A DNA stretch of 64,000 bases from the IMG/VR virus record IMGVR_UViG_3300028833_000058; one strand, 5' to 3'. A model generated the notes under the pieces. That model searched no databases and had not been told where the DNA came from. It worked only from the letters and a program-made list of their open reading frames with translations. This stretch comes from a virus. Its lineage: Duplodnaviria; Caudoviricetes. A program made the translations under genes and the position numbers. How positions within the stretch are numbered: the stretch's first letter is position 1; each line of letters begins with the position of its first letter. Below, piece by piece: positions 1 through 64,000 of the stretch.

Positions 1-2033
1 GGGTCATCTGTTATATACCCACAATCTACACTAGGCTCATTTGGTCCCATGACTGGACTTGTGACATAATCATTTTTTAAAGGTAACACAACCGATATAG
101 TTTTTTCACCTTCTTGGAGAGTGTTAGAATATAAGATGTTATTTTCTTCATCTAAGACTTTATATGTATATGTTACGTTGTTATCTAGTGGAAATTCAAA
201 AACAGTTTCATTGTCACTTGTTTCTGTTGAAGAAGGGAATATTCTGTGATTATCTGAATCATATAGAGTTACCAATAAGTTATTTGGTGTGATTGATATT
301 ATGGCAGCTTTTGTTTCTCCATTTGAGATAACAGCTGGAACAACTACTTCGCTGCTTTGTCCAACGTATTCGTCAAGCACAGCTGTACTACCAGATATTG
401 TATATCTATAGTCAGGGTTTCCAGTTGTAATCGTTGTTTCAGTTTTAGTTTTTAGTATGAAAGAAAAAGTTATTTCATCCCTAGATAAAGCTGGGCCAGA
501 TTCTGTAGGATGGTATCTGTCAATGTACCCATCGTTTATAACTGGATAATTTTGATATCTTAAAACACCTTCAAAATTAGGACTATTTGCAAGATTAACT
601 GCTCCATCAGCTAATTCACTTACTTGTCCAAAGTCCATGACATCTGTTTCATACCTTTCTTTATAATTTGCTCCTATTTCTTCTGGTGTTCTAAAGTCAA
701 CATATCTTTGTGCTGGACCGTATTGGTCTGTGCTTTTAAGGTCTTTTATAGGTGTGAAGAGTTGTTGTATATTTAATATCTTTCCTTCGTTTCTAATTGC
801 GTTATAAAAGTTGTAAGATGCTCTAGTTCCAACTGTGTTATAAAATGTTCTCAATTCTTCTACGAGTTGGTGTTTTTTCTCTAAAGTGAGGTTTGTGACG
901 TTTATTTTTAGACCTAAAAAGTTAATCAAAGATGATATATTAGAAGAATCTACTTTGTTGATATTTCTTATATTTCTTAATCTTTGTATAGAATCATAAG
1001 TCTCATTTAACAAGACTTTCTGGAAACTCATTAAAAGTTCTTTAAACAATGTACCATTCAAATCATATTGAGATACATATTTCATTATAGAAGGTGCATC
1101 TGGTACAGTTATAAAATACTCTGTAGAAGTTAAATAAGTTTTTACAAATTTTTGTATAGTTAAACATTTTAGAGAACGTTTTTCGAAATCCTCATCTACA
1201 ATCATGATACAACCATCTGTATCGTTTTCATGTAAGAAAAACCCTGGTCTTACATCATCGATTGCTAACTTCGCTACTTTATCAAAAGTAATCATACAGT
1301 CATATGGATTTTCTATAACAAAACCTCTGTCATCTTTCGGGCCATAAGTTAAATATCCGATATTAGGTGTAAATATCAAGGTTAAGCAGTCTCTAGACAT
1401 TCTGTAATATTCTATGACATCAACACCTTGTCTAATTATAGTGTTTAGTCTTACATAACTACCAATCTTTTGTATATTTGTTGGAGGTAACAATTCACCG
1501 TTTTTAAAGAATATATACCTTTCTGTCGTATAATCTTTTAAAATAAATTCTTTTAAAATAGGATTCCAACTAAACTCATCTTCTACGTTACCTTCGTAAA
1601 ACATATCTGAAGAAGTGTATACAACCACATTGCTCATGAGGCTTTGAGAATGTATATTTTTTATTGTTATAGTGTTATTTTCTTTATCAATTATGTATTC
1701 TGATTGAGATAATTTATAGCCATTTATAAAAACTAAAACTGTGTCAGATAAATTTGATAAGGTATTGTTATATCTATCTTTTCCAGAAATAACTGTATTT
1801 GGATTGTTAAGATTTATAAGAAATTCGTAATAATTTGAGCTATCTGTAAATTGAAATAAATCAAGAGTTGTTTGTGGTTGATTTTTAACCATTAACAAGT
1901 TATCTGCAATTGTATAATCACCTTTAGAACAAATCAGACTGTCACTAAATAAAAGCGTTGTCATGTTTATGTTCTCGATAATCAGACTGCTTTCTACCTG
2001 TATTTTGTTTATTTTATTTATGAACTCAGACAT
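1..2033 (-). CDS. Baseplate/tail structural protein (gp7-like wedge candidate), runs off the left edge
   Basis: Not in the ORF track, apparently because no stop lies in the window. ATG at 2033 (MSEFINKINK...), in frame with internal ATG 1085 (MKYVSQYDLNG...). Directly follows the gp6-like gene. Confidence 0.6.
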   Translation of the reverse strand, partial: MSEFINKINKIQVESSLIIENINMTTLLFSDSLICSKGDYTIADNLLMVKNQPQTTLDLFQFTDSSNYYEFLINLNNPNTVISGKDRYNNTLSNLSDTVLVFINGYKLSQSEYIIDKENNTITIKNIHSQSLMSNVVVYTSSDMFYEGNVEDEFSWNPILKEFILKDYTTERYIFFKNGELLPPTNIQKIGSYVRLNTIIRQGVDVIEYYRMSRDCLTLIFTPNIGYLTYGPKDDRGFVIENPYDCMITFDKVAKLAIDDVRPGFFLHENDTDGCIMIVDEDFEKRSLKCLTIQKFVKTYLTSTEYFITVPDAPSIMKYVSQYDLNGTLFKELLMSFQKVLLNETYDSIQRLRNIRNINKVDSSNISSLINFLGLKINVTNLTLEKKHQLVEELRTFYNTVGTRASYNFYNAIRNEGKILNIQQLFTPIKDLKSTDQYGPAQRYVDFRTPEEIGANYKERYETDVMDFGQVSELADGAVNLANSPNFEGVLRYQNYPVINDGYIDRYHPTESGPALSRDEITFSFILKTKTETTITTGNPDYRYTISGSTAVLDEYVGQSSEVVVPAVISNGETKAAIISITPNNLLVTLYDSDNHRIFPSSTETSDNETVFEFPLDNNVTYTYKVLDEENNILYSNTLQEGEKTISVVLPLKNDYVTSPVMGPNEPSVDCGYITDD

Positions 2034-2035
2034 GG

Positions 2036-5000
2036 CTACTTGTATTCTTTAATCACTTCGTTTACTGTAATGTAAGTTGAAATTAGGAACTCATCAACTT
2101 CTGCTTCTATGTTATCAACAGGGTCTAAGACTTTACACCATTGTACGTTTGGAGTTGACATAACAGCTGTGTAGATATCAGAAAGTTTTAATCCTTTTCC
2201 AATATAATCTGGTGTTATCTTAAACAACTTGCTTACGTTGTTTTTGATTTCTTGAATTATCATGTTACTTGTTATAGAAGCACTTGTGGATAAAAATGCG
2301 TTTATTGTAATAGGAACTTGTCTTACTTTAGGTTGTACAAATTCCATATATGTCGTAAAATGATTATATTTTTCAATAATCGGTTGGTCTAAATGGTTTG
2401 TGTCTTGATTATCAATTCTGTTACCAACAAAAGAAGATACTACTTCAATATTGTTGTTTGAATCAATTGATATTGTACCGTTTTGACCAGGTGTTTGACC
2501 ATTGCCAGAAGCAAGTGTAATTGTGATATTCACTGTTAAACCAGTTCCAGACCCTTGTTCACCAATATAAGATGTTGTAACAGTACCTTGTTCGTTTTCT
2601 TGTATAAAGTCATTAGTAATACTATCTGTATTAACTAATAAGTTGTTTAACCAAATAGCTTGGGTTACTTCTCCATTAGTACCAGTAGCAGTTATTTTTA
2701 ACTTCAATTGCCCATTTGTACCGTCTAGTTGAACTACGTCATTTATCGAATAACCAGAACCGAGGTTACCAAATTTGATAGACTGGTATCCTATTCTATA
2801 AACATCTTTGTCTAGTAACATTTCACCAGCTGTTTTTATATATTGGGTACCTACTAAATTTGTACTTTCTTCTGAAGATTCTGTTTCACGTATCGTAACA
2901 GTGTATACACCGTTTACAATATTCATAACTTTAACTAAGAATATTGTTTTTACACCATCTTTGTCATACATATAAGCTAAAACGTTTCCGTCTTCATAAC
3001 CATTTTCTACAGTTATACCATTTGCTTTTACATTGTAGTTGTATAACAAATAATCGTCTTCGTTTATCAAATAATTATCTAAATAGCCAGTGTCTTCTTG
3101 TATTTCAGAATCATCATAAAGAACTTCTTTTGGACCAGGACTATATCTTGTAGGAAAGTTTACATTTAACTCGCCATTGTTTGCATAATTGATATAAGAA
3201 CAATCTTCTTCGTAAAGAAGTTTCATTTTATCAATATTTATTTTAGCATTTGTAGATGAGCTTGCCGTTTGTTCTGTACTATAAAATTCTATTACGAAGA
3301 TGTTATATTTTTCTACTTTATTTCCATTTAAACAGTTAGTCGGATACCAAGTTGTCCAATAATTCATTTCAGAGCTTGGTTTTTCAACATAGGTTTTATC
3401 AATAATTCTTGTCCAATGTTCACTGTTTCTAATGTTTTCATAAGAAGGATTAGCTTCTTGAGTAGCGTACATTGCAAATGTACCGATAAACCTTTCAGAT
3501 GGAGTGGCTTGGAATTTGACACCTACTATACCTTTTCCTTCTATATGGTCACTATAATCGATTATAATTTGTACAGGTTGGAGCAAAGAAGGTGTTTTCG
3601 AACTTTGATAATAATGCTCACTAGAAACGTTTGACCTGATATTTTTAATCGAACTACCATCAAAACCAGGTTCATTGTTTGGGTTATCATTAGTTTTGAC
3701 AAGGGTCTTTGTAAGTTTTTCAACAGATGTGATGTTCACTACTAAAGATGTACCTTTTGTATAGCGTTGGTTTGGTATAGCAGCACAAGGTCTTGATTCA
3801 CCTTCACCAGGCCATGCGTTAGGGTCAGTTGTATTTAATATTTGTTGTTGTAATTTCAAATTAGTTACGGCTCCTGTTGAATTTACATCAGTCACTAACA
3901 CACTCAAACCGTTTTCTAAAAGAACAATGTCACCTACTTTATAATCTTGACCAGCAGTGTCTATCTCGTTGTATGGTTCAAGTTGAATGAAATATGGGCA
4001 TTGTGAATATAAACTAGCTTGCCATTCTGGTAACAAACTATCTCTAGGGTCTTCTCCGTTGTCGTTTATGAATAAGAAGCCTTTAGCACCAGTGTCTTGC
4101 ATTAAAACAAACTTTGTTGGGTCAATGTTATTAGCAATTTTCAAAGAATAAGAACCATAGAATCCTCTGTTACTACCGATGCTACCAGTGAAATTAAAAT
4201 TGTTAGAAACATAACCAATGTTACTATATGGATATACTTCAAATGATTTCAAACCAGTGTAATAAACCATGTTCATCATGATAGAATCGTATGCACCAGC
4301 CATATTAGATTGTTCGTATTCACCCCAAACATTTGATGCTAAATACCCACATTCGTTGTCTAACATTGCAATATAATCTTGTCTACGAATAGCACGATGA
4401 CCAGAAGCATAAACCCAAGGTGAAGTCATACGCAATGTTTCAAGTGATTGTGTACCAAAACCACCATAGCTTGTAGAAGTTGTCTTAACGGTTAAATCTA
4501 AATCTTCTTGATTACCATAAGCATCTGTAAACATTAAACCGTTTTCTAGTTTACCATCAAGTCCTATTTCAGACGTATTACCAGATTCACCATCGTTACT
4601 TACATAGTGAATCAAAAGAGTACTACCAGCTACAGGTAAATCACCAAGTTGACCATTACCTAATTTTAAATAAGACCTACCATCTGAATCTGTTCTCAAG
4701 ACAAGCATTTTAGTTAAATTAGGGTCACTTACATAATTCTTTTCATAATCTAAGAAATTATCTGATACAGACCATTCTTCACCGTTTACATAAGCCCTAA
4801 CGTAGTTTTTGTTAGCTTTGAAGTCTGTAGAGAAATAAAAACGTTCGTAAGGAATACCAGAAGTAGTTTTTGTAACTTCTAGAGCTTCACCTTGTATCAA
4901 AACAATGTCTTTAACAGTTTCTACACCAGCAGGAAGTAATATACCATGTGGATTAAAATATTTTCTTCCATTGATAATAAAAGAAGTTTCAGCAGGAACA

Positions 5001-5320
5001 GTGATGTTCATACTGACTAAATTGTTTTTTGTAACAGTTGTTATAACCTGTGCTGAATTGTTTCCATGTATAACGTTTCCAAGAGTAACTGCTAACTGAT
5101 AAATACCTTCTCTACTGAAAGCTGTGTCTGTGTAACAGTTAGCCATTGTAGATACGATAAAATATTGTAAGAACGCACCATAACCAGCAAATACGTTGGC
5201 CAAAGCTGTACTTGTCTCAGATGGGTACATTGCAGCAAAAGTAGGTGAATCGTTTGCCCAATTTTCAATAATTGCGTTGCGTAAACTATCAATATCGTAT
5301 ACTATATTATCTAATTTCAT
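2036..5320 (-). CDS. Baseplate wedge protein, T4 gp6-like, with large internal insertions
   Basis: N-terminal TAFSREGIYQLAVTLG, YVSNDGESGN and RAIRRQDY motifs typical of gp6/baseplate J; adjacent to gp25-like gene. Confidence 0.8.
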   Translation of the reverse strand: MKLDNIVYDIDSLRNAIIENWANDSPTFAAMYPSETSTALANVFAGYGAFLQYFIVSTMANCYTDTAFSREGIYQLAVTLGNVIHGNNSAQVITTVTKNNLVSMNITVPAETSFIINGRKYFNPHGILLPAGVETVKDIVLIQGEALEVTKTTSGIPYERFYFSTDFKANKNYVRAYVNGEEWSVSDNFLDYEKNYVSDPNLTKMLVLRTDSDGRSYLKLGNGQLGDLPVAGSTLLIHYVSNDGESGNTSEIGLDGKLENGLMFTDAYGNQEDLDLTVKTTSTSYGGFGTQSLETLRMTSPWVYASGHRAIRRQDYIAMLDNECGYLASNVWGEYEQSNMAGAYDSIMMNMVYYTGLKSFEVYPYSNIGYVSNNFNFTGSIGSNRGFYGSYSLKIANNIDPTKFVLMQDTGAKGFLFINDNGEDPRDSLLPEWQASLYSQCPYFIQLEPYNEIDTAGQDYKVGDIVLLENGLSVLVTDVNSTGAVTNLKLQQQILNTTDPNAWPGEGESRPCAAIPNQRYTKGTSLVVNITSVEKLTKTLVKTNDNPNNEPGFDGSSIKNIRSNVSSEHYYQSSKTPSLLQPVQIIIDYSDHIEGKGIVGVKFQATPSERFIGTFAMYATQEANPSYENIRNSEHWTRIIDKTYVEKPSSEMNYWTTWYPTNCLNGNKVEKYNIFVIEFYSTEQTASSSTNAKINIDKMKLLYEEDCSYINYANNGELNVNFPTRYSPGPKEVLYDDSEIQEDTGYLDNYLINEDDYLLYNYNVKANGITVENGYEDGNVLAYMYDKDGVKTIFLVKVMNIVNGVYTVTIRETESSEESTNLVGTQYIKTAGEMLLDKDVYRIGYQSIKFGNLGSGYSINDVVQLDGTNGQLKLKITATGTNGEVTQAIWLNNLLVNTDSITNDFIQENEQGTVTTSYIGEQGSGTGLTVNITITLASGNGQTPGQNGTISIDSNNNIEVVSSFVGNRIDNQDTNHLDQPIIEKYNHFTTYMEFVQPKVRQVPITINAFLSTSASITSNMIIQEIKNNVSKLFKITPDYIGKGLKLSDIYTAVMSTPNVQWCKVLDPVDNIEAEVDEFLISTYITVNEVIKEYK

Positions 5321-5361
5321 TTTATCTTTTTCCTATTACTCTCATATAGTATAAAGAACTA

Positions 5362-5736
5362 TTATTTTCCAGAAACTCTTGTTGAAATTGAAGATGTTAT
5401 GTTATTTAAACTTGGAACACTAAAAACAACGTTTACTTCATAACTATTCATGTCTACTCTATACACATGAATATCAGCTGGACTTAAACTAACTCTAGGT
5501 TCATTTTGTTCAATGTCTACATAAAGAAAAGCAACAATGTCAGCTGGTTCTACATTGTTTTCAAATAGCAAAGAATACAGGTTTGTTCCATAGTCACGAT
5601 TAAATGGAACAGTACCCTTTGGAGTTGTTAAAAGTCTTTCGATATTTTGCTTTATGGCGTTTAAATCATATACAATGCTGTTTAATTCTGCATTAGATGT
5701 ATTAAACTTTGTGTTCAAGTCTGAATAAGTCGTCAT
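5362..5736 (-). CDS. Baseplate wedge/sheath initiator, gp25-like
   Basis: AIKQNIERLLTTPKGTVPFNRDYGTNL...EPRV GPW/gp25 signature. Confidence 0.9.
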   Translation of the reverse strand: MTTYSDLNTKFNTSNAELNSIVYDLNAIKQNIERLLTTPKGTVPFNRDYGTNLYSLLFENNVEPADIVAFLYVDIEQNEPRVSLSPADIHVYRVDMNSYEVNVVFSVPSLNNITSSISTRVSGK

Positions 5737-5825
5737 TACATGCTTCTTTATAAGGGAAATACATACATCAAATCTTCTCTTATTTAGAACTTATTTTTAG
5801 TATAATTGTTTATAAAATTTTGATA

Positions 5826-6587
5826 TTATCCAATACCTGTAGTAGTTGGTATATTACTCTCTCCAGTTTTAACTCCTTCAACAGTGTGTGTATGTCCAGT
5901 TAAAGTAACATTGTTACTATTTGCTCCAACTTCTGCTTTAGAGGTTATGTTTCCATCTACATCTAACTTACCTGTTATATGTACATCACCTTCTAATTCA
6001 ATTTTTGGTGATGTAACAGTAGCTTTTTCTGATGCTTTAGCTACAAGTGTTTTACATTCAACCGTAGCCGTTTTCTTAGTCTTTACAGTTATATCATCTT
6101 CAGCATTTACAGTAACTTTTTTGACTTTATCTACGTCAACGTCACCAATAAAGTGTACGATTATCTGGTTTTCGTCACCAGTTATATCTATTCCTATAAA
6201 CTGGTCTTCATCAGCAGTTATACCGTATGTATTTAGGTATTTATCACCATCTGGAGTATATTTTGTTTTTTTATAAAGTGCTCCTAGATAAACCAAGGAG
6301 TTTACGTCATTTTGAATAGCTAAAATAAGTAATTTTGTTCCTACTTCTGGTACACAATGGTCAAATTTAGGTGGAGTTTTACCTTTGGATTGATTTTCAG
6401 CATCATCACCCTCTATACCTCTAAAAGCTCTATCTACTCTTGCAGCCCAAGGTAATTTAGAATCCTCAATTTTATCATGTATTTTAGGTATACGAACTCT
6501 AACACGATAGTTTTTAGTTGGGTCATCATTATCAACTACTGTCGCAATGTAAAATGGATTTCTGTCATTTTTAGATTCTAAATACAT
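5826..6587 (-). CDS. Baseplate central spike (gp5/gpV-like)
   Basis: N-terminal OB-fold motif VVDNDDP...RVRVRIP...LPWA, beta-helix repeats, apex HxH (GHTH). Confidence 0.85.
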   Translation of the reverse strand: MYLESKNDRNPFYIATVVDNDDPTKNYRVRVRIPKIHDKIEDSKLPWAARVDRAFRGIEGDDAENQSKGKTPPKFDHCVPEVGTKLLILAIQNDVNSLVYLGALYKKTKYTPDGDKYLNTYGITADEDQFIGIDITGDENQIIVHFIGDVDVDKVKKVTVNAEDDITVKTKKTATVECKTLVAKASEKATVTSPKIELEGDVHITGKLDVDGNITSKAEVGANSNNVTLTGHTHTVEGVKTGESNIPTTTGIG

Positions 6588-7879
6588 TAGTTCGTTTTTC
6601 CTTTCGTGTTAAATCCTTGCATTACAAATTGTATTTTTGTAGCCGCATGTTTTTGTGTAACGTTGACATCTATGGAAGCTACCATACATTTAGCACTTAA
6701 TGATTCCATTTTAATAAATTTATCATTTTCAGCATGTACATCATACTCAATGTTACAAGTGTCAAACAAATGAAATGCTTCAAAGAAAGGTAAGATAGAG
6801 TTTTTCGTTGCTATTGCTGTACTCGGTGAGAATCTGACAGATAAAAACGTTGAATATGTAGCTAAAATTTGTCTATTTTGAGTTAAGGCCTTAAAATAGT
6901 TTTCATTATGATTACCAACATTAAATGGAAACCAACCTTGACCTTGTTTAGCAGGGCCATTCTTACACACACAAGTTGATTCTGATGTCTTTGTTAATTC
7001 ATTAGACAAAATATTTTTATAATCGTATTCACATTTATCATCTTGCATAAAGTTGAATACGTCAGCGTCTATTCCATATGCACCTAATTTAACATTGTTT
7101 AATCCAAAAGGAACACTTGATACAACTGGTACGCCTAAAGACCCAACTCTTATGTTTTGGCAATTACCACCAGCGCAACCACATGATGAACAACCTGCTC
7201 CAGAGTTATTAGGATTAAAACATTTTACGATATTCTTATAATAAAGTTTTTTGTTTCTATCTATGGCCCACATCATAGCAGAAGTATCGTCTGCCCAACC
7301 ATATTGACAGCAGTAACTTAAGAATTGGTATATGTTACGTCCATTTGCAATCCAAAGTTGAGCATCTTTTGTGTTATCTATATCCTTTTCTGTAAACTTA
7401 TACTCTGTGGCACAATTTTCAAAGACTTTAGACGTTGTACAAGGACAATTTAGTACATTACCATCACCATATCCAGCAAGAAAATCGATGACACAATTGA
7501 GAATAACTCTTACGAATATACCATGGTCTTCTATTTTCTCAATACCAAATAATCTAAACACATAAGCTTTCTCGTTTAGCTTTTTTATCTCTGGTGGTAA
7601 TTCGTCATTTAATTTAAGTTCTATTGTAACCAATGTACCATCTGTCAAATATTGATTGTCAAGCCAAATATATGGGACTTCAACTTCAATTTTACAAGTT
7701 GGTACTATGTCAGATATAGATTCGTGTAAATTAAGACCGTAGATTGTACAGTAATTTGCCTTTTCGTTACTTGAATCATAGAAATAGATAGGCTCTTGAC
7801 CTTCAGGTACAATACCTAAAATCAAAGTGTAAAAGCCTTGTTCAATCGGCATACCTATTGTAGATTTTCGTTCACTCAT
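6587..7879 (-). CDS. Baseplate hub protein (gp27/gpD-like)
   Basis: Position between the gp53-like gene and the spike, size, LHESISDIVP motif. Confidence 0.55.
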   Translation of the reverse strand: MSERKSTIGMPIEQGFYTLILGIVPEGQEPIYFYDSSNEKANYCTIYGLNLHESISDIVPTCKIEVEVPYIWLDNQYLTDGTLVTIELKLNDELPPEIKKLNEKAYVFRLFGIEKIEDHGIFVRVILNCVIDFLAGYGDGNVLNCPCTTSKVFENCATEYKFTEKDIDNTKDAQLWIANGRNIYQFLSYCCQYGWADDTSAMMWAIDRNKKLYYKNIVKCFNPNNSGAGCSSCGCAGGNCQNIRVGSLGVPVVSSVPFGLNNVKLGAYGIDADVFNFMQDDKCEYDYKNILSNELTKTSESTCVCKNGPAKQGQGWFPFNVGNHNENYFKALTQNRQILATYSTFLSVRFSPSTAIATKNSILPFFEAFHLFDTCNIEYDVHAENDKFIKMESLSAKCMVASIDVNVTQKHAATKIQFVMQGFNTKGKTN

Positions 7880-7881
7880 GG

Positions 7882-8274
7882 CTATACTATCGTAATTCTC
7901 TTTCCAATTTCACTTTCTACTCTATTCTCAAGACTATTTGTTTCTGTGATGAAACTTGATATCTGGTCAGTTGAGTTAATAGAATATATCCAATTTTCTT
8001 TTATAGCAGTTAAAGGGTCGTCAAGTCTATTTAAAAATAAAATCCACCACCAATAATTTTGAGAACCTAATATAGAATGTTTAGCAACAAGTTCTGGATA
8101 ACCATCTTCGTCTTGGGATACAAGGTAACGTTGCATTTCTTCAAAAGAATACCAGTTGTCATTTAACCCTTGATATAACTTTTTCAATCCAGCGTTAACG
8201 TCAGAACAACCTTGTCCATTGTTATCAACAATTCTTTCTGTAAAAAATGAATCATATTTTATATTATTACTCAT
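7882..8274 (-). CDS. Baseplate wedge gp53-like (LysM-type)
   Basis: YLVSQDEDGYPELVA...NYWWWILFLNRLDDP motif. Confidence 0.75.
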   Translation of the reverse strand: MSNNIKYDSFFTERIVDNNGQGCSDVNAGLKKLYQGLNDNWYSFEEMQRYLVSQDEDGYPELVAKHSILGSQNYWWWILFLNRLDDPLTAIKENWIYSINSTDQISSFITETNSLENRVESEIGKRITIV

Positions 8275-8309
8275 TGTTTGTTATCCTATTAGATTTCCAC
8301 CATTTCCGA

Positions 8310-9473
8310 TTATTTTGGAGATACTGAAGCGTCTTGAATCGTTTGTGATGTTGGTTGAGCTACTTGTATCGCTTTGTTATTACCACCCCATACACCGTAT
8401 GCTTGAGGTTGTGATGGATTAGTAACAGGAGCACCGTTGAAATAAAAATCTTTTCCTGTGTTATACACATCCTTTCCAAGTTTTTTAGCTCCTTCTTCAA
8501 TATAATTTATCATCTTTCCACCAGCTTCTAACACCTTATCAACGTTGAATTCACCTTTACCTTGGTCATCTTGTTGATTCATCCAAAGCATTTTTGTATA
8601 AGTACCTGATGTCAATGTCTCAATTGTTGTTATGTCAATAGTAACTTCAGCTAAAACTGGTGTTAAACTTCCATCACTTCTCATCATTAGATTTTTTGTA
8701 TTTGGATAATTAACGGATATACCTTTTATGATACAGTTGTCTATAAAGAGCATGCCACCTATTTGTACCATAATTCTTGCTCTATTTGGTGCAAAATTAA
8801 AAGTTTTCTTGTTGTATGTGAGGTCTATATTTAACGGAGATGGAGCTGGAGTATAGAAACCAAGTGCACTCTCAGGGTCTAATGTCGGAAGACTTAAACA
8901 ACCAAGGAATTCTAATGCTTCTTTCAGATTAGTTCTTACTTTTGGTTCAGAGCAATGATAAGAATCATCGTCAATCACAGGTATTCTTAACTGTATTCCA
9001 AGTGGCTTTGCTCCACTCCAGATTAAGAAGTTAGCAGCTCTGTTTATACCAGAACGAAAATTTGAACCTATTTTTGCCCAATTTCCACCAGCCTTCATAG
9101 CTGCAGCAGAACCTAATTGAAGTGCAAGGTTACCAACGCCTTTGAAGATATCACTTAAAGGACTTCCCCATTCAGAACCAATTCTATATTGGAAAGTATC
9201 TGGTAAGTTACCAGAGATGATATATGTGCTATCAGCACCAAGCTTTTGACCGTTTGTTGTGATACCATCAAAATCTTGAACATATATTCTTGTCTGGTGA
9301 TATTGTTTTAGATAACCATATTTACCAGAATCTACATTTATGTTTGAGAAATCAAAAGATTTATGGTTAGTTGGATTAGAAGACGTAGATGCATTGAATA
9401 ATGAGTTTGTGAAAACTAATGCTCCATTTGATGTAATTTGTTGTGTTCCATTGTAAGGTTGTGTATTTGGCAT
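8310..9473 (-). CDS. Tail tube initiator / baseplate-tube junction (gp48-like)
   Basis: Downstream of tape measure; C-terminal NCIIKGISVNY...PVLAEVTIDITTIE motif. Confidence 0.5.
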   Translation of the reverse strand: MPNTQPYNGTQQITSNGALVFTNSLFNASTSSNPTNHKSFDFSNINVDSGKYGYLKQYHQTRIYVQDFDGITTNGQKLGADSTYIISGNLPDTFQYRIGSEWGSPLSDIFKGVGNLALQLGSAAAMKAGGNWAKIGSNFRSGINRAANFLIWSGAKPLGIQLRIPVIDDDSYHCSEPKVRTNLKEALEFLGCLSLPTLDPESALGFYTPAPSPLNIDLTYNKKTFNFAPNRARIMVQIGGMLFIDNCIIKGISVNYPNTKNLMMRSDGSLTPVLAEVTIDITTIETLTSGTYTKMLWMNQQDDQGKGEFNVDKVLEAGGKMINYIEEGAKKLGKDVYNTGKDFYFNGAPVTNPSQPQAYGVWGGNNKAIQVAQPTSQTIQDASVSPK

Positions 9474-9484
9474 CTTTTATATCC

Positions 9485-11935
9485 CTAATCTGGTTGTTTG
9501 ACCAATGAGTTCATCACTTGACTTTCAAAACTCCAAAGACTTGATGAATCTGATGACCATGTATCTGCTACTTCTGACTGTCTTTCTTTGTCTTGTTTTT
9601 TCAGTATGTCACTTGTATCTTTAGTAGATTCAGCTATTTGTTTGAAAAGATTAGTATATTCAGTTTGTTGTTGTATCTCTTCTCTTTTACCTTCTTCGAT
9701 TTGTTTTTCATTTTGTTTATTAACCATTGTTTCTGTTTCTTGTGTGACTGTTTTTTGTTTTCTATAATCATGTGGTCCTTGTACACCGTTTACTTGTCCA
9801 AAAAAACCTTCACCTTTTTGTTTAGCTTGTTCTATTTCTTGTGGAGTTAAATTTGTATTTTGATACATTTCTTGAGCTTTCGTTCTATCTTCATTTTCAA
9901 CGTTGTCTGATTTAATTCCAAAAAGTTCAAGAATTGGTTTAATGAAAGGTATGTCCTTTATATAATCGACAACCTTGTTAATAGTATCTTTAATTGTATT
10001 CCATATAGACAAAGCTTTTTGTTTAATCCAATCTACACCTTCTTTACCAACCTCTTCTACCCAATCCACAACTCTTTGTGGACCACCGTTTTTTACCCAA
10101 TTGAAAATGTCTTCACCAAATTTTTCACCAAGAGCAAATAATCCATTAGCTATACCTTTTACAGCCTTCCAAGCCGTTTCTCCAACTATTTGTATTAAAC
10201 TTTTAGAATTTGCGTTTTCATTACCTTCTTCGTCTTTACCATTTATCCATTCAAAGACACTTTCACCTAATTTTACTCCAGCATCGAATAGTTTTTCACC
10301 TAAAGTTTTTATACAGTCATACGCCTTTTTACCTAATTCTTTAGGGTCTATAGTAGGTAAACTTATTCCAGCTAAACCTTCAACAGCTTTATCTACTAAA
10401 GATTTCTTTTCGTTCTTTATTTCACCACTTTGAATTTGTGTCTGTATATCACCAAGCGCATAAGTTTCTATTTCTTTTGCTGTATACTCTTTACCTGTAG
10501 CTGGATTTATTTTTCCTATATATGGTTTGCGGAAATCATCAAAAGTTTTATCTGTGCCAGAAACTACCCAATTCATTTTACTGAAACTAAATTCTGTATC
10601 TATTCCAGCGTTTCTTGGAATATTTCTATTTTTTATACGGTCCCACACAAATCCACCAGCTGCACCTAAGAGTGCACCTATTAATAATCCTTTTATCCCA
10701 AACTTTGAACCAATTAAACCACCTGCTATAGCACCTTCTATGGTTTCAGATGGTACATTTTCAAGTGGAGTTCCTTTTGTAGATTCTTCTACAGTTAAGT
10801 CAACTTCTTTTAGAAATGTACCAAAACCATAATTTTTAATTGTACTAACGGCATTTCTAAGAGATTCAGTGCCTAATGCCAATCCAAGAAGTGCACCTTT
10901 TGGACCAGCTAGAGCAAAACCACCTACTACACCCTTAAATTGTTCAGGTGATAATGTAATTCCTAACGGTTCTAATAATTCATTTAGTTTTTCGGCTCCA
11001 ATGTCTATAAGTGTTGGTCCTTGAACTTTAGTTTTTATTACACCTATAGATTCCCCTAAAAGATGAACGGCTAATCCAGCAACAGCACCCTTCCAACCAG
11101 CAATTGCAAGTCCAGCAGCCATACTAGGAAGATATGCTTGCATTGTATTCACTAAAACATCAGCGTTTTCACCACCGATTTTACCTGCTAACACTTCTTT
11201 TAGCCATGGACCAATTTTTTCACCTAATTTAATAGCTAAATATGCTCCTATTGCACCTTTCAAAGCGTCTATTAGTAAACCACCAATTGTTCCAGCTATT
11301 CCTGAAATAAACCCAAGAGCTTTAGAGAAGAAACTTTGTCTTTCTGTATCTTTAGGTTTTGAGCTTTTAGTCTTATTTTTTATCGCACCAAGAATATCAT
11401 CTAGTTTTTTATTTAGTTTTTTACCTTCGTTATCTTCTATAGCTGAGGAACTCTTTCCAGATATTCTACGACTTGGTGCAAGAGCTTTTACTATCCCACC
11501 AACAGCGTTTGTCATAACTTTAAGAGGTGGAAGTAAAACCTGTTTAACAACTACAGGATTCAACATTCCACCTGTCACGGCTGATAAAGCAATAGCAGTA
11601 GTATTATCTCTTGTGTTTTGGTCTACACCAATAGAAGAACCTACACCATGTGTTCTACTATATTTTTGAGAATACTCGGAGTAATGTTTTTGGTCATTAG
11701 CTAAACCGAGTTGTGCTCTTTGAAGTTGTAATCTAGACAACTCTAACTGATTTGCTTTTATTTTCTTTTCATCAGCAGTTAATTCTTTTTCAGATTTCTT
11801 GTTGATAGTCTGTATTAATTTAGCAATGTTATTGTTTAAATCTTCCAAAGCCTTTTCTTTTCCAAGTTGAGTTTGTTCATCTTGAATTTGTTGAAAAGTC
11901 TTTGGTTCTTTAATCGTTGTTGTTATAGTTGCCAT
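9485..11935 (-). CDS. Tape measure protein
   Basis: Long Ala/Gly-rich amphipathic repeats, Trp periodicity, position in tail module. Confidence 0.75.
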   Translation of the reverse strand: MATITTTIKEPKTFQQIQDEQTQLGKEKALEDLNNNIAKLIQTINKKSEKELTADEKKIKANQLELSRLQLQRAQLGLANDQKHYSEYSQKYSRTHGVGSSIGVDQNTRDNTTAIALSAVTGGMLNPVVVKQVLLPPLKVMTNAVGGIVKALAPSRRISGKSSSAIEDNEGKKLNKKLDDILGAIKNKTKSSKPKDTERQSFFSKALGFISGIAGTIGGLLIDALKGAIGAYLAIKLGEKIGPWLKEVLAGKIGGENADVLVNTMQAYLPSMAAGLAIAGWKGAVAGLAVHLLGESIGVIKTKVQGPTLIDIGAEKLNELLEPLGITLSPEQFKGVVGGFALAGPKGALLGLALGTESLRNAVSTIKNYGFGTFLKEVDLTVEESTKGTPLENVPSETIEGAIAGGLIGSKFGIKGLLIGALLGAAGGFVWDRIKNRNIPRNAGIDTEFSFSKMNWVVSGTDKTFDDFRKPYIGKINPATGKEYTAKEIETYALGDIQTQIQSGEIKNEKKSLVDKAVEGLAGISLPTIDPKELGKKAYDCIKTLGEKLFDAGVKLGESVFEWINGKDEEGNENANSKSLIQIVGETAWKAVKGIANGLFALGEKFGEDIFNWVKNGGPQRVVDWVEEVGKEGVDWIKQKALSIWNTIKDTINKVVDYIKDIPFIKPILELFGIKSDNVENEDRTKAQEMYQNTNLTPQEIEQAKQKGEGFFGQVNGVQGPHDYRKQKTVTQETETMVNKQNEKQIEEGKREEIQQQTEYTNLFKQIAESTKDTSDILKKQDKERQSEVADTWSSDSSSLWSFESQVMNSLVKQPD

Positions 11936-11947
11936 TTCTTCTTCTTT

Positions 11948-12139
11948 TTAATAAAACATATTTTCGATTGAAGTCCTTCCCTCTTTCTCTTGCTGTTGGT
12001 CTATCATATACTGTTGTTGTCTATCATATAACCAAATCATGTAGTCCAGTGGCATGTTGTCTAAATCTTCAAAACTCATGTGGAGATTTCTAATCAACCA
12101 CCACTGGCACTCTAATATGTCATTTATATCAAATTGCGG
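11948..12139 (-). CDS. Small gp51-like / tail-chaperone extension frame (PQFDINDILECQWWLIRNLHMSFEDLDNMPLDYMIW...), possibly reached by frameshift
   Basis: Open frame with MSFEDLDNMP motif, overlapping the end of 12129..12896 at a T7 run; stop TAA at 11948-11950. Confidence 0.55.
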   Translation of the reverse strand, partial: PQFDINDILECQWWLIRNLHMSFEDLDNMPLDYMIWLYDRQQQYMIDQQQEKEGRTSIENMFY

Positions 12140-12896
12140 AAAAAAACTCTTCTAGAGCTAACGTATAGCTTCTAGTTTCCTCCTTTCCACATTTTGGACA
12201 TTTGACAGTAACTTCTTCTCTTACTCCCCAAATCGTATGTGTGAACCAGTCTTCAATTGTAGTAATATCCTCAGCTGTGATATCACCGTTAGAAGCAGCT
12301 TCGTATAATTCATCTACAGATTTATTTTTAGAAATTAAACACAAGTCTAATAACAACAGTCTCATTTGTAAGTCATCTGGGTCGATTTTATACTTCTTTG
12401 TAATTCTATCGATAGTTAAGTCATCACCCATAGTCTTTTGACGAATGTCTACTTCACCAAAGTTTTCTAAAACGACCTTAGTTTTTAAATTTTCGATATC
12501 TTCAGGTGTATAAATCTTCAACTGGTCTATCTTCAATTCATGTCTAATTTCTTCGTTGCATCTTTTGTTAGTACCTGGATTTCCTTCATCCTCAACAATG
12601 TTTGTGCAACTAAATCTAAGTTTTACAGGATATTTAGCGTATGTGATAAAACGAATTTTATACAAAATATATTGTACATCAAACCAATACAACTCTTCAA
12701 AAGTCATTGCTGGATTGTCAATCATCACCAACTTCTTAATGAAATCGATGAAATCTTTATTTGTTTTCTGTTCTTTAGTAGACAAAGACAAAATGTATTT
12801 TTGTTCAAGTGGTGTAATTTTTCTTACACTAAGATTGAACTCTTTGTCATAGAGTGATTTTCCTGGTATATCGACAGCGTAATATTCCTGCGCCAT
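12129..12896 (-). CDS. Baseplate hub assembly chaperone (gp26-like)
   Basis: VRKITPLEQK, DVQYILYKIR, C-terminal CPKCG...EEFF. Confidence 0.7.
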   Translation of the reverse strand: MAQEYYAVDIPGKSLYDKEFNLSVRKITPLEQKYILSLSTKEQKTNKDFIDFIKKLVMIDNPAMTFEELYWFDVQYILYKIRFITYAKYPVKLRFSCTNIVEDEGNPGTNKRCNEEIRHELKIDQLKIYTPEDIENLKTKVVLENFGEVDIRQKTMGDDLTIDRITKKYKIDPDDLQMRLLLLDLCLISKNKSVDELYEAASNGDITAEDITTIEDWFTHTIWGVREEVTVKCPKCGKEETRSYTLALEEFFSAI

Positions 12897-12915
12897 TTTA
12901 GTTCTCCTTTTTAAA

Positions 12916-13653
12916 TTACGTATAAACTTTATCTATAGAATAATCATCAGTGTTACTTACTAACAAGTTGCTTATAGCTTTGTCTACTAAACTTGACGGT
13001 GAAGTAACAGTATTCTGTATAATAGAACTATATGCTCTATTAGCATCAAAACAAATTTTATCAACTTTAAAACTTTGTGTTATCACAAGTCTATTTGGTG
13101 TCATAGAATATTTAAATTTGAAGTTTTCTTGTGTATTTGGATAACAACCCATTAACGTAAAATGGTAAGTCGCTAGATTTTCTGACTGAAGATTACCTGG
13201 CCCATATACATAAACTTCAATATTCTTTTTATAAACTGTGCCAGGGTAATAAAATTCACCATTAAAATTAAATATCATAGAACGCCATGCTTCTAGGTAA
13301 TACTGAGATAACATGTTAGCTTCACAGAACATGGTGATTACCACATCGCTATACGGTTCAATATCTGATACTAAATTATAAAATCCAGTTCTTACACGTC
13401 TTGTTTCTGATTTAAAAGTTAATGGTCTAAAGTTTATTTCTTCTACAATTGGTTGATAACTGGTTAAACCAACTACACTTGAAAATTTATCCCAAAGTGA
13501 ACCTAAAGATAAAACACTACAACCACAATTACAAGATTCTCTGTTTTTATCATAATCAACTAAATCAAGTTTGGGCATAATTACCTCAAACCTATCGTCT
13601 GTAGCACAATCTGCTATATAATCTACTTGTAATGCTGATTGAAATCTAAACAT
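12916..13653 (-). CDS. Tail tube-fold protein (gp54/gp19-like)
   Basis: VVITMFCEANM...YLEAWR...YPGTVYKKNIEV...LMGCYP motifs. Confidence 0.65.
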   Translation of the reverse strand: MFRFQSALQVDYIADCATDDRFEVIMPKLDLVDYDKNRESCNCGCSVLSLGSLWDKFSSVVGLTSYQPIVEEINFRPLTFKSETRRVRTGFYNLVSDIEPYSDVVITMFCEANMLSQYYLEAWRSMIFNFNGEFYYPGTVYKKNIEVYVYGPGNLQSENLATYHFTLMGCYPNTQENFKFKYSMTPNRLVITQSFKVDKICFDANRAYSSIIQNTVTSPSSLVDKAISNLLVSNTDDYSIDKVYT

Positions 13654-13664
13654 GTTTTATTCCA

Positions 13665-14342
13665 TTAAAATAAATTCTTTATGTTTTTAAATGTGTCTAA
13701 TGGTTGGTTACTATCAATACCATGGTCAAATAAGTTAGCTACACCGTTTACCAAGCTGTAAGAATTTGCGCCAAACCAATCGTAATTGAAAGTGATTTTA
13801 ACACTAATTGGAGAAGAATCACTCGGACTTAAATTACCAACCTCATAAGATATTGGATATACACCTCTTAACCACAGTGTACGCATACCGAGTTCTTTTC
13901 CGCTAAATGGATATTTCACGTGGCCACCTAATTGAATTCTTGCTACCGTTTTATATAAAACAGATGGTAAACGTGTTCCTGCTACTGGCGAATTTATGAT
14001 ATCACACCAAGCTTCAATCGTATTTAATATAGACCCCTCATAATCTTCTGTCACTTCAACTGTCCAAGTACCAGACCTATCTTGAACTTGTCCCAATCTT
14101 CTAACGTGACCAGCTATAACAAGTTCTGTTTGTGAAATCTTTGCACCAGGATAACCATAAGAAGTACAACGTAATCTAAGTTCCTTTGGACCTGTTGTGG
14201 CCATATTTCCAGACACTACACCGACTATCTTTTGTTCCAATTTAGATAACAACAATCCAGGCGTATCAGATATAATGAATTCTACCTGAGATTGTTTAAT
14301 CGGGTCTTTTAAAGCTCTTATTTCGTTTAATTTTCTTAACAT
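13665..14342 (-). CDS. Tail tube-like protein (gp19 paralog)
   Basis: LRLRC..YGYPG, GTWTVEVTED, LRGVYP, ITFNYDWF. Confidence 0.75.
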   Translation of the reverse strand: MLRKLNEIRALKDPIKQSQVEFIISDTPGLLLSKLEQKIVGVVSGNMATTGPKELRLRCTSYGYPGAKISQTELVIAGHVRRLGQVQDRSGTWTVEVTEDYEGSILNTIEAWCDIINSPVAGTRLPSVLYKTVARIQLGGHVKYPFSGKELGMRTLWLRGVYPISYEVGNLSPSDSSPISVKITFNYDWFGANSYSLVNGVANLFDHGIDSNQPLDTFKNIKNLF

Positions 14343-14435
14343 TTCTTTTGGGGGATTTATTTTCTATTTGTAATATATTTAATAGAACTAATGGAAGTAA
14401 ACAAAGTTCACAAAAATATTCTTTATTTACATAAA

Positions 14436-14464
14436 GAAAAAGGGATAGTCGTGACCATCCCTTT
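14436..14464 (-). terminator. Rho-independent terminator after the tube gene
   Basis: AAAGGGAT-loop-ATCCCTTT followed by a U tract on the minus strand. Confidence 0.6.
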
Positions 14465-14488
14465 AGACAATTTAATGTTACATTTAAG

Positions 14489-15040
14489 TTAGTCGATTTC
14501 ATTTCCCATTAAGAAATAGTTGTAATTGAAAGTAGCTGTTATCTCAATTGGATTTGAACTACTTGCTTGAATACTTGGGAAACTAATGTTTGTCGGGAAT
14601 ACGTCATAAAGTCTCAAATCGTATCTTGTCATGCCTTCTGGCTTTGGTTCGTACAATTCTGGATTAAGTAAAGCAACGTTTACAGTAGCGCAATAAGCAT
14701 CAAGTAAAGAAATTGTACCATTTTTATAGTTGTGATACATGTTTAACCAAACTTTCATTGCTTCTGTAATAGCAGAATCCCAAACTTCTGTAAAGGTAAC
14801 AGTCCATTCACCTTGACGTGTTTGTTTACCAGCGTATACACGATGGAATCCACCCCAATCAACTTCTGTCTTATCACCAGTCAGTGTAGGGAACCCAAAA
14901 GTTTGACAACGAAGCTCTAAATCTTCTGTTTTTACTAAAGATGTCAAAGGAGAACCAGATGGAAAAGAAATGACCCAGTTAACGTCAAACATTTTCAATG
15001 GATCCTTTAGATTCTGAACTTTACTTAAAGAATGTAACAT
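14489..15040 (-). CDS. Tail tube protein (gp19-like)
   Basis: LELRC..FGFP, GEWTVTFTE, LYDVFPTNI, TFNYNYF. Confidence 0.8.
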   Translation of the reverse strand: MLHSLSKVQNLKDPLKMFDVNWVISFPSGSPLTSLVKTEDLELRCQTFGFPTLTGDKTEVDWGGFHRVYAGKQTRQGEWTVTFTEVWDSAITEAMKVWLNMYHNYKNGTISLLDAYCATVNVALLNPELYEPKPEGMTRYDLRLYDVFPTNISFPSIQASSSNPIEITATFNYNYFLMGNEID

Positions 15041-15126
15041 TTAATTTTTCCTTATATTTTGGTTTAAAGTTGTATCATTTATAAAATAGAACTTATTTTA
15101 AATTAAATATTGTAAGAATTTTTAAT

Positions 15127-16647
15127 TTAATTTTCTTCTTTTTTCCAAATAAATCTCATAGAGCCTGCGCCATAACACTCGAAAAGCTTTTTCTGGCTGA
15201 CTAATTTTTTAAATTCATGATACTTAGATGGACTTCTACTAAATCTTTTTGTACTATGTACTGTTACATAGAACTTATCTGGTCCAGTAAATCCATCTAA
15301 CTTAAAATTACATTGTTCATATCCTTGACCATTGAACAAATTCCAATCTGCATAGCAAAGTACAGATTGTGGGTCGTATTTCTTAACAAAATACGAAAAA
15401 AGTTTACTTGTACCCCCAACTACAGAGTTATTACTAGCTGGACACCCTCTAATCCATTCCCATTCAAACTGTTGTTTTTTAGATTTACCTATGTTTCTAG
15501 ATTTGCTGAATGAAGCTATTTGTACAAGATTGTTTTCATAGAACAAACCTAATTTCACAGATGCTTTATGATAACCTTGGATGTGATTTTTCTCACAAAA
15601 CGACTTATATTGGTCATTATCTATCTCTTTAACAACACATTTTCTTGCGTATATAGAATTTTTAGATAATATCCCTAATCTTGCCTTTAAAACATCTTTA
15701 ATTATATCTTGTTGATTTTTCCATTGGTCTTCCCAAATTTGAATCAATTGAATACCCTTTTGTTTGGCAATCATAGATTTGTTGTAATGATAATTTTTTG
15801 TAATTACACCCTCTTTTTTACCATTTAGACTGTGATAATATGACCCGTTATACTCTATTCCTATTCTTTTTTCTGGAACATATACGTCTATCTCAAATCT
15901 TGGTGTATTTTTAGAATTACCAGCACCTTCTATGAGTTTTTCTGTTTTAAGACCTAAACTTTCAACAAATTCACGTATTTCAACTTCAGCTTTAGATACA
16001 AACTGTACACCATTCTCTATATTTTCTTCATATACCTTATTAAGGAAATCTTTATCTTGGAATGGACTTATTTTTCCGTATTTTTCAAGATTCTTTTCTT
16101 TTCGTAATTCTTCTTTATGCTTTATCCCACACTCATAACAGCAAAATTTATGACTTGGTACTGTAAAAGTCTTTCCTTTTCCGTTTATTCCACCACTAGA
16201 CCATATTTTTTCATTTTGCGAATTCCAGTTACCTTGACCTTGTTCGTAGTAATATTCTTTACCACATGTCTCACATTTTCTAACTCCTGATTCTGGTAAA
16301 TTATATTTGTGTATCATGTGGCACTTATAAGAACAGAATTTACTACTTTTAGAATGAGCAGTACCTTGTATCTCAAATTCTTTATTACAAACGATACATT
16401 TTGCAATTTTAGTCGTTTGTTGTTTCTTTTCTATTATCTTATTTATTTCTTCTTTAGACTTTCTTTTCCAACCTTCTTTTATCTTTTTGTCATTATAAGT
16501 TTTACCGCATTGATAACAACAAAATCTATTTACGCTATACCCACTACCACGACCCTTGGATTGTGTGCCATCTTTTCTCCACAAACCAAGTTCAGGATTA
16601 GCGAAATATTCCTCGCCACAATTTTCACATTTGTATTGATTGTTCAT
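15127..16647 (-). CDS. Hef-like homing endonuclease with three N-terminal Zn-finger repeats
   Basis: Repeated CxxC...FC[CS]YxC; EIDVYVPEKRIGIEYNGSYYH (Vsr/DUF559-type nuclease); IYARKC...NHIQG...SYFVKKY...YAD C-terminal domain. Confidence 0.75.
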   Translation of the reverse strand: MNNQYKCENCGEEYFANPELGLWRKDGTQSKGRGSGYSVNRFCCYQCGKTYNDKKIKEGWKRKSKEEINKIIEKKQQTTKIAKCIVCNKEFEIQGTAHSKSSKFCSYKCHMIHKYNLPESGVRKCETCGKEYYYEQGQGNWNSQNEKIWSSGGINGKGKTFTVPSHKFCCYECGIKHKEELRKEKNLEKYGKISPFQDKDFLNKVYEENIENGVQFVSKAEVEIREFVESLGLKTEKLIEGAGNSKNTPRFEIDVYVPEKRIGIEYNGSYYHSLNGKKEGVITKNYHYNKSMIAKQKGIQLIQIWEDQWKNQQDIIKDVLKARLGILSKNSIYARKCVVKEIDNDQYKSFCEKNHIQGYHKASVKLGLFYENNLVQIASFSKSRNIGKSKKQQFEWEWIRGCPASNNSVVGGTSKLFSYFVKKYDPQSVLCYADWNLFNGQGYEQCNFKLDGFTGPDKFYVTVHSTKRFSRSPSKYHEFKKLVSQKKLFECYGAGSMRFIWKKEEN

Positions 16648-16836
16648 TTAGACCTCTTTTTTATATTAGAACATAAACATACAAAAGTAAAGTAAAAAGC
16701 AGGTTGACTAAAAAGTAACCTGCTTACAAATGAAATTCGTTTCTATGTGATTAGAACATGTTTTTTGTTGTCCATACCCAAAGTACACCAACAATTATTA
16801 AATATACAAGTATAACGCCTATGAATATATACATTT

Positions 16837-17538
16837 CTAACTCTTCATTTTATCAGAAGTTAATTTGAGGTCAGCATATTCTCTTTCGTAACGAGTTTTA
16901 TATTTACTGTATTTTTCTGTTCGATAAGCGTATAAACTCTTTACGAAATCTTCAGGTGTGCTTGGCTTATATCTGTCTATAGTGTTTATAACTAATCTGT
17001 ATGCACCACCTATACCATGTTGGATTATAATCGAGTGTAAAGCTGCTTGAACTACCATGTCAGTAGAACCCCAAGTTGTTACCATGTCTAATTTTTTATT
17101 AGTATCAAACTTTTTATAAGCTGGTTTTATTTGAGTTTCTAAAATGAATTCATCATATATTTTTTGGAATCTTTGTTCTTTCGATACTTTTTTCCAAGTG
17201 TTTTTAAAAGTTTCAGTACCAAGATAAGCGTTGTCATATCCACCTGCCTTTTCTAATTCGTTGTAATAATGCAAATTGTGTTGTTTTAGATAAACTAGAA
17301 ATAAGTCAAAGGTAGATTTGTTGCCACCTACTCTTTTAGTTGAGATTTGCCATTTTCCATAAGAATGTCCAACGCAATCTTTACTGATAGCTGAATATCC
17401 TTTCCCACCGTGCTCATATTTTGCTACTACTTCATGTTCATTTGAGAGCATTGAATAGTTGGTTTCAGCTTGAGCTATATTAGGGAGAAAAGATAACAAT
17501 TGTACTGTTAAAGCCGTACAAGCTATTTTGTTTATCAA
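16837..17538 (-). CDS. Secreted lysozyme-like muramidase (VgrG3 C-terminal-like), endolysin candidate
   Basis: N-terminal signal peptide (..IAQA), AKYE...SYGKWQI...QHG...RY motifs. Confidence 0.6.
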   Translation of the reverse strand: MINKIACTALTVQLLSFLPNIAQAETNYSMLSNEHEVVAKYEHGGKGYSAISKDCVGHSYGKWQISTKRVGGNKSTFDLFLVYLKQHNLHYYNELEKAGGYDNAYLGTETFKNTWKKVSKEQRFQKIYDEFILETQIKPAYKKFDTNKKLDMVTTWGSTDMVVQAALHSIIIQHGIGGAYRLVINTIDRYKPSTPEDFVKSLYAYRTEKYSKYKTRYEREYADLKLTSDKMKS

Positions 17539-17698
17539 ATTATGTTCCTTTAGTTGTTAATCCAATTTTAAATTTTAGATGTCCATACTAATTTCGTTTC
17601 AGGTTGATGAAAAAATGCAAGTTTATAGAACTTGTAAAAAATACACTTTTTGAATTTTATTATTCTGACCAAAATTTTATCCGTTTATTTTCAATCAA

Positions 17699-18286
17699 TT
17701 AGAGGTGTTTTTCAGCAAGTACATCCATGGCTCCAAAGTCGATACTTTCTTGAGCTGACATCCAAAAATCACGATTACAAGCTGTTTTTAACTCTTCTAC
17801 TGATTTGTTACAACAGTTAGCTAAATGATTGAAAATACTGTCATTTGCCACAACTGTCTCTTTCATTGATATTTCCATATCTTGTATTTTACCTTCTATA
17901 CCAGAAGAAACAGAATGTAGCATAATTCTTGCGTTTGGATAGACTTTTCTATGTCCTTTTTCACCAGACACAGCTATAACAGCTGACATACTAGCTGTCT
18001 CACCGATGACTGTTGTATAAACTGGACATTTTATAATGTTCATGGTTGAAATTATAGACCAACCTTGCGCTACTGAACCACCAGGTCCACTAATCAACAT
18101 TGTAATCGGTTTGTTTTGGTCTGCTGACTCTAAATACAACAACTGAGCTACTGTAGATTCTGCTAATTCTTCATTTACTCTACCTATACAGAGTATAATT
18201 CTATCGTTTAACAATCTGGTACTCAAGTCAATCATTCTTGTTGTACCATTCTTATCTGTATGTAAAACTCCTGGTGTTCCTAACAT
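17699..18286 (-). CDS. clpP: ATP-dependent Clp protease proteolytic subunit
   Basis: RLLNDRII, AQLLYLES, GPGGSV, ASMS (catalytic Ser), IMLH, RDFWMSA. Confidence 0.92.
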   Translation of the reverse strand: MLGTPGVLHTDKNGTTRMIDLSTRLLNDRIILCIGRVNEELAESTVAQLLYLESADQNKPITMLISGPGGSVAQGWSIISTMNIIKCPVYTTVIGETASMSAVIAVSGEKGHRKVYPNARIMLHSVSSGIEGKIQDMEISMKETVVANDSIFNHLANCCNKSVEELKTACNRDFWMSAQESIDFGAMDVLAEKHL

Positions 18287-18304
18287 ATCACAACTCCTTT
18301 ATTT

Positions 18305-18997
18305 TTAATATTCCATGGATAAAAAGACCAAAGCGTTTGCTTTAACCTCTATCTTATCAGCATATTTTTTAATGTAATCAAATTCTTCTTCAGAAAATTT
18401 AGATTTATCAAAAGTTTTAGCTGTCCCATTAATTTTTAAACAAATCAATCCTGTGTAAGCATCAAATTTTCGTTTAGCGACTACATGATAACCATTTTTT
18501 GTCTCTAAAAAGGTTTCAAAATGCTCTCCACATAACTTTTTTATTATATTTACTATCTTCATGTCTTGAACATCAATGTCAAATAACCATTTACGAGCAT
18601 CTTTATCTGAAGATTCATCTTTCATAATGTTACTTTGAAGTAAATTGTCTAATATTTTTGGTGAATATTCACTTTTGGTTGAACCGATGGCACAATCTAA
18701 GTGTTTATTTATGTCATTTCTTATAGACAACATGGTTTTCGAATAAGATTTTCTATCTGTACACATATACAGTCTGCATTTGTGTAATTTCATTATATCT
18801 GTCATCTCTGTTGCCCAAAACCAATGAAAATCTCTTAAGTCTTTTATAATCCAAGTCTTTATAACTTGACTTTCTTTCATTTGTAGCTCTGGATTGTCTT
18901 TTCTACGTTTAATTGCAACAAAGTAATAAAAAGACTTTGTTGGATTGAACTGAAGCATCGGTTTTATCATTTCAAAACTGTTAAATATTCTTGTCAT
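18305..18997 (-). CDS. Conserved phage protein with AEP-like motifs
   Basis: WLFDID and TKNGYH motifs. Confidence 0.4.
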   Translation of the reverse strand: MTRIFNSFEMIKPMLQFNPTKSFYYFVAIKRRKDNPELQMKESQVIKTWIIKDLRDFHWFWATEMTDIMKLHKCRLYMCTDRKSYSKTMLSIRNDINKHLDCAIGSTKSEYSPKILDNLLQSNIMKDESSDKDARKWLFDIDVQDMKIVNIIKKLCGEHFETFLETKNGYHVVAKRKFDAYTGLICLKINGTAKTFDKSKFSEEEFDYIKKYADKIEVKANALVFLSMEY

Positions 18998-19006
18998 AAC
19001 ATTTTC

Positions 19007-20434
19007 CTATGCAGGGTCATCAGATGGATTAAAATCTACCACGTTGATAGCACTTTGCTTTTCAACTTTATAAAAAGGACCAACTTTTTCAAGCATTTTT
19101 TTAAGTCTTGGACGTATAGACTGTTCTTCAAAGTCAACTACACCATTTTCGACAACATTCTTCTTACGAAGTAAAATACGAGCCATTATACGACCAAGTT
19201 CATAACACATATTTTCATCGAACCCACGTGTTGTAATCGCAGCTGTTCCAACTCTTATAGCGGAAGACTTAGACGGCTTAGAATCACCAATCATCATGTT
19301 TTTATTACAGATTATATCATAAGAAGTTAACAAATCCTCTGCTTGTTTACCATTTATGCCAGTATCTCTTAAATTTATAAGTACCATGTGGTTTTCAGAG
19401 CCACCACCTATAAATTTTATCTTTTCTTCTGTATCTTCTTTCTTTATACCGTTTATAAGAGCTTGCATGTTGATATAAACTTGTTCCATGTAATCCCTAA
19501 AGCTTGGTCTTAAAGCTTCTATAAAACATTGACATTTAGCAGCAACTAGAGCTTCGTTTGGTCCACCTTGAATTTTAGGGAATACACCAGAATTTAATTT
19601 TGAACACAAGTTTTTATCATTCCAAAGAATAATACCACCTCTTGGTCCTCTTAATGTTTTATGAGTAGTAGAAGTAACAACGTCACACCATTTAAGCGGA
19701 TTATATTTATCTTTCCATAGATGAGCAGCGATGAATCCCATTACATGAGCTGAATCAGACATAAGATAACATTTGTATTCATCATCTAAATACCAATCTA
19801 TAACGGCTTCGTATCCTCCTTCACTGTTTCTAGCACGGATTTCATATTCGTTTCTTAAATTTTCATTATATTCATCTACAATTTTTCTAATTCTTTCGTA
19901 ATCAATACGTTTAGAATAAGCTGAAGCTCCAACAACTAATAATCTTGGGTGATGTTTTTCAAGTTTTTCTTTGATTTCATCATAATTTAGCTCACCATTT
20001 TCGTCTAAACCATAATAAAATGCGTTATAAATACTTCCTGTTGAAGAAGCTTTAGAAAAATGTGTAAGATGACCACCGTATTCTAATCCCATACCTAATA
20101 CAGTGTCACCTGGTTTCAATAATCCAGAATATACAGCTTGATTAGCTTGAGAACCAGAATGAGGTTGAACATTAGCGTAATTACATTCAAACAGCTCACA
20201 AGCTTTTTCTATTGTATATTCTTCTAGTTTATCAATAACTTCACAGCCTGCATAGTGTCTTCCTTGTTTAGATATTTTCTTTGGGAACCCTTCTGCATAT
20301 TTAACTGAAAAATGTGAACCTAATAAGTCTAAAATATCTTGTGATGGATAATTTTCTGAAGCGATAAGCTCAATTCCATCGTTTAATCTTTTTGTTTCTT
20401 CTATTTCTAATTCTTCTAATGTGGAATCAGTCAT
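19007..20434 (-). CDS. glyA: Serine hydroxymethyltransferase
   Basis: LIASEN, YAEG, NVQPHSGSQAN, GGHLTH, TSTTHKTLRGPRGG (PLP lysine). Confidence 0.97.
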   Translation of the reverse strand: MTDSTLEELEIEETKRLNDGIELIASENYPSQDILDLLGSHFSVKYAEGFPKKISKQGRHYAGCEVIDKLEEYTIEKACELFECNYANVQPHSGSQANQAVYSGLLKPGDTVLGMGLEYGGHLTHFSKASSTGSIYNAFYYGLDENGELNYDEIKEKLEKHHPRLLVVGASAYSKRIDYERIRKIVDEYNENLRNEYEIRARNSEGGYEAVIDWYLDDEYKCYLMSDSAHVMGFIAAHLWKDKYNPLKWCDVVTSTTHKTLRGPRGGIILWNDKNLCSKLNSGVFPKIQGGPNEALVAAKCQCFIEALRPSFRDYMEQVYINMQALINGIKKEDTEEKIKFIGGGSENHMVLINLRDTGINGKQAEDLLTSYDIICNKNMMIGDSKPSKSSAIRVGTAAITTRGFDENMCYELGRIMARILLRKKNVVENGVVDFEEQSIRPRLKKMLEKVGPFYKVEKQSAINVVDFNPSDDPA

Positions 20435-20920
20435 GTTTACCTCTTATTTATCAAAAAAGTGAGCCCATAAAGCAAATTCTATAAAAGCTTCTATGAATCC
20501 AATAGAGCCAGCGATTGTTAGTTTATCTGTAATAGCTGGGTCTATTTCTTTACTTAAGCAATTTGTTATAGCAAGATAAATTAAAAGTATGAAACATATC
20601 ATGTTTAATCTCCTAAATTTCAAGTTATTAACGTTTTTAGTTCATTAAAGCTAAATTGTAAAGTTAATTTTCTTCTTTAATCACAAAACCACTTTTTCTT
20701 TTATAATACGTAGTATTATTTTAAATTTTTTCTTTTTTGATTAATGAATCTGAATCTTTTCTTATTCTCTTCTTTTTCTTTTATATTACTTTTCTTTTTC
20801 TTTCTTTTCTTTTGTATTTCAGCATGTGAAAAATTTCAAAATATTTTTCTTTTTTGTAAAAATTTACATGTTCTAACAATTATCATAAACTTTAACACTA
20901 AACAAAGATTATACAAAACA

Positions 20921-21319
20921 ATGAGAAGTAAACTAGACAGCGAATTGAAGATTGAGATATTAATCAAACTTGCTTTTGGTATAACTATCGAAAATCTTAT
21001 GGAAGAATATGACTTAACAAAAGCTAAAATTGTTAATTTAAGAAAGAATAATTATAAGTTGTACAATGAGTTTTTTAATTATTGGAAGATAGACAAAGAT
21101 GTTGCTGTCTTAGACTTATCTCCAAAATATGAAAGAGCTTTGTCGATTATAAAGAAACACTTTAAAGATAAAGTTAAAATCTTATCTTCGGATGAAATTT
21201 TCGTAAAAGGTAAGAAATGTACATCGTCTGATTTAATTAACATTGCAGACGAGATTTTACAAAAAGATAATATTAGGTGTTTTAAAGAAATGCCTATCTA
21301 CATAAAAAATCACTATTAG
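20921..21319 (+). CDS. Putative HTH protein (start revised from 20744)
   Basis: Upstream part of the track ORF is T-rich intergenic DNA; HTH-like N-terminus. Confidence 0.5.
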   Translation: MRSKLDSELKIEILIKLAFGITIENLMEEYDLTKAKIVNLRKNNYKLYNEFFNYWKIDKDVAVLDLSPKYERALSIIKKHFKDKVKILSSDEIFVKGKKCTSSDLINIADEILQKDNIRCFKEMPIYIKNHY

Positions 21320-21334
21320 AAGGAAGGAAACAAA

Positions 21335-21730
21335 ATGACTATTGTTAAAAAAGACATGGAATTACCAGAAGAATATGCTTCAAGACAACAGTGGGCCGAA
21401 AACCAAAAGTGTGTATTCATGAATATGCTCAATGGTGTTTCATTTAACACTGTGGATAACAAATATCACATGATGCCAATTCAATATTCTGATGTTAATA
21501 TGGAGGGTGAAAAAATTAGGTTTAATGATAACCGTGAGTTTATGGTTATCTACTCTTGTTTAGCTTCAGAATATGCTCATAAACAGGAAGTAAGAGATGA
21601 ATGGTGGGCTAAAGCAAGAGAGTTGATTGAGGGATATAAAAAAGCTCAACAGATGGAAGATTATATTGCTTCAAATAACGGTGTAGACCTGAAAAAGATG
21701 CGTCAAGAAGGTAGTTTAGACGAGGAATAA
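21335..21730 (+). CDS. Hypothetical protein
   Basis: SD GAAGGA, packed operon. Confidence 0.6.
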   Translation: MTIVKKDMELPEEYASRQQWAENQKCVFMNMLNGVSFNTVDNKYHMMPIQYSDVNMEGEKIRFNDNREFMVIYSCLASEYAHKQEVRDEWWAKARELIEGYKKAQQMEDYIASNNGVDLKKMRQEGSLDEE

Positions 21731-21731
21731 C

Positions 21732-22016
21732 ATGACATCTACTTACAGTAAAATCAAAAGTATAGCAGATGACATCGGATTATCAGAATCTAAAGTCACT
21801 ATGGTACTTTATGATTACTTAAGTTATTGTTTGCAAGAAGCTCTCCTTGACAATGAGTCCCATACAATTTTTGGTAAACTTAAGTTAGACGAAAATGATA
21901 GATTTGTTTTACAGAACGATAAGTTTGGGTTAATAAGTCTATTAGGTAAAAAAGATTTAAAGCTCTTACGTAAGATTGCTGAAGATGGTCCAGATAGTTC
22001 GGTGTTTCAAATATGA
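21732..22016 (+). CDS. Hypothetical protein, weak HU-like N-terminus
   Basis: IKSIADDIGLSESKV...IFGKL; tightly packed. Confidence 0.45.
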   Translation: MTSTYSKIKSIADDIGLSESKVTMVLYDYLSYCLQEALLDNESHTIFGKLKLDENDRFVLQNDKFGLISLLGKKDLKLLRKIAEDGPDSSVFQI

Positions 22017-22249
22017 TGAATAAAACAGAACATATGTTTGAAGAAGACATAAATGACTTTTTAGAAGAAAGTTTTGATTTATGTAGAACGAATCGGGAAG
22101 AAATTTATTGGTTAATTACTGTGTTGCGTGGATTTATGAACATTGGTAACAAAAGAATAGAACCAAAAACAGATGTTTATAGGTTGAACTATTGGCAATG
22201 TTTGTTGAATCCAGCTATACAAAGACTAAAAAAGAAATATTGGTGTTAG
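22013..22249 (+). CDS. Hypothetical protein
   Basis: ATGA overlap with previous gene. Confidence 0.55.
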   Translation: MMNKTEHMFEEDINDFLEESFDLCRTNREEIYWLITVLRGFMNIGNKRIEPKTDVYRLNYWQCLLNPAIQRLKKKYWC

Positions 22250-22250
22250 C

Positions 22251-22733
22251 ATGGAAAAGAAGAAACGTGGTGAATTTGAGTTATCCGATAGTGAATTAGG
22301 GTCAAGAGAGATGGTTCTAATTGCTATGAGTATGCTTGAATCAAGAGGGTACCCAGGCTTCGTTGAGCTTCTCTCTATATTAGAAAAACCAGAGATAATC
22401 TTAAAAATAATACGTTTTTTGTATGGTACAACTATAAAAGTTCCACCGTTAGGTGAGTTTGTAACTTGTTTAAGAGCTGCTGAATATACCTATTGCGACT
22501 TTCATAAAATGTTGAACAGGAAATTAGCAGTTCAACCTAAACAAATACAAGAAGTTTTGGACATTGACGATGAAGAAATGTCTAAAATACAGGATGTTTT
22601 TCAACAATGGATAGAATATACACATAAACAAGGTATCCATATTGAAAATCTAATGCACATAAACAGAAATAACACTGTGAAGAGAATAAAAGCTATACAA
22701 CAAGGCACATATAAGAAAGGACAATACAAATAA
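22251..22733 (+). CDS. Hypothetical protein (Mor-like LYGTTIKVP motif)
   Basis: Packed operon upstream of terminase. Confidence 0.5.
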   Translation: MEKKKRGEFELSDSELGSREMVLIAMSMLESRGYPGFVELLSILEKPEIILKIIRFLYGTTIKVPPLGEFVTCLRAAEYTYCDFHKMLNRKLAVQPKQIQEVLDIDDEEMSKIQDVFQQWIEYTHKQGIHIENLMHINRNNTVKRIKAIQQGTYKKGQYK

Positions 22734-22743
22734 GGAAAAAGAA

Positions 22744-23436
22744 ATGGCTGGAGAGAACGATTTACCTAAATATTGGAATGAAGACACAGGTGAAGTGTTT
22801 GAAACATATCCTGAAAATACACAGGCTTTAGTACCTCAAGAAGAAGTACCACCGCTTCCTACTATTGCTGAACAAACAGAAATTGTAAAAGCATCTGAGG
22901 TGAGTAAAGAAAATATGACTATGCTCAATTCTCTCGTTGAGATGAATAAAGTAGCTGAAACGTTAAATGCTTTAAGGTCAACAGAATCTCAAGAAATGAG
23001 ACGTAATGTTTTAACAGCATGGTGCGAATCGTTTGTTAATTCTAGAATGATAAACAATGTTGCTGCTGAAAAGTTAAAGGCAAGAATTTTAAATAAATTA
23101 AGTGACAATTTAGATGTATTAGATTTAGAGACAATTTCACGTATTTACAATGACTTACATGAAGTTTCGGCTGTTGATATGCAACAAGCTAATTCTATGG
23201 TTAGTGGTAATATGGGTGGATTTCCTCAATCAATGGGTACAACTGTAAATTTAAACTTGGCAACAGGTGAAAATGGTGTTGTAACATCACAAACACTAAA
23301 CGCAACACCACAACAAGTAGGTCAATTAAAGGAAGTAACACAGATGAATACAGCCATAAAAGGTTGGAGTAATGTAGCACTTCCTAGAAAAAAAGTCATG
23401 GATGCAGAATTCGAATTGGAACCGAAAAAGGAATAA
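22744..23436 (+). CDS. Probable terminase small subunit
   Basis: Helical protein directly upstream of terL. Confidence 0.5.
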   Translation: MAGENDLPKYWNEDTGEVFETYPENTQALVPQEEVPPLPTIAEQTEIVKASEVSKENMTMLNSLVEMNKVAETLNALRSTESQEMRRNVLTAWCESFVNSRMINNVAAEKLKARILNKLSDNLDVLDLETISRIYNDLHEVSAVDMQQANSMVSGNMGGFPQSMGTTVNLNLATGENGVVTSQTLNATPQQVGQLKEVTQMNTAIKGWSNVALPRKKVMDAEFELEPKKE

Positions 23437-23439
23437 TTT

Positions 23440-25470
23440 ATGGAACAGTTACCTGCTGACATTGAAGAAAAGTTAGAAAGACTTCCAATAATACCTTTCG
23501 ATGGGTCACAAGAATTTCAAGAAGTTATTTTTTCTAATGATTTCAATGACATATTCGATTACTATTCTAAAAATTATATGCCTGATGTGGTAAAAAGTAA
23601 GCCAGAGCTATATCAGCGTGTATCTCTCTATTTGACACTCACTAATCAAGACACATCTATTGTTGAACAAACTGATGAAGTTTTATACAGAAGACCATGC
23701 CCAGACATTCATACGTTTTTGAATGATAATTTTTACATGGGTTATTCAAACGCAACTCTTTATCCGTTTTGGAAAGATGTTTTAGAAAATATCTTTAAAG
23801 ATGGTTCGCCGATTCGTAAGACTATTTTCGGCGGTTCAATTGGTATTGGCAAAAGCACGGTAGCCCGTAAAGCATTTTTATATGTGTTATATCGAGTTCT
23901 TTGTTTACGTTACCCAAGAGCAGCTTTTAATATTGACCAAGATTCTACAATTGCAAATGTTGTTATTGCTACTACTTTAAAACAGGTTTATGAGGTTAAC
24001 TTACTTCCTTTTGTTAAATTGATGGAAAGTATGCCGTGTTTTCAAAGAGTTATGTCTGTTAGGTCATTTGAAAATTTTAATTTAGATGACCCTCATTGTC
24101 CGATACCTTTTAATTTATCTAAGAGCGATGGTACTGTGTATTTTCCAGATAATATAATTTTAACAAGTGGAAGTAATGCACAACATTTCACTGGTATGAA
24201 CGTAATAAATTCTTTTTGTGATGAGATTAACGATTACGGTACTATTGAAAATACGATGGCTCTTTTGAATACATTAGATAATCGTTTTAGTTCACGTTTC
24301 CAAGGCTCAGATTTAGTGTTTCAGTCTATTGTATCATCAGCTCGTACAGAAAATAGTGCAATGGGTGAATACATTAGACATTTACCTAAAAATGACCCAT
24401 CTATATTGTTATTATCACCAAAATTATATGAAGTTAAACCAGACCCAGAGTTTAGAGGTGATGGTACAGTATTTTGGGTTCAAGTGGGTAATGGAAGTAT
24501 ACCTTCTAAAATTATTACAGACCCAGGTGAATTAAAAGCAATAGAAGATAAGACTTATGAGGTACCAGCAGGTTGTGTTTTAATTGACGTTCCTACTCCA
24601 TATCGTTCTAAATTTGAATTACAGCTTGACCAGTCTATACAAGATATCGCTGGTATGACTACAAGTGATAATAATAGTGTATTTAGAGATACAACACGTC
24701 TTGAAGAACCATTTTTAACTCCAGAGATGTATTTTGACGTAAGTATTCGTGAAGATGTAGATATATTATCTTTAATTGAACCATATAACTTGTTTGAAAA
24801 GACAATAAATGACCGTTGGCAATTTAAAAGAGCTCCTTTGGCAAATCGCTACATTCACGTTGATTTATCAGGTGGTGGTTCAGAAGGTCAATGTGATACT
24901 GGATTGTGTGTATTACATAAAGAGTGGAGAATGAATCCTAACACAAAAGAAAAAGAAGTTATATATGTTGTTGACTTACAGTTGTTTATAAACGCTAAAA
25001 ATAAAGTCGATGTTCATGCCATACAAAATTTCCTTATTAATTTAGTAACAGATAAAAATATTCCAGTTCATACAGTTTCTTTTGACCAATATAACTCTCT
25101 TATGATATTACAACAATTAGAAGCATCAGGTTGTTTTGTTAATGTAGAGAAGGTTTCAGTTGATATTAAATTAGAACCGTATACAAACGCTGCAAGTCTT
25201 ATGGAAAAAGGTCAAGTTAAAATAGGTAACGCTCCAAAACTTAAAAAAGAATTAGAAGCATTAGTCATTGATAAAGGTAAAGTAACACGAACAACAGAGT
25301 TAAAAGATGGTCCTGATAGTTTGGTAGGCGCAATCTGGGATGCCCAAATGAATTACAGTGACTTTCCTTTATATGAATTCCAAGACCCAAGAGAACAAAG
25401 TGTAGAAGATATAGATAATTACGAAGATTTAATTGATACATCTTCTGAGTTACTTTTAGACTTGAAATAA
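23440..25470 (+). CDS. terL: Terminase large subunit
   Basis: Walker A GGSIGIGKS, Walker B FCDE, RNase H-like HVDLS...SFDQY...DGPDS. Confidence 0.85.
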   Translation: MEQLPADIEEKLERLPIIPFDGSQEFQEVIFSNDFNDIFDYYSKNYMPDVVKSKPELYQRVSLYLTLTNQDTSIVEQTDEVLYRRPCPDIHTFLNDNFYMGYSNATLYPFWKDVLENIFKDGSPIRKTIFGGSIGIGKSTVARKAFLYVLYRVLCLRYPRAAFNIDQDSTIANVVIATTLKQVYEVNLLPFVKLMESMPCFQRVMSVRSFENFNLDDPHCPIPFNLSKSDGTVYFPDNIILTSGSNAQHFTGMNVINSFCDEINDYGTIENTMALLNTLDNRFSSRFQGSDLVFQSIVSSARTENSAMGEYIRHLPKNDPSILLLSPKLYEVKPDPEFRGDGTVFWVQVGNGSIPSKIITDPGELKAIEDKTYEVPAGCVLIDVPTPYRSKFELQLDQSIQDIAGMTTSDNNSVFRDTTRLEEPFLTPEMYFDVSIREDVDILSLIEPYNLFEKTINDRWQFKRAPLANRYIHVDLSGGGSEGQCDTGLCVLHKEWRMNPNTKEKEVIYVVDLQLFINAKNKVDVHAIQNFLINLVTDKNIPVHTVSFDQYNSLMILQQLEASGCFVNVEKVSVDIKLEPYTNAASLMEKGQVKIGNAPKLKKELEALVIDKGKVTRTTELKDGPDSLVGAIWDAQMNYSDFPLYEFQDPREQSVEDIDNYEDLIDTSSELLLDLK

Positions 25471-25491
25471 AATTGGTTGAAAAACGAGTTT

Positions 25492-25520
25492 TTGACTTTA
25501 CATAATCACGAATCTAAAAT
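25492..25520 (+). promoter_or_regulatory. Sigma70-type promoter for recA
   Basis: TTGACT-17 nt-TAAAAT. Confidence 0.6.
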
Positions 25521-25557
25521 ATAACCCAGTTAATGATAACACAGAGAGGGATTTGAA

Positions 25558-26664
25558 ATGGCAAAAGTTAAAGAAGAGAAAACGCAGCTTGATAAAGATG
25601 TTGAAGCAGCTTTAGCTATACTAAATAAAACATTTGGTGAGGGAACTGCTTTAACCTTTGATAGCACCTATGTTCAAAACATTGATGTTGTGTCAACAGG
25701 TTCTTTAAATCTTGATGTTGCACTTGGAGTTGGTGGCTTGCCTATGGGTAGGTTCAGTTGTATTTATGGTGAACCATCATCAGGAAAAACAACCATTGCT
25801 CTTCAAGTTTGTGCAGAAGCTCAAAAGAAAGGGTATCTTGTTGCTTATTTAGATAGTGAACATGCTATGGATATGGGTTATGCCAGAGCTTTAGGTGTTG
25901 ATTTAAAACATTTACTATTCTGCCAACCAGATTCTGGTACTCAATGCTTTAGAATCGCTGAACAAATGTTAAAAACAACAAATGTTAAGGTAATAATTTT
26001 CGATTCTGTTACTACCATGATATCAGAAGCAGAAGAAAATAGTGAAATGGGTGCCAATAACATTGGTAGACAAGCTAAAATGATGTCTGATGGATTAAAA
26101 AGGCTTACTCCATTAGTTTCTAAGGCTGGTGCAATGTGTCTATTTATTTCACAGACACGTAAAAACATAGGCCAAATGTTTGGTGATATAGATACAATGA
26201 GTGGTGGTGATGCTTTAAAATTTTATACCACAATCATCATGAAAATTTGGAAAAAACAATCACCTATGACAGAAAAAATAAATGGTGAAGATATTGCAAC
26301 ATCAGTAGAAACTACAGTGAAAGTAACTAAAAATAAAGTTGCTCCTCCGTTTCGTGTAGCAAAATTTATTATCAGATATGGAAAAGGTGTATCTCAAACA
26401 GAAGAAATAGTAGATTTGGCTGTTAAATTCGGTTTAATAGAGAAATCTGGTGGATGGTTTAGATATAAGGATGAAAAAATTCAAGGGAAAGATAATGTTA
26501 TCAGTTGGTTAAAAAATAACGAATCTTTGCAAGAACATTTTAAAGAAACTATTATGAAATACATAACAGAGAAACAAAATGAAATGGGACTTGTTAGTAA
26601 CGAAGAAGAATCTCTTGAATATGACCCAGAAACAGGTGAAATTATAAAAACAAATGAAGATTAA
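25558..26664 (+). CDS. recA: Recombinase A
   Basis: [45 protein letters not shown]. Confidence 0.97.
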
Positions 26665-26693
26665 CAATTTTAATTTTAGGAAAGGAAAATAAA

Positions 26694-26960
26694 ATGGCAA
26701 AAAATAAAGTTATTTCTGACCCAGCAAGCAGTCAAGTGGATAAAGAACGTTTGATTAGTCTTGTTGAAAGGATTGAACGTATAAATGAAGAAATTGCTGG
26801 TTTGACAGAAGACCGTAAAGACATCATGCTCGAAGCTAAATCAGCAGGTTTTGATACAAAGGCTATTAACCACGTTATCAAACTTCGTAAAAAGAACGCT
26901 TCTGAAAGAGAAATGGAAGAAGAATTGTTTACAACTTATGAACACGCTGTTGGTTTGTAA
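26694..26960 (+). CDS. gapR: GapR/DUF2312 DNA-binding protein
   Basis: LISLVERIERINEE...KDIMLEAKSAGFDTKAI...LRKK signature. Confidence 0.9.
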   Translation: MAKNKVISDPASSQVDKERLISLVERIERINEEIAGLTEDRKDIMLEAKSAGFDTKAINHVIKLRKKNASEREMEEELFTTYEHAVGL

Positions 26961-27013
26961 AAATATAATTTTACTTTTGGTCTAAATTTAATATACTCAC
27001 ATATATTTAGACT

Positions 27014-30000
27014 ATGAAAGGACTTTACATGAGTGAGAATGTGAGTTTTGGTAGAGATAAGCTTGACTGCTTTGCAGAATTTGTACCAAATTTAATTTTA
27101 ATAGCAGAAAAGCCGTTAGATGACGATAAAGAAGTCATCTTTGACTCTAAAGAGGGACAAAACTATTTAGATTTATGCTCACAAAGTAGATTTAAAGACA
27201 TTCTCACTCACGTTACATATATAGATGATTCAAAAGACATAAGTTTTACAAAAGATATTCTGTTTTCGATATTAGAATACTATAGACAGAAAAATTGTTT
27301 AGATTTAAATAATCTCATAGTTGGTTTTATTGGTGAAAAAGCTTTTAATGCTTTTTACGATGATTACGATTCTGTCGGTGTAGATGATAAAAATAGCGTT
27401 ATTCTAGATAAACAATCGAAATCACTTAGAGTAATTATGTCTAGTGTTAATAAAAACTATAGATTCAATGTACCGTATGTAATTTTACCAAATTTAGATG
27501 AAGATATAACAAGAGCAACTGGTGTGTTAAATCAAGCTTCTAATTTTAAAAAAGGTGTTAAAAACCCTTATTCTACGACTGGTGACGTAGTTAAAAAATT
27601 AGAATTTATGCTCGATATGTATCAAAAAGGTATATTGAAAAGTTTCTGCATAGAAGGAAAGATAGATAAAGAAACGAATAAATTCAAATATTGTAAATTT
27701 TACGATAAACAAAGTAATGAAACTTGCTTCTATAAAAAGAAAGATGAAATTTGCAAAGATGACATGGCAGAAACAGTTAAATTGTTTAGCAGTACATTGT
27801 TATCAGCTGTAACTACAATCCCAGTCTATGGCAAAAACATTGAAGAAGTGATAAATTGCTTTAATGACAACGTAAGAGATAAAATAAGGATTGCCACAGA
27901 AGAAGACATTAAAAGTGAAGATGTAATAGACCAAGATTTTAGAGTGTATGGAAGTGCTAATGGTGAACCATCAGCTTGGTATGACAAATGGTACAAAGAA
28001 GCGTTTTTACCAAAATTAAAAGACCAAATAAGGGAAAAAGATAAAATAAGGAGAAGAAATACACTGGTACGGGATGGATATTTAGATGAACATAAGTACG
28101 AGTGGGTATACGATATTGAGGTATTTAAAGAAGATTGGTTGTTAGTTGCTAAAACGCTAGATGGAGAAAATAAAGTAATTTGTTGGAATGACCCAGAGCA
28201 CTTGAAAGTTTGGATTGCAAATAAGATTCTAATTGGATTTAACAACGCAGCGTATGATAACAATGTGATTAAATATGCAATGGGTTATAATACTGCACTA
28301 TCTAATTATCAAAAATCGATTAGCAATAATGTCAAAAAACCATTAACAGTAAAAGAATATTCAGACCTTATAATCAATGAAGAAGGAGATAAAGAATTCA
28401 CTAGTGACCCAACAGTACCAAACTTTTTATCTTGGGATTTATCTTTCCATTTACCATTTGATGTGAGACGTAACTCTTTGAAAAAACTTACAATGTCAGT
28501 TTTAAATAGAAAGAATTATGATTCTTCTGTTCCTTTTGATATAAATAGAAAATTAACTAAATATGAAAGAGAAGAAGTTGAAAAGTACTGCGAAATGGAC
28601 GTGGACAACACTCTAGCTTTATTTCTGCCTGACCCAGAAGATGTTAAAGCTAAAGAGTTAGACCCAAAACATGAAATGAGAACGTTTGCGAGAGAATCTT
28701 ACGATATTCGTTGGAATATGATAGTAGAATATTTCATGACACCAAAAACTTTATCGAATAAATCTGCTTCTTTTGCTGGTAAAGTTTTATGTGGGGAAGA
28801 TGCTAAACCAGACTTACAAAATCAAACAAAATTAATAAATGGAAGAAAAGTTTATTATTCGATTCCAGAGCTTGCTGAGAAAGAGTTAGCAGGAACAGAA
28901 CTTTTAGAGTTTTATCATAAACACCAAGAAAATCCAAAATATATAACAGAAAAGTTTGAATGTTATCTTGGTCCTCATGATGACAGTCACTTATATCAAT
29001 TTGGATTCGGTGGATTACACCAAGCGTTAATAAACTTTGGTAGTACAAATTTAGTTAACATGGACGTTGCTTCACTGTATCCATCATTGTTGGTGCAATA
29101 TGGTTTAATGTCAAGGGGTGCTAAAGCCAATCCAGATTCTTATGAACAAGTGTACCACAAACGTCTTGAAGCTAAAAAGATGTCTAAGACAAGTCATGAG
29201 TTAAAATACAAGTTACTTAACGAAGGTCTTAAATTGATTTTAAATGGTGCCATTGGTGCTATGCTTTCGGATTACAATCCTCTATATGACACTTGGTCAA
29301 ATTCTACAATTTGTGTACACGGACAACTTTTAATTTTCATCTTAGCTAAACGTTTATTTGACGCTGGTTTCAATATTGTACAGACTAATACAGATGGTAT
29401 CATGATTGAAAAACGGCCTGATAAAGATTTTATGCCTATCGCTGAACAATGGATGAAAGAAACAAGACTTGTTCTTGAATTTGATGACATTAAAATTCTT
29501 CAACAAAACAATGTTAATAATTATTACTGTGAATTTACTAACGGTAAGATTAAGTCTAAAGGGTTTTATCTATCAAATGAAAAATTTGGTAAAGCTACTT
29601 CTAAAATCTTATGTAATCTTGTAACGAATCAACCACCTTTGGATGGAGTTGTTCCGAGAGATTTCGTTATTTTCAAACGTCATGGTTTAGGTGAAATATA
29701 CGATGGTAAAACAAGAGAAAAACTCGAAGGTCGTAGTTTGGCATTTGTTGTAGGTTATCCAAATGACCCTCGTACTCAAAGTTATTATAGTCGTAGTAGA
29801 AATGAAAGAGAAATAGTTAAAAAAGGTGAAGATGGTAAACCAATTTTAGACCAGTATGGTAAACAAGTAACAGAAAAAGTAAATACAGAAAGTAAAATAT
29901 CTGGTTTTACTGACCACATGCTCTTAGTCGATGATTTAAACACTTTAACAATGCAAGAAATTAATACAAGAGAATATATAAATTTTGCTAAAAACTTGCT

Positions 30001-30742
30001 CGGTAAAGAAGAAGATTTTGGTCCTTATTACACAGAAGGGTATTTGAAATCAGATGAACCTACACACATGCAAGCTCTAAATCCGTTTAAAGATAACACA
30101 GAACCATATCCAACAAAGTCTGGTATGATAAATCGTAATTTCTTATTTGAATGTGACTATTTAACAAAAGAAGAACAAGAAGAAATGATAAAAGGATTTG
30201 AGGATAAGACATATAGAATAGTATGGTCTGGTCATAGAAGTTATCATATCGTAGTTAGATTAGATAAACCTGTTACATCTGTTAAATACAAGAGAGTATG
30301 GGAACAATTAGCACATATGTTGAAAATAATTGGTGCAGATGAAATGTGTAATCAACCGTCAAGATATACAAGGGTTCCAGACCAGATAAATCCAAAGACA
30401 GGTGAAATGCAAACATTATATAGTGAAAAGAAATATGTATTTAACACAGATGAGATACTTGAAAATCTCCAACCTTTAAAAAGTGATAAACCTGTTAAGC
30501 CTACCACGTTCAAAGGGGAGCCAACGAGGGAAGCTTTAGAAAAACACATAGCTAAACAAGATTGGAGTGAAGGTAACAGATTTGTAGCTTGTCAGAAGTT
30601 AAGCCCAGTTCTGATTTCTTTGGTTAGTCTCGAAGAATTATATGAGATGATACCTTGTAAGTTAGATAAAGACCATAAATATGTAATAAGAAGTAAGAGA
30701 AGAGCTTATGAAAAAATGAAAGCAGAAGAAGAAAGTTATTAA
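27014..30742 (+). CDS. Family B DNA polymerase with 3'-5' exonuclease, fused C-terminal AEP primase-like domain and uncharacterised N-terminal domain
   Basis: ExoI YDIEV, ExoII GFNNAAYD, ExoIII YCEMD; Pol A DVASLYPS, B KLILNGAIG, C TNTDG; C-terminal FECD / SGHRSYH / PSRYTRVP. Confidence 0.85.
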   Translation: MKGLYMSENVSFGRDKLDCFAEFVPNLILIAEKPLDDDKEVIFDSKEGQNYLDLCSQSRFKDILTHVTYIDDSKDISFTKDILFSILEYYRQKNCLDLNNLIVGFIGEKAFNAFYDDYDSVGVDDKNSVILDKQSKSLRVIMSSVNKNYRFNVPYVILPNLDEDITRATGVLNQASNFKKGVKNPYSTTGDVVKKLEFMLDMYQKGILKSFCIEGKIDKETNKFKYCKFYDKQSNETCFYKKKDEICKDDMAETVKLFSSTLLSAVTTIPVYGKNIEEVINCFNDNVRDKIRIATEEDIKSEDVIDQDFRVYGSANGEPSAWYDKWYKEAFLPKLKDQIREKDKIRRRNTLVRDGYLDEHKYEWVYDIEVFKEDWLLVAKTLDGENKVICWNDPEHLKVWIANKILIGFNNAAYDNNVIKYAMGYNTALSNYQKSISNNVKKPLTVKEYSDLIINEEGDKEFTSDPTVPNFLSWDLSFHLPFDVRRNSLKKLTMSVLNRKNYDSSVPFDINRKLTKYEREEVEKYCEMDVDNTLALFLPDPEDVKAKELDPKHEMRTFARESYDIRWNMIVEYFMTPKTLSNKSASFAGKVLCGEDAKPDLQNQTKLINGRKVYYSIPELAEKELAGTELLEFYHKHQENPKYITEKFECYLGPHDDSHLYQFGFGGLHQALINFGSTNLVNMDVASLYPSLLVQYGLMSRGAKANPDSYEQVYHKRLEAKKMSKTSHELKYKLLNEGLKLILNGAIGAMLSDYNPLYDTWSNSTICVHGQLLIFILAKRLFDAGFNIVQTNTDGIMIEKRPDKDFMPIAEQWMKETRLVLEFDDIKILQQNNVNNYYCEFTNGKIKSKGFYLSNEKFGKATSKILCNLVTNQPPLDGVVPRDFVIFKRHGLGEIYDGKTREKLEGRSLAFVVGYPNDPRTQSYYSRSRNEREIVKKGEDGKPILDQYGKQVTEKVNTESKISGFTDHMLLVDDLNTLTMQEINTREYINFAKNLLGKEEDFGPYYTEGYLKSDEPTHMQALNPFKDNTEPYPTKSGMINRNFLFECDYLTKEEQEEMIKGFEDKTYRIVWSGHRSYHIVVRLDKPVTSVKYKRVWEQLAHMLKIIGADEMCNQPSRYTRVPDQINPKTGEMQTLYSEKKYVFNTDEILENLQPLKSDKPVKPTTFKGEPTREALEKHIAKQDWSEGNRFVACQKLSPVLISLVSLEELYEMIPCKLDKDHKYVIRSKRRAYEKMKAEEESY

Positions 30743-30814
30743 GATATTTAATTATTATGACAATTGACTTTACTTGTTACAAGAAATGTTTTAAGCATGA
30801 AATGAGAGGAAAAG

Positions 30815-31075
30815 ATGTTTTGGTTTGACGATGCAAAAGAAGGTATAGAGATAAGTTTCGAAACAAGAGGTGTTGATGACGAAACTGTTGAATTCATATG
30901 GAATCAATTATCTCCAGAAAAGATTAAGAAGTTAGTAGAAAAAACAGGACAAAATCTTGTTGTTTATGACAAAAACGGTAAACAAGTGGCTGTTTATATA
31001 AAATATAACGAAACTAAACAGTTACACAAGAAGGTTTATACAGTTAGTTGTATGAAAAATATAAATGAGGGATAA
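30815..31075 (+). CDS. Hypothetical protein
   Basis: SD GAGG, operon. Confidence 0.55.
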   Translation: MFWFDDAKEGIEISFETRGVDDETVEFIWNQLSPEKIKKLVEKTGQNLVVYDKNGKQVAVYIKYNETKQLHKKVYTVSCMKNINEG

Positions 31076-31739
31076 AAAGATGATTTTGAATATACAGTAT
31101 TTAGACAATTGGGAAAAACATGGTGAAGCTATCGATGGAGATAATCCTTGGGATGATGCTTATAGAGGTAAACATGTTTCATACAGATGCGGTGAAGAAT
31201 ATTCTTGGTGTAATCGTACATATTTTCACCCATTCTTACAAACAGAAGTGTTACCAATTTATGATAATGAAACTAAACAACAAATTGGTTGGATGGACGA
31301 AGATGATGGTCAAGTTTACAAATTACCATGGCTCATTGAATCAACAGAAGGTAATTCTGGTTATGATTTAAGAGCTGCAATTTCGGAACCAATTGTCATT
31401 AAACCGAATACAAGAGCTTTAATCCCAAATGGTATTAAGATTTCGTTTGGTGAAGGTTTTGATTCAAATGTTGAATTTCAAATTAGATGTCGTTCTGGTC
31501 TTGCTTATAAAAAAGGTATCATGGTAGTCAATGGTATTGGAACAATTGATTATAATTATCGTGGTGAACTAGGAACAATTCTTTATAACTCAGGAACAGA
31601 AGATTTTGTTGTAAACCGTGGTGATAGAGTCAGTCAAGGTGTTATATGTCCTATTTATAAACCAGAAATCGAGATTGTTGATTGGCTAGACACAACAGAT
31701 AGGGGAACTGGTGGTTTTGGTTCTTCGGGAGTTAAATAA
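31065..31739 (+). CDS. dut: Trimeric dUTPase with N-terminal insertion
   Basis: SGYDL, RSGLA, GTIDYNYRGE, GDRVSQ, RGTGGFGSSG. Confidence 0.93.
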   Translation: MRDKKMILNIQYLDNWEKHGEAIDGDNPWDDAYRGKHVSYRCGEEYSWCNRTYFHPFLQTEVLPIYDNETKQQIGWMDEDDGQVYKLPWLIESTEGNSGYDLRAAISEPIVIKPNTRALIPNGIKISFGEGFDSNVEFQIRCRSGLAYKKGIMVVNGIGTIDYNYRGELGTILYNSGTEDFVVNRGDRVSQGVICPIYKPEIEIVDWLDTTDRGTGGFGSSGVK

Positions 31740-32087
31740 ATGAGTGAAAATCAATACCCATCTATAGATGTTTTAAAAACTGCTGTTCATGCTCTACAAA
31801 AGATGGATGAATTAGAAAACAAATGGCAACCTACGTTTGATGAAATGTTTGATGGTTGTTGGTGTATACCTAGTTATTTCAATGAACCTAGACGTGCTAT
31901 TATAACAATGATTGAACAGTTGTTTAATGATGTTCCTGGTCAATATGGTTCACATTTTAGTTGGTGGGTATATGAAGCAGAATGTGGTACTAAAGAAGGT
32001 ATTGCAGATTCTATGACAGATGCAGATGGTACTCCAATTCCAATGGCAACAATAGAAGACTTATATAACTATTATGTTTCTAGATAA
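31740..32087 (+). CDS. Hypothetical phage protein
   Basis: SWWVYE...TIEDLYNY motif. Confidence 0.6.
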   Translation: MSENQYPSIDVLKTAVHALQKMDELENKWQPTFDEMFDGCWCIPSYFNEPRRAIITMIEQLFNDVPGQYGSHFSWWVYEAECGTKEGIADSMTDADGTPIPMATIEDLYNYYVSR

Positions 32088-32113
32088 TTAGTGTAACTGA
32101 AAGGAATATTGTC

Positions 32114-32389
32114 ATGAATGAAATCGATTTTTTAAGACTAGGTGAACGAGCTGAAAAGCAAGAGTTGTTTTTGAAAAAGTTAAAGAAAGCTTCTCCTAAC
32201 ATAAAAGAAGATGTATGTACAATTTTTGAAAACAAATTGGCAACATTGGCGTATAATTTTAGATTACTTTGCGAAAAAGGTTATTACAAGAAATATTGTC
32301 AAGAAGACTACATAGATTATCTTGAGAAAGAAATTTTATGTAGAATATTACTTGGAGAAAGTGTTATAGACAACGAGGGAATTTTATAA
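32114..32389 (+). CDS. Hypothetical protein
   Basis: SD AAGGA, overlaps next gene. Confidence 0.55.
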   Translation: MNEIDFLRLGERAEKQELFLKKLKKASPNIKEDVCTIFENKLATLAYNFRLLCEKGYYKKYCQEDYIDYLEKEILCRILLGESVIDNEGIL

Positions 32390-33072
32390 TGAAAAAGATT
32401 ATTGCTTTAACTGGTCAAGCTGGTTCTGGTAAAGATACTCTTGCTAAAATAATTATGGAACATGCACCTTTAACAGGACACGAATCTGATTGTTGGGTTA
32501 AAATGTCTTTTGCTTCTCATTTAAAAGATGTCGTATCTCTGTTGTTTAACATGGATAGGGATATGTTAGAGGGTGTTACTGTAGAAGATAGAGCGAAAAG
32601 AGAACAACCAGATGAATTTTGGTCAAAGAAAATGGGAAAACCGTTTACTCCTCGTTACGCTTTACAATTTGTTGGAACAGATTTATTACGAAATCAATTA
32701 CACAAAAATATCTGGGTTGATTGTTTAGAGAGAAAAATTGATGAATGTGATAAGAATATAATTATAACGGATGTCAGGTTTAAAAATGAAATATCAATGC
32801 TCAGAGACAAAGGAGCAATGTTTGTCCGTATGGAATTTGAAAAAAAGCCGTACTACTGGGATATAATTTATAAAACTAATACTTTTCAACAATTGACTTC
32901 AGAAGAGCAAAGAAGACTTGATGAAATCTATAAGAATGTACACCCGTCTGAAAGGGATTGGATAGCTGTTGATAACCCACAGTATAGGTTTATTCACAGG
33001 GAAACAGTTGATTTGTTAAAAGAAGATGTGTTAGCAAGTGAATTTTGGAAAGATTTTATAATCGGAGATTGA
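32389..33072 (+). CDS. Deoxynucleoside monophosphate kinase
   Basis: GQAGSGKDT, SFASHLK, PRYALQFVGTD, DVRFKNE, HPSE. Confidence 0.9.
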   Translation: MKKIIALTGQAGSGKDTLAKIIMEHAPLTGHESDCWVKMSFASHLKDVVSLLFNMDRDMLEGVTVEDRAKREQPDEFWSKKMGKPFTPRYALQFVGTDLLRNQLHKNIWVDCLERKIDECDKNIIITDVRFKNEISMLRDKGAMFVRMEFEKKPYYWDIIYKTNTFQQLTSEEQRRLDEIYKNVHPSERDWIAVDNPQYRFIHRETVDLLKEDVLASEFWKDFIIGD

Positions 33073-33073
33073 T

Positions 33074-33943
33074 ATGTTACAATATTTAGATTTATTAAGA
33101 GACATTATGGAAAATGGAAATGACCGTATGGATAGAACTGGTGTAGGTACTCGTTCTGTCTTTGGTCGTCAAATTAGATTTAAAATGGAAGATGGTTTTC
33201 CTGCTGTTACCACTAAAAAACTTGCATGGAAAGCTTGTTGTAGTGAATTGTTGTGGTTTCTTGAAGGTTCTACAAATATTCGTAGATTGGCTGAAATCAA
33301 AAATGATAATAAACCATATGAACAATTAACTGAAAAAGAAAGATTTACAATATGGAATGCTAATTATGAATGTCAAGGTAAAGCATTAGGATATACAGAT
33401 GGTGAACTTGGACCTGTGTATGGAAGTCAATGGAGAAATTTTAATGGTGAGGGAGTAGACCAAGTACAACAACTGATTAATAAAATTAAAACAAATCCAG
33501 TAGATAGACGTTTGATTGTATCAGCTTGGAATCCTGCTTCGTTAGAAATGATGAGTTTACCACCTTGTCACATGATGTATCAATTTTATGTAGATGGCGA
33601 TAGATTAAGTTTAATGTGGTATCAGCGTAGTGTAGATACTGCAACAGGATTGCCGTTTAATATTGCTTCTTATGGATTACTTCTACACATTGTTGCTAAA
33701 ATGACTAATAAAATTCCATATGAGTTGATAGGTACTTTAGGAGATACACATATCTACAAGAATCATTTTGAAGGTGTGGAAGAACAAATCACAAGAAGTC
33801 CATACAAGTTACCAACACTTGAACTTCCAAATATAGATTGGAGTGGTTCAATTGACGATGTTTTACAACAAGTAAAGACAAGTGACTTCAAGCTAGTTGA
33901 CTATTTTTGCTATGATGCGATAAAATACGATATGGCTGTTTAG
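33074..33943 (+). CDS. thyA: Thymidylate synthase
   Basis: DRTGVGT, ELLWFL, GPVYGSQWR, LPPCH, QRSVD, GLPFN, DTHIY. Confidence 0.97.
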   Translation: MLQYLDLLRDIMENGNDRMDRTGVGTRSVFGRQIRFKMEDGFPAVTTKKLAWKACCSELLWFLEGSTNIRRLAEIKNDNKPYEQLTEKERFTIWNANYECQGKALGYTDGELGPVYGSQWRNFNGEGVDQVQQLINKIKTNPVDRRLIVSAWNPASLEMMSLPPCHMMYQFYVDGDRLSLMWYQRSVDTATGLPFNIASYGLLLHIVAKMTNKIPYELIGTLGDTHIYKNHFEGVEEQITRSPYKLPTLELPNIDWSGSIDDVLQQVKTSDFKLVDYFCYDAIKYDMAV

Positions 33944-33952
33944 GAGTGGATT

Positions 33953-34201
33953 ATGGCTGACTTTGTTGATGTTAGATTAGAGAATGACGAACAATGGGAA
34001 CCAATTTTAAAAGACACAGAGTTTTATGAAGATTGTGTAAAAGACTTTTGTAAGAATCATCCAGAGTATTACACAAAAGGGATTGAATTAGATGGTTATC
34101 GTGAATTGACAATAGAAGTTAAAAATAGTAATGAAAATATTAAAAAATATAATGTTCTAATTGATAAGTTCTATTCTTTTTGTATAAAAGAGGTAGAGTA
34201 A
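33953..34201 (+). CDS. Hypothetical protein
   Basis: SD AGGAG. Confidence 0.55.
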   Translation: MADFVDVRLENDEQWEPILKDTEFYEDCVKDFCKNHPEYYTKGIELDGYRELTIEVKNSNENIKKYNVLIDKFYSFCIKEVE

Positions 34202-34228
34202 TAAGAACATAAAAGAAAGGGAAAGCAC

Positions 34229-34603
34229 ATGGAACAGAAAGAAAAAGTACCTATGTTGATAATAGGATACAATGAAGTTAAAGATTATCGTCAACTTAAA
34301 ATTGCGATATTGAAAAGTTTTAATTTAAATTTAGTAAGTAAGATTTATTTCTTAGATAAAAATAATTTTACACAACAAATTGAAGAGTTTTGTAAACAGT
34401 TTAAAATAGAATGTGAAAAACTTACACCTCTTCCTGCTAAAATTTCTAATGAGCAAACAGAGAAATTGTCATCTGTTAAATGTTTAGTTATAATTGATAA
34501 TGGTGAAGATAAAAGACTTAAAAAATACGAGACTTTTGTTAAAAGTTTATCAGTAGATGTAAACACGTGGAAGACAAAAGACGGAAATCTTTTGTTGAAA
34601 TAG
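34229..34603 (+). CDS. Hypothetical protein (possible YspA/SLOG-like)
   Basis: MLIIG...DYRQL N-terminus. Confidence 0.45.
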   Translation: MEQKEKVPMLIIGYNEVKDYRQLKIAILKSFNLNLVSKIYFLDKNNFTQQIEEFCKQFKIECEKLTPLPAKISNEQTEKLSSVKCLVIIDNGEDKRLKKYETFVKSLSVDVNTWKTKDGNLLLK

Positions 34604-34615
34604 AAAGGTGTTGTT

Positions 34616-35236
34616 GTGAGAAACCATAAAGTATTTTTTACAAGTGATACCCATTTTAACCATAAGAATATTTTAACTTTGGGTAATGGAAGACCTTTTA
34701 AGACTATTGAAGAACATAATCAGACTTTGATAGACAATTGGAACAAGGTAGTTAAACCAGGTGACGTAGTATTTCATCTTGGTGATGTAGCTTTTACTTA
34801 TGACCCAAAAGAATTAGAAGCCATTTTTCATAAATTAAATGGATATAAACACATTATACAAGGTAATCATGATAGGATTAAAATTCTATCACACTCTTTG
34901 AATACTAATGCTATTCAATCTATCAAAACTTATAACGAATACAACTATGAAGCTGATGATGGTAAAGTCTATTCTTTTGTCATGATGCATTGGCCAATTC
35001 TAGAACCAAATCACATTTTTAGAAATAAGGATAGTGAGGATATTTCTGTAATAGGACTATATGGTCATGTTCACGATATAAATGATTATGAACCAATTTA
35101 TAAAAATTTAGGGTTTCCATGTGTACATGTTGGGGTAGATACTAGTTCAAAGATATTAGATACTAAACCATTCAGCCCGATTGATGCTGAAGATATAATT
35201 AAATATTGCAAATTAACATTTAAAACAAGGACTTAA
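34616..35236 (+). CDS. Calcineurin-like metallophosphoesterase
   Basis: SDTHFNH, HLGD, GNHD, YGHVH. Confidence 0.9.
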   Translation: MRNHKVFFTSDTHFNHKNILTLGNGRPFKTIEEHNQTLIDNWNKVVKPGDVVFHLGDVAFTYDPKELEAIFHKLNGYKHIIQGNHDRIKILSHSLNTNAIQSIKTYNEYNYEADDGKVYSFVMMHWPILEPNHIFRNKDSEDISVIGLYGHVHDINDYEPIYKNLGFPCVHVGVDTSSKILDTKPFSPIDAEDIIKYCKLTFKTRT

Positions 35237-35240
35237 TAAT

Positions 35241-35453
35241 ATGGCTAAACTTAAAATTATAAAGAATCCAGATGAAGCAATTTACAATCAAGTTACAGAA
35301 GATGTAAAGGCTTGTAATGGTCAATGTCCATGTTTTTATCCAATGGATAAAGATGATAAAGACTTTCGTTGCGTTTGTAAAAATTTTCGAGAACAACAAG
35401 AGCCTGGCCCATGTCATTGTGGGAGATATGTTAAGGTTTTAGTAGAGGATTAA
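35241..35453 (+). CDS. Ferredoxin-thioredoxin reductase catalytic-subunit-like small Fe-S protein
   Basis: CPC...CVC...CHC triple motif. Confidence 0.75.
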   Translation: MAKLKIIKNPDEAIYNQVTEDVKACNGQCPCFYPMDKDDKDFRCVCKNFREQQEPGPCHCGRYVKVLVED

Positions 35454-35492
35454 CCAATAGGGTTCTTCTCCTTTCGACCCTATTGTTTGAGG

Positions 35493-35523
35493 TGACTCTC
35501 TTGCCAAAAGAGAGTCATTTTTT
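35493..35523 (+). terminator. Rho-independent terminator
   Basis: TGACTCTCT-loop-AGAGAGTCA followed by a T run. Confidence 0.7.
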
Positions 35524-35565
35524 AGTTCTAATAAAGGACATTTACTTTGTGAGAGATTTATTAGA

Positions 35566-36555
35566 ATGAAATATTGGTTTATGCTTTTCATTGCCTTTAG
35601 TATGGCGATTATATCATCTTTGTTGACAGCTTTTGGTATGTCTGACCTATTTTCTGGTGTTGGTAGCCTAATCTTAACCATGTTTATTGTAATTGACTTA
35701 GGACGATTTCTTCTATTCAATTTTTTAGTAGATGAATGGTATAACTTAAGAAAAGTTAAGTATTTTACTGTATTTATATTATGTTTATTGTTTATATACT
35801 CTGGAATCGGTATTTTCTCAAAAATGTCATCTTTGGTTTCAAACGAAGTACAAGAGGCCATGATAAATGTGTCTTCTATTAAGAAAGCAGCTCAGAACGC
35901 AGATATAAAACACACAAGGTCTGAAGATTTAGCTAAAATAGCTCAAGATGAATATAAAAACGCATTAAGTTGGAATGAAACAGATTATAAAAACTGTTTA
36001 AGAAGAGCAGGGTCAAATGCTCGTGCTGAAAACAATTGTAATAACACAAAAAGAAGACTTGATAAAAACGCTTTAACGGCCCTACAAACAGCATTAAAGG
36101 AAGCAGATGACAATTTATCAGGTATAGAAGAAATAACGCTTCAGGAGTCGAAAAATAAGTCACAAATCTCACATGTTTTGATGACGGTGTGTAAAATATC
36201 ACAACGAGAATGTAATAATTATGATGATTTACAATTAGCGTTATCCATCATCATCTTTTTGGTTATCATTGGAACAGATTATCTTCAAATAGCTATTGTT
36301 CTTGCTGTAAATACTCGTAAAAATAAGAATAAAAAAGTATCGAATCATGTTGAAAGAGTTGAAACTTCTTATGAATATGAACCAATAAATTATGAAACAA
36401 ACTTTCAACCAATGTCAGTTAGTTTTACACAACCTGTGATTTCAAATTTAGATAAAAAAGAAGAAAAAGTTGAAAATAAAAAAGTTGAAGAAAAAATTAA
36501 AACAGAGCCCGAAAAAATAAAATCAAAGTCTCATGGAAAATTTAGTTTTAGATAA
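35566..36555 (+). CDS. Membrane protein with coiled coil
   Basis: Three N-terminal TM segments, coiled coil, one further TM. Confidence 0.65.
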   Translation: MKYWFMLFIAFSMAIISSLLTAFGMSDLFSGVGSLILTMFIVIDLGRFLLFNFLVDEWYNLRKVKYFTVFILCLLFIYSGIGIFSKMSSLVSNEVQEAMINVSSIKKAAQNADIKHTRSEDLAKIAQDEYKNALSWNETDYKNCLRRAGSNARAENNCNNTKRRLDKNALTALQTALKEADDNLSGIEEITLQESKNKSQISHVLMTVCKISQRECNNYDDLQLALSIIIFLVIIGTDYLQIAIVLAVNTRKNKNKKVSNHVERVETSYEYEPINYETNFQPMSVSFTQPVISNLDKKEEKVENKKVEEKIKTEPEKIKSKSHGKFSFR

Positions 36556-36695
36556 CAATGGGTTAATAATTTACCATTAAATAAGTATAAAAATTGTTTT
36601 TACTTTTCATTTTGGTTAAGCTAAAAACGTTTAAAGTAGGTTGTTCTAAAATACACGACCTCAAGATTTTTTATTATAAGAAAGGAAGGGAATCA

Positions 36696-37211
36696 ATGAA
36701 ATTTACAGTACCATTGAAAGAAACTTGGCTTGATTATCCGAGTCCAGATGGTATTGCTGTCATTGTGTATTTTTGTGGTTGTGAGCATCACTGTAAAGGG
36801 TGTCATAGTTCTTTACTTCAACAAGAGTATGAATACGCCGAGTCTAATGAAGAAATATTAGAAAAAATTAAAAAATACGCTTCTAAAGTCAACACTAACA
36901 AACTTGTTTTTCTTGGTGGTGACCCAATTTACGTAAAAAATATACCTTTGACAACTTTTCTTGTCAATAACTTATCCGATGAATTTGATATATGTGTTTT
37001 TACTGGATACGATATCGACTATGTAAAGAAAATTGGAATAGAAGGTGTTAGATATTGGAAATGTGGTAAATTTGACATCGATAAGTCAAGAGAATCTAAA
37101 AAGACAGATGAAGAATATGTTTTAGCATCTCCAAATCAGAATTTTTATGATGGTAATTATGAGCTAATCTCGATTAACGGAATATTAAAATTTAACAAGA
37201 AGGAAATTTAA
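36696..37211 (+). CDS. nrdG: Anaerobic RNR activating enzyme (radical SAM)
   Basis: CEHHCKGCH motif, LGGDP; SD before ATG 36696; adjacent to nrdD. Confidence 0.88.
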   Translation: MKFTVPLKETWLDYPSPDGIAVIVYFCGCEHHCKGCHSSLLQQEYEYAESNEEILEKIKKYASKVNTNKLVFLGGDPIYVKNIPLTTFLVNNLSDEFDICVFTGYDIDYVKKIGIEGVRYWKCGKFDIDKSRESKKTDEEYVLASPNQNFYDGNYELISINGILKFNKKEI

Positions 37212-37213
37212 CC

Positions 37214-39388
37214 ATGTGTAATAAAAAACCAATTACTGTAAAATATCCTAACTTCAACCCAAATGAAGAGAATCCGTATCAAGAAGAAATGGATAAATTG
37301 TTAGACATTAGTTTGACTGAAGCTTCGACAACCAGAACTATTAAGAACATAACTGAATGTTTAACTAAGTCTTTGAAGTCTAAGTATGGGATTAAAGATA
37401 AGGAGCAGTTAAAAGAAGATGTAGATGAGATAAGTAAGATACATGGTATGTCTGCATCAAATTTTGACCCGTTATCTACAATATCAAAATTGACGTTTGG
37501 CGAAGATAAAAATGTTAACAACTATTCTGTTGACGATAACGCAAATAAAACTTCTGTTAACATGGAAGGTATATGTGGTGAAGCATTTTTACCATATAAA
37601 AAGGTAGCAGGTTATGACTATGAATACCAATCATTGAAAGAGTTATTTGGTAAGGACGAAGCTAAAAAGTGCTGTGCAAGTATGTATGATTTATCTTTAG
37701 CTTTGAACGATTCTACTAAAATTACAATTCCTTATTGTTATTGTATTGACGCTTCTAAATTAGTTATTGAAGGAAGAAACTTTGGTCAAGTTCATTCTTC
37801 ACCAGCACATAGAGTTAATACGTATATCAGTATTCTATGTGATACAATACGTGAAATTAGTTTTAATATTGCAGGTGCCGTTGCTATTGGTTCATTCTTT
37901 TTGGATATTGCTCACTTAGCTATTTACAAAGAGCGTATTACTTTAGATGATTTGAGAACAGACAAAAAAACTCGTAAGTATATTGGTAACTGCTTACAAC
38001 AATTTATTCACTCTGTAAACCATTATTCTAGAAATTCTGTTGAAAGTCCTTTTACAAACGTTTCTTGCTTTGATAGAGATAAACTCATCAATTTGATTAG
38101 TGATGAAAACTATGGGTGGTATTTCCCGAAAAAAGCAGCTGTAATAGAAGATAATGAATTGGAAAACAATAAAGAAGTCTTTAAAGAGTTTGTTTTAGAT
38201 TACATAGAAGAATTACAAGAAATTTACATTGATATTTTTGATGCTGGTGACCCATTAAGAAATGGTTTGCAGTTCCCATTCCCAGTTACAACTTGTAACT
38301 TATCTATTACAGTAGATGAGAATGGTGAAAGAAGATTAACGAATCCAGATGATAAACTTTATAACTACATCGTTGGTAAAGATATCTCTAAATACAACAT
38401 TTATTGTTCTGAGGGCACAAAGGTAGCTTCATGCTGTCGTTTATTATCTGATGCCGAAATGCTTGGATTAGGTGAAGGTGTTAACAGCTTTGGTGGTTCA
38501 CAAATTTCTTTAGGTTCACACCGTGTTGTTACGACAGATATGTTTAGAGCAGCATGCGAAGCCACTTCTTATGATGATTTTAAGAAGATTTTAACAGAAA
38601 GAGTTGAAGAATCTGCTAAAATTTTACAAGCACACCGTGTTTTAATTCATAAATTAGAAAAATGTGGTACTCAACCTTGGGTTTCTAATGGTTGGATTAA
38701 TATGTCCCACTTATTCTCAACATTCGGTTGCGTTGGATACGTTGAAGCTGATAAATTGTTAAAATATAAATTTAATCATAAAGATTTCGACTACATGAAA
38801 GACTTTTTGGTATATTTTAACAATGAATGTAAGAGAGTAGCTGAAAGTTATAAGATGATTTGGAACATTGAAGCTATTCCAGCTGAAGGTATGGCTCCAA
38901 AATTAGCAAAAGCAAATAAAATTATCTTTGGTGATGAAAACGGTTGTTATAACGGAACAGACTTTAAGATGCCAGATATTCTTGCTAACCAATGGTGTTC
39001 TTTGTGGGAAGACCATACTATTTACGAAAAGATGAAGAGAGATGGTCAAATTCAAAGATTGATGACTGGTGGTAGTATTGTTCACATTAACATTGACAGT
39101 AAAATTACTCGTTCACAGGCTAAAAAGTTAATTGAAGATTCAGTTAAATTTGGTATGGCCCATTTCGCTTTGAACGCTTGCTATATTGAATGTCAAGATT
39201 GTGGTCATGTTGTTAAAGGTTATCTTGATGAATGTCCAAATTGTCATTCTACTCATTTAAACCACTATAGCCGTGTTATTGGATATTTTAGTAGAGTTGA
39301 AAGTTGGGGTAAGGTACGTAGAGAAAAAGACTTCCCGAATCGTAAATTCCTTAATCCAAATGACATTAAACGTGAACTTGGCGACTAA
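37214..39388 (+). CDS. nrdD: Class III anaerobic ribonucleoside-triphosphate reductase
   Basis: SPFTN, ASCCRL, IPAE, CxxC...CxxC, SRVIGYF glycyl-radical motif. Confidence 0.93.
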   Translation: MCNKKPITVKYPNFNPNEENPYQEEMDKLLDISLTEASTTRTIKNITECLTKSLKSKYGIKDKEQLKEDVDEISKIHGMSASNFDPLSTISKLTFGEDKNVNNYSVDDNANKTSVNMEGICGEAFLPYKKVAGYDYEYQSLKELFGKDEAKKCCASMYDLSLALNDSTKITIPYCYCIDASKLVIEGRNFGQVHSSPAHRVNTYISILCDTIREISFNIAGAVAIGSFFLDIAHLAIYKERITLDDLRTDKKTRKYIGNCLQQFIHSVNHYSRNSVESPFTNVSCFDRDKLINLISDENYGWYFPKKAAVIEDNELENNKEVFKEFVLDYIEELQEIYIDIFDAGDPLRNGLQFPFPVTTCNLSITVDENGERRLTNPDDKLYNYIVGKDISKYNIYCSEGTKVASCCRLLSDAEMLGLGEGVNSFGGSQISLGSHRVVTTDMFRAACEATSYDDFKKILTERVEESAKILQAHRVLIHKLEKCGTQPWVSNGWINMSHLFSTFGCVGYVEADKLLKYKFNHKDFDYMKDFLVYFNNECKRVAESYKMIWNIEAIPAEGMAPKLAKANKIIFGDENGCYNGTDFKMPDILANQWCSLWEDHTIYEKMKRDGQIQRLMTGGSIVHINIDSKITRSQAKKLIEDSVKFGMAHFALNACYIECQDCGHVVKGYLDECPNCHSTHLNHYSRVIGYFSRVESWGKVRREKDFPNRKFLNPNDIKRELGD

Positions 39389-39399
39389 AGGATTTAATA

Positions 39400-39732
39400 A
39401 TGACAAACGAAGAGTTGAAATATCTTATTAGCGAACTTGTTGGAGATGAAGAAGAGTTAAATCAAATCATTATCCTCGAAGGGGATGAGTTCGCTGATGG
39501 AGCAATTGGTTTATCTGAAGACAATCGTGTTGCACATGAATCTATAGATAGCGTTGAAGTAAACAAAGACGCTATTGTTACGATTAGAAAAGTTTACTAT
39601 CCTACTGAAAAAGAAGTAGAAGAAGACGGTGCTGCTGTGAAAAAGCTTGTAAATGAGACTTTTTATAAAGTTTCATTCATGAACGGTGAAGCTATAAACT
39701 TAACTAAAGCAGAAAAGAATAAACTTAATTAA
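39400..39732 (+). CDS. Hypothetical protein
   Basis: SD AAGGA; followed by a bidirectional terminator at about 39749-39786. Confidence 0.55.
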   Translation: MTNEELKYLISELVGDEEELNQIIILEGDEFADGAIGLSEDNRVAHESIDSVEVNKDAIVTIRKVYYPTEKEVEEDGAAVKKLVNETFYKVSFMNGEAINLTKAEKNKLN

Positions 39733-39787
39733 GTTTATTGACATTATGAAAAAAGAAGGTCAATTTTACAACTGGCCTTCTTTTTCT

Positions 39788-40669
39788 TTATAACACGATA
39801 TTCAAACTTTCTTTTATGTCTTTTTCTTCTTGTTCTTTCGTCAAATATTGGTATATTAACTCATTTGAACAACTGTTTTCAAGAATTTCCATTTTCTTTT
39901 TAATCAAATAAAAGTCACCTGCACACAAATGTTGTAACTTATTTAATTGTTCTTCTGTTAAACTAAATTCATCTCCAAAATATTCTTTTATACCAGCATT
40001 AACATTTTCTGGCTTCATGTAGTCGAATTTAATCTTAAAGATAAATCTACGCATAGATGCCTTGTCTATTCTTTCTTTTAAATTAGTTGTCATAATCAAT
40101 GGATATTCAAAATCTTCCATTTGTGTTAACAATTCGTTTACTTGTGACACCTCAAACTCACGTTGAGAATATGTTCTGTCATATAAAAATGTATCAGATT
40201 CGTCTAAAAGTAATATAGCTTTCTTTTTCGTTGCTTCTTGAAATGCATCTCTGACGTTTTGTTCAGTTTGACCAACCCATTTGTCAATTAAATCAGATGC
40301 CCTTTTCTTTATTATCGGCATGCCAAGTTGTTGTGCGATATATCTACCTAAGTAGCTTTTACCACTTCCACTTTCACCATATAACAAGATGGCATATTTC
40401 TTTATTGGAGAACGTACCAATTTTTCTACAAACTCTTGTATATCTTCATTGGCATTTACCATATCAAAATTGTATTTTACATCTGTCGGTGGTGTTAGTT
40501 TTTCTTCTTCCTCTTCGTTCTGTATTTTCTCTGGTCTACCATCTCCACCACGCATTTGTTTTTCTAATAACCTTTTAAGGTCTGGTGGCAGAAAATCAGA
40601 GACTTGTGGGTCTATGAACACTTGTGTGAACATAGGTATAGTAGGCTTATTTTCTGGGTTTTCGTTCAT
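39788..40669 (-). CDS. AAA+ ATPase
   Basis: GESGSGKS, LLLDESD, TTN, DKASMRRF. Confidence 0.9.
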   Translation of the reverse strand: MNENPENKPTIPMFTQVFIDPQVSDFLPPDLKRLLEKQMRGGDGRPEKIQNEEEEEKLTPPTDVKYNFDMVNANEDIQEFVEKLVRSPIKKYAILLYGESGSGKSYLGRYIAQQLGMPIIKKRASDLIDKWVGQTEQNVRDAFQEATKKKAILLLDESDTFLYDRTYSQREFEVSQVNELLTQMEDFEYPLIMTTNLKERIDKASMRRFIFKIKFDYMKPENVNAGIKEYFGDEFSLTEEQLNKLQHLCAGDFYLIKKKMEILENSCSNELIYQYLTKEQEEKDIKESLNIVL

Positions 40670-40960
40670 TTAAGCATTTTCCTTGTCACTAATGTTATAA
40701 CTTATTGAATATTCATTTGTTATTGTACATTTTGTGAAGTCATAAATAAAATTTGTGATATCAGCATTTGTTAAATCGTCTCGTAAAGGAAGATATATCT
40801 TTTCGTCATGCATGTCTACCATTTCTATAACGACTTTTTGTTTTGGTTTTCCTTCATTTGAAACTATTGGCACGTTAATTATACTTAACTCTTTTACCGT
40901 ATTAATTTTTTTTGGTTCAAAATACAAATTATCTTGATAATCTGGTGTATTGTCTCCCAT
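40670..40960 (-). CDS. Hypothetical protein
   Basis: SD GGGAG; GTTCTA motif upstream. Confidence 0.55.
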   Translation of the reverse strand: MGDNTPDYQDNLYFEPKKINTVKELSIINVPIVSNEGKPKQKVVIEMVDMHDEKIYLPLRDDLTNADITNFIYDFTKCTITNEYSISYNISDKENA

Positions 40961-41111
40961 TTGTATCTCCCTTTATGCGTATTTAACTAATTTTTAGAAC
41001 TAATGACATCTTATAGAATACGAAGATTATTGTAAAGTTAATAATTAATTTATGAATAAAAAAAGCACCCATTCATAATCAATGAGTGCTTTTCTCCTCC
41101 TTCTCTATTGA

Positions 41112-41594
41112 CTAATCAGAGATTTTATAAGAAACATGTTCATCTTTAGTCTCTGGTTCTTCTATCTTACACTCTATCTGTAGTAATCCGTTTGTAAGTT
41201 TTACAGATTCTACACTTGTGTGTTTTGGTAATTTCATTGACCATTGGAAAGATTTTGTTGTTATACCTTTATATAGGTAATGCAACTCTGCTTCGTTACC
41301 TTTTGATATATCTTCAACGTATAGAGTGTTATTTTTTGTGTATACGTCTAAATTTTCTTTACAGTATCCAGCTAAAGCTAATTCGATAACAAATTGGTTA
41401 CGATTATACCCATCAGTACTATCACAACCTTCTTCTTCTGGTTTATAATAAATGTTATATTTTGGGAAATTATCTTGACGATTTATCAAACTAAGTGGAA
41501 GTTCGTTTGAAAAGAATTCATCTACAAAAGATGATAAAGGTGAATTAAAAATACGATTCAAATTGCTGTTAACCAGCGATAATTGCTTATTCAT
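41112..41594 (-). CDS. Small heat-shock protein Hsp20 (IbpA-like)
   Basis: FPKYNI, IELALAGY, YLYKGI, LTNGLLQI. Confidence 0.9.
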   Translation of the reverse strand: MNKQLSLVNSNLNRIFNSPLSSFVDEFFSNELPLSLINRQDNFPKYNIYYKPEEEGCDSTDGYNRNQFVIELALAGYCKENLDVYTKNNTLYVEDISKGNEAELHYLYKGITTKSFQWSMKLPKHTSVESVKLTNGLLQIECKIEEPETKDEHVSYKISD

Positions 41595-41742
41595 TTTAAA
41601 ATCTCCTAATATTTAAGCAAGATTAAAGTTATACTAATACATAGAGCTTAAAATTTTAACCCGATAAGGCATTAAACATAAGTTCTATACAATATATAAG
41701 AACTAAGTTGTTAAAAATCAAGAGTAAGAAAAGAAATAAATT

Positions 41743-42243
41743 ATGAAGACAAGAATAACCCAAAGAAAACCAGGAATGTCTAAGATAGCTTTTAAAAAGA
41801 TACTCAAAAGAAATTTTAATCCCGCTAAACAGACATTAGTACCTGTTGGTAAATATAATATCAAAATTGGAAAAAGTGTAAGTGAAGAAAAGTGGATACA
41901 GAAACTTGAGATGATATTTAACACTAAGATTATACGTGAACAACTTATTTATGGCCCAATTGTAACAGGAAACAAACGTCAAATTTATGTTGTTGATGGA
42001 TATATACCTGATAAAAGAATCTGTTTTGAGTTCAATGGCGATTATTACCATGGGAATCCTAAAATTTATGACCAAAGGGCCTATTGTAAACAATTGAAAT
42101 GTACATATGGTGAATTGTATCAAAAGACTTATCTTAGATACAATTGGCTTTTGCAGCATAATTACACCGTGTTTTATGTGTGGGAAGCTGACTATAAAAA
42201 AGGTGCTGTTGGAAAATTTTATAAGGCAGGAGAACCGTTATGA
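41743..42243 (+). CDS. Vsr/DUF559-like endonuclease
   Basis: VDGY...FEFNGDYYHG...VWE. Confidence 0.7.
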   Translation: MKTRITQRKPGMSKIAFKKILKRNFNPAKQTLVPVGKYNIKIGKSVSEEKWIQKLEMIFNTKIIREQLIYGPIVTGNKRQIYVVDGYIPDKRICFEFNGDYYHGNPKIYDQRAYCKQLKCTYGELYQKTYLRYNWLLQHNYTVFYVWEADYKKGAVGKFYKAGEPL

Positions 42244-42584
42244 GAATTGATGATATATTAGATGAAACAATTGAACTCATCATTGCTAACATGAATGGTG
42301 GTAACTTTAAAGACATCGGTGCGTTAAGAAAGTCTGAATACCAACATTCTAAGGGTGAGGATGATGCTTTTTTACGTAGTGATATGTATAAAGGGTGTAT
42401 GTGGGAAAAGACAAAAAATGTTAAAAAGGCTTATGCCAAACGAAAGAATAAAACTGCTAAGAATAATGAATCTGTTAAGAGAGCTAGTGAAAAACGTGCA
42501 GAGTGGTATAAAGACCCTAAAAATAGAGCTAAGTTCAAAAAGAAGATTAAACAGCGTGATAAAAACAAACGTGAATCTAACTAA
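42240..42584 (+). CDS. Hypothetical basic protein
   Basis: ATGA overlap with previous gene. Confidence 0.5.
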   Translation: MRIDDILDETIELIIANMNGGNFKDIGALRKSEYQHSKGEDDAFLRSDMYKGCMWEKTKNVKKAYAKRKNKTAKNNESVKRASEKRAEWYKDPKNRAKFKKKIKQRDKNKRESN

Positions 42585-42971
42585 CTATTCTTTATAATCT
42601 TTTCCATACATTAGTACTTTTGTAGGTGAGAACTTTTCGGCTACGTTCATAAGTGTCCAACGATAGAAGGTTGGATACTCTTTTTCTATCTTGTGTAATT
42701 CTTCTTTATGGTTTTCCATAAACGTTTTTGCTTCACGTTGTGTCCTAAAACAAAGACCAGAATAGAGCTGTTTCTTACTTTGTATGTACGAAGCATCGTT
42801 TTTTCTTGATATACCTGTATCAAAAGGTTTCCATTTGTAACTTCCATGTTTTAAGTACACTGATTTTGTACTTAAATCTAAATCAACAAATGCTTCTCTT
42901 GGAGCCACGTTTCTCTTATATCTTGTTTCGTTGTTACCTGCTGTTGAAAGTTTTATTTTTATCTGTTTCAT
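42585..42971 (-). CDS. Hypothetical protein
   Basis: Sigma70-like TTTACA-17-TATAAT at 43055-43027. Confidence 0.55.
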   Translation of the reverse strand: MKQIKIKLSTAGNNETRYKRNVAPREAFVDLDLSTKSVYLKHGSYKWKPFDTGISRKNDASYIQSKKQLYSGLCFRTQREAKTFMENHKEELHKIEKEYPTFYRWTLMNVAEKFSPTKVLMYGKDYKE

Positions 42972-43062
42972 AAAATATAATAACCCTAATCAATCGTTGA
43001 AACTCTCCTTTCGATTTCATAGAGTTATTATATGCGACTCGGACGAATCTGTAAAGTCAATT

Positions 43063-43698
43063 TTAAGATTGTTTGCAAGTAATTGTGAACTTATCCCCAA
43101 GATTTATTACAATTTCTGTATCCGATAAAGATTTGATACTAGGTTTTAATTCACTGTTGACGATTTCTTGTTTAATAATGTTACCTTCTAGCAATGCTTT
43201 TAGATTGTCTCTTGAAATATCCCAAACCCATGTATCAGATTTAATACCATATACAATTTTATCTGTTAAAGCATCTTTACGATATTTTATCACAATGTGA
43301 GGTGGTATTACATCGTTTCCGTCCATTGCTTTAGCAAAGGTAATTTCATTTGAAAGGTCTTTGTGTACAACCCAATCTAATTTAGTTTTATCCAAAAATT
43401 TGTTTAAATCAGATGATACCTCAGCACATAACTGGTCACATTCTAGCTTTAAATTTATATATTTAGCTATTGCATAAGGATTGTCCATGACTTCTTTGAA
43501 TTGTGGTAATACTTGCATGTCATGTTTTTCACACAACTTTTCTACAATCTCTGGTTCAATGTAATCAAAGGTTCTATATTCTTTTCCTCCTGATACCTCT
43601 TTTAAAGCTTCCTTTACTTCGTCTATATCTTTTTTAAGTTCAGCATCAATCGCTTTCTCCAATTCAATTTGTGTTTCTGCACTCAATTCTTCTCTCAT
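43063..43698 (-). CDS. Hypothetical protein
   Basis: Packed minus-strand operon. Confidence 0.55.
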   Translation of the reverse strand: MREELSAETQIELEKAIDAELKKDIDEVKEALKEVSGGKEYRTFDYIEPEIVEKLCEKHDMQVLPQFKEVMDNPYAIAKYINLKLECDQLCAEVSSDLNKFLDKTKLDWVVHKDLSNEITFAKAMDGNDVIPPHIVIKYRKDALTDKIVYGIKSDTWVWDISRDNLKALLEGNIIKQEIVNSELKPSIKSLSDTEIVINLGDKFTITCKQS

Positions 43699-43900
43699 TA
43701 TTTTTCTCCCTTGTAAAATTGATAGTTGTAATTATGTTATCACCTTTCCCTAGAATTGGCACTAATGAAGTTATTTGTTCGTTGTCTACAGTCTCATCAA
43801 AAGAAATTGTAGATAACTTTTCATCACCTTCAGAAATGTTTAATATCCATTTACCTTTTACCTTACAAAAATCGAAATTTACCATATGTGCTCCTTTCAA
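43664..43900 (-). CDS. Hypothetical protein
   Basis: Packed operon. Confidence 0.45.
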   Translation of the reverse strand: MKGAHMVNFDFCKVKGKWILNISEGDEKLSTISFDETVDNEQITSLVPILGKGDNIITTINFTREKNNERRIECRNTN

Positions 43901-44904
43901 ATCTCATTGGTATCGACTATTAAATTTGGGTTAAATTGTCTTTCATTAAACGGTTCGTTGTACTTAAAATAACCGCATGGATTTGTTATATATCTAATAT
44001 CTCTCTTTCCAAAAGTAAAGTCATTCCTACTATGTACATGCCCAGATGTAACAAGTTTAACATTTGGTAATTGTTCATCTACCCATTCCTCAAGGTCAGA
44101 TACAAAACTTGCGTTCATCAGCTTCTTTTTATATTTTTCAGATACACATTGTGGAGATAAACAGTGATGTGTCATGAGTATAATGTTAGCGTTCGGATTT
44201 ATAGTTATTATCTCATCGTGGCATCTCTTCACTTCTCTTTTAGCCTTTCTATGTAACTTCAAATAGTATCTAGGTGATAAAGGTTTTCTTTTAGATTCAT
44301 TACCCCATTGAAAATCATTTAATCTACTAATGGCTTCTGCCATAGTTTCTTCTCGTATTGTTTTCTTCGTTAATTTTGTAATAGGAGTATATTTACTCGG
44401 AAGTCCATATACAGAATACCATAAATCCCATGCTTTAAGTATATCGTTAAGTTCATCTAACGTTAAGTCACAATAGGTGTAATCGGTATAAAAAGTACTA
44501 CCGATTATAGCAGTATTTTCGTCAATCCACATCCAATCGTTTTCAAGATAATTCCAGAGTAAGTGAGTTTTTGGAAACTTTTCTTTTAGTTCTTGCTTCA
44601 ATTCTGAAAGTATTGGTTTACTTCCATCATCGTTTTCGAAATATTGTAAATGATTTCCGTCTATGAATATTACTTTTTGATTAGGAAAGAAGCTTTCGAA
44701 GAACTCTTTGTGGTCATCGATTCCAGCAGCAATGTCACCAGCTATCAATGTAATATCAACTGGTTCTTGGAAATCTTTACCAAAGTTTTTCCATAAGTCA
44801 GAAGTTTTATAAGTACCATCCCAATCTGGTCCGTTTATTCCTTTTGTATAATGTAAATCACTAATTAGACGTAATTTAGTCATTGACTTTTTCCTCATTG
44901 TCAA
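43897..44904 (-). CDS. Metallophosphoesterase
   Basis: ISDLH, AGDI, GNH, THH, SGHVH. Confidence 0.88.
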   Translation of the reverse strand: MTMRKKSMTKLRLISDLHYTKGINGPDWDGTYKTSDLWKNFGKDFQEPVDITLIAGDIAAGIDDHKEFFESFFPNQKVIFIDGNHLQYFENDDGSKPILSELKQELKEKFPKTHLLWNYLENDWMWIDENTAIIGSTFYTDYTYCDLTLDELNDILKAWDLWYSVYGLPSKYTPITKLTKKTIREETMAEAISRLNDFQWGNESKRKPLSPRYYLKLHRKAKREVKRCHDEIITINPNANIILMTHHCLSPQCVSEKYKKKLMNASFVSDLEEWVDEQLPNVKLVTSGHVHSRNDFTFGKRDIRYITNPCGYFKYNEPFNERQFNPNLIVDTNEI

Positions 44905-46120
44905 TGATGTTTAACATATTTTTATATTTAACATTATCTAAATATCTATCGTAATTAGGAGTTTCTTTAATACCTTCGAAGACAGCAAAATATGTCAAAG
45001 GATAATTTTCTTTAACCCAATTAGCGAAGACTTGTTTAGCTAATTTTTCTGAACCTTGTTCTGTTAAAATCTCTTTATATTTATCTTCTCCAATCTTACC
45101 ATATTTCATTAATATATTTTTATAGGTGATTAGAGTTTTTTGTATTTTCTCAATTTTTTCGTTTAATTCTGGAAAAACTTGTAAGGCATCGTCAATAGTT
45201 CCGTTACGTATACCATCTAAAATTTTCTCATCTGTGGTTTCAAGCATATTGCGATAACCTTTTAGTCTGATATAATCTTCACACTTAATTTTTACACGAT
45301 TAAAGTTATCATCGACAATGACTACACCTTCATCTTTATCACCTTTATAAGTATTGCACAATTTTATCACATCATCTAAAGTATGTATATCAAAATACTT
45401 AACTGTATTAAATTTTTTAATCCCTGGTATTATTGCTTTAGCTATGTTAAGTGGATACTCATTGTAACTGTAAATGTTTCTACAACCTAAATAAATCAAA
45501 TCTGTTTTTGGATTATCTACTAATATACGTATCTTAGGTGAAATCAACTCAAACATATAAGTATAGTCTGGAGCAAATTCACTTAATGACACTTTGTTTT
45601 TAGATAAGCAATAGTTTATTAAATCTTGAATGGTATTACAATCGTTCGTTTCTTTTTCTTTGTATTTAGACGGAAGTTGAGATATAAGTTTATAGCTTAA
45701 ATTTGTTTCCCAACCGTTATTCGTAATCCAATGCCAATCGTCATTGTAATAGAATAACTTTATTAGTATTCCATCTACTTTTTGTTCAACTAAAGCTGAA
45801 TTCCAATCGATTTCTGGACAGAAGTCTTGACCTTGATTACCAAACTTTGTAAAAGGTGCTACTACCATACACGGATTCTTTGGGTCTTTTAAGGAAACGA
45901 CACAACCTCTGCATAATCTTACGTAAGGGTCGTTGAAATCACTGAATATACCGCTGTAAGAAAACATGTATAATTCTGGATATCTTAGTGTACCATCTTC
46001 ATTTTTCCATGGACATTGTTTTATTGTAATGAATCTTGGTTCAGCTTCTAAAAACTCTTTCCAATTTTCATTTTCTTTTATCAGTATCAAAAGTGGTCCA
46101 TACAAAGGCATATAACTCAT
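44876..46120 (-). CDS. T4 Rnl1-like RNA ligase
   Basis: CRG...PFTKFGN, KVDG (motif I), FELISP, EGVVI, RVKIKCEDY. Confidence 0.85.
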   Translation of the reverse strand: MSYMPLYGPLLILIKENENWKEFLEAEPRFITIKQCPWKNEDGTLRYPELYMFSYSGIFSDFNDPYVRLCRGCVVSLKDPKNPCMVVAPFTKFGNQGQDFCPEIDWNSALVEQKVDGILIKLFYYNDDWHWITNNGWETNLSYKLISQLPSKYKEKETNDCNTIQDLINYCLSKNKVSLSEFAPDYTYMFELISPKIRILVDNPKTDLIYLGCRNIYSYNEYPLNIAKAIIPGIKKFNTVKYFDIHTLDDVIKLCNTYKGDKDEGVVIVDDNFNRVKIKCEDYIRLKGYRNMLETTDEKILDGIRNGTIDDALQVFPELNEKIEKIQKTLITYKNILMKYGKIGEDKYKEILTEQGSEKLAKQVFANWVKENYPLTYFAVFEGIKETPNYDRYLDNVKYKNMLNIIDNEEKVND

Positions 46121-46626
46121 TTAATTTCTCCAAAATCTTTATGTGAAACAATCATGTCTTCAAATTCAAGTAACTTTGTCTCTTTTATTCTGCTATACAT
46201 GTTCTTTATGACATCTTCTGGGACAAATCTACCACCATTTTCTCCACGTTTAATGTTGTTTCTTAAACAATCTTCCAAAAGCATATCGGAGAAATCTACA
46301 ATAGTAAAGTTAATTGTTGGGTTTATACCATTCATAATTCTATATTCTTTTAGAATTGATTTTCTGGATATAAAAGTAGCATCAATTACAGTTATCTTAT
46401 TGTTTTCTAATGATTTTTTCAATCTTTCGTGAACTATCTTCCATATTTTACATTCGAAAGTATTTCCCCACTCTTCTTTCTTTGACTTAAATTCATCCCT
46501 TATGTCATCTGGACAAATTACACACGTGTTAGAATCAGAAAAATGTTTAGCCACAAATGTACTTTTACCACAACCAGGTATTCCATGTGTTAAAACTAAA
46601 TGTCTTTTTTCATCATTAAATGTCAT
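46117..46626 (-). CDS. Polynucleotide kinase (AAA_33/Pnk kinase domain)
   Basis: GIPGCGKST, PDDIR, VIDATF, RFVPEDVI. Confidence 0.85.
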   Translation of the reverse strand: MTFNDEKRHLVLTHGIPGCGKSTFVAKHFSDSNTCVICPDDIRDEFKSKKEEWGNTFECKIWKIVHERLKKSLENNKITVIDATFISRKSILKEYRIMNGINPTINFTIVDFSDMLLEDCLRNNIKRGENGGRFVPEDVIKNMYSRIKETKLLEFEDMIVSHKDFGEIK

Positions 46627-47311
46627 TGTCTTTTCTATATATTAAAAACTCTATTGGATACTTACGTAAGAGTTCTTTGTTGTAATCCACATCTTTCTTT
46701 TTAGAATGTTCCCAATGAGAAACTAAGTTCTTTAATCTTTTATAAGTTATATGTTTCATTAAATATGGGTCTAAATTGTTTTCTGGACTGTTTATAAAAT
46801 CGATTATCTTTTGCTTCCACAACTCGAACTTTGGTTGAGTAGATGTTTTGACAGTCATTATATACCAATCATGATTAGTATAATCTGTTATCTGTTTGAG
46901 TTCTTCTGCCGTTCGTATTTTATTTAACCTTTCTATCTTTTCTTTTCGCCAAAGTAGTATCTTTTTATTAAACTTCTTTAAGATACTCGGTTCTTTGTTA
47001 CCATCTATGACTTCAGAAATAACTCTGTTCAAGAGTAACTTCTTTTTGTTTGGCTTATTCCCACTGGTATAAAACAAATCATGATTTCCGTCATAATAAG
47101 TAAACTGATGACGTATATAGTTTATTTTTTCTTTTGTGTCCATTTCAGCTGATTTATCGTTTAAAATGTCGTATATACTACGTTTGCCAATTTTAGTTAC
47201 CTTCTTTTTGGCCATAATCTTTCTATATGTTATGTTACGTATACTACTCATTTTATACCAATCAGAGAAATTCGTCTTGTCTACCTTCCATGGCTCTATT
47301 CCAATTTTCAA
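46616..47311 (-). CDS. Hypothetical basic protein (start probably internal)
   Basis: Packed operon. Confidence 0.5.
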   Translation of the reverse strand: MKIGIEPWKVDKTNFSDWYKMSSIRNITYRKIMAKKKVTKIGKRSIYDILNDKSAEMDTKEKINYIRHQFTYYDGNHDLFYTSGNKPNKKKLLLNRVISEVIDGNKEPSILKKFNKKILLWRKEKIERLNKIRTAEELKQITDYTNHDWYIMTVKTSTQPKFELWKQKIIDFINSPENNLDPYLMKHITYKRLKNLVSHWEHSKKKDVDYNKELLRKYPIEFLIYRKDNDI

Positions 47312-47534
47312 TACTTCTTTTTATACTTACACCTAAATACTCATACTTATCTGAACCATGACATTTTGGGTTAGGACATTGTGCATAATACAACCCCTCT
47401 ACCTCAACTACTTTTGGGTATACTATCTGTTTAGATTTCTTTTTACAATGCTTGCAAGGAGCAGCACCTCTTTCGTCATACTCAATTAAACTTACATTCC
47501 TTTTCAAAGTTCTTTCATTACCTCTTTTGAACAT
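47262..47534 (-). CDS. Zn-finger protein (Lar-like)
   Basis: PCKHC...CPNPKC...SIENWN. Confidence 0.5.
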   Translation of the reverse strand: MFKRGNERTLKRNVSLIEYDERGAAPCKHCKKKSKQIVYPKVVEVEGLYYAQCPNPKCHGSDKYEYLGVSIKRSIENWNRAMEGRQDEFL

Positions 47535-47548
47535 GTAAATTCCTTTCT

Positions 47549-47872
47549 TTATAATTTGTTTTCTAATAACAACATGAATAAGACCATTTTGTTATATTTT
47601 AAAGTCATAATCTGTGTTTTAGTCTTTTTAGATACAATGTATATTGTGCCATCCTCTTCTAAAACAACATTAGTAGTTCCGTTTATAGATTTGAAGACAA
47701 AATCTTTTTCTGTAGACTTAATACTTTTATAACCAAGACCCTTTGCACATTTTACAACATCATCCCAATTTCTAACTATCTCTTTGTCTACTCCACAGGT
47801 AGTTATTCTAGGGACTTCAAACCATTGTTCTTCAATGGCAGTCGGTTTTAACAAAATGTCATATTTACTCAT
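47549..47872 (-). CDS. Hypothetical protein
   Basis: Packed operon. Confidence 0.55.
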   Translation of the reverse strand: MSKYDILLKPTAIEEQWFEVPRITTCGVDKEIVRNWDDVVKCAKGLGYKSIKSTEKDFVFKSINGTTNVVLEEDGTIYIVSKKTKTQIMTLKYNKMVLFMLLLENKL

Positions 47873-48242
47873 ATTTCATTCCACTTTCAAGTATCATTGG
47901 TGCTTCGCTGTCTTCAAAAATCACTTGTAATATAGCTTGACGTATCATTCCGCAATCTTTCAAAACTCTATTCCACCAATTAACAATTTCATCTTGATTT
48001 TCTTTTCCAAAATCACGTAAATCACCAAATATTACCACAGTGTAAGCTGACATAGCATCTGGATTCGGATTTCTTATGATTCTGTAATCCAAACTACCTT
48101 CAGAACCTAATGGCATATTACAATCACCTTCGTCTTCTTCGTCCCAAAGTTTTTTAACGAAGATTTTTTTAAAATTCGGTTGCTCCATGAATGGAAAACA
48201 ATCGACTCTGATTGTTCCAGCAACGTGTGTCCATGTACTCAT
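47865..48242 (-). CDS. Conserved hypothetical phage protein
   Basis: MSTWTHV...PLGSEGSL...GDLRD. Confidence 0.6.
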   Translation of the reverse strand: MSTWTHVAGTIRVDCFPFMEQPNFKKIFVKKLWDEEDEGDCNMPLGSEGSLDYRIIRNPNPDAMSAYTVVIFGDLRDFGKENQDEIVNWWNRVLKDCGMIRQAILQVIFEDSEAPMILESGMKYE

Positions 48243-48244
48243 AT

Positions 48245-48553
48245 TTATCCTTTCAAAAGTTTCTCTAACTCTTTAGCATAACTTTTTATTAAATTCAAGT
48301 CTCTTTCTGTCTGAATTGCTTTTGCTAATGATAAAAGTTTCTTATCTTTTTCTCTCTTTTTCATTAGATTCTTGACATTTTCAAGACGTTTTTTATGAAT
48401 TTTTTGCGCATCAACTTTTTTATCATTAAAAATAGAAAAGGTGTTAGCTTCTTTGTCCATATTGTGAATCAAATTGTTTTCATTACCTTCGAATCCAATA
48501 ATAAACTCATATTGGTCTGAAGTTAACAATGTGTCGTTTACTAGCACTAACAT
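48245..48553 (-). CDS. Hypothetical protein
   Basis: SD AAGGAG. Confidence 0.55.
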   Translation of the reverse strand: MLVLVNDTLLTSDQYEFIIGFEGNENNLIHNMDKEANTFSIFNDKKVDAQKIHKKRLENVKNLMKKREKDKKLLSLAKAIQTERDLNLIKSYAKELEKLLKG

Positions 48554-48562
48554 TTTATCTCC

Positions 48563-49723
48563 TTATTGAATTCTGTTTACTTTGTAAAAACTTCCTTGTC
48601 TGCTAAATGTCTTAATACTTTTAGCACCAATATAACTGCCACAACTACGTAAAGCACCTTTAATGTTGTTGATAGTATCTAAAATTGGGCCTGTGTACGG
48701 AACAAGTTTACTTTCTACCCCTTCTGATGTACCAGTTGTTGTTTTCTTACCATAATTTTCACATTGAGCTCGGAAAGAACTCATGCCGTAATAGTTTTTA
48801 AATTTTTTCATTTCGTATACTGGTTCTGTTTCAAGGATGTCACATACATCGTAATCATTATCAATGGGATTTAGATTTTCATCATTTTTATTACAAGTTA
48901 TGACTTCTACTTCATTGGTTTTATATACTTTTTTAATTACTTCACCAGCTGCTTCGTCACAACCAGCAAACATTGAACCAGACATACAAATATCTGCTCC
49001 TGCTACAAACGCTTTGCATAAGTCACCAGGCATTGTAAATCCACCGTCAGCAATAATCAAACCACCAACTTGATGAGCAGCATTGGCACATTCAATAACA
49101 GCAGACAATTGAGGACGACCACAACCAGTAGTATGACGTGTACGACAAACACCAGATGGTCCAATTCCAACTTTTACAATGTTTGCTCCAGCTTTAATCA
49201 ATTCTTGTGTTCTATCACCAGTACATACGTTACCAACTGCTATAATTCTATCTGGAAATTCTAAACGAACAAATTTAACAAGTTCTTCTACATCTGGAAT
49301 ATAAGCATTAGGTACATCAATTAAAATAGACCACATATGATTCTTACAATCTCTTAACTTTTGAATTTCTTCTGCTTGATTGCGTAAACCGATTGTAATG
49401 AAAAATGTAACTCCTTCCCAACCGTTATTTTTAAAATAGTTGTTAATTTCTTCCGCCGTATAAAACTTATGAATACAAGCTATCATGTGATGTAAACGTA
49501 ACTGAGTAGCTATTTCAAAAGTTCCTGTTTGTGTCATGTTAGCGTTCATGACAGGGCAACATTTGAATTCACGGATATATCCCATACCTAAATCTGGTTC
49601 AAGCTGCTTAAAATGTCTTTCTACCTCTACTTCCCCTCTGTGGTTTATAGTTGTTGTTTGTGGTACGATTAAAACATCACTATAATCAAGTTGTGTATCA
49701 TTTAAAATATGCATATCTCTCAT
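48563..49723 (-). CDS. guaC: GMP reductase
   Basis: LDYSDVLIVP, ANM, KVGIGPSGVCRTR, PQLSAVIECA, ADGG, YGMSS, LRSCGSYIGA. Confidence 0.9.
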   Translation of the reverse strand: MRDMHILNDTQLDYSDVLIVPQTTTINHRGEVEVERHFKQLEPDLGMGYIREFKCCPVMNANMTQTGTFEIATQLRLHHMIACIHKFYTAEEINNYFKNNGWEGVTFFITIGLRNQAEEIQKLRDCKNHMWSILIDVPNAYIPDVEELVKFVRLEFPDRIIAVGNVCTGDRTQELIKAGANIVKVGIGPSGVCRTRHTTGCGRPQLSAVIECANAAHQVGGLIIADGGFTMPGDLCKAFVAGADICMSGSMFAGCDEAAGEVIKKVYKTNEVEVITCNKNDENLNPIDNDYDVCDILETEPVYEMKKFKNYYGMSSFRAQCENYGKKTTTGTSEGVESKLVPYTGPILDTINNIKGALRSCGSYIGAKSIKTFSRQGSFYKVNRIQ

Positions 49724-49928
49724 CCCTTAAAATAGTTTCAACTTTGTCTTTGAGTAAAATGTCTTTAGAATAAGCTCTTTTGTTAATAGCAATTAACATA
49801 CGTAACATTCTTCTCACCCTTTGTTTATCCCATGTGTTAGGATATATTTCTATCAAATCGTTTATAAGTTGATAGAAATAAGAATAATATAGATGGTCTA
49901 AATATTTATTTTTTAGCCACTTAAACAT
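49698..49928 (-). CDS. Hypothetical protein
   Basis: Packed operon. Confidence 0.5.
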   Translation of the reverse strand: MFKWLKNKYLDHLYYSYFYQLINDLIEIYPNTWDKQRVRRMLRMLIAINKRAYSKDILLKDKVETILRDERYAYFK

Positions 49929-50283
49929 TCATCTTCTCTCTATGTTCATCAATCATTTTACAAACTTTTTCTAACTTCATAAGATATTTTTCGTCCAAAT
50001 CTATCTGGCCATTGTTATACATCTCTAAATCTTTCTTCCACGTATCAATCATACCGTCATCAATGAGGTCAATTAACTCAATCATATTCTTTTGTATTTC
50101 TTCTGACCCATTGAAAAGATAAAAGTGACAATGATTTAGAGCGGCAACCCACTTGGCATCACAATATGACCAATCTTTTTCTAAAGCTAAACCAAAAAAG
50201 TTAAGAAAGTGTCTAAACCACTTACCTAATTTAGACCAATCGTAGTTGTAATTGTATTCCTCGTTAAAATTATCGTGTTTCAT
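49921..50283 (-). CDS. Hypothetical protein
   Basis: SD AAGGAG. Confidence 0.55.
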   Translation of the reverse strand: MKHDNFNEEYNYNYDWSKLGKWFRHFLNFFGLALEKDWSYCDAKWVAALNHCHFYLFNGSEEIQKNMIELIDLIDDGMIDTWKKDLEMYNNGQIDLDEKYLMKLEKVCKMIDEHREKMNV

Positions 50284-50534
50284 TTATTAACTCCTTTTGT
50301 TTTAGAATAATCCTTTGCTTACGATAATCATCACGTACTTTTTCTAAAACTTTTTTCTTTTCCTCATTGTCTTGATTATAAAAATCATTCAACTGTTGAG
50401 CTTCATGCTCATCTTCGATATATTGTTGTATCTTCAAGTGATTTATCATAGTTACTCCTGAATGAAACGTGACTGATTAAACTGAAATAAATATACATTT
50501 CAGTTACAGATAAGTAAAGACAATTTTTAGTTAT

Positions 50535-50785
50535 TTACCAGAAATAATATTTGTTTAAAGTTTCTAAATCTTCTTTTGTAACTTTGTAATTGGAATCATT
50601 ACAAATCACAGCGTCTACACCACAATATGGACATACAGCCGTTTTTCTTTTGTCTGTCCATTCTTTAACATTTTCTGGTGGGAAAGTACGTTTACAGTAA
50701 AAACAACCACACAAGTCAGTTTTTTCTATCTTTTCTTTATTGTAGATAGCACATTTGTGTAATTTTACTACTCTTTTTGATTCAT
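50535..50785 (-). pseudogene. Small Cys-rich protein frame (CGCFYC...CPYCGVDAVI) with out-of-frame start
   Basis: Conserved-looking frame lacks an in-frame start; the nearby ATG frame reads MNQKE** across an A5 run. Confidence 0.45.
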
Positions 50786-51415
50786 GGTAGTTTTTTTTGT
50801 TTTATTAAAGAAAAAGTTGGTCTTTTTAACCCAGGCAGGAGAAGAACCAACAGAAACTCCATAGAAGGTAACATTAACCTAGTTACCACGGTTTATCATT
50901 CCAGGGCTCTTTCTTGCAGAGCAGCAGATAGTTTCTTTTATGTTCTAGAACTAACAAATACAGTTACACAACGTCTAACTAACGGATGGGTTGTGATAAA
51001 TAGTTATCCCATCAACTATTGGAACTAACAATGAATAAAAAATGATAATTAAGAGATTTTTTATTCGTCTTGTATATTACACAATAATTTTAAAAAGTAA
51101 AGACATTATTTCTTTTTCTTTTTATTATCCACAACAACAGGAACTTCTTTCTTAGGTTCTCTGACGTTGCACTTTGGGGCCTTACCAACATCTTCTGATA
51201 AGTTCTTGATGATAGGACTTAATTTGAGATGTTTAGCCCATTTCTTTTTGAACATCATCTCTTCGAATGATTTCTTCTTCTGTTCAATGTCCATTAACAA
51301 TCTCCTTCTTTGTTGTTATAAGTGTATATAATAGAACAATAAAAAGTTGGACATTTGTAAAGTTTTTGTAGAATTTTATAAAAAAAAGCGTGTCCATAAG
51401 AACACGCTCTATTGT

Positions 51416-51949
51416 TTATCTGGTAATCTGATAGAAGTAATACCTCTTATTTCCGATTCTAACAATTCTAATCATCATAAACGGAAATTCACCTAAACCA
51501 AATAAAGCTTCATATCTTTTGTACTTTGGTTTAGTAAGAGTAAGACCTAAATCTTCTTTTACGTCATTTTCAACTTCTTGAAGTAAATATTCGCATACTT
51601 CATTTGAGCAAAATTCAACATCTTTTTTACAACACAACGGTTGTTCGTGTACCATACCTCTTTCTAAATAATCTTTAAAGTATTCTTTAACGTCAGTTTT
51701 CAATTCTTCATATTCTAAAGCTTGATTTTGATAAGTAATATGTCTTCCTTTATCATCAAAAATGCCATAAGCTCTAATATTGAATAAAGAATCTGTTAAA
51801 CTTTCATCATCTTGTTTCAACATAGACAAGTAATGTTTAACAATCTCAAAACATTTATCAGCAAAATCACGTTTACAATCATTAGTGATATCATCAATAG
51901 AGTTATCACCGAGTTCACGAAAATTGTGGACAGTTTCTTTTTTTAACAT
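51416..51949 (-). CDS. Hypothetical protein
   Basis: SD AAGGA; terminator hairpin at about 51381-51409. Confidence 0.55.
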   Translation of the reverse strand: MLKKETVHNFRELGDNSIDDITNDCKRDFADKCFEIVKHYLSMLKQDDESLTDSLFNIRAYGIFDDKGRHITYQNQALEYEELKTDVKEYFKDYLERGMVHEQPLCCKKDVEFCSNEVCEYLLQEVENDVKEDLGLTLTKPKYKRYEALFGLGEFPFMMIRIVRIGNKRYYFYQITR

Positions 51950-52103
51950 ATCTTTTTCCTTTATGGTTAATGGGTTCAGAATGGTTACTGAACATGTCTT
52001 TTACAATTCATCTAACAAGTTAGATGACAGAAATAAATTTACATCTATTTCTGTCATATTATAGAACTTATTTTATTTTATCCACAAAGAAAATTTATTA
52101 GTT

Positions 52104-52775
52104 TTAAAATTTCATCTTTCGACCTTTTTTCCAGCCTTGAGCTACAAATTGGTCTAAAAATTCTTTTTTTATACTTTTATTTTGTTTTAATTCGTCATTG
52201 TATACCCAACAATGACCATAGTTTGAATTTAAATTCCCTTTTTGACGAATTGAATTTTTTATAGCTATTTTCTTCTTTGTTTCTTCTGTTAAATGTTTTC
52301 CTTTCATTGGGTTTTCATGTGTTCTATAGTATTCTTTAAGTCCGTTTGATATTCTTTCTATGTATTCGGAATATTCTTTTTGTGTCATTGATGTCCAAAA
52401 TTTCTTATTTCCAATGATACATGGGTGATTTTTTCCATATTCAATCCAGTTGTTTTTCGCTTTTATAGATTGGATTTCATGATTGTTACAACAATAATCC
52501 CATCCACCTTCTCCACCAACTTTTATGTTATATGTATCAACTCTTTTTATAAATTCTTCATCGACAAGTTCTTTTTCTTTTTGATTCATTTCTTCTTCAC
52601 TCTTACATTCAAATAAAATTTCTTTTTTAAAATTGTTTAATCCATACTTTTTGAATGCTTCAAAAAGTATTTTTCCAGAACCCATGTATTCATCATTTAT
52701 CTTATCAGTTTTATGTTTTCCAATGTAAATTTTATTGTTTAAAACGTTTGTTATTTTATATATTAAAAAGTACAT
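52104..52775 (-). mobile_element. GIY-YIG (Seg-like) homing endonuclease with NUMOD3, at the end of tRNA operon 1
   Basis: IYKITN...KIYIGKH...YMGSG; MKGKHLTEETKKKI; start revised to ATG 52775 (SD AAGGAG). Confidence 0.88.
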
Positions 52776-52823
52776 AACTGTCTCCTTATGTACTAGAACT
52801 TTTTTGTACACAAATTTTTGAAA

Positions 52824-52898
52824 TGGCACAGGATGGTTAGAATCGAACTACCATCTTTCGGGTTGGAGCCGAATATTTTACCATTAAACTAATCCTGC
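52824..52898 (-). tRNA. tRNA-Trp(CCA)
   Basis: Cloverleaf, TTCGG-CTCCAAC-CCGAA, CCA end. Confidence 0.9.
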
Positions 52899-52903
52899 AT
52901 CAA

Positions 52904-52981
52904 TGGGGTGGTCGGTGAGGATTTGAACCCACATTCACTAGAACCACAATCTAGGGCTTTAACCAATTAAGCTACGACCAC
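52904..52981 (-). tRNA. tRNA-His(GTG)
   Basis: CTAGA-TTGTGGT-TCTAG, CCA end. Confidence 0.92.
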
Positions 52982-53026
52982 AAGAATATACCACATTACT
53001 GATATATGCTTCTAGTCGCAAAAAAA

Positions 53027-53100
53027 TGGCAGAGGTTGACTGACTCGAACAATCATCTTTGGTTTTGGAGACCAGTGTTCTACCTTTGAACTAAACCTCC
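53027..53100 (-). tRNA. tRNA-Trp(CCA), second divergent copy
   Basis: TGGT-CTCCAAA-ACCA, CCA end. Confidence 0.88.
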
Positions 53101-53102
53101 GT

Positions 53103-53177
53103 TGGAGCGACTCATGAGAATTGAACTCATATCTCTAGTTTGGAAGACTAGCATAATAGCCATTATACGAGAATCGC
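53103..53177 (-). tRNA. tRNA-Gly(TCC)
   Basis: CTAGT-CTTCCAA-ACTAG. Confidence 0.92.
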
Positions 53178-53179
53178 AT

Positions 53180-53253
53180 TGGAGAACCGCACAGGAGTCT
53201 AACCTGCCTAATTCGGGTTGCAGCCGAACACATAAACGCTCTGTCAACGGTCC
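53180..53253 (-). tRNA. tRNA-Cys(GCA)
   Basis: TTCGG-CTGCAAC-CCGAA, U discriminator. Confidence 0.88.
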
Positions 53254-53255
53254 AT

Positions 53256-53333
53256 TGGTGGCAATAACTTGAATCGAACAAGTAACTTCATCCTTATGAG
53301 AGATGCGTTCTAACCAAATTGAACTATATTGCC
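53256..53333 (-). tRNA. tRNA-Met(CAT), probably elongator
   Basis: CATCT-CTCATAA-GGATG; operon leader contains an internal ATG. Confidence 0.85.
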
Positions 53334-53336
53334 ATT

Positions 53337-53412
53337 TGGTGAAGATGGTGAGAATCGAACTCACACTCCCCTGATTAAAAGTCAGGTGCTTTACCGATTA
53401 AGCTACATCTTC
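53337..53412 (-). tRNA. tRNA-Lys(TTT)
   Basis: CCTGA-CTTTTAA-TCAGG. Confidence 0.93.
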
Positions 53413-53414
53413 AA

Positions 53415-53490
53415 TGGTGGATACCCCAAGAATCGAACTCGGTCCTTCTGTTCTTCAGACAGACGTACGCACCAGCTATACCAGATATCC
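53415..53490 (-). tRNA. tRNA-Phe(GAA)
   Basis: TCTGT-CTGAAGA-ACAGA. Confidence 0.9.
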
Positions 53491-53492
53491 AT

Positions 53493-53571
53493 TGGTGGAG
53501 AATGTGAGTTTTGAACTCACCTGAATTTCTCGGTGCAAACGAGATGACCACCCCAAGCAGTCCCATTCCCC
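53493..53571 (-). tRNA. tRNA-Ala(TGC)
   Basis: TCTCG-TTTGCAC-CGAGA; G3:U70 pair. Confidence 0.9.
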
Positions 53572-53601
53572 ACGAAATTTATAATATATACCTAAAAATA
53601 A

Positions 53602-53637
53602 GAAAAACCCCCGAAACTTTTTATTTTTTCGGAGGTT
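53602..53637 (-). terminator. Attenuator terminator upstream of tRNA operon 1
   Basis: AACCTCCGAAA-loop-TTTCGGGGGTT followed by TTTCTT. Confidence 0.8.
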
Positions 53638-53676
53638 GTACAATTTTTTACTTAGAGCCAAGAAATAAAGTTTTAG

Positions 53677-53754
53677 TTAATAGTCGACACCTCCGTCAGT
53701 TTTACCTGCGAATCCAAACATGTGCCAACATTTCTTAACTAATCTATTCATCAT
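53677..53754 (-). CDS. Leader peptide 1, MMNRLVKKCWHMFGFAGKTDGGVDY
   Basis: 25 aa ORF with SD AAGGAG; its codons match the downstream Ala/Phe/Lys/Met/Cys/Gly/Trp/His tRNAs. Confidence 0.85.
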   Translation of the reverse strand: MMNRLVKKCWHMFGFAGKTDGGVDY

Positions 53755-53787
53755 ATTAAATAGAACTCCTTTTTCTTTACTTCTTCT

Positions 53788-53816
53788 CTTATATCAAACT
53801 TTTTTCATAAAGTCAA
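53788..53816 (-). promoter_or_regulatory. Sigma70-like promoter upstream of leader 1
   Basis: TTGACT-17-TATAAG; a GTTCTA motif also lies at 53766-53761. Confidence 0.5.
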
Positions 53817-53836
53817 GTATTTTTTTTTAAGATTTT

Positions 53837-53964
53837 TGTCAAAGAGAATTTTTCAAACAGATTTTTGCAGCAGGACTTGAACCTGCATAGCTTTTCAGCT
53901 GTTGTTTTTTGAGAACAATGTGTATACCATTTCACGATGCAACTGTTTGACCGCTTCTTTGACA
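53837..53964 (-). ncRNA. Y-RNA-like (YrlA-type) RNA with tRNA-Leu(CAA)-like domain
   Basis: Terminal stem GTCAAAG-AAGCGG-TCAAACAG / CTGTTTGA-AAAATTCT-CTTTGAC enclosing D arm, CT-CAA-AA loop, long variable arm and GGTTCAAGTCC T arm; downstream of TROVE. Confidence 0.75.
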
Positions 53965-54067
53965 TAATAACTAAATGAAAAACTTTACGTATTTTTCTTG
54001 AGTACTTCTCAACAACGGTTAGTCAACATTGGAGAGGGGGTATGAAGCCCTAGAAGTAATTAGTTTG

Positions 54068-54188
54068 TGGTAAAGAGTATAAATAGAACAGGTTTATTGC
54101 AGTAGGACTTGAACCTACAATCCTTTGATTAAAAATCAAATGTTTTATCCACTTAAACGATGCAACTGTTCCAACCGCTTCTTTACCA
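54068..54188 (-). ncRNA. Y-RNA-like (YrlA-type) RNA with tRNA-Lys(TTT)-like domain
   Basis: Same AAGCGG/CTCT stem motif; TTTGA-TTTTTAA-TCAAA arm; GTAGG-TTCAAGT-CCTAC. Confidence 0.75.
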
Positions 54189-54199
54189 AAATTTATGCT

Positions 54200-54273
54200 C
54201 GAAGAGAATATTTAGAAATTGTGTATTTAGTCAACAACCCTTAGACGATGTAACAATTTCAACCGCTTCTTCG
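54200..54273 (-). ncRNA. Short Y-RNA-like RNA (no tRNA domain)
   Basis: CGAAG-AAGCGG-TTGAAATTG-TTACATCG...CAATTTC...TTCTCTTCG. Confidence 0.65.
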
Positions 54274-54282
54274 CTCTAATAA

Positions 54283-54597
54283 TTATTCACACAAATCAGA
54301 GTTTGTACATGAGTTGTATGGCTTACGACTATATGAAACTTCTTCATAAGTTTTTGGCTCATAAACTGTAGTATAAGTAACATCTTTGTAAATTACTTCT
54401 ACTGGTTTAGAAATAGTGTAACTTGTTGAACAAGTGTTACATTCATTGTTGTAAGAACGATATGTGTTGTAAGAAGGTTTAGTGTAGTTTACAACAGGTT
54501 TTTGTTCTTCAACTTTTGGAGTAACAATTACTTCTTCTGTTTCAGCACAAGTACAAGCACTTAATAAAATAGAGCATAACATTAAAACTTTTTTCAT
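54283..54597 (-). CDS. Small putative lipoprotein
   Basis: MKK + hydrophobic stretch + LSAC lipobox. Confidence 0.7.
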   Translation of the reverse strand: MKKVLMLCSILLSACTCAETEEVIVTPKVEEQKPVVNYTKPSYNTYRSYNNECNTCSTSYTISKPVEVIYKDVTYTTVYEPKTYEEVSYSRKPYNSCTNSDLCE

Positions 54598-54629
54598 GTC
54601 AATTACCTTTCGAACGTTGTTGATAAGTT

Positions 54630-54721
54630 AGTGAGGATTAGAGTATCATAAAGATTTGTTATTTCTAAAGCAGATTACATGTCTGGACTCGATGTAAATC
54701 TTTAACCGCTTAATCCTCACT
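54630..54721 (-). ncRNA. Y-RNA-like RNA immediately after the TROVE stop
   Basis: AGTGAGGATT-AAGCGG-TTAAAGAT-TTACATCG...ATCTTTA...ACTCT-AATCCTCACT. Confidence 0.65.
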
Positions 54722-54724
54722 TTC

Positions 54725-56353
54725 TTAGTCATTTACCGATGTCTTTATTTTAATAGAACTCTTCTTTTCTACTTTTTCATCTGTAATATTATCCATTCTA
54801 TCCCAAATGTCAATTAAAGTTTTAGCATAAATGGATTCTTTACCAGTCCAACCAGTTAGAATACTTGTTCTGTATTCATTTTCTGGCATTACATTGTTGT
54901 CATAGCCAGCTGTTTGAATAGAAAAGATATTAACTTTTGCATTAACCTTTCTTCTATATTCTTGAACAAGCTTTAAGACATCAATGAATTTTGAATTGTT
55001 GTATAAATAATCACGATAATGATGTTCATTTAATCCATACAATCCACCATGACCAGCTTGCATATCAGAGTAGATGAAAATGTTATCGTAATGTATCTTT
55101 TTCTTTATAGCTTCGTCAAAGAATAACCATATACCATTTTCAGTACTAGCACCGATGTTGTGTGAATGTCTACATTGAATTCTATCTAATTGAGACAGTA
55201 CACCATCTCTTTTGTTGACTGATTCGATTTCTAACCTATCTCCAAAGATTCCAACATACCCTTCATCAGAATTAATAGCTGTCATAACTGAAGATAAGTT
55301 ATCAATTTCAGCAACTTTAGTAGAACCATATTCAGTAGTTAATGCACCCCATGCTGAACCAGAGTTATCCGACAAGCAGATGGTCTTACCCTTTAACTTA
55401 GGGAAATTGTCCATTGCTCTATCTATACATCTGTTCAAGCTTTCTACAATAGCAGATTCACCCTTAACACGTGGATTAGAAGTTTGAATAGCCTTTAATG
55501 CAGACCAATATCTAAATGGAAATTGCTTACCCTTTTCGACACCGTTTTCAAGCATTTCAAGAACTTGCTTTCTGACATCTTCATCTTCAATCTCAGTAAA
55601 AATACCACGTAAGTTTCTTAAAAGAGCCATATGTGGGACATAAGTTGCTTGTAAAATTTCTGTCCAAGTTTTACCAGCACTTCTTAACTTTTCCCAAGTA
55701 GATTCTTCTTCTGTAACTTCAATAGTACCAGACTTCATAAGTTCATCAATGTCTTCAGAGTGAGCATGACAAATACGAACTAAGTCGATGATTTTAGCAC
55801 TTGTCTTGTACTTAGCCAATTGATATTTTTTAGTTACAGATAATTTGTTAGCCCATGCTCTTTTTAAGATAGATGGTAATTTACTTTTGGAGCCATTGAA
55901 GAACATCCACAATTCGAACTGATTCCAAATGTCAGTAGGAATGTTGATAACTTCTTCAATGCAACTACGCATGAACACCTTGTTTTCTTCATTAAAAGCT
56001 TTTCTACCATCATACATTACAGCTCTAACCATAATCAAAGCTGGGTTTAAACGCATATTGTATTCATATCTTAACTTTTTAGCAAGATTTAATACACCTT
56101 CGAAATCATAAGCTAAAGCATTGTCACAAGCTTCAACAAAAGTTGCTGTTGTACCAGATAACTCTTTGTTGTTAGCACCATCGTTTTTGTAATATGACTT
56201 TTCACCAAAAATAGATGACGCAGCAACCATTTCTAGCTCTAGCAATGGGTTAGTTTTATAGGAAATACCATTCATGAAGTTTACAACTTGCTCATCTTTG
56301 TGCTTGTTGTAATCTGCTTCAGATTTCTTTGCATAACCTGAGAATTTAGACAT
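54725..56353 (-). CDS. Ro60/Rsr TROVE-domain RNA-binding protein with C-terminal vWA domain
   Basis: DLVRICH, TWE, PHMALLRNLR, KQFPFRYWSA, vWA DNSGS...SDMQ, GW. Confidence 0.9.
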   Translation of the reverse strand: MSKFSGYAKKSEADYNKHKDEQVVNFMNGISYKTNPLLELEMVAASSIFGEKSYYKNDGANNKELSGTTATFVEACDNALAYDFEGVLNLAKKLRYEYNMRLNPALIMVRAVMYDGRKAFNEENKVFMRSCIEEVINIPTDIWNQFELWMFFNGSKSKLPSILKRAWANKLSVTKKYQLAKYKTSAKIIDLVRICHAHSEDIDELMKSGTIEVTEEESTWEKLRSAGKTWTEILQATYVPHMALLRNLRGIFTEIEDEDVRKQVLEMLENGVEKGKQFPFRYWSALKAIQTSNPRVKGESAIVESLNRCIDRAMDNFPKLKGKTICLSDNSGSAWGALTTEYGSTKVAEIDNLSSVMTAINSDEGYVGIFGDRLEIESVNKRDGVLSQLDRIQCRHSHNIGASTENGIWLFFDEAIKKKIHYDNIFIYSDMQAGHGGLYGLNEHHYRDYLYNNSKFIDVLKLVQEYRRKVNAKVNIFSIQTAGYDNNVMPENEYRTSILTGWTGKESIYAKTLIDIWDRMDNITDEKVEKKSSIKIKTSVND

Positions 56354-56387
56354 TTTAGTTCCTTCCTTTCTTTCTCGATTTGTTGTG

Positions 56388-56421
56388 ATTATATTTTCAA
56401 TTTTTGTTAAAGTAAAGTCAA
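56388..56421 (-). promoter_or_regulatory. Sigma70-like promoter of the TROVE/Y-RNA unit
   Basis: TTGACTTTACT...: TTTACT-17-TATAAT. Confidence 0.6.
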
Positions 56422-56448
56422 TTGTTGTAATTTATACACTTTAGCTGA

Positions 56449-56634
56449 TTAGTTAAGCACTAACTTGTTGAATTTAATGTTTAAATAATCAGCTATAGCT
56501 TTTTTCCAATTGAACTTCTTTACTTTCTTTTTCTTATTCGGCACTACTTTATGTTGAAATAGTGCATTGTGGTAAAGATTGAATAACAAACATCTCTCTT
56601 CACCTGTTTTAGTTCGTTTTGTTTTCTTTTTCAT
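56449..56634 (-). CDS. ArfA-like alternative ribosome rescue factor candidate
   Basis: Basic 61 aa; LYHNALFQHKVVPNKKK resembles ArfA LLHDPLFRQRVEKNKKG; long hairpin over the 3' end. Confidence 0.55.
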   Translation of the reverse strand: MKKKTKRTKTGEERCLLFNLYHNALFQHKVVPNKKKKVKKFNWKKAIADYLNIKFNKLVLN

Positions 56635-56826
56635 TTTATTTCTCCAAATTATTTTTAATATATTTTTTAAAATACTGACGAACTTTTTTATTGTAATCTT
56701 TAATCATAGCTTGAACAGCATTTTTGTCTCCACTACGTTTATAATCACTTTTATATTCTTCGTCAGGTTTTACATTTATGTTTTTATATCCTTTCATTTT
56801 ATTTCTCCGATAAAAAAGGGAGATTG

Positions 56827-57210
56827 TTATCTCCCGTTGTTTTTGTTACACGCTACGAAACTGCTGTACATTTCCTTGTTAATATTTATGTCCATAGTTT
56901 CAGCTCGTTCCCTCGCTTTTCTTTCATAATATTCAAATCTATCTTTTGTTAATGGATAAAAATACAAGGCTCTCGATTCCATTATTACTAACTTCTTCAA
57001 TTCCTTCTCTGATTTTTCAGCATATTCTTTACATAACATTCTAAAAAGACCGTCTTCTGTTTCTTCATCTTTTATAACGTGTCCATAATGTTTAGATAAC
57101 TTATAAGCTTGTAAATCAATGTTAGCTTGTGTTTCTATCGCTCTTTGTATGTCACCAGACAATTTGCTAAAATTAGACCCCTTTTCATCAGAAAAATGTC
57201 TATAGTCCAT
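56827..57210 (-). CDS. Hypothetical protein
   Basis: ORF track; GTTCTA motif upstream. Confidence 0.55.
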   Translation of the reverse strand: MDYRHFSDEKGSNFSKLSGDIQRAIETQANIDLQAYKLSKHYGHVIKDEETEDGLFRMLCKEYAEKSEKELKKLVIMESRALYFYPLTKDRFEYYERKARERAETMDININKEMYSSFVACNKNNGR

Positions 57211-57381
57211 TGTAATAATTCCCTATATATATGTGAAGTGTAATGTATAGAACTAAAAAATCGTTTGTCCATTTTAGAATAATGACCTAGGAAATTCTAA
57301 AACTCTATGTTAATTCATACGACAGGTTTTAACATTACTAAGATGTCATGGAACTACTGGGACAATTGTACAAAAAAGTGT

Positions 57382-57410
57382 TTGACATTTTGTCCAATCT
57401 AGTGTATAAA
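57382..57410 (+). promoter_or_regulatory. Near-consensus sigma70 promoter
   Basis: TTGACA-17-TATAAA, 4 nt before the ATG. Confidence 0.65.
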
Positions 57411-57414
57411 CTTT

Positions 57415-57723
57415 ATGTGTCAAACAACTGAACTGGACAAAGCAATGGATGTTTTACTTCGTATACTCATAATCTTTATGTTGTTATATATGGTCTATAT
57501 AACCATATCATCTATTTGGGAAGCTGGTGGTCGTACCATACTCGGAAGTATAATGTTTGTGGCCATGATGTGGGCCTTTTGTGCACTTTTAAATACAACT
57601 ATCGTACAAGCTCTTATAGCTTGTTGTTTTCTAGTTGTAATTGTCATGTTGGTACTTCAAGCTATAGCTTGTTTTCTTTCATCAATGATTAGTTATATCA
57701 ATAAGTTATTTAATCATGAATGA
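57415..57723 (+). CDS. Small membrane protein (3 TM)
   Basis: Hydrophobic; own promoter; opposite orientation to the island. Confidence 0.6.
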   Translation: MCQTTELDKAMDVLLRILIIFMLLYMVYITISSIWEAGGRTILGSIMFVAMMWAFCALLNTTIVQALIACCFLVVIVMLVLQAIACFLSSMISYINKLFNHE

Positions 57724-58084
57724 AAGAATCAATAAAATCTTCTAAACTAATTTTTTCACCAGTCTCTTTGTTTGTTGCAATCTGTTTGTCAAGACGTATC
57801 ACAAACGAATCGTTAGAAAGAACATATGCACTAAGTTGTCTAAATCCTCTATCTTTAAAGAATTGTAAGATATCTAAGTAGATTTTTGTGTCTTTTGATG
57901 GTTTAATTTTGTCCATATCGACTTTACCATTTCTCCAATCGTTATACATATATTTCGGTAACCATCCAACATATTTTATGCACCGTGTACAACGAATCCC
58001 AAATATTTCAGGATGCGTCTTAGAAATAATATGTTCAAAGTGCGTAGACCCACATATAGGACATATGAATTTATCATTCTTCAT
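57710..58084 (-). CDS. Zn-ribbon protein (start revised to 58084)
   Basis: CPICG...CTRC; SD GAGG. Confidence 0.6.
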   Translation of the reverse strand: MKNDKFICPICGSTHFEHIISKTHPEIFGIRCTRCIKYVGWLPKYMYNDWRNGKVDMDKIKPSKDTKIYLDILQFFKDRGFRQLSAYVLSNDSFVIRLDKQIATNKETGEKISLEDFIDSFIHD

Positions 58085-58105
58085 GAAACTTCCTCTCAGA
58101 TTTAG

Positions 58106-58179
58106 TGGTTTCGGGGGGTCGATTCGGACGACCATTAACGCAGTCAAAGTGCGCTATCCTACCATTAGACGACCCCGAA
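58106..58179 (-). tRNA. tRNA-Gln(TTG)
   Basis: GCGCA-CTTTGAC-TGCGT, CCA end; variant T loop TCCGAAT. Confidence 0.88.
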
Positions 58180-58186
58180 ATAAGAC

Positions 58187-58314
58187 GATTGGAGGAGGAG
58201 TCGAACCTCACACAATTAAGAATTACCGTTCTTAAAATTTTCCTCTACTTCCCGTCTTCTTAATCAAACTTTCTTTCGGTAAAAATACTTATTTGACATA
58301 GTAGAGCTCCAACC
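58187..58314 (-). ncRNA. Unclassified tRNA-like RNA, copy A
   Basis: GGTTGGAG/CTCCAATC stem, GAGG-TTCGACT-CCTC arm; covaries with copy B. Confidence 0.65.
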
Positions 58315-58349
58315 ATAAAAAAACAATAACTTTTTAATTGAATAGTTCA

Positions 58350-58640
58350 TCACTACCTTGTTCAGTTTGTGGTCTGGAACATATCTTCATCTTCAACATT
58401 ACTTGGCTAGATGGAATCCACTTGTTCTCTACACATTTATTACGAAAGTGCCAGAATCGAACTGGGAACTAAGATTACAACACCCATAGAAGTTATCTCA
58501 GTTTCTATCTATGCTCAATAGGGTCCAACACTATCTCACCTTCATAAATTTAGCTCGGTATTGTCATCAGCATTATCTGTTAAGATTTCACTGAATTCGG
58601 ATTCATTCAAATATACATTTCTGTATAAGTGTTCAGTTTT
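58350..58640 (-). mobile_element. Group I intron-like core joined to a tRNA-Gln 5' half (58644-58679)
   Basis: P3 AATCC/GGATT, P4 AATTCAGTGAA...AATACCGAGC, P7 AGAGAACA/ATATGTTCC, P8 CATCT/AGATG. Confidence 0.6.
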
Positions 58641-58686
58641 ACCCAAAATCTCATGTCCTACCATTAGACGACCCCGAAATAATCAC

Positions 58687-58822
58687 GGTTGGAGGTGGAG
58701 TCGAACCACACACCACTAACATCTGCAGATATTAGAATTTCCCTCTACTTGCCGTTATCTTAATCAAACTTTCACTTCTGCAGAAGTACTCATTTGACAT
58801 ATGAAACATTAGAGCTCCAACC
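58687..58822 (-). ncRNA. Unclassified tRNA-like RNA, copy B
   Basis: GGTTGGAG/CTCCAACC, GTGG-TTCGACT-CCAC. Confidence 0.65.
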
Positions 58823-58967
58823 ATAAAAAACAATAACTTTTTGATTGAATAGTTCATCACTACCAAACCTAAACGGAGAAGTTATTGCAGAAACTCCCTA
58901 AACGTAGGATAGGATTGATAACATTACTAAGATGCCATAGCAATAGTCCTATCACTTCAAACTAAAA

Positions 58968-59060
58968 TGGCACCCCGTAAACTGATTCGAACAGCATTCC
59001 CGTACTAATTGACTGGAGCTATAGACATTCAACTAGCGGTCACCATGACTACAACGAGGT
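58968..59060 (-). ncRNA. Atypical tRNA-like RNA with CCA end and 16-nt central loop
   Basis: ACCTCGT/ACGGGGT-G-CCA; TTCGAAT T loop. Confidence 0.55.
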
Positions 59061-59069
59061 ATTAAATGT

Positions 59070-59189
59070 TCTTCTTGACAAGGCTTGAACTTGTACCTAA
59101 ACCTTAGAGGGAATTGTGCTACCGCCGTTAGGGTTTAGTAAAAAGAGCTATAGTATTTACTAAATCTATCCGTTTACACTACAAGAAGA
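59070..59189 (-). ncRNA. Atypical tRNA-like RNA with a hairpin inserted in the D loop
   Basis: CTTCTTG/CAAGAAG acceptor, ACAAG-TTCAAGC-CTTGT T arm, TTTAGTAAA/TTTACTAAA insert. Confidence 0.55.
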
Positions 59190-59194
59190 TAATA

Positions 59195-59329
59195 CTATAA
59201 ATTATTAATAAACCAATTGTGAATGTTCTGCCAAAATCCAGACTTTATAGATATCAATGTACCATATATTGCTATCAACGAAACAATTATTGAAAGTATA
59301 GATTCTACAATTTCTAATTTTTCTTTCAT
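59195..59329 (-). CDS. 44-aa single-TM peptide (MKEKLEIVESILSIIVSLIAIYG...)
   Basis: Below the ORF-track cutoff; GGAG upstream. Confidence 0.45.
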   Translation of the reverse strand: MKEKLEIVESILSIIVSLIAIYGTLISIKSGFWQNIHNWFINNL

Positions 59330-59474
59330 TTAACATATTCTCCAATTTTGTATCTTTCTAGGCTACTACTGCGCAACCCTACGACTGCTGCACCATCGTT
59401 TTACGTTCTTCGTTTACTCAGCTTGTATCGTCAATGAAAGTTCCTGAGCTGACGTTTTCCAACCTATTACAACT

Positions 59475-59555
59475 TGGCGGGGCCACATGATTTTCACACG
59501 TTATCTTGGACCTACATCCTAAGCAATCTGTTCTAGAACCAGATTTAACGCCCCA
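59475..59555 (-). ncRNA. Atypical tRNA-like RNA ending in CCA
   Basis: TGGGGC/GCCCCG-CCA with three arms but non-canonical loops. Confidence 0.45.
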
Positions 59556-59782
59556 TAAAAAAATCGGCAATCGGTTTTTACCCTTTATCCACTCGCTGTT
59601 CGAACTCTTTAGCGTTGGAGGGTCAGGTTACTGTTTTCTACAGCACATAGTTATTTAGGCAATTACCTCTAAATACTAACAACACGCCATCAACCTGTCT
59701 GATTATATAAGCATCAATTTAATACTTATCCGATGTACATTCATATTAAATTGTACTAGTCTATATAATCACGAATTAGAAT

Positions 59783-59868
59783 TGGTGCAAGGTGATAGAG
59801 TCGCACTACCCGAGTCCGAAGACAAGTGATTTACAGTCACTCCCGCTACTCCTACGGTATAACCTTGC
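59783..59868 (-). tRNA. tRNA-Tyr(GTA)
   Basis: AGTGA-CTGTAAA-TCACT, long variable arm. Confidence 0.88.
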
Positions 59869-60025
59869 ATAAAAGTAATCCGATAATATCTAAATCTACA
59901 CTTACTTGGTACTAGCATGTAAAACATACTGTCCAAAGCCCCCACTTTCAATTTCTAAAGAAATAGCCGCTCGGATTAACACGGTGGGATGGATTCTACG
60001 AAAAAAGTACGTAAAATCAATGGTT

Positions 60026-60099
60026 TGGTCGAGAACGTCCGATTCGAACGGCAATCCCTCGCCCCAAACGAGGAGTGTTACCCTTACACCACGTTCTCG
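60026..60099 (-). tRNA. tRNA-Pro(TGG)
   Basis: CCTCG-TTTGGGG-CGAGG. Confidence 0.9.
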
Positions 60100-60109
60100 A
60101 TGAATAAAA

Positions 60110-60186
60110 TGGTGGAACAGGAGTGACTTGAACACCCAACCTATCCGTTATGAGCGGAGAGCTCTGACCAATTGAGCTACTGTTCC
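60110..60186 (-). tRNA. tRNA(CAT), probably Ile2 (lysidine)
   Basis: CTCATAA loop; the operon leader contains an ATA codon. Confidence 0.75.
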
Positions 60187-60187
60187 A

Positions 60188-60706
60188 TTAAGCTTTTTTA
60201 TAAGATTTATTCTTCAATATAAAGATTATTCTGCTATGTGCAACACCAAATTTTCTAGCTAATCCACGAGTTCCGAATTCTTTATGTTTTGGAATATAAT
60301 GTTCTCTTATCCATTTAGCTTGTTCATTTGTAAGTTTTGCACCATGGTTATCTTCACCACCATGATATGTTATTAAATTATGCTTTACTGCGTGAATAGT
60401 ATTTTCTTGATTAGTACACCACTCTAAGTTATCCCAACGATTGTTTAATTTGTTTCCATCAATGTGATTTACTTGTGGTTTGTTTTCTGGATTTGGTACA
60501 AAAGCTTCAGCAACCAACCTGTGAATTTTTACACATTTACATCCACCTTTTCTACCATTTGGATATAAAGCGTATACATAATAGCCTGTCTTTCCAATTT
60601 GTTGCTTTACGTTTTTGTTAGACCTACCCTTTAGATTGCCTAGATTACTTATAAAATAACCTTGTATATCAATTTCTTTCCAAATTTCTTCTTCGATGTT
60701 TTCCAT
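60188..60706 (-). mobile_element. NUMOD4-HNH homing endonuclease inserted between tRNAs
   Basis: EIWKEI..YFISNLG; HRLVAEAF...VNHIDGNKLNN...NLEW. Confidence 0.92.
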
Positions 60707-60794
60707 TTACAAATTCCTATATTGTTATGACTAATTTATAGAACTATATAAATGGTGCCTATTTTTCATCGAACACAAAATTTTTATAAAAATT

Positions 60795-60866
60795 TGATTC
60801 CAACGAGATTCGAACTCGTATTACCACCGTGAAAGGGTGATGACCTAACCGTTAGTCGATGGAATC
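60795..60866 (-). tRNA. tRNA-Glu(TTC), CCA not encoded
   Basis: TCACC-CTTTCAC-GGTGG. Confidence 0.88.
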
Positions 60867-60945
60867 ATAATAATCAACGCTTTTTGATTGCATGGTAAAA
60901 ACCACCAAACCTTATTATGGAGAAGCATTGATGAAACTCCTTGAT

Positions 60946-61022
60946 TGGCGGGAGTGACCAGTCTTGAACTGGCGACCTCCACAGTGACAGTGTGGCGTTC
61001 TGACCAACTGAACTACACCCCC
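60946..61022 (-). tRNA. tRNA-Asp(GTC)
   Basis: CCACA-CTGTCAC-TGTGG. Confidence 0.92.
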
Positions 61023-61024
61023 AT

Positions 61025-61112
61025 TGGTGGATTTGATGAGACTTGAACTCATATGGTCACAATGACCGAGGGATTTTAAGTCCCTTGCGTATACCAGTTT
61101 CGCCACAAATCC
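61025..61112 (-). tRNA. tRNA-Leu(TAA)
   Basis: AGGGA-CTTAAAA-TCCCT, long variable arm. Confidence 0.92.
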
Positions 61113-61116
61113 AAAT

Positions 61117-61191
61117 TGGCTGGGATGGAGAATTTCGAAATCTCGACCTACGGTTTAACAGACCGCCGCTCTGCCTCTGAGCTACACCCCA
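61117..61191 (-). tRNA. tRNA-Asn(GTT)
   Basis: GCGGT-CTGTTAA-ACCGT. Confidence 0.9.
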
Positions 61192-61197
61192 ATATAA

Positions 61198-61272
61198 TGG
61201 TGCCACATGAGAATTTTGCAATCCCGACCTACCGCTTACAAGGCGGTTGCTCTACTTCTGAGCTAATGTGGC
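61198..61272 (-). tRNA. tRNA-Thr(TGT)
   Basis: ACCGC-CTTGTAA-GCGGT. Confidence 0.9.
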
Positions 61273-61276
61273 ATTT

Positions 61277-61410
61277 TGGCGGGAGTGACTATATCTGTGT
61301 CATTATAAAGTCATTTAATTAACATTTTGTATCACTGAGTGTCCTACACTTTTATATATCTAGAATCAGATAGGCAAAACTCTAACTACTTTGTATTTAA
61401 CAGAACTCCC
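61277..61410 (-). ncRNA. 134-nt RNA with Asp-like acceptor stem and CCA end
   Basis: GGGAGT/ACTCCC-G-CCA; last 13 nt identical to tRNA-Asp. Confidence 0.4.
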
Positions 61411-61417
61411 ATAATAA

Positions 61418-61494
61418 TGGCAGACCGTACAGGACTCAAACCTGTGACACCAAGCTTAGAAGGCTTGTGCTCTATTCTACTGAGCTAACGGTCT
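61418..61494 (-). tRNA. tRNA-Arg(TCT)
   Basis: CAAGC-CTTCTAA-GCTTG. Confidence 0.92.
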
Positions 61495-61820
61495 ATAAGA
61501 GTTATATAGGATAGGTAAACCAACGTATTTACCTCTTGCGTTATGGAGCAATGATTTGTTCCAATGTAATCTGGGCTCATCTATTCTTACGAGATAGACC
61601 ATCCTATATGTTCTATGGTTTGGGATGTGGAAGCGAATCCATCTTCCTTTTTGTACCCTAGGCCTGACCGATATACACTTTACAATGTATAACATCCCAA
61701 GACTTGTAGTTTTCATAACGGTCCATTTAGAGATTCTACTGAGCACTGTCCGTTATGGGAATCTGCTTTGTTAAGGAGCTCTAAATCTCTTAACCGCAGT
61801 TACTACAACCCTCTCAGCAG

Positions 61821-62186
61821 CTAATCTTTAATCTTCACGAGTTCATAAACATTAATTGGATATTTCCTTTGTTCACAATTTGCAATTTTATAAACTCTAT
61901 GTTTATCTATACCCAAAATATATTTTACGATTCTACCGATATCTTTACCAGCTTCAGCTTCTGGGTTATCAATTTTTCTTTTTACATGGTACTGATACAC
62001 ATAATCTAATGGTGTATAAGACCAATCTCTAAATTTACCTCCAACAATATCAGAAGTGGTAAATTGCTTTTTATAAGCCAAAGCTCCTTGAATCATACCA
62101 TTTATAAAAGTTGTCAATTCAGCTTGTTGCATGTAAGATAGTGATTCAAAAGCACTGGACTTTTGTATGTTAGAATTGATAATCAT
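61821..62186 (-). CDS. Hypothetical protein inside tRNA operon 2
   Basis: SD AAGGA before ATG 62186. Confidence 0.6.
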   Translation of the reverse strand: MIINSNIQKSSAFESLSYMQQAELTTFINGMIQGALAYKKQFTTSDIVGGKFRDWSYTPLDYVYQYHVKRKIDNPEAEAGKDIGRIVKYILGIDKHRVYKIANCEQRKYPINVYELVKIKD

Positions 62187-62280
62187 AGCTCTTTTCCTTT
62201 CATGTATGATTATAATGTTAAACAAGTTTATTAAATGAGAAACAAGTTATTTAACGACCCCTGTTTCGGTTTAAGTCGAT

Positions 62281-62373
62281 TGGCGGAGAGAGTAGGATTC
62301 GAACCCACGGTGGTATATTTCACCCACGGCTGATTTCAAGTCAGCTGCAATAGACCAACTCTGCCATCTCTCC
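62281..62373 (-). tRNA. tRNA-Ser(TGA)
   Basis: GCTGA-CTTGAAA-TCAGC, long variable arm. Confidence 0.93.
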
Positions 62374-62381
62374 ATGATATT

Positions 62382-62462
62382 TACAGATGGAGAGATTTGA
62401 ACTCTCACGCATTTCTGCACTGGTTCCTAAGACCAGAGTGTCTACCGTTCCACCACATCTGT
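62382..62462 (-). tRNA. tRNA-Leu(TAG), CCA not encoded
   Basis: CTGGT-CTTAGGA-ACCAG. Confidence 0.9.
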
Positions 62463-62469
62463 ATAAATT

Positions 62470-62546
62470 TGGTACAGCTGGATAGACTCGGACTATCGAC
62501 CCCTGCCTTATCAGAGCAGTGCTCTAACCAACTGAGCTACAGCTGT
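62470..62546 (-). tRNA. tRNA-Ile(GAT)
   Basis: CTGCT-CTGATAA-GGCAG. Confidence 0.9.
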
Positions 62547-62551
62547 ACAAA

Positions 62552-62628
62552 TGGTAGAGGTGAAGAGATTTGAACTCCTGACCCTCTCGGTGTAAACGAG
62601 ACGCTCTAACCAGCTGAGCTACACCTCT
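62552..62628 (-). tRNA. tRNA-Val(TAC)
   Basis: TCTCG-TTTACAC-CGAGA. Confidence 0.93.
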
Positions 62629-62665
62629 ACAAAAAGTATTTCCTATTCACAATGTCATTATAACT

Positions 62666-62700
62666 AAAATAAAAACTCGTCTTTTTATCTTTGACGAGTT
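62666..62700 (-). terminator. Attenuator terminator upstream of tRNA operon 2
   Basis: AACTCGTC-loop-GACGAGTT followed by TTTATTTT. Confidence 0.8.
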
Positions 62701-62750
62701 CCTATTTCTTTTAACTTTTTAAATGTTTTGATTAAGCAATAGCAAACTCG

Positions 62751-62813
62751 TCAGCCTTGTTCTCTAGGTTGATTATATAAATCTGAGTATGTTACTATCG
62801 TTTTAATCATCAT
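62751..62813 (-). CDS. Leader peptide 2, MMIKTIVTYSDLYNQPREQG
   Basis: 20 aa ORF; its codons match the 12 amino acids of the downstream tRNAs; antiterminator begins at the stop codon. Confidence 0.85.
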   Translation of the reverse strand: MMIKTIVTYSDLYNQPREQG

Positions 62814-62842
62814 ATTAATTAGAACCTCTTCATTGAAATTTT

Positions 62843-63127
62843 TTATATTGTACAGAATTTTTTCTTATTTGTAAAGTCTTTTTTTTCAATTTTCTTTACT
62901 TTTTTGTTAATATAGTTGATAACATCTTGAACTGTAATGAATTTTTTTGATACCTTGTCTGGTATTTCAATATCAAATTCACACTCTAAAGCCATTATAA
63001 TTTCGATTATATCCAAACTATCGGCTCCGAAATCGTCAACCAAGCTTTTAGATTTCTTGATTGCGGATTCTTTTATGTCCAAGTGTTCAGAAATGATACC
63101 TATTACTAATTTTTCAACACTCTTCAT
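62843..63127 (-). CDS. acpP: Acyl carrier protein
   Basis: DFGADSLDIIEIIMALECEFDIEIPD with the phosphopantetheine Ser. Confidence 0.9.
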   Translation of the reverse strand: MKSVEKLVIGIISEHLDIKESAIKKSKSLVDDFGADSLDIIEIIMALECEFDIEIPDKVSKKFITVQDVINYINKKVKKIEKKDFTNKKKFCTI

Positions 63128-63149
63128 TCTCTCACCTTGTGAAAATTAC

Positions 63150-63545
63150 CGATTCTTTAAGCACGTTGGGTATGCCGTCTGAATAACTGACTACTCCTTA
63201 CGTTATCATTCTCAGTTGTACGATAACAGCCCAATAGTCATATAGTTGACGTTTTGCACATAGTGGCATCTCGGTATTCCATTTGTCTTTACAGACATTC
63301 GTATATAAATTCGGCTGAAGGACTCCTGACTACCTCCAAGCAGTATATTAAGCGCATTATTCAGTCACATCCACATAAGTTAGCTACTCTTATGCTTTTA
63401 GGATGAGGAGATTGATTACTCCTAAACGGATACAGATATCAGCATTTCAACCTACGATTTGTCCGTTTCTTACGTCACTAAAGGTTGGCCAACCCTTGCT
63501 ATTTCAACCTTATGCTTCTTAATACCTGGCAACTATATAGTAAAC
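63150..63545 (-). ncRNA. Large structured ncRNA candidate (ROOL/GOLLD-like class)
   Basis: About 400 nt with no ORF; long-range helices ATATAGTTG/CAACTATAT and CTGAATAA/TTATTCAG plus many hairpins. Confidence 0.55.
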
Positions 63546-63613
63546 TTTTCAGTATTATTATATATCTCTTTATTAGCCATCAACTAATTATTTAGAGAAA
63601 GCCAAATTTATAT

Positions 63614-63691
63614 TGGTTGCAGGGAATGGATTCGAACCACTGACCTCTAGGTTATGAGCCTAGCAAGCTGACCTGACTGCTCTACCCTGCT
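63614..63691 (-). tRNA. tRNA-Met(CAT), initiator-like
   Basis: Unpaired 1:72, TAGAGCAG D arm, CTAGG-CTCATAA-CCTAG, AACCA end. Confidence 0.85.
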
Positions 63692-64000
63692 ATAAAACAA
63701 ACTTATGGGTTATTGATGTTCTATATTTGAACTATAAATAGGTGATAAAGCTATTTATTTAGGCACCTCCCCTAAAATTTTCAATATAATTGGCAGAGCG
63801 TTTAATGCGTTTTCAGGAGTTCTGCCAACAAATTTATATGTCATTTCTTTTAGGTCTACACCATTTTACCCCCTAGGCTGCTTAAGACGAATGACAAGAC
63901 TAGCAGTGTTATATCTATCCGTTTTAACAAAATAAGAATTTGGTGCCCTCTAGATATAACAGTATAGTTTGGGCGGACTATGGTTCTAATTGGAGCAGAT

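Follow-up and report, generated by a model that had tools for sequence, protein, structure and literature searches.

Two blocks of tRNA genes in an uncultured jumbo phage lie on the minus strand, each behind a short open reading frame (ORF) and an intrinsic terminator. We find it likely that both leaders are ribosome-mediated leader-peptide transcription attenuators of the trp/ilv type, which act on tRNA genes as demand sensors. The case is carried by the ORFs themselves, by the match of their amino acids and codons to the downstream tRNAs, by conserved alternative helices and by the recurrence of this logic in further phage clades. The stretch analysed (the window) comprises 64,000 nucleotides, and all leader and array features described below are on its minus strand.

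Leader peptides and the tRNA arrays they precede

Array 1 (52824-53571) was annotated with ARAGORN as Ala(tgc), Phe, Lys, Met, Cys, Gly(tcc), Trp, His and Trp. Rfam confirms every tRNA except Ala, which is unusual, yet has the G3:U70 pair. Array 2 (58106-62628; ARAGORN and Rfam) contains Val, Ile(gat), Leu, Ser(tga), Arg(tct), Thr, Asn, Leu, Asp, Glu, a tRNA with CAT anticodon, Pro, Tyr and Gln, the two Leu anticodons being tag and taa. All but two of these are ARAGORN calls: Thr(tgt) (61272-61201) was added by Rfam with 55.9 bits, and Tyr(gta) (59866-59788) is degenerate and scores 26.3 bits, below the Rfam gathering score of 29. The CAT tRNA is probably Ile2, and its position is held by Ile(tat) in relatives. 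Array 2 is interrupted by an HNH endonuclease ORF and by further ORFs, all on the same strand.

Leader 1 (53677-53754) has 25 codons and a TAA stop, and leader 2 (62751-62813) has 20 codons and a TGA stop. Both begin with the same 19-nt header (53748-53766 and 62807-62825, exact pattern matches), made up of a purine-rich ribosome-binding stretch, a conserved spacer and an ATGATG start; it occurs in two exact copies in the 64 kb, compared with none expected from shuffled sequence. A promoter-like site precedes each header, so that a short ORF with start codon and ribosome-binding stretch is found between promoter-like site and tRNA genes in both cases. The site of leader 1 (53788-53816) reads TTGACT, a 17-nt spacer and TATAAG, as read off the sequence; that of leader 2 (62847-62875) reads TTTACA, a 17-nt spacer and TACAAT, and is the top sigma-70-like match within 52-64 kb (10/12). 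The latter falls inside the 3' end of an acyl-carrier-protein gene. The leaders of relatives are also preceded by a CTTTACAAA-type element. The order of identical header, short ORF and terminator proposed for both arrays in the initial annotation was thus recovered, with ORFs, header copies and hairpins all located.

The core of leader 1 (53701-53736, 12 residues) consists only of Lys, Cys, Trp, His, Met, Phe, Gly and Ala, exactly the eight amino acids of array 1. The core of leader 2 (62760-62798, 13 residues) comprises Ile, Val, Thr, Tyr, Ser, Asp, Leu, Asn, Gln, Pro, Arg and Glu, and so includes all 12 amino acids of array 2. Both compositions had been claimed before, and partition tests bear them out: for leader 1, 10 of 125,970 eight-amino-acid sets are realised by some stretch, the array-1 set included (p = 7.9e-5), and for leader 2 the count is 4 of 125,970 (p = 3.2e-5). 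A six-frame search of 1.09 Mb of DNA from related phages yielded a single pure run of array-1 residues that contains all eight, namely the leader 1 core. The composition match is far beyond chance, and the leader codons are tied in this way to the function of the genes that follow.

The correspondence extends to codons. Array-1 anticodons can read 11 of the 12 codons in the leader 1 core, and those of array 2 can read 15 of the 16 codons at positions 4-19 of leader 2. Leader 2 has both ATT and ATA, matching Ile(gat) and the CAT tRNA. It contains no CTN codon, leaving Leu(tag) unmatched, and GGT and CCT would be unreadable by the UCC and UGG anticodons if wobble rules are strict.

The view that the leaders list the amino acids of their own tRNAs holds within the cores, but not outside them, where residues of the opposite set occur as well (9 of the 24 residues of leader 1, 3 of the 19 of leader 2). 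Likewise, the amino acids are split between the two arrays and the two cores, but not across the whole tRNA complement, since additional tRNAs sit elsewhere with no leader. A tRNA-Met (63691-63614) lies outside both arrays with no leader ahead of it, Ser(gct) and Gly(gcc) are found directly past the end of the window, neither preceded by a leader, and no leader stands before either of two tRNA-like elements (54167-54094 and 53944-53862).

Alternative helices between leader and array

An intrinsic terminator, conserved with compensatory changes, is located between each leader and its first tRNA. That of leader 1 spans 53607-53636, with a T-rich tail to about 53594; that of leader 2 spans 62673-62701 (5' arm 62700-62693, 3' arm 62681-62674), followed by a T-run. 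Both hairpins have predicted energies of -10.6 to -12.7 kcal/mol. A scan of the minus strand between 52 and 63 kb returned four terminator-like sites in all, two of which are the leader terminators, and no such hairpin within array 2. A conserved box (62639-62664) follows the leader 2 terminator, ahead of the first array-2 tRNA; it precedes tRNA arrays in eight IMG/VR contigs.

Each terminator 5' arm can alternatively pair with an upstream antiterminator strand (segment 2) placed where a finishing ribosome could cover it. In leader 1, segment 2 (53673-53699) contains CGGAGGT (53695-53689), which pairs with the 5' arm at 53636-53630; in leader 2, segment 2 (62737-62752) overlaps the stop codon and pairs through 62752-62745. 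The antiterminator duplexes amount to -13.3 and -15.5 kcal/mol for leaders 1 and 2, respectively, and none of 300 shuffles equals either value. Minimum-free-energy folds are likewise more stable than those of shuffled sequences (z = -4.75 and -4.53). A putative protector strand (segment 1) lies within the core codons of leader 1 (53706-53742) and at 62785-62800 in leader 2, where the minimum-free-energy fold of the untranslated RNA pairs it with segment 2. The 1:2 helix appears in the predicted folds of both window leaders and is absent from those of several relatives. Taken together, the layout of promoter-like site, leader ORF, putative protector, antiterminator and terminator is that of the trp/his-type architecture which the initial annotation had proposed.

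We folded the leaders with a ribosome masking part of the RNA, before the terminator 3' arm exists. The antiterminator is predicted to form when the A site is at codons 6-14/16 of leader 1 or codons 1-15 of leader 2, and a ribosome at the end of the ORF gives the terminator in both window leaders and in 10 leaders of relatives. The folding model places Pro, Arg and Glu of leader 2, as well as the Gly and Lys that close the leader 1 core, outside the antitermination window, too near the antiterminator strand. An OR gate over all listed codons, as originally suggested, is predicted for most core codons but not for these five. In most relatives, early codons for amino acids outside the array's set fall inside the predicted window.

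Leaders of close and distant relatives

The leader 1 core is identical in seven relatives, and its variable sites (4/4) are synonymous third positions. Leader 2 varies by indels that remain in frame. An antiterminator is retained in every relative examined, always located at or near the stop codon, and 11 of the 12 leaders have a duplex better than those of 99-100% of shuffles; for the twelfth (leader 2 of G002) the pairing was judged by eye rather than by the shuffle test. In leader 1, 49 of 49 antiterminator cells are paired across seven sequences, compared with 29-51% in slid controls, and one terminator pair is kept in two sequences through a two-sided compensatory change from C-G to U-A. 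Leader 2 shows three-way covariation, with antiterminator strand, 5' arm and 3' arm shifting together in G002 and G003. Among close relatives leader composition tracks the arrays imperfectly: leader 2 lacks an Arg codon in G001 despite Arg(tct) in the array, Asp in G003 and Val in L066.

More distant clades partition their tRNAs otherwise, and their leaders differ accordingly and match the codons of the isoacceptors they precede. In one clade three arrays follow three leaders: ATA, TTA and AGA occur in the leader of the Ser-Arg-Pro-Ile-Met-Leu array, ATC/ATT and CGC in that of an array including Ile(gat) and Arg(acg), and CTT/CTA in the leader ahead of Leu(tag). A leader ahead of four Leu isoacceptors (L045) uses TTA, TTG, CTC and CTA. 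Substitutions stay within the amino-acid set of the array, and a distant 35-codon leader has 1, 2 and 10 variable columns at codon positions 1, 2 and 3, respectively. With a codon-anticodon match present in four clades, the co-variation of leader codons with array anticodons that had been put forward as a check on the idea holds where the partition differs.

These comparisons bear on two other readings. The arrays could be transcribed constitutively from promoters of their own, with ORF and hairpin representing separate small genes or the terminators of upstream genes. TATAAT-like strings do follow both terminators in the window, and four relatives (G001, G002, G003 and L066) have a promoter-like element downstream of the leader 2 terminator and ahead of array 2, from which part of array 2 transcription in those relatives may bypass the attenuator. 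In the window, however, no promoter-like site matching at least 9 of 12 positions is found between either terminator and the first tRNA, and constitutive transcription would leave unexplained the codon match in four clades, the antiterminator pairing at the stop codon and the set-restricted substitutions. We regard it as improbable. It is more improbable still, in our view, that the leaders are ribosome-free, T-box-like sensors in which tRNA anticodons pair directly with the codon list. In principle tRNAs could directly read a codon series that corresponds to the anticodons downstream, but a search of both strands of 50000-64000 gave no hit to a T-box or any other riboswitch model at E <= 0.1. 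Moreover, in every case the list forms an uninterrupted frame from ATG to stop, preceded by a ribosome-binding-like stretch, its indels are in frame, it varies at third positions, and the antiterminator strand is located where a terminating ribosome would cover it.

Proposed mechanism and known attenuators

In the attenuation mechanism we favor, transcription would start at the sigma-70-like promoter and proceed through the 20- or 25-codon leader. If every leader codon is decoded promptly, the ribosome would reach the last codons or the stop and cover segment 2, the terminator hairpin (3:4) would form and RNA polymerase would halt 35-45 nt ahead of the first tRNA gene. Scarcity of any core aminoacyl-tRNA would instead pause the ribosome in the core; segment 2, left free, would engage the 5' arm of the terminator (2:3) ahead of synthesis of the 3' arm, and polymerase would continue into the array. 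As phage tRNAs build up, the pause would disappear and attenuation resume. Leader translation, ribosome pausing, regulated read-through and the trigger in the cell are what we infer here from sequence.

Several elements of this scheme have precedents. In Escherichia coli trpL, as predicted here, segments 1:2, 2:3 and 3:4 form protector, antiterminator and terminator, with the sensing codons in segment 1, and the untranslated RNA of the window leaders is predicted to terminate, as in trpL. trpL senses a single amino acid and controls a biosynthetic operon, whereas the phage leaders specify many amino acids and precede tRNA genes; the phage protector helix is, in addition, not predicted in all relatives. 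The ilvGMEDA (Leu/Val/Ile) and thr (Thr/Ile) leaders are closer, with several amino acids in a short leader, mutually exclusive antiterminator and terminator helices, and read-through after a stall at any of several kinds of codon, the logic proposed here. These are enterobacterial operons for biosynthetic enzymes, and their leaders specify two or three amino acids through runs of 3 to 15 codons, whereas the phage leaders cover 8 or 12 amino acids, most with only one or two codons each. Sensitivity to mild tRNA shortage may consequently be low, given the codon runs of the classical leaders. The pheST leader (pheM) attenuator and the synthetase T-boxes share with the proposed system a product of the decoding machinery and (charged) tRNA as signal, but control synthetase genes and respond to one tRNA species each; T-boxes act without ribosomes, and the phage leaders match no T-box model. 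The downstream genes are not amino-acid biosynthesis, transport or synthetase genes but tRNA genes, which sets the system apart from ordinary trpL/hisL/ilvL-type attenuators.

T4, T5, phage G and other jumbo phages have similarly compact tRNA arrays with homing endonucleases and nearby RNA repair or quality-control genes. In the literature searched we found no leader-peptide control described for such clusters or for tRNA genes in general, in line with the initial annotation, whose author was not aware of any for phage arrays. The tRNAs of phage G, which has the closest cultured homologue of the TROVE protein (48% identity), have no such leaders alongside.

The same attenuator hardware could serve mainly in counter-defence, with cleavage of host tRNAs stalling the leader ribosome and switching on replacement tRNAs. 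Phage tRNAs counter tRNA-targeting defences in other phages. The window contains an RNA-repair-type cassette about 7 kb away, formed by an AAA_33 kinase (46626-46117), a T4 RnlA-like RNA ligase (46120-44876) and a metallophosphoesterase (44904-43897), and between the arrays there is a Ro60/TROVE gene accompanied by tRNA-like RNAs; as pointers to a nuclease trigger both are circumstantial. The two leaders, however, jointly list all 20 amino acids, and to our knowledge individual anticodon nucleases attack just a small number of tRNA species. The codons in the leaders are no more than those read by the phage's own A/T-rich anticodon set, which supply matching or feedback would explain at least equally well, and nothing in the sequence identifies the trigger. 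We therefore consider counter-defence possible as the main purpose, but rather unlikely.

With all 20 amino acids represented across the leaders, we consider a general supply-and-demand or feedback sensor a likelier role than the response to a single specific nuclease. As each array encodes the tRNAs whose codons form the core of its leader, the circuit would be a demand sensor with built-in negative feedback, and the phage probably makes each tRNA block only when ribosomes decode its codons slowly.

Short leader ORFs and the tRNA arrays behind them

Two short leader ORFs had been proposed to precede the tRNA arrays of the window, and both are present (leader 1, 53754..53677, 25 codons and TAA; leader 2, 62813..62751, 20 codons and TGA; both minus strand). 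They share a 19-nt header, of which the 64 kb hold exactly two copies against none expected. The core of leader 1, KKCWHMFGFAGK, contains all eight amino acids of array 1 and no others, and the core of leader 2, IVTYSDLYNQPRE, holds all twelve of array 2. The correspondence in composition described in the initial annotation thus holds for the cores, but outside them both leaders carry residues of the other set. Stretches of leader 1 realise only 10 of the 125,970 possible eight-amino-acid sets, the array 1 set among them; the same partition test gives 4 of 125,970 sets for leader 2. A six-frame reading of 1.09 Mb of related phage DNA yielded a single run composed purely of set 1 residues and covering all eight, namely the leader 1 core.

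The match extends to codons. Under strict wobble rules, array 1 anticodons read 11 of the 12 codons in the leader 1 core, and array 2 anticodons read 15 of the 16 codons from position 4 to 19 of leader 2, the unread codons being GGT and CCT. In leader 2, the use of ATT as well as ATA fits Ile(gat) and the CAT/Ile2 tRNA, and the TTA, AGA and TCA codons match Leu(taa), Arg(tct) and Ser(tga). Most amino acids are represented by only one or two putative sensing codons, a limitation of the attenuation reading. The idea that the Gly codon follows the Gly anticodon (GGA with tcc in the window, GGC with gcc in the same-clade relative G001) was rejected, because a second relative, G003, combines GGC with tcc. 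The leader observation is real and highly non-random.

Array 1 (53571..52824, minus strand) comprises nine tRNAs identified by ARAGORN (Ala, Phe, Lys, Met, Cys, Gly, Trp, His, and Trp). Array 2 (62628..58106, minus strand) has twelve by the same program, to which Rfam adds Thr(tgt) (61272..61201, minus strand). A degenerate Tyr(gta) candidate (59866..59788, minus strand; 26.3 bits compared with a gathering score of 29) occupies the tRNA-Tyr position of relatives. The CAT tRNA of array 2 is found in the position of Ile(tat) in relatives, the sequences of the two differ, and by position alone it is probably a lysidine-type Ile2 tRNA. The proposed split of the amino acids between two tRNA operons is borne out insofar as both arrays were found, but further tRNAs lie outside both units, namely a tRNA-Met (63691..63614, minus strand) and, just past the window end, Ser(gct) and Gly(gcc).

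The first tRNA of array 1, tRNA-Ala(tgc) (53493-53571, minus strand), is not recognized by the Rfam tRNA model and its D-arm region is oversized; it retains the G3:U70 alanine identity pair, and G001 has a canonical tRNA-Ala in its place. At 58106-58890 (minus strand) we located a ∼500-nt tandem duplication; in each unit a tRNA-Gln 5′ half comes after a structured stretch whose end is a tRNA-like T-arm. The tRNA-Gln of the downstream unit is intact (58179..58106), and that of the upstream unit (from ∼58682) appears interrupted past the anticodon. A GIY-YIG homing endonuclease gene (SegE-like, with NUMOD3; 52104-52829, minus strand) immediately follows array 1, and in array 2 an HNH_3 homing endonuclease gene (60188-60706, minus strand) separates tRNA-Glu from the CAT tRNA.

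Predicted alternative helices and ribosome position

A promoter-like site, TTGACT and TATAAG separated by a 17-nt spacer, precedes leader 1 (53816..53788, minus strand), and the best sigma-70-like match of the region precedes leader 2 (62875..62847, minus strand); the 5′ ends of the leader transcripts were inferred from these sites. The leader 2 site falls within the last codons of an acyl carrier protein gene (PP-binding domain; 62843-63127, minus strand) directly upstream of the leader. In both units a terminator stands ahead of the first tRNA, as initially annotated. In unit 1 it spans 53636..53607 (minus strand), followed by a T-rich tail, with the first tRNA starting at 53571; in unit 2 its 5′ and 3′ arms are at 62700..62693 and 62681..62674 (minus strand), and the first tRNA starts at 62628. 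Four terminator-like hairpins in all were found on this strand between 52 and 63 kb, two of which are the leader terminators. Because none lies inside array 2, that array can be one transcription unit despite its interspersed ORFs.

No promoter-like site was predicted between the leader 2 terminator and array 2 in the window. Four relatives (G001, G002, G003, and L066) carry a promoter-like element at this place, and there the attenuator may add to basal transcription rather than gate the array fully. A conserved box of 25–26 nt is found in the same interval of the window (62639-62664, minus strand), and in 8 IMG/VR contigs (L058-L065) its exact pattern recurs upstream of tRNA arrays; the box may serve as a processing site or promoter element. 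A conserved noncoding stretch of ∼170 nt also adjoins tRNA genes, at the start of the window's own contig past the window end (L073 1-130) and in G001 (L011 ∼9640-9800), where it separates the box from the first tRNA of array 2. The stretch has no Rfam name and may be a structured RNA.

The antiterminator strand of leader 1, CGGAGGT (53695..53689, minus strand), lies three to four codons ahead of the stop and is complementary to the terminator 5′ arm (53636..53630). Its counterpart in leader 2 is an 8-nt strand (62752..62745, minus strand) that overlaps the TGA of the ORF and is likewise complementary to the 5′ arm. The predicted folds of the two leader transcripts are far more stable than those of shuffles (z = −4.75 and −4.53). 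In the predicted fold of the naked RNA, the core codons hold the antiterminator strand in a protector helix, and the terminator forms.

We folded each transcript up to the point before the terminator 3′ arm is made, masking the ribosome footprint. The antiterminator is predicted to form with the A site anywhere from codon 6 to 14/16 of leader 1 or from codon 1 to 15 of leader 2, and in both it is predicted to be lost once the ribosome arrives at the final codons or the stop. The predicted 3′ boundary of antitermination is the same in 10/10 leaders of relatives. Fast decoding would thus lead to termination and a stall to read-through, following trp-type logic. The last few core codons (Pro, Arg, and Glu in leader 2; Gly and Lys in leader 1) lie beyond the sensing window that these folds predict. 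The co-transcriptional intermediate alone was discriminating: equilibrium folding of full masked transcripts was uninformative for leader 1, and the terminator always wins with the 3′ arm present.

The proposed mechanism is that of the enterobacterial leader-peptide attenuators, the multivalent ilvGMEDA and thr leaders being nearest. The structural features of these systems that we tested recur here save for the protector helix, which is predicted in the window but not in every relative. The regulated genes here are tRNAs, whereas those of the enterobacterial attenuators are biosynthetic or synthetase genes. No T-box model matched at E ≤ 0.1 on either strand of 50000-64000. Taking sequence and modeled folds together, we consider it likely that a ribosome-mediated attenuation mechanism gates the phage tRNA arrays.

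Leaders in relatives and in other phage clades

Leaders of the same clade were recovered by pattern and synteny searches. A degenerate leader 2 core pattern had no match in viral contigs, and the leader 2 homologues were located via synteny. Both leaders are present in G001 (L011:16716-16790 and L011:9423-9476), G002 (L012:16451-16528 and L012:13449-13511), G003 (L013:3437-3511 and L013:9916-9984, both minus strand), and L066 (3696-3782 and 11903-11983, both minus strand); two more contigs have leader 1 without leader 2. A header match in L001, a contig of a giant-virus MAG, marks the beginning of an ordinary long ORF; tRNAs are absent there, and the match was treated as chance.

The 12-codon core of leader 1 encodes the same protein in 7/7 distinct sequences, and all four of its variable sites are synonymous third positions; the codons on either side and the spacer before the terminator vary freely. 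Terminator pairing is retained via a compensatory C-G to U-A change, and the antiterminator is paired in 49/49 cells, compared with 29–51% in slid controls. Leader 2 is more variable than leader 1, with indels in frame. Its antiterminator strand, 5′ arm and 3′ arm change in concert in G002 and G003, a joint change that is predicted by two mutually exclusive helices. In 11/12 leaders the antiterminator duplex is better than 99–100% of shuffles, always at or beside the stop codon; for the twelfth, the script scored the protector hairpin by mistake. Co-variation of leader codons with array anticodons, another expectation, is seen as a match in other clades, but in the five closest relatives leader 2 tracks array 2 imperfectly. 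The two agree there in ∼3–4 of five genomes per variable tRNA, which in so small a sample is no more than suggestive.

Loci in other clades were reached via the neighboring TROVE gene. Some phages whose TROVE protein is only ∼50% identical divide their tRNAs otherwise, into three arrays, and ahead of each come a short ORF with a predicted antiterminator at its stop codon and then a terminator (for example, L034:10276-10335, L034:14761-14850, and L034:15897-16004). The first leader precedes Ser-Arg-Pro-Ile-Met-Leu and has a core of only Ile, Leu, Pro, Ser, and Arg, using ATA, TTA, and AGA; across nine variants, every core substitution stays within the amino acid set of the array. The second precedes Glu-Asp-Met-Leu(tag) and has a Glu/Asp/Leu core using CTT and CTA. 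All 15 amino acids of a 15-tRNA array are present in the third leader, in which ATC/ATT and CGC match Ile(gat) and Arg(acg). A 35-codon leader has 1, 2, and 10 variable columns at codon positions 1, 2, and 3, respectively. On a 386-kb contig (L045), TTA, TTG, CTC, and CTA occur in a leader ahead of four Leu isoacceptors, and a second leader matches an Asn-Tyr-Asp-Thr-Glu-Gly array; L029 is a further case. As read from these sequences, the leader-array correspondence is a design that recurs and is under selection, rather than something peculiar to the window. In Bacillus phage G, no comparable leader was found beside tRNA genes.

Three TROVE-carrying IMG/VR relatives (L040, L044, and L051) have suppressor-type tRNAs by ARAGORN, with anticodon tta reading TAA, which hints at stop codon reassignment in those phages; none was found in the window.

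Possible trigger and implications for phage translation

The window is the reverse strand of a 79-kb IMG/VR virus record. As CheckV places the completeness of this record at about one third and the nearest nearly complete relative measures 227 kb, the window represents a fragment of an uncultured jumbo phage. It has a GC content of 31% and encodes a baseplate protein, a DNA polymerase, an anaerobic ribonucleotide reductase, homing endonucleases, and an RNA ligase. Megablast of a 10.4-kb region against cultured phages returned no relative, only homing endonuclease and tRNA fragments.

A three-gene cassette of RNA-repair type (43897-46626, minus strand) is situated ∼7 kb from the tRNA arrays; its adjacent genes encode an AAA_33 P-loop kinase (46626..46117), a T4 RnlA-like RNA ligase (phrog_562; 46120..44876), and a calcineurin-like phosphoesterase (44904..43897). 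Between the two arrays is a gene for a TROVE (Ro60-like) protein (54725-56353, minus strand). It is followed by two tRNA-like elements (54094-54167 and 53862-53944; Lys(ttt) and Leu(caa) by ARAGORN) and by three copies of a 32-nt repeat, with 54240-54285 also assigned to the locus. The arrangement resembles a phage Ro protein accompanied by partner RNAs that are Y-RNA-like or tRNA-like. TROVE homologues are found beside tRNA arrays in forty-four IMG/VR phages, and the closest cultured homologue is from Bacillus phage G (48% identity).

The initial annotation proposed host anticodon nucleases as a trigger. The cassette and the Ro60/TROVE gene suit a phage exposed to RNA damage, but the leaders jointly cover all 20 amino acids in the phage's preferred codons, and a general demand sensor with negative feedback fits at least as well; we regard a defense-specific trigger as unlikely.

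The usual view is that tRNA genes are controlled through their promoters, by growth rate and the stringent response, and that the tRNA arrays of phages are passively expressed cargo. We know of no earlier case of tRNA transcription being set by the decoding speed of matching codons, and a full-text search of part of the journal literature returned no account of tRNA genes under leader-peptide control, whether in phages or in other systems. The sigma-70-like look of the promoters makes the system directly testable with small reporter constructs. Attenuation of this kind, if true, would explain the sorting of large-phage tRNA genes into particular blocks, provide a readable sequence signature for the tRNAs a phage treats as limiting, tie phage tRNA arrays mechanistically to tRNA-depleting stress and defense, and offer compact multi-input sensors for synthetic biology. 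More tentatively, several unrelated large-phage clades may run an autonomous, feedback-controlled tRNA economy, in which tRNAs are sorted into blocks, each with a leader ORF that tests decoding capacity codon by codon, down to isoacceptors, and any shortage (codon usage mismatch, starvation, or host tRNA-cleaving defense) induces exactly the matching block. Ribosome-mediated attenuation would then have a new class of target, and the takeover of translation by phages would follow a general principle.

Follow-up and report, generated by a model that had tools for sequence, protein, structure and literature searches.

Does the short ORF that stands, together with a predicted intrinsic terminator, before an array of nine tRNA genes in this phage make transcription of these genes dependent on how rapidly their own codons are decoded? 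Bacterial and phage tRNA genes are thought to be controlled at their promoters and by processing, and we know of no tRNA genes whose transcription responds to how quickly the codons read by their own products are decoded. The window (the whole stretch of DNA analysed here, 64,000 nt) is the reverse strand of a 79.4-kb IMG/VR record with a GC content of ~31%. The record is 33% complete according to the CheckV estimate and, because a relative of 227 kb is 95% complete, it represents a fragment of a jumbo phage. More than two dozen tRNA genes (identified by ARAGORN and Rfam) lie on the minus strand in the final 11 kb of the window, together with a Ro60/TROVE-like gene, Y-RNA-like modules and homing endonucleases. 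Just upstream of the unit studied here, in the region 53837-54290 (minus strand) that adjoins the Ro60/TROVE-like gene (54725-56353), we found three copies of a conserved 5' module starting with AAGAAGCGGT; two of the three carry tRNA-like bodies, for which ARAGORN calls tRNA-Lys(TTT) and tRNA-Leu(CAA). A GIY-YIG-like, homing-endonuclease-like ORF (52104-52829, minus strand) directly follows the nine-gene array (array 1), and an HNH-like one (60189-60706, minus strand) lies inside a second array (array 2).

Pattern scans of IMG/VR and of JGI metagenomes yielded six further distinct versions of the unit that comprises the short ORF and array 1, which makes seven variants including the window. 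In the window this unit (unit 1, 53816 to 52824) consists of the following parts:

53788..53816, minus strand: promoter-like site with the hexamers TTGACT and TATAAG 17 nt apart; a TG lies one base ahead of the latter
53766..53770, minus strand: Shine-Dalgarno-like sequence AGGAG; the first ATG of a tandem pair follows after 11 nt
53677..53754, minus strand: leader ORF of 25 codons plus stop, opening with ATGATG and kept in the seven variants
53701..53736, minus strand: sensor run, codons 7-18, composed only of Lys, Cys, Trp, His, Met, Phe, Gly and Ala
53722..53742, minus strand: 5' arm of the protector (anti-antiterminator), inside codons 5-11, from the minimum-free-energy fold, the RNAalifold consensus and pair counts
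53673..53690, minus strand: 3' arm of the protector, spanning the stop codon, from the same three sources
53689..53695, minus strand: antiterminator arm CGGAGGT within codons 20-22, at a distance of 10-16 nt from the stop codon
53606..53637, minus strand: intrinsic terminator hairpin with an 11-bp stem and a 10-nt A-rich loop, about -13.5 kcal/mol
53592..53605, minus strand: T-rich tract following the terminator hairpin, read from the sequence and the alignment
53579..53600, minus strand: conserved AT-rich, -10-like element between the terminator and tRNA-Ala, from the alignment of the seven variants
52824..53571, minus strand: array 1, with genes for tRNA Ala, Phe, Lys, Met, Cys, Gly, Trp, His and Trp (ARAGORN, Rfam)

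The promoter-like site, whose first hexamer is of the TTGACTTTA type also seen before the Ro60 gene and other genes of the record, is kept as a TTTACA-type site in six relatives. In the relatives the Shine-Dalgarno-like site takes the form AAAGG; the 11-nt spacing between AGGAG and ATG in the window is at the long end. The terminator is separated from tRNA-Ala by a gap of 20-30 nt, and the anticodons of array 1 are, in order, Ala(TGC), Phe(GAA), Lys(TTT), Met(CAT), Cys(GCA), Gly(TCC), Trp(CCA), His(GTG) and Trp(CCA). The leader peptide has no Pfam or PHROG family. It should be stressed that a simple scan for promoter and terminator consensus is blind at this locus and its silence on these elements is no evidence: the unit-1 promoter was missed because its second hexamer ends in G, and the terminators were missed because their loops are longer than 8 nt.

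According to the preliminary description, codons 7-18 of the leader spell Lys-Lys-Cys-Trp-His-Met-Phe-Gly-Phe-Ala-Gly-Lys and correspond to the anticodons encoded downstream. The codons read exactly as reported there, and the correspondence with array 1 is complete at the amino-acid level, since all 12 residues of the run belong to the eight-member set of amino acids served by the array and all eight members are covered. Computed from the amino-acid usage of the long ORFs of this phage for a 12-residue window, the chance that all residues fall into the set and that the set is fully covered is P ~9e-9 per position, and the six-frame translation of the whole 79-kb record contains no second 12-residue run of this kind. 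Under strict wobble, array 1 decodes 12 of the 23 leader codons versus 6.3 expected; 9 of the 23 are not from array 1, and the codon GGT, which occurs twice in the sensor, can be read by the Gly(TCC) tRNA only under relaxed wobble at U34. The sensor is also thin, each tRNA having merely one to three codons in the leader, in contrast to the long runs of the classical his and phe leaders.

The same description proposed that the leader RNA switches between alternative helices, and here too its pairings could be reproduced: the protector arms (53742-53722 and 53690-53673) pair as drawn, with two G-U pairs, and CGGAGGT (53695-53689) is the exact complement of ACCTCCG (53636-53630) within the 5' arm of the terminator. 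The predicted ground state is a three-tier protector hairpin, which connects codons 5-11 with the region of the stop codon and buries CGGAGGT, followed by the terminator. The protector belongs to the minimum-free-energy fold of the window and of two relatives (G001 and G002), and the RNAalifold consensus of the seven variants agrees with it; by alignment count, its tiers are paired in 62% (outer tier), 86% and 80% of cells. It is absent from the fold of another relative (G003), in which the antiterminator pairing forms even without a ribosome. CGGAGGT can pair with the 5' arm of the terminator in 49 of 49 cells across the seven variants, versus 29-51% when the partner is slid, and this pairing survives two one-sided changes (G-C to G-U and U-A to U-G). 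The pairing of the stop-proximal segment with the terminator arm outperforms 2000 background windows (p = 0.0005). The antiterminator itself comprises only 7 bp, which close a loop of ~52 nt. Since its 5' strand is invariant, double-compensatory changes are lacking, and they cannot be used to tell its conservation apart from coding constraint. The terminator is paired in 93% of the alignment and contains one compensatory change, from a C-G to a U-A pair, in two variants.

Folding with ribosome masks, which the preliminary description had recommended as a check, was carried out with a 31-nt mask on the RNA made before the 3' arm of the terminator emerges. With the A site at codons 6-16 the 5' arm of the terminator is predicted to pair with CGGAGGT, the only exception in the window being codon 10. 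With the ribosome at codon 17 or later, including the stop codon, this arm pairs elsewhere, and without a ribosome it is likewise not paired with CGGAGGT in the window. The masked folds switch in the same manner in the relatives, and the zone in which a stall is predicted to be productive is that of the sensor codons. Apart from a protector shared by all relatives, the computable structural predictions of the attenuator reading all hold in these models, which support it; termination, translation and the response to tRNA shortage are inferred.

Comparison of the seven variants reveals which parts of the unit are kept. The segment Val-Lys-Lys-Cys-Trp-His-Met-Phe-Gly-Phe-Ala-Gly-Lys is invariant, and the changes within the sensor, at His, Gly, Ala and Lys codons, are all synonymous. 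The residues flanking the sensor on its N- and C-terminal sides vary, and the nucleotides of CGGAGGT never change even though the tail residues encoded there do. The promoter region and the spacer preceding the terminator have diverged strongly. Every version of unit 1 precedes the same set of tRNA genes, with tRNA-Ala displaced in one of them and Gly(TCC) replaced by Gly(GCC) in two. We compared the first Gly codon of the sensor (53713-53715) with the anticodon of tRNA-Gly (53103-53177) in the window and in relatives L015, L016, L017, L062 and L066: GGA accompanies Gly(TCC) and GGC accompanies Gly(GCC) in five of six genomes, the exception being G003, which combines GGC with TCC. A strict link between this codon and the Gly anticodon is therefore suggestive only.

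A paralogous unit, located upstream of array 2, is built from the same parts around an unrelated leader peptide:

62668..62875, minus strand: unit 2 as a whole, preceding the second array
62875-62847, minus strand: promoter of unit 2
62813-62751, minus strand: leader of unit 2, 20 codons
62752-62745, minus strand: antiterminator arm of unit 2, overlapping the stop codon
62706-62668, minus strand: terminator of unit 2

From the promoter to ATGATG, units 1 and 2 share 71% identity over 86 nt, with a single difference in the 18 nt that end with ATGATG. Array 2 contains genes for tRNA Val, Ile, Leu, Ser, Arg, Thr, Asn, Leu, Asp and Glu, a tRNA with the anticodon CAT, Pro, a Tyr candidate and Gln. 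The leader consists of Ile, Thr, Val, Tyr, Ser, Asp, Leu, Asn, Gln, Pro, Arg and Glu plus one Lys and one Gly, so that its 12 amino acids are those of the tRNAs of its own array, and leaders 1 and 2 jointly cover all twenty amino acids. In one relative (G002) array 2 lacks the Val, Arg and Leu tRNAs, and the corresponding leader lacks Val and Arg codons. The stems of the unit-2 terminator differ in four relatives, and the stop-proximal segment changes along with them. Homologs of unit 2 in the relatives have no clear Shine-Dalgarno site.

Array 2 and its surroundings exhibit several further peculiarities. Two of its tRNAs, at 59770-59871 and 61201-61272 (minus strand), were missed by ARAGORN; the Thr(TGT) gene was detected by Rfam alone, and the Tyr(GTA) candidate, which has an odd D arm, was recognized only by eye, roughly at the position of tRNA-Tyr in relative G001. 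The CAT tRNA (60110-60186) may read ATA, given that Ile(TAT) stands at this position in relatives. The array also includes a dense non-coding stretch (58180-60030, minus strand) without any Rfam match, with two direct repeats of ~170 nt (about 58865-58685 and 58359-58185) and a copy of the 5' half of tRNA-Gln with an insert of ~200 nt behind it, perhaps a split tRNA or one that contains an intron. A structured RNA may be encoded at 63150-63610 (minus strand), where ~450 nt of higher GC content contain no long ORF and match no Rfam family at E-values up to 1. This region is flanked by a CAT tRNA on one side and, on the other, by an acyl-carrier-protein-like ORF (62843-63127), in the 3' end of which the unit-2 promoter lies.

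To look beyond close relatives, we fetched 44 loci of other phages via the neighbouring Ro60-like protein and surveyed the tRNA arrays that are preceded by a hairpin and a T tract. Unrelated leaders that follow the same rule were found in at least three further phage groups, before other arrays (loci L038, L049, L061 and L029). The L038 group possesses three units, whose leaders list Ser/Arg/Pro/Ile/Met/Leu, Glu/Asp/Met/Leu, and all fifteen amino acids of a 15-tRNA array, respectively; L049/L051 also has three units, and L061 has one (Tyr/Leu/Ser). In the three multi-unit genomes, all eight leader/array pairs show enrichment of the leader for its own array (P from 2e-8 to 0.1), whereas against the other arrays the same eight leaders are at or below expectation. 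At the codon level, under strict wobble, P ranges from ~1e-5 to 0.2, with 9 of 10 units at or below 0.02. The synonymous choice tracks the anticodons as well: ATA appears four times in combination with Ile(TAT) in the array, CTN codons go together with Leu(TAG), and both Ser boxes and both Leu boxes are used where two tRNAs of each kind are present.

The stop-proximal segment is complementary to the 5' arm of the terminator with a background p <= 0.01 in 13 of 19 units; the combined Fisher value for the 19 units, 1e-20, overstates their independence, as the units are partly homologous. The position of the matched codons is also biased. Codons of the own array account for 80% (155 of 193) of the positions at which a stalled ribosome would leave the antiterminator free, compared with 40% (25 of 62) of those at which the antiterminator would be masked (odds ratio 6, P = 7e-9, nine independent units). 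Neither near nor distant DNA searches of GenBank phages returned anything beyond the tRNA-Ala gene, and tblastn searches of cultured phages with the leader and with a distant 35-codon leader gave nothing above chance, i.e. no cultured carrier was found. A giant-virus contig (L003) that matched the exact motif from promoter to start codon has no tRNAs and was rejected as a chance match.

We consider it probable that unit 1 is a multivalent leader-peptide transcription attenuator, which controls a phage tRNA array according to how fast the codons of its own tRNAs are decoded, albeit there are no transcript, ribosome or genetic data. What sequence and computation establish is the anatomy, the conservation, the codon match and the alternative pairings. 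The mechanism that we propose takes leader translation, terminator activity, coupling of the ribosome with RNA polymerase and the physiological trigger as inferences. Transcription would begin at the phage promoter, and ribosomes would load on the 25-codon leader. As long as all eight kinds of aminoacyl-tRNA are plentiful, the ribosome would reach the stop codon and cover CGGAGGT; the terminator hairpin could then form, and transcription would stop before tRNA-Ala. A shortage of any one of them would be expected to stall the ribosome within codons 6-16 or so, which would melt the protector helix and leave CGGAGGT free for the 5' arm of the terminator. With the antiterminator formed, RNA polymerase would read through and the nine tRNAs would be made; their accumulation would relieve the stall and turn the array off again, which would amount to product feedback. 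In the absence of translation the protector would hold CGGAGGT, and termination would be the default. The trigger may be a host tRNA pool that fits the AT-rich phage codons poorly or, alternatively, a pool that is degraded during infection or by defence nucleases. Hosts in which transcription and translation are uncoupled would make attenuation inefficient.

A broader interpretation, which we find possible but hold with considerable reserve, views the units as a modular monitor of the tRNA pool. The 20 amino acids would be split over two (elsewhere three to five) sensor/array modules, each acting as an OR gate in which any missing host tRNA turns on its own block, whether it is missing due to poor codon fit, phage-induced decay of host tRNAs or anticodon-nuclease defences of the host. 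Such a monitor would serve phage counter-defence as a sensing arm, and it would be the first known case in which the decoding activity of tRNAs feeds back on their own genes.

The probable reading of unit 1 as an attenuator tuned to its own tRNAs has to be weighed against other explanations of the same parts. The switch could be real and yet report general translation capacity or amino-acid supply, not the shortage of particular tRNAs, or, in a weaker form, it could only trim read-through while most of the tRNA transcription comes from a promoter located after the terminator. Amino-acid starvation would indeed also open the switch, because attenuators sense charged tRNA, as established for trp and his. 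The weaker form draws on the conserved AT-rich element that follows the unit-1 terminator (53579-53600), which is -10-like, lacks a -35 and could be a weak bypass promoter or a processing site, and on unit 2, whose terminator is followed in four relatives (L015, L016, L017 and L062) by a complete consensus promoter (TTTACA or TTTACT, 17 nt, TATAAT-like) ahead of the first tRNA, so that the switch there can only add to a basal level. These downstream promoters are located as follows:

L015, 8550-8600: promoter after the unit-2 terminator
L016, 10580-10640: promoter after the unit-2 terminator
L017, ~5650-5700 of the reverse complement: promoter after the unit-2 terminator
L062, reverse strand: promoter after the unit-2 terminator

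In these four relatives the promoter is followed, just before the tRNA, by a conserved element of ~27 nt; unit 2 of the window itself has this element and lacks the downstream promoter. After the terminator of unit 1 in the window, a consensus scan (of limited sensitivity) detected neither a -35 nor a consensus promoter, which speaks against the weaker form. A sensor of general capacity would furthermore need no leader that lists exactly its own array and avoids the amino acids of other arrays, nor rare codons such as ATA in combination with Ile(TAT) arrays. We regard this explanation, in either form, as unlikely.

The two remaining alternatives dispense with decoding as the signal, and we give them far less weight. 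The codon run could act as RNA, with the anticodons of (uncharged) tRNAs pairing directly with the leader in a T-box-like manner and shifting the balance between terminator and antiterminator; the input would still be tRNA, and the required terminator/antiterminator pair is present. However, neither a T-box nor any other Rfam family matches down to E = 1, the codons of every variant and family stand in a single continuous frame equipped with start, stop and Shine-Dalgarno-like site, the synonymous changes in the sensor are a translational signature, and the positions of the matched codons relative to the ribosome footprint fit the model with translation, all of which makes pairing without ribosomes very improbable. 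Alternatively, the leader could encode a functional micropeptide with a terminator of its own, the match to the tRNAs being incidental and the tRNAs being expressed independently. A core of 14 residues that is invariant in seven variants is what a functional peptide could produce, but against it stand the P value of the match (9e-9), the presence in the paralogue and in distant phages of unrelated peptides that each follow their own array, the variation of the tail residues alongside conserved terminator-pairing nucleotides, and the lack of any family match; this possibility appears to us the faintest of those considered here.

The attenuator reading that we prefer has well-characterized counterparts. 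The leaders of ilvGMEDA (Ile/Leu/Val) and thr (Thr/Ile), as well as trpL, hisL, pheL and leuL, combine, as predicted for unit 1 (with a protector that is not universal), a short translated leader with regulatory codons and alternative protector, antiterminator and terminator helices, and in enterobacterial attenuators the stop codon is likewise placed so that the terminating ribosome blocks the antiterminator. In the trp leader and in unit 1 alike, the terminator ends ~60-70 nt after the stop codon. All sequence-level features expected of ribosome-mediated attenuators are met, except for a universally conserved protector. The differences concern the genes regulated and the sensor. The enterobacterial amino-acid operons encode enzymes, whereas the genes here are phage-encoded and specify tRNAs, and thus the product itself would relieve the stall, unlike in those operons. 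The enterobacterial leaders contain runs of one to three amino acids, whereas the sensor here lists eight (elsewhere up to fifteen) with 1-3 codons each. A closer parallel with respect to the target is the pheM leader of pheST in E. coli, in which leader-peptide attenuation of an aminoacyl-tRNA synthetase operon senses Phe: there, too, a component of the translation apparatus is regulated and not amino-acid biosynthesis, but pheM responds to one amino acid and precedes a protein-coding operon, in contrast to eight amino acids and tRNA genes here. T-box riboswitches share with the present units the input (the state of a specific tRNA) and the output (a choice between terminator and antiterminator); they bind the tRNA directly without ribosomes, through the specifier codon and the T-box loop, whereas the signatures here are translational. 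No stem I, specifier loop or T-box sequence was found, and an Rfam search of 50000-64000 with E up to 1 returned only tRNAs and weak chance matches.

Clusters of tRNA genes are also present in Bacillus phage G and in T5-like phages (Epseptimavirus), and we considered both as cultured examples of the design and rejected them, since it is absent from either. Phage G encodes the closest cultured Ro60 homologue (48% identity); its tRNAs follow plain promoter-like sites without a leader or a terminator. The tRNA-Ala of the T5-like record is ~82% identical to the one here, and its annotated ORFs of ~40-170 codons lie within ~30 nt of the tRNAs that follow, which leaves no room for a switch, although this comparison rests on the geometry of the annotation only. 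The proposed mechanism is classical leader-peptide attenuation, and the tRNA-gene target and a sensor that lists every tRNA of the array are new. A bounded search of the full-text literature returned no description of leader-peptide control of tRNA genes, which is no proof of absence; one report that we consulted concerns pheL only (PMC3082878).

If the proposed attenuation is true, it would explain how tRNA-rich jumbo phages dose their tRNAs, in that the tRNAs would be made only at the time and place at which the host pool falls short, and each unit would constitute a small natural sensor with a specificity that is apparent directly from its sequence. Because each leader lists its array, the units aid annotation by defining tRNA transcription units, and the leaders predict the decoding identity of ambiguous tRNAs, e.g. 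those with the anticodon CAT that read ATA. The question of why phages carry particular sets of tRNAs, as compensation for codon usage or as an escape from tRNA-targeting defences, would thereby become testable.

What the first reader, a model, noticed from the sequence alone, without database searches (positions are those of the whole stretch)
53837..56421. Phage Ro60/TROVE gene followed by four Y-RNA-like genes with a shared stem motif, two mimicking tRNA-Leu(CAA) and tRNA-Lys(UUU)
Four elements share stem-AAGCGGT-stem-TT(A/G)CATCG-[variable domain]-stem'-..CTCT-stem', with different but complementary stems (covariation). Two carry complete D, anticodon and T arms; the Leu mimic even has the long variable arm. 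Their acceptor helix runs into the presumed Ro-binding stem rather than a CCA end. Established: bacterial Rsr binds Y RNAs, YrlA mimics tRNA, and rsr-yrl loci are linked to RNA repair after tRNA cleavage. Inference: these could be Ro-protected decoys for anticodon nucleases (tRNA-Lys UUU is a common target), or adaptors. The AAGCGG/CTCT motif differs from the YrlA consensus as I recall it.
Basis: partly seen in the sequence, partly recalled or inferred. Interest (0 to 1): 0.8.

Follow-up and report, generated by a model that had tools for sequence, protein, structure and literature searches.

The report
Phage Ro60 with tRNA-bodied Y RNAs
A large uncultured gut phage encodes a Ro60 ring protein followed by four small structured RNAs of a previously undescribed Y-RNA type, two built around complete but end-locked tRNA bodies (Lys-UUU, Leu-CAA), and the same RNA type sits beside Ro60 genes in dozens of other phages, including cultured Bacillus phage G.

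Summary
On the minus strand, a 542-aa Ro60 orthologue (54725-56353) is followed by four RNA elements: A 54630-54721, B 54200-54273, C 54068-54188 and D 53837-53964. All four share stem1 / AGCGG(U) / stem2 / UURCAUC / variable domain / stem2' / A-U-rich loop ending (U/A)(U/A)C / UC-stem1'.

C and D hold full cloverleaves (Lys UUU, Leu CAA). Their acceptor helix runs into stem2, and they have no encoded CCA.

The module recurs next to Ro60 genes, almost always on the same strand, in about 40 of 44 related IMG/VR loci, in MAG contigs, and in cultured Bacillus phage G. Both stems covary strongly. A covariance model trained almost entirely on other phages ranks the window's four elements as its top four hits. 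It finds almost nothing in 0.9 Mb of control viral DNA.

Rfam's YrlA and Y_RNA models do not match. The tRNA body is unpermuted, unlike YrlA.

At least one Lys-UUU mimic occurs in every phage examined that has several tRNA-bodied copies. Orthologous scaffolds carry different anticodons.

Most likely these are phage Y RNAs bound by the phage Ro60. The tRNA-bodied ones probably act as non-chargeable mimics (decoys or competitors) for anticodon-directed host factors. Binding and function are untested.

The scan had already noted this stretch from an overlapping window of the same genome. The look-up showed no note of it on other DNA.

The parts
54725..56353 (-). Ro60/Rsr orthologue (542 aa): TROVE HEAT-repeat ring plus a vWA domain with MIDAS motif DxSxS (D329, S331, S333)
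   Evidence: Pfam TROVE E 2.8e-11. PDB sequence hit to phiLo Ro60, 9KOP/9L5Y, E 3e-13. The 20-sequence alignment shows the MIDAS residues invariant. The AF2 model (pLDDT 79) matches X. laevis Ro 1YVP at TM 0.70, and also phiLo Ro60, Rsr 2NVO and human Ro60.
56388..56421 (-). Sigma-70-like promoter candidates upstream of the Ro60 ORF. No terminator-like site was found on this strand between the ORF and element D.
   Evidence: Consensus scan only; the count is not above what shuffled sequence gives, so this is weak.
54630..54721 (-). Y-like RNA A (92 nt): 11-bp stem1, AGCGGU, 9-bp stem2, no tRNA body
   Evidence: (z -3.65). R1 scores 22.4 bits, E 0.002. An orthologue lies at L001 5649-5739.
54200..54273 (-). 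Y-like RNA B (74 nt): the minimal form, with stem1, AGCGGUU, stem2 and a loop that begins UACAUCG
   Evidence: R1 scores 56.1 bits, but B was one of the training sequences. An orthologue lies at L001 5753-5830.
54068..54188 (-). Y-like RNA C (121 nt) with a complete tRNA-Lys(UUU)-like body at 54094-54167
   Evidence: ARAGORN and Rfam tRNA, 56.4 bits. Fold z -3.11. R1 E 0.004. No CCA. The 74-nt tRNA-like body differs at only 2 positions from the L001 copy, while stem1 changed with compensation.
53837..53964 (-). Y-like RNA D (128 nt) with a tRNA-Leu(CAA)-like body and long variable arm at 53862-53944
   Evidence: ARAGORN and Rfam tRNA, 37.8 bits covering model positions 3-68. Fold z -3.87. R1 E 0.014. 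The L001 orthologue has an identical D arm and anticodon stem but anticodon UGA.
43897..46626 (-). Context only: a T4-like RNA-end repair set (metallophosphoesterase, Rnl1-type ligase-like protein, polynucleotide-kinase-like P-loop protein)
   Evidence: PHROG 1649, 562 and 505; Pfam Metallophos and AAA_33. The ligase call rests on PHROG 562 alone. The set is not conserved in related Ro60 phages.

Best explanation
These are four genes for phage Y RNAs, the non-coding partners of the Ro60 ring protein encoded just upstream. They are probably cut out of one transcript.

Shown:
- Every copy has a conserved bulged helix: stem1, an unpaired AGCGG(U) on the 5' strand, an A/U-rich 3' strand ending (U/A)(U/A)C, then stem2.
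- The helix sequences drift with compensating changes.
- This module follows Ro60 genes across many phages.

Inferred: this helix is the Ro60-binding site, as the bulged terminal helix is in animal, bacterial and phiLo Y RNAs.

The variable domain is the working end. In C and D it is a full tRNA cloverleaf with an intact elbow and a 7-nt anticodon loop. Its two ends are locked into the Ro-binding helix, so it has no free CCA end and cannot be charged.

My preferred mechanism is inferred, at about 35-40% on its own. The Ro60-capped, exonuclease-protected tRNA bodies act as mimics that occupy host factors which read tRNA anticodon arms. Anticodon nucleases of the PrrC, RloC or PARIS-AriB kind are the leading candidates. 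That would spare the tRNAs the phage needs. A and B, which lack a tRNA body, would then serve other Ro60 roles, for example gating the ring or tethering a host exonuclease.

The confidence given (0.6) is for the whole statement. The identity as Ro60-partner Y RNAs alone I put at about 0.85.
For: Ro60 identity.

Module and linkage:
- The motif-plus-stem search finds 1-5 copies beside TROVE in most of the 44 loci.
- On an unfitted MAFFT alignment, RNAalifold gives 16 pairs, 14 of them with compensatory changes.
- 93% of cells are paired against 63% in shuffles; 0 of 500 shuffles reach the observed values; slid controls give 39-53%.
- Model R1 gives 91 hits in 458 kb of TROVE loci, all on the TROVE strand.
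- In 0.9 Mb of control viral DNA that carries the linear motif by chance, R1 hits only L073 and L140 (TROVE present), L123 (TROVE within about 1.5 kb) and one 26-kb fragment, L049.
- The module also lies next to TROVE in MAG contigs.
- Bacillus phage G has five copies in the unannotated gap upstream of gp540.

tRNA bodies:
- Anticodon and T stems are 98% paired, and all 5 anticodon-stem pairs show compensatory changes.
- The loops always read Y-U-NNN-A-A.
- There is no CCA, against 20 of the 22 other tRNA genes.
- The bodies are not recent copies of the phage's tRNAs: 62% identity against a 56% background, and 31-39% GC against 49%.

Selection on the anticodon:
- Lys UUU is present in the window, L001, L027, L029 and L031, but on different scaffolds in L029 versus L027 and L031.
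- Window D and its L001 orthologue are identical through the D arm and the anticodon stem and loop except at anticodon positions 34 and 35.

Literature:
- Phage phiLo Ro60 binds stem-bulge-stem Yrl RNAs (PMC12135203).
- A Ro60-like protein of phage Bas63 counters a defence system (PMC11482910).
Against: - There is no expression or binding evidence.
- The window's four copies lack the CGAA core tied to Ro60 binding elsewhere; they read AGAAGCGG or UUAAGCGG.
- The host and its nucleases are unknown.
- Anticodons other than UUU (CAA, UGA, GCU, GGU, GUA, UUA, CGA) have no obvious single nuclease target.
- Most family members, including all copies in phage G, have no tRNA body, so the family's core function cannot be decoying.
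- Decoying at useful stoichiometry needs high RNA abundance, which is unknown.
- The nearby repair cassette is not conserved in relatives, so it adds little.
Confidence: 0.6

Rival explanations
1. Adaptor or tether model, partly compatible with the main reading. The Y RNAs gate the Ro60 ring and tether it to a host enzyme, as Y RNA does in the Ro60-Y RNA-PNPase machine. The tRNA bodies would recruit tRNA-handling enzymes, or bring Ro60 and the nuclease to damaged or misfolded tRNAs for decay or repair, rather than soaking up nucleases.
For: This is the only experimentally established role of bacterial and phage Y RNAs: D. radiodurans RYPER, and phiLo Ro60-Yrl-PNPase complexes (PMC4201824, PMC12135203). 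Most family members have only an A-rich single-stranded loop after the conserved UACUUC, which suits a KH/S1-type binder. The window also carries a Pnk, phosphoesterase and Rnl1-like set.
Against: It does not explain why complete 7-nt anticodon loops are kept, why UUU recurs, or why anticodons differ between orthologous scaffolds. RtcB is absent from the near-complete relatives tested, and a clear Rnl1-like ligase was not found in them.
Confidence: 0.3
2. C and D are unusual tRNA precursors. The paired leader and trailer are removed by RNase P and a 3' nuclease, CCA is added, and the products serve as tRNA-Lys(UUU) and tRNA-Leu(CAA). The Ro60 module would act as a chaperone or timer.
For: The cloverleaves are complete, with elbow nucleotides present. 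C can form 6 of 7 acceptor pairs with discriminator A. The phage has no other Leu(CAA) gene. [quoted passage not shown]
Against: - D has only 5 acceptor pairs; positions 1-72 and 2-71 are A/A and G/A.
- CCA is missing, although 20 of the 22 other tRNA genes encode it.
- The phage already has a high-scoring tRNA-Lys(UUU), 79 bits.
- In L027 and L031 the acceptor helix continues unbroken into stem2.
- The same module occurs without any tRNA (A, B, phage G).
- The L001 orthologue of D changed from a Leu to a Ser anticodon on the same body, which would miscode if it were charged by body identity.
Confidence: 0.08
3. Non-functional remnants: decaying tRNA duplicates and repeats left by recombination near a tRNA cluster, or cis-acting processing or attenuation structures for the neighbouring operons.
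For: The locus lies just upstream of a tRNA array and its leader. The mimic bodies are AT-rich like the genome.
Against: Both module stems and the anticodon and T stems covary. The Lys-like tRNA body differs at only 2 of 74 positions between phages whose Ro60 proteins are 84-85% identical. Linkage is to the Ro60 gene, upstream or downstream of it, and not to tRNA arrays.
Confidence: 0.03

Closest known systems
YrlA (Rfam RF02553), the tRNA-mimicking Y RNA of Salmonella, Mycobacterium and mycobacteriophages (Chen et al. 2014, PMC4201824)
   Same: It is encoded next to and on the same strand as a Ro60 gene. It has a terminal helix with a conserved 5'-strand motif plus a tRNA-like domain with D and T arms. 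Several Y RNAs can occur per locus, and it is found in phages.
   Different: The YrlA tRNA domain is permuted: T arm, closed 'acceptor' hairpin, then D arm, with the Ro60 stem sitting where the anticodon arm would be, so YrlA has no anticodon loop. Here the order is that of a normal tRNA, with a full anticodon arm, and the Ro60 stem extends the acceptor helix. The YrlA model does not match. The motif is (Y)GA-AGCGG rather than GNCGAAN0-1G; only 3 of 44 members match the latter. One relative, L002 5842-6000, does carry a domain in YrlA order inside this module.
Deinococcus radiodurans Yrn1
   Same: The Ro60-binding stem takes the acceptor position, and an 'anticodon-like' arm lies between D-like and T-like elements (PMC4201824).
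   Different: Yrn1 has only a partial D arm, a 6-nt loop and no variable arm. C and D are full cloverleaves with 7-nt Y-U-NNN-A-A loops, and D has a type-II variable arm. No sequence relationship was tested or seen.
Thermus phage phiLo Ro60 with Yrl1 and Yrl2 (PMC12135203; PDB 9KOP, 9L5Y)
   Same: Its Ro60 is the closest solved protein. It is phage-encoded, and its RNAs have a stem, internal bulge and stem layout and lie beside the Ro60 gene.
   Different: Yrl1 and Yrl2 were defined by a CGAA motif upstream of the gene and have no tRNA body. Model R1 finds nothing in the phiLo upstream gap; its only hit there is a weak one overlapping a downstream CDS.
Phage-encoded tRNAs that resist or replace tRNAs cut by host anticodon nucleases, and T4 Pnk/Rnl1 repair of PrrC-cut tRNA-Lys (from my own knowledge; Amitsur 1987 is cited in PMC7790460)
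   Same: These concern the same threat (cleavage of tRNA-Lys UUU and other anticodon loops) and occur in phages of the same kind, with large tRNA sets. This window also has an authentic tRNA-Lys(UUU) and a Pnk/Rnl1-like set.
   Different: Those are working, chargeable tRNAs or repair enzymes. C and D cannot be charged as encoded, and they are fused to a Ro60-type module.

Membership tests
Ro60 / Rsr protein family | TROVE domain above the Pfam gathering score | tested here: met
   PF05731 scores 43.7 bits against a cut-off of 23.
Ro60 / Rsr protein family | Full-length ring of HEAT repeats closed by a vWA domain with a MIDAS motif | tested here: met
   The AF2 model matches 1YVP, 9NEP, 9KOP and 2NVO over about 520-570 alignment columns, TM up to 0.70. 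D329-x-S331-x-S333 is invariant in 20 homologues.
Ro60 / Rsr protein family | Binds Y RNA and misfolded RNA | not testable with these tools
   Needs EMSA or RIP.
Y RNA (functional class) | Encoded beside a Ro60 gene on the same strand | tested here: met
   The four copies lie 4-2500 nt downstream of the ORF. All 91 R1 hits in the TROVE loci are on the TROVE strand. There is one opposite-strand exception, in a MAG contig.
Y RNA (functional class) | The 5' and 3' ends pair into a long helix interrupted by a conserved bulge or internal loop | tested here: met
   Two covarying helices flank the invariant AGCGG and the 3'-strand loop ending (U/A)(U/A)C.
Y RNA (functional class) | Known Ro60-contact sequence (GGUCCGA in animals; GNCGAAN0-1G or CGAA in bacteria and phiLo) | tested here: not met
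   The window copies read AGAAGCGG or UUAAGCGG. In the family, 3 of 44 match GNCGAAN0-1G, 10 of 44 contain CGAA and 29 of 44 read YGAAGCGG. The motif overlaps the known one but is not the same.
Y RNA (functional class) | Physically bound by Ro60 in cells | not testable with these tools
   No data.
YrlA (Rfam RF02553) | Match to the family covariance model | tested here: not met
   No match up to E 10 in 53600-54800, none at E 0.001 or below in the 79-kb contig, and none at the gathering score in 25 related loci.
YrlA (Rfam RF02553) | Permuted tRNA-like domain (T arm, closed acceptor hairpin, D arm; no anticodon arm) | tested here: not met
   C and D have the normal tRNA order and an anticodon arm.
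Functional tRNA | Cloverleaf with D, anticodon and T arms and a 7-nt anticodon loop | tested here: met
   ARAGORN and Rfam tRNA; covariation in the anticodon and T stems.
Functional tRNA | A 7-bp acceptor stem with a free 3' end carrying CCA (encoded in this phage's own tRNA genes) | tested here: not met
   There are 5 clean pairs; the strands then continue into stem2, and the 3' side reads AAAU or UAAAC instead of N-CCA. By contrast, 20 of the 22 other tRNA genes encode CCA. Processing in vivo cannot be excluded.

The most novel reading that the evidence does not exclude
Ro60-capped, uncharged tRNA bodies act as exchangeable anticodon-arm decoys. Each phage keeps a Lys-UUU copy and swaps other anticodons onto conserved scaffolds to match the anticodon nucleases of its hosts. 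That would make Ro60 with its Y RNAs a general phage counter-defence against tRNA-cleaving immunity, and it would give the tRNA-like domains of Y RNAs their first clear function.
Probability: 0.3. Interest if true: 0.85.

Novelty: new variant of a known kind. Interest (0 to 1): 0.66.

Why it matters
Ro60 and Y RNAs are conserved from bacteria to humans, yet the purpose of the tRNA-like domain in bacterial Y RNAs is still open.

This family adds three things:
- A Y-RNA class that current models (Rfam YrlA, Y_RNA) do not detect. It is common in large phages, so copies stay unannotated (as in Bacillus phage G), and the tRNA-bodied forms are called as ordinary tRNA genes by ARAGORN and Rfam's tRNA model.
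- Versions with a complete, unpermuted tRNA and a real anticodon loop. This turns the loose idea of 'tRNA mimicry' into testable specificities such as Lys UUU, Leu CAA and Ser UGA.
- A cultured system, phage G, in which the Ro60-binding module can be studied.

If the decoy reading holds, it links Ro60 biology to the current work on tRNA-cleaving anti-phage defence.

Tried and rejected
- Megablast of the locus against 50,697 phage records found nothing.
- Rfam at gathering and at E 10 gave only tRNA hits plus chance matches.
It could not test linkage, but the loci served as a negative control for the covariance model.
- I considered pairing between GAAG and CUUC and dropped it. CAUC and CUUC both occur with GAAG, so there is no covariation.
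- A conserved link to RNA repair was tested and not found. The window's ligase-like protein, PHROG 562 and RtcB are absent or only marginal in 10 related phage contigs, four of them at least 96% complete.
- The ligase call itself has no Pfam or PDB sequence support; the PDB hits were spurious helical repeats.
- C and D are not recent copies of the phage's own tRNAs.
- MAFFT misaligned the 3' halves of the tRNA-bodied elements (A1), so I counted only the anticodon and T stems there.
- Two Y RNA reviews were not in the library.
Full report
**What is there.**
All features lie on the window's minus strand. ORF 54725-56353 (542 aa) is a Ro60 orthologue. Pfam TROVE scores 43.7 bits against a cut-off of 23. 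The best solved-structure sequence match is the Ro60 of Thermus phage phiLo, E 3e-13, and that alignment runs into a D-x-S-x-S MIDAS motif. Those residues are invariant in 20 homologues. An AlphaFold2 model (pLDDT 79) matches full-length Ro60 structures: X. laevis 1YVP at TM 0.70, and also phiLo, D. radiodurans Rsr and human Ro60.

Four elements lie downstream: A 54630-54721, B 54200-54273, C 54068-54188 and D 53837-53964. Each reads stem1 (6-11 bp), AGCGG(U), stem2 (8-9 bp), UURCAUC, a variable domain, stem2', an A/U-rich strand ending (U/A)(U/A)C, then UC opening stem1'. AAGCGGT occurs six times in the window (2.2 expected), and four of the six are in this 760-nt stretch. A, C and D fold better than shuffled sequence (z -3.1 to -3.9); the short B does not.

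**The tRNA bodies.**
ARAGORN and Rfam's tRNA model call 54094-54167 as Lys(UUU), 56.4 bits, and 53862-53944 as Leu(CAA) with a long variable arm, 37.8 bits over model positions 3-68. Only UUGCA/UGCAA pairs cleanly in the acceptor. The 5' strand runs straight into stem2, and the 3' strand has a 4-5-nt bulge and then stem2'. Neither body has CCA, whereas 20 of the phage's 22 other ARAGORN-called tRNA genes encode it. The bodies are not recent copies of the phage's tRNAs. Their best identity to them is 62%, against a 56% background. Their GC is 31-39%, against 49% for the other tRNA genes and 32% for the window.

**Is the module real and tied to Ro60?**
The window is part of a 79-kb virus contig that CheckV rates 33% complete, so the phage is probably above 200 kb. 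The contig holds only these four copies.

The Ro60 protein retrieved 44 IMG/VR loci at 25-84% identity. A motif-plus-closing-stem search found 1-5 copies beside the gene in most of them, either 20-450 nt downstream or a few hundred nt upstream of the gene.

Fourteen small copies were aligned with MAFFT, without fitting to any structure. RNAalifold gave a two-helix consensus in which 14 of 16 pairs show compensatory changes. 93% of cells are paired against 63% in shuffles; 0 of 500 shuffles reach any observed measure; slid controls give 39-53%.

A covariance model from that alignment (R1) gave these results:
- 91 hits in 458 kb of TROVE loci, all on the TROVE strand.
- In 100 control viral loci (0.9 Mb) that carry the linear motif by chance, hits only in two loci that contain TROVE (L073, L140), one whose contig has TROVE within about 1.5 kb (L123), and one 26-kb fragment (L049).
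- With filters off on the whole window, the four elements are the four best hits (E 4e-12, 0.002, 0.004, 0.014; next E 0.8). A, C and D were not in the training set.
- Hits beside TROVE genes on MAG contigs.
- Five copies in the unannotated 1-kb gap upstream of gp540 in cultured Bacillus phage G (48% identical Ro60), plus one more about 5 kb away.

**Consensus and classes.**
Across 44 non-redundant members the conserved parts are Y-G-A / A-G-C-G-G / U on the 5' strand, (A/G)G(U/A)UAC(U/A)UC(A/G) after stem2, and A/U-rich-U-U-C / U-C on the 3' strand.

Sizes fall into three groups: 71-96 nt (loop only), 102-136 nt (tRNA-bodied) and 160-245 nt (a conserved larger domain).

The module is used in several topologies. 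One relative (L002 5842-6000) carries a T arm, hairpin and D arm in YrlA order. In L027 8140-8271 a tRNA has a loop-capped copy of the module in place of its anticodon arm.

**Relation to known Y RNAs.**
Chen et al. (PMC4201824) found YrlA RNAs near Ro60 in 254 bacteria and 22 phages. YrlA has a 5' GNCGAAN0-1G motif and a permuted tRNA-like domain in which the Ro60 stem replaces the anticodon arm. D. radiodurans Yrn1 has the other orientation, but only a partial D arm and a 6-nt loop. phiLo Ro60 binds two stem-bulge-stem RNAs that carry CGAA (PMC12135203).

Rfam holds YrlA as RF02553. It has no match in the contig, none in the locus up to E 10, and none in 25 related loci at the gathering score. 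Only 3 of 44 members match GNCGAAN0-1G, although 29 of 44 read YGAAGCGG, which overlaps the CGAA core. The window's own copies read AGAAGCGG or UUAAGCGG. R1 finds nothing in the phiLo upstream gap where Yrl1 and Yrl2 lie.

So these RNAs work like Y RNAs by position and architecture, but they are not members of YrlA.

**Evolution of the tRNA bodies.**
Eleven tRNA-bodied copies from the window, L001, L027, L029 and L031 keep their anticodon and T stems. 98% of cells are paired, and all five anticodon-stem pairs show compensatory changes. The loop is always a 7-nt Y-U-NNN-A-A.

The anticodons are UUU (five copies), CAA, UGA, GCU, GGU, GUA and UUA. A distant locus, L044, has CGA.

Every phage examined that has several tRNA-bodied copies includes a UUU copy. 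In L029 the UUU copy sits on the scaffold that carries GCU in L027 and UUA in L031. The scaffold that carries UUU in L027 and L031 carries GUA in L029.

Window C and its L001 orthologue differ at 2 of 74 positions in the tRNA-like body, while stem1 changed with compensation. Window D and its L001 orthologue are identical through the D arm and the anticodon stem and loop except at anticodon positions 34 and 35 (CAA versus UGA). Their variable, T and acceptor stems changed with compensation.

This pattern points to selection for a tRNA shape and for what the anticodon loop displays, not for decoding with a fixed amino-acid identity.

**Mechanism.**
Shown: a Ro60 gene; a conserved, covarying bulged-helix module strictly linked to it; and complete, end-locked tRNA bodies in two of the four copies.

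Inferred: the module is the Ro60-binding site. The RNAs are probably cut from a common transcript, because no terminator-like site lies on this strand between the Ro60 ORF and D, B and C are only 11 nt apart, and the promoter matches are weak. The tRNA bodies then act as mimics.

I favour a decoy or competitor role against anticodon-directed host factors, about 35-40% on its own. The reasons are:
- The bodies cannot be charged as encoded.
- The anticodon loop is the conserved yet switchable feature.
- Lys-UUU is the classic anticodon-nuclease target (my own knowledge).
- The same idea was raised for YrlA (PMC7790460).
- A phage Ro60-like protein counters a defence system in Bas63, and those authors guessed that some downstream 'tRNAs' are Y RNAs (PMC11482910).

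The main rival is the tether or adaptor role established for Y RNAs (about 30%). It is probably what the copies without a tRNA body do. Maturation into working tRNAs is unlikely (about 8%).

The window also has a phosphoesterase, an Rnl1-like ligase and a Pnk-like kinase about 8 kb away. Homologues of that ligase and RtcB are absent or marginal in ten related contigs, four of them at least 96% complete. Repair enzymes are therefore not a fixed partner.

**Limits.**
There are no expression, binding or host data. R1 scores tRNA-bodied and large copies weakly because of the long insertions. E-values from the short calibration are rough. The 44 loci include near-duplicates (L012/L013, L021/L022, L027/L036/L042), so counts of loci overstate independent lineages. 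The ligase annotation rests on one PHROG profile.

**Verdict.**
This is a new variant of a known kind: a phage Y-RNA class with its own signature and with unpermuted, anticodon-bearing tRNA bodies. It is widespread, and unannotated in the one deposited record examined (phage G).

Noticed in passing
window 43897-46626 (-): Three adjacent genes: a metallophosphoesterase, a protein matching PHROG 562 (T4 Rnl1-type RNA ligase; no Pfam or PDB sequence support) and an AAA_33/polynucleotide-kinase-like protein. This looks like a T4-style RNA-end repair set. It is not conserved in related Ro60 phages.
   Followed up: partly
window 54283-54597 (-): A 104-aa ORF with a lipoprotein-type signal (…LLSAC) lies between Y-like A and B. 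In the closest relative, L001, A and B are adjacent, so the ORF looks like an insertion into the RNA cluster. It has no Pfam or PHROG hit.
   Followed up: partly
L027 8140-8271 (also L036 and L042): A tRNA (Rfam 50.6 bits, 132 nt) whose anticodon arm is replaced by a loop-capped, circularly permuted copy of the Y module (stem2', AAUUAUUCUC, loop, GAAGCGG, stem2, UUACUUC). It lies about 2.5 kb downstream of the Ro60 gene.
   Followed up: partly
L002 5842-6000: A member of the same module family whose variable domain has the YrlA order (T arm, closed hairpin, D arm). It links this family to classical YrlA architecture.
   Followed up: no
L004-L026 and L037-L038, about 400 nt upstream of TROVE (e.g. 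L021 3517-3749): A 160-245-nt class of the module with a conserved, covarying inner domain (…CAGUAGCUCGGUUUAAUUCAC…GACUAGAAAU…hairpin…). No Rfam family matches it, and its function is unknown.
   Followed up: partly
L171 (Bacillus phage G, JN638751) 3199-3845 and 9304-9370: There are five copies of the module in the unannotated gap between gp539 and gp540 (TROVE), and a sixth after tRNA-Gly near the phage tmRNA. None is annotated in the record.
   Followed up: yes
window 51365-51466 (-): A weak fifth match to the model (12.6 bits, E 0.8; GAAUCGG … UUACUUC … AAUUCU) overlaps the 3' end of ORF 51416-51949. It is probably chance.
   Followed up: no
window 61201-61272 (-): Rfam calls a tRNA here (55.9 bits) that ARAGORN did not list.
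   Followed up: no
L027 6167-6256; L031 1826-1898; L171 8462-8536 (phage G gp552): tRNA or tRNA-like genes with anticodon UUA, which would read the UAA stop codon, occur near Ro60 loci in several of these phages. This may bear on stop-codon reading or on mimicry.
   Followed up: no
window 52104-52829 (-) and 60188-60706 (-): GIY-YIG (SegE-like, NUMOD3) and HNH homing-endonuclease genes sit beside or inside the tRNA arrays that flank the Ro60 locus.
   Followed up: no

Follow-up and report, generated by a model that had tools for sequence, protein, structure and literature searches.

A candidate leader-peptide attenuator ahead of a phage tRNA operon lists codons read by the operon's own tRNAs

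A 20-codon leader open reading frame (ORF), a set of competing RNA helices, and an intrinsic terminator precede the second tRNA operon of the large sheep-gut phage analyzed here, and we consider it probable that this operon is gated by a ribosome-mediated (leader-peptide) transcription attenuator of the trp type. On this model, the phage probably makes its 14-gene tRNA block only when ribosomes read the leader codons slowly; since the leader holds about one codon per operon tRNA, expression would rise upon a shortage of what the operon encodes and would be turned down by the operon's own products. Why phages carry tRNAs is debated, with codon-usage matching, host tRNA loss, and escape from anticodon nucleases under discussion, and to our knowledge little has been described of how phage tRNA genes are regulated. 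Our literature searches brought up no account of tRNA genes governed by a leader peptide. An attenuator whose leader spells out the operon's own tRNAs would demonstrate a coupling of tRNA supply to the demand in decoding. It would be a sensor, open to direct test, that responds when any of many single tRNAs runs short, and it would carry the classic trp-type mechanism over from genes for enzymes to the machinery of decoding itself.

The window analyzed is a 64-kb stretch of a 79-kb IMG/VR virus record that is ~33% complete, with a G+C content of 31%; near-identical DNA is contained in sheep-gut metagenomes. tRNA genes were called with ARAGORN and a permissive Rfam scan of positions 50000 to 64000. 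From 64000 to 52800, the minus strand, which carries all window features noted here, holds 26 tRNA genes or tRNA-like elements together with genes for a phage ACP, a Ro60/TROVE homologue, and HNH and GIY-YIG endonucleases. Rfam matches to plastid UTR families, sX4, and sR32 were discarded as sub-threshold tRNA cross-matches. A megablast search of GenBank phages with positions 60000 to 64000 returned HNH and tRNA fragments only, without a close relative, an exact-pattern scan of IMG/VR for the shared leader start gave zero matches, and a search with the ACP neighbor led to a single distant locus that was not informative. A search with the Ro60 protein gave 44 loci, and pattern and genome searches then yielded the three relatives used below, L002, G001, and G002. 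Table 1 lists the features of the two attenuators and of tRNA operon 2.

Table 1. Positions of attenuator and tRNA operon features in the 64-kb window
Feature	Position	Strand	Basis or remark
Promoter-like TTTACA-17-TACAAT	62847..62875	-	Inside the 3' end of the ACP gene
Shine-Dalgarno AAGAGG	62825..62830	-	11 nt before ATG
Leader 2 ORF MMIKTIVTYSDLYNQPREQG, 20 codons + TGA stop	62751..62813	-	Homologues in L002, G001, G002
Leader 2 sensing run, codons 3-18 (ATT to GAA)	62760..62807	-	15/16 codons read by 13/14 operon tRNAs
Region 1, protector (anti-antiterminator) 5' strand, within ORF	62785..62809	-	MFE fold
Region 2	62729..62753	-	62753-62738, antiterminator 5' strand, from the stop codon; 62749-62729, protector 3' strand
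Intrinsic terminator	62666..62708	-	5' arm 62708-62693 (core AACUCGUC), 11-nt loop, 3' arm GACGAGUU 62681-62674, then UUUUUAUUUU
Spacer AGTTATAATGACATTGTGAATAGGAAATA...	62629..62665	-	Conserved in relatives; perfect -10 TATAAT at 62662-62657
tRNA-Val(UAC), Ile(GAU), Leu(UAG), Ser(UGA)	62281..62628	-	ARAGORN/Rfam
tRNA-Arg(UCU), Thr(UGU), Asn(GUU), Leu(UAA), Asp(GUC), Glu(UUC)	60794..61494	-	ARAGORN/Rfam
CAT-anticodon elongator tRNA, probably tRNA-Ile2 (reads AUA)	60110..60186	-	
tRNA-Pro(UGG)	60026..60099	-	ARAGORN, Rfam
Non-canonical class-II tRNA-Tyr(GUA)	59783..59868	-	Cloverleaf is the MFE fold; kept in G001, G002
tRNA-Gln(UUG), last tRNA sampled by leader 2	58106..58179	-	ARAGORN, Rfam
Attenuator 1: promoter, leader MMNRLVKKCWHMFGFAGKTDGGVDY, terminator	53590..53816	-	Ahead of tRNA Ala, Phe, Lys, Met, Cys, Gly, Trp, His, Trp

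The 5' leader of operon 2 contains a short ORF with a start codon and a putative ribosome-binding site. This ORF runs from the ATG at 62813 to the TGA at 62753 to 62751 and reads ATG ATG ATT AAA ACG ATA GTA ACA TAC TCA GAT TTA TAT AAT CAA CCT AGA GAA CAA GGC TGA, so that it opens with two ATG codons; most of its sensing codons are present only once. The Shine-Dalgarno core occurs in 31 of 49 long ORFs of the window at a spacing of 5 to 10 nt, which is exceeded by the 11 nt of leader 2, and leader 2 of the relatives has no Shine-Dalgarno sequence. The putative promoter has the same motif type as those ahead of leader 1 (TTGACT-17-TATAAG at 53816) and of the Ro60 gene; promoter-like hexamers in this AT-rich DNA are not commoner than in shuffles. 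A further motif, GTTCTA(T/A) (62819 to 62825 and 53759 to 53765 in the window), precedes all start codons of both leader families by 6 to 13 nt in each of the four genomes (leaders of L002, L059, and L060 besides those of the window). In some leaders it pairs with ATAGA(A) in codons 3 to 6, which places the start codons in a hairpin loop, and this predicted pairing may be a second control layer at translation initiation.

Leader 2 codons 3 to 18 match 13 of the 14 operon-2 anticodons when Tyr, AUA read by the CAT tRNA, and family-box wobble are counted, and this score is unique among 50,520 stop-free 16-codon windows in six frames. Windows of fixed length were chosen because an ORF-level ranking without length normalization favors long ORFs (40-codon ORFs match 11 of 12 anticodons). 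By the strictest count, without Tyr, without CAT, and with strict wobble, leader 2 scores 10 of 12, which is reached by 45 of the 50,520 windows (0.09%); reading of CCT by the anticodon TGG requires a U:U wobble. tRNA-Leu(UAG) is not sampled by leader 2, and the tRNAs for its AAA and GGC codons are encoded elsewhere, not in operon 2. The preliminary description had matched 13 consecutive leader codons (62798 to 62760) and the earlier ATT (62807) to tRNAs downstream. These codons are present as described; ARAGORN finds the anticodons TAC, GAT, TGA, TCT, GTT, TAA, GTC, TTC, CAT, TGG, and TTG downstream, and Tyr GTA is confirmed by compensatory changes (see below). tRNA-Thr(UGU) (61201 to 61272), which has an unusual T arm and was missed by ARAGORN, was found by Rfam only, at 55.9 bits. 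The regulatory codons match the supply encoded by the operon, which is made up of tRNA genes, a single HNH endonuclease gene, and small ORFs rather than genes for amino acid biosynthesis or transport.

The tRNA-Tyr(GUA) was called neither by ARAGORN nor by Rfam, even at E = 10. Its class-II cloverleaf has a CUGUAAA anticodon loop and an ACCA end, and when G001 and G002 are included, eight of the nine variable columns make up four compensatory pairs, with 100% of cells paired; judged by these substitutions, the element is a real, non-canonical tRNA-Tyr. Other tRNA-like sequences were seen nearby. In the stretch at 58966 to 59059 (ACCTCGT...ACGGGGTGCCA), the acceptor stem is paired and the end is GCCA, without a clear anticodon arm. 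Positions 58180 to 58880 hold two ~190-nt repeats, each composed of a tRNA-like element with a large insert (acceptor GGTTGGAG/CTCCAACC, T arm GGTTCGACTCC) and, after it, the 5' half of tRNA-Gln. Of the tRNA-Gln copies, the first ends abruptly past the anticodon stem, and the ~300 nt after this broken copy include a weak group I intron match (58361 to 58654, 18 bits, E = 0.11).

Folding of the leader region gave the three helices expected of an attenuator, two of which the preliminary description had proposed as a protector helix and as a 9-bp antiterminator at the TGA stop codon. The protector (anti-antiterminator, 1:2) helix overlaps the coding region and, together with the terminator, makes up the MFE fold (-35.9 kcal/mol, z = -4.3; matched by 0 of 200 shuffles); against L002, it shows one C-G to U-A double change, read by eye, and folding of L002 and G001 gave a protector helix as well. 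The antiterminator, UGACGAGUU/AACUCGUCA, is present as a 9-bp helix of -9.3 kcal/mol (62753 to 62745 with 62700 to 62692) and extends to 15 bp (62753 to 62738 with 62706 to 62692). Its 3' strand, 62706 to 62692, is also part of the terminator, and its 5' strand would be masked by a ribosome at the stop codon. The duplex of region 2 with the terminator 5' arm reaches -13.8 kcal/mol. The intrinsic terminator, lying between the leader and the first regulated gene, has an 8-bp GC core that extends to 16 bp and ends 37 nt before tRNA-Val. A generic terminator scan (loops of ≤8 nt) missed it because its loop is 11 nt, and a scan for hairpin-plus-U sites was used in its place; on this strand, the latter found only three strong sites between 64000 and 51500, namely, the two attenuators and one at 56817.

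We further simulated ribosome stalling with a 30-nt ribosome mask and with the nascent RNA folded up to the terminator loop. The antiterminator formed with the A site at codons 1 to 16 but not at codons 17 to 21, so that AGA and GAA, which are matched codons, fall where the simulated ribosome already blocks the antiterminator. When no ribosome is present, the folds with the protector and with the antiterminator have almost the same energy (-23.5 and -23.3 kcal/mol, respectively); the default state is thus not fixed by energy, and the model rests on kinetics rather than on equilibrium.

In the proposed mechanism, transcription would start at the putative promoter, and a ribosome would translate the leader as RNA polymerase advances, the two being presumably coupled. 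Slow decoding at any codon from ATT to CCT/AGA, where a tRNA is scarce, uncharged, or destroyed, would leave the ribosome sitting on region 1. The stop-codon segment (UGACGAGUUU.GCUAU) would then be free to pair with the terminator 5' arm, the terminator would be blocked, and the polymerase would read into the Val, Ile, Leu, and Ser genes and on to Pro, Tyr, and Gln. If all codons are read fast, the ribosome would reach the TGA and cover this segment, the terminator would form, and transcription would stop at 62666; if the leader is left untranslated, regions 1 and 2 could pair, and the terminator would again be free to form. Both the direction and the size of the response are what we infer from this scheme.

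Leader 2 is kept in the three relatives (MIKMIVTYSSLDNQPEN, MMKNFEITYSDSYNQPESLG, and MMIMIETYLNSYNQPRIVRLRV), among which its ends vary freely. The terminator arms are ACUCGUC/GACGAGU in the window and L002, AAGCCUGUCA/UGACAGGCUU in G001, and AAACCCGCUAA/UUAGCGGGUUU in G002, and each genome has its own complementary antiterminator segment at or beside the leader 2 stop codon. The four regions were analyzed one by one because the alignment is too gappy for column-wise pair counts; the observed duplex energy was reached in 3 of 2,000 shuffles for the window and in 1, 3, and 12 of 2,000 for the relatives. Moreover, tRNA-Val and the GTA codon of the sensing run are both present in the window and L002 and both absent from G001 and G002. 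The earlier reading of this region as an attenuator is thereby borne out, in its three-helix anatomy by folding and stall simulation and in three relatives by antiterminators that match their own terminators.

The other tRNA operon is preceded by a candidate attenuator of the same kind. Leader 1 (KKCWHMFGFAGK) covers exactly the eight amino acids of its own operon, which are those outside the set of leader 2: 12 consecutive codons match eight of eight operon identities (Ala, Phe, Lys, Met, Cys, Gly, Trp, and His), a result unique among 61,333 windows. As these eight amino acids make up 31% of phage residues, 12 in a row would by itself have a probability of ~10^-6. Of the 20 amino acids, 12 fall to the sensing run of leader 2 and 8 to that of leader 1, with the exception of one Lys in the leader 2 run, and cross-matches between each leader and the other operon are low. 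Across the four genomes, the 12 core codons of leader 1 differ only by four synonymous changes while flanking codons change amino acid, which points to selection on the translated frame. A candidate covariation of Gly codon and anticodon in leader 1 was rejected, since GGA/UCC in the window and G001 and GGC/GCC in L002 are joined by GGC/UCC in G002.

The same design recurs with unrelated sequences. L022, a more distant relative with a different tRNA arrangement, has three unrelated leaders: NISPSILRPSIR precedes Ser/Arg/Pro/Ile/Leu, EDDLLED precedes Glu/Asp/Leu, and a leader of 35 codons stands ahead of 15 tRNAs. For the operon that it precedes, each of the three is the only six-frame window to reach its score, and an antiterminator lies at the stop codon in every case. 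Together with the two leaders of the window, these make five unrelated leader sequences with the same design; the five families show no peptide similarity, their common trait being the match to their own tRNAs, and the same families occur in several further loci. When leader 1 and the three L022 leaders are added, the codon-tRNA match is far beyond chance. In L015, L020 to L027, and L039, we noted a TAnnTTTG motif (TATATTTG) upstream of NILPSILRPSIRRS leaders, which have no Shine-Dalgarno sequence. TAnnTTTG without a Shine-Dalgarno sequence is the Bacteroidota style of promoter and initiation, whereas the window phage has sigma-70-like promoters and Shine-Dalgarno sequences; the attenuator design may thus span phages whose hosts use different expression signals.

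No strong intrinsic terminator was found between 62675 and 56817 by the hairpin-plus-U scan, so nothing obvious stops a transcript between Val and Gln, and these ~4.5 to 4.7 kb would form one transcription unit. Internal promoters may also act within the operon, and bypass of the attenuator is likewise conceivable. The TATAAT just after the terminator could be a bypass promoter, and L002, G001, and G002 have a full promoter-like TTTACA-17-TATAWA just upstream of the spacer element, between attenuator and tRNAs; transcription of the tRNAs may thus in addition proceed without the attenuator. Contigs assembled from two RNA libraries (sheep and bovine gut) bridge the leader, the terminator, and tRNA genes. 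As assembled contigs, they hold no information on levels, strand, or true ends. Neither the lack of RNA cover at the ACP gene nor the variation in depth within the operon is usable as evidence. The contigs of the two libraries end, at 62823 and 62827, while the DNA run continues, which is a weak hint at a 5' end just downstream of the predicted promoter.

From the ATA codon in leader 2, the preliminary description had also suggested that the CAT tRNA at 60110 to 60186 is tRNA-Ile2. This identity still appears rather likely to us from its context; similarity tests do not decide it. In favor, L002, G001, and G002 have tRNA-Ile(UAU) in the same Glu-X-Pro slot, ATA accounts for 40% of the phage's Ile codons, and the tRNA-Ile of phage T4 carries a CAT anticodon. 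The tRNA joins the CAU anticodon to an elongator-type body (G1-C72, C11:G24), while the CAT tRNA at 63614 to 63691 bears the initiator marks of an A1xA72 mismatch and A11:U24, and the one at 53256 to 53333 stands behind a leader with an internal ATG and would be the Met tRNA of operon 1. By similarity, the sequence does not align with the relatives' tRNA-Ile(UAU), is 66% identical to both T4 tRNA-Ile(CAT) and the window's Ile(GAU) and 64% identical to the operon 1 Met tRNA, and finds a mixture of Met, Thr, and Val tRNAs as best matches among the relatives. Similar tRNAs are labeled "Met" in phage records, 52 IMG/VR contigs share the anticodon arm, and no TilS gene was found in the 79-kb fragment, which is ~33% complete. 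Directly upstream of this tRNA, at 60188 to 60706 inside the tRNA array, lies the HNH homing-endonuclease gene with NUMOD4, and this position suggests that the CAT tRNA replaced the relatives' Ile(UAU) by homing. A GIY-YIG homing-endonuclease gene, SegE-like and with NUMOD3, was noted at the end of the tRNA array (52104 to 52829).

The device described above might report a different signal, namely, host condition (amino acid starvation, uncharged tRNA, or loss of host tRNAs through cleavage by anticodon nucleases or degradation after infection), and would then be an induction switch rather than a homeostatic feedback. A stalled ribosome cannot tell absent from uncharged tRNA, an ambiguity established for the trp, his, and leu attenuators; the two leaders between them cover all 20 amino acids, like a general meter of translation stress; and the Ro60 gene and tRNA-like Y RNA candidates between the operons suggest that tRNA damage matters. 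However, each leader is limited to the tRNAs of its own operon, which is a better fit to control by the operon's own products, and we hold it unlikely that host state is what the leaders report, although the two readings are not exclusive. Downstream of the Ro60/TROVE homologue (542 amino acids; 54725 to 56353), positions 53860 to 54290 hold three repeats of the motif gaagcggt...acagttgcatcg; two of them were called by ARAGORN as odd tRNA-Lys(UUU) and tRNA-Leu(CAA), and the repeats are probably Y RNA-like partners of Ro60.

Alternatively, the hairpin might be only the terminator of the upstream ACP gene, the ORF a chance frame, and the tRNA operon served by a promoter of its own just downstream. 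The TATAAT at 62662 to 62657 and the promoter-like motifs past the terminator in the relatives would suit this arrangement; promoter motifs are, in addition, not enriched in this AT-rich DNA, and the strict codon count is not unique. Yet such an arrangement would leave unexplained the complementary 12/8 amino acid split of the two leaders, the three unrelated own-operon leaders of L022, the synonymous-only change in the leader 1 core, and antiterminators that change along with three different terminator sequences, which makes this explanation very improbable. We find it hardly credible that the ORF encodes a functional small protein, or that the terminated leader RNA acts in trans, with the codon match being secondary. 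Activity in trans is possible for leader peptides and for terminated attenuator RNAs, as reported for peTrpL and rnTrpL of Sinorhizobium (PMC6614838, PMC7968998). Against such a function, the five leader families share only the match to their own tRNAs and no peptide similarity, and close relatives differ freely in the ends of leader 2.

As a predicted attenuator read by ribosomes, the element would work like the trpL/hisL/ilvL family but is a member of no described subfamily. Like the enterobacterial leader-peptide attenuators, it combines a short leader ORF, in which the codons are placed so that a stalled ribosome would free an antiterminator, with 1:2, 2:3, and 3:4 helices that exclude one another and with an intrinsic terminator immediately ahead of the genes it would regulate; its stop codon is placed so that a finishing ribosome would mask region 2. 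Multivalent leaders are known from enterobacteria, such as thrL (Thr/Ile) and ilvL of ilvGMEDA (Ile/Val/Leu), besides trpL, hisL, pheL, and leuL. The phage element differs in residing in a phage, in having tRNA genes rather than biosynthetic enzymes as its predicted targets, and in a leader where 13 different tRNAs are represented by roughly one codon each, in place of a run for one to three amino acids; moreover, the two phage leaders jointly cover all 20 amino acids and have no sequence similarity to any known leader. T-box riboswitches are comparable in that a leader upstream of translation-related genes makes a terminator/antiterminator choice that depends on tRNA status. T-boxes, however, recognize uncharged tRNA by direct contact with a specifier codon and the T-box motif, act without being translated, and regulate aminoacyl-tRNA synthetase and amino acid genes; the anatomy here is that of a translated ORF, and the permissive Rfam scan of 50000 to 64000 gave no T-box match. 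The tRNA cluster of phage T4 shares with this one homing endonuclease genes among the tRNAs (segB in T4) and a CAT-anticodon tRNA-Ile reading AUA, but no leader ORF is annotated in the stretch of the T4 record that was inspected. The leader-peptide mechanism is a classic one; the tRNA-gene target, the one-codon-per-tRNA leader, and the phage setting are new.

We see an even chance that phages of this lineage run all of their tRNA genes as demand-sensing regulons, every tRNA block following a leader that lists the block's own codons and the leaders jointly serving as a complete 20-amino-acid meter of decoding capacity. If so, such a phage would replace exactly those tRNAs that are limiting, be it through codon-usage mismatch, host shut-off, or host anticodon-nuclease defenses, and would shut the block once supplied; it would then be the first time that tRNA genes are found in nature to be controlled through the translation of their own codons. 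The logic is also of use in annotation, since a leader predicts tRNA identities and here pointed to the missed tRNA-Tyr and to the AUA-reading CAT tRNA. Leaders of this kind could serve as compact biosensors of tRNA availability.

Two further noncoding elements were observed. Upstream of the ACP gene, the ORF-free stretch at 63352 to 63586 reaches a summed contig depth of 350 to 425 in three metatranscriptome runs, compared with ≤60 in most other bins, and its loose ends lead into other contexts. It has no Rfam match and an unremarkable fold (z-score of -1.5), and it may be a conserved, abundant RNA. The other is a conserved element of ~120 nt (aaaaggctaataggaattttctt...aagctgtgata...gacttgttgacctaaccttgc), without an Rfam match for the L002 copy, that occurs at L061:1-120 and L002:5150-5270. 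The former belongs to the window phage's own genome, past the window end, and lies upstream of a small membrane-protein ORF; in L002, the element sits between the leader 2 terminator and the first tRNA.
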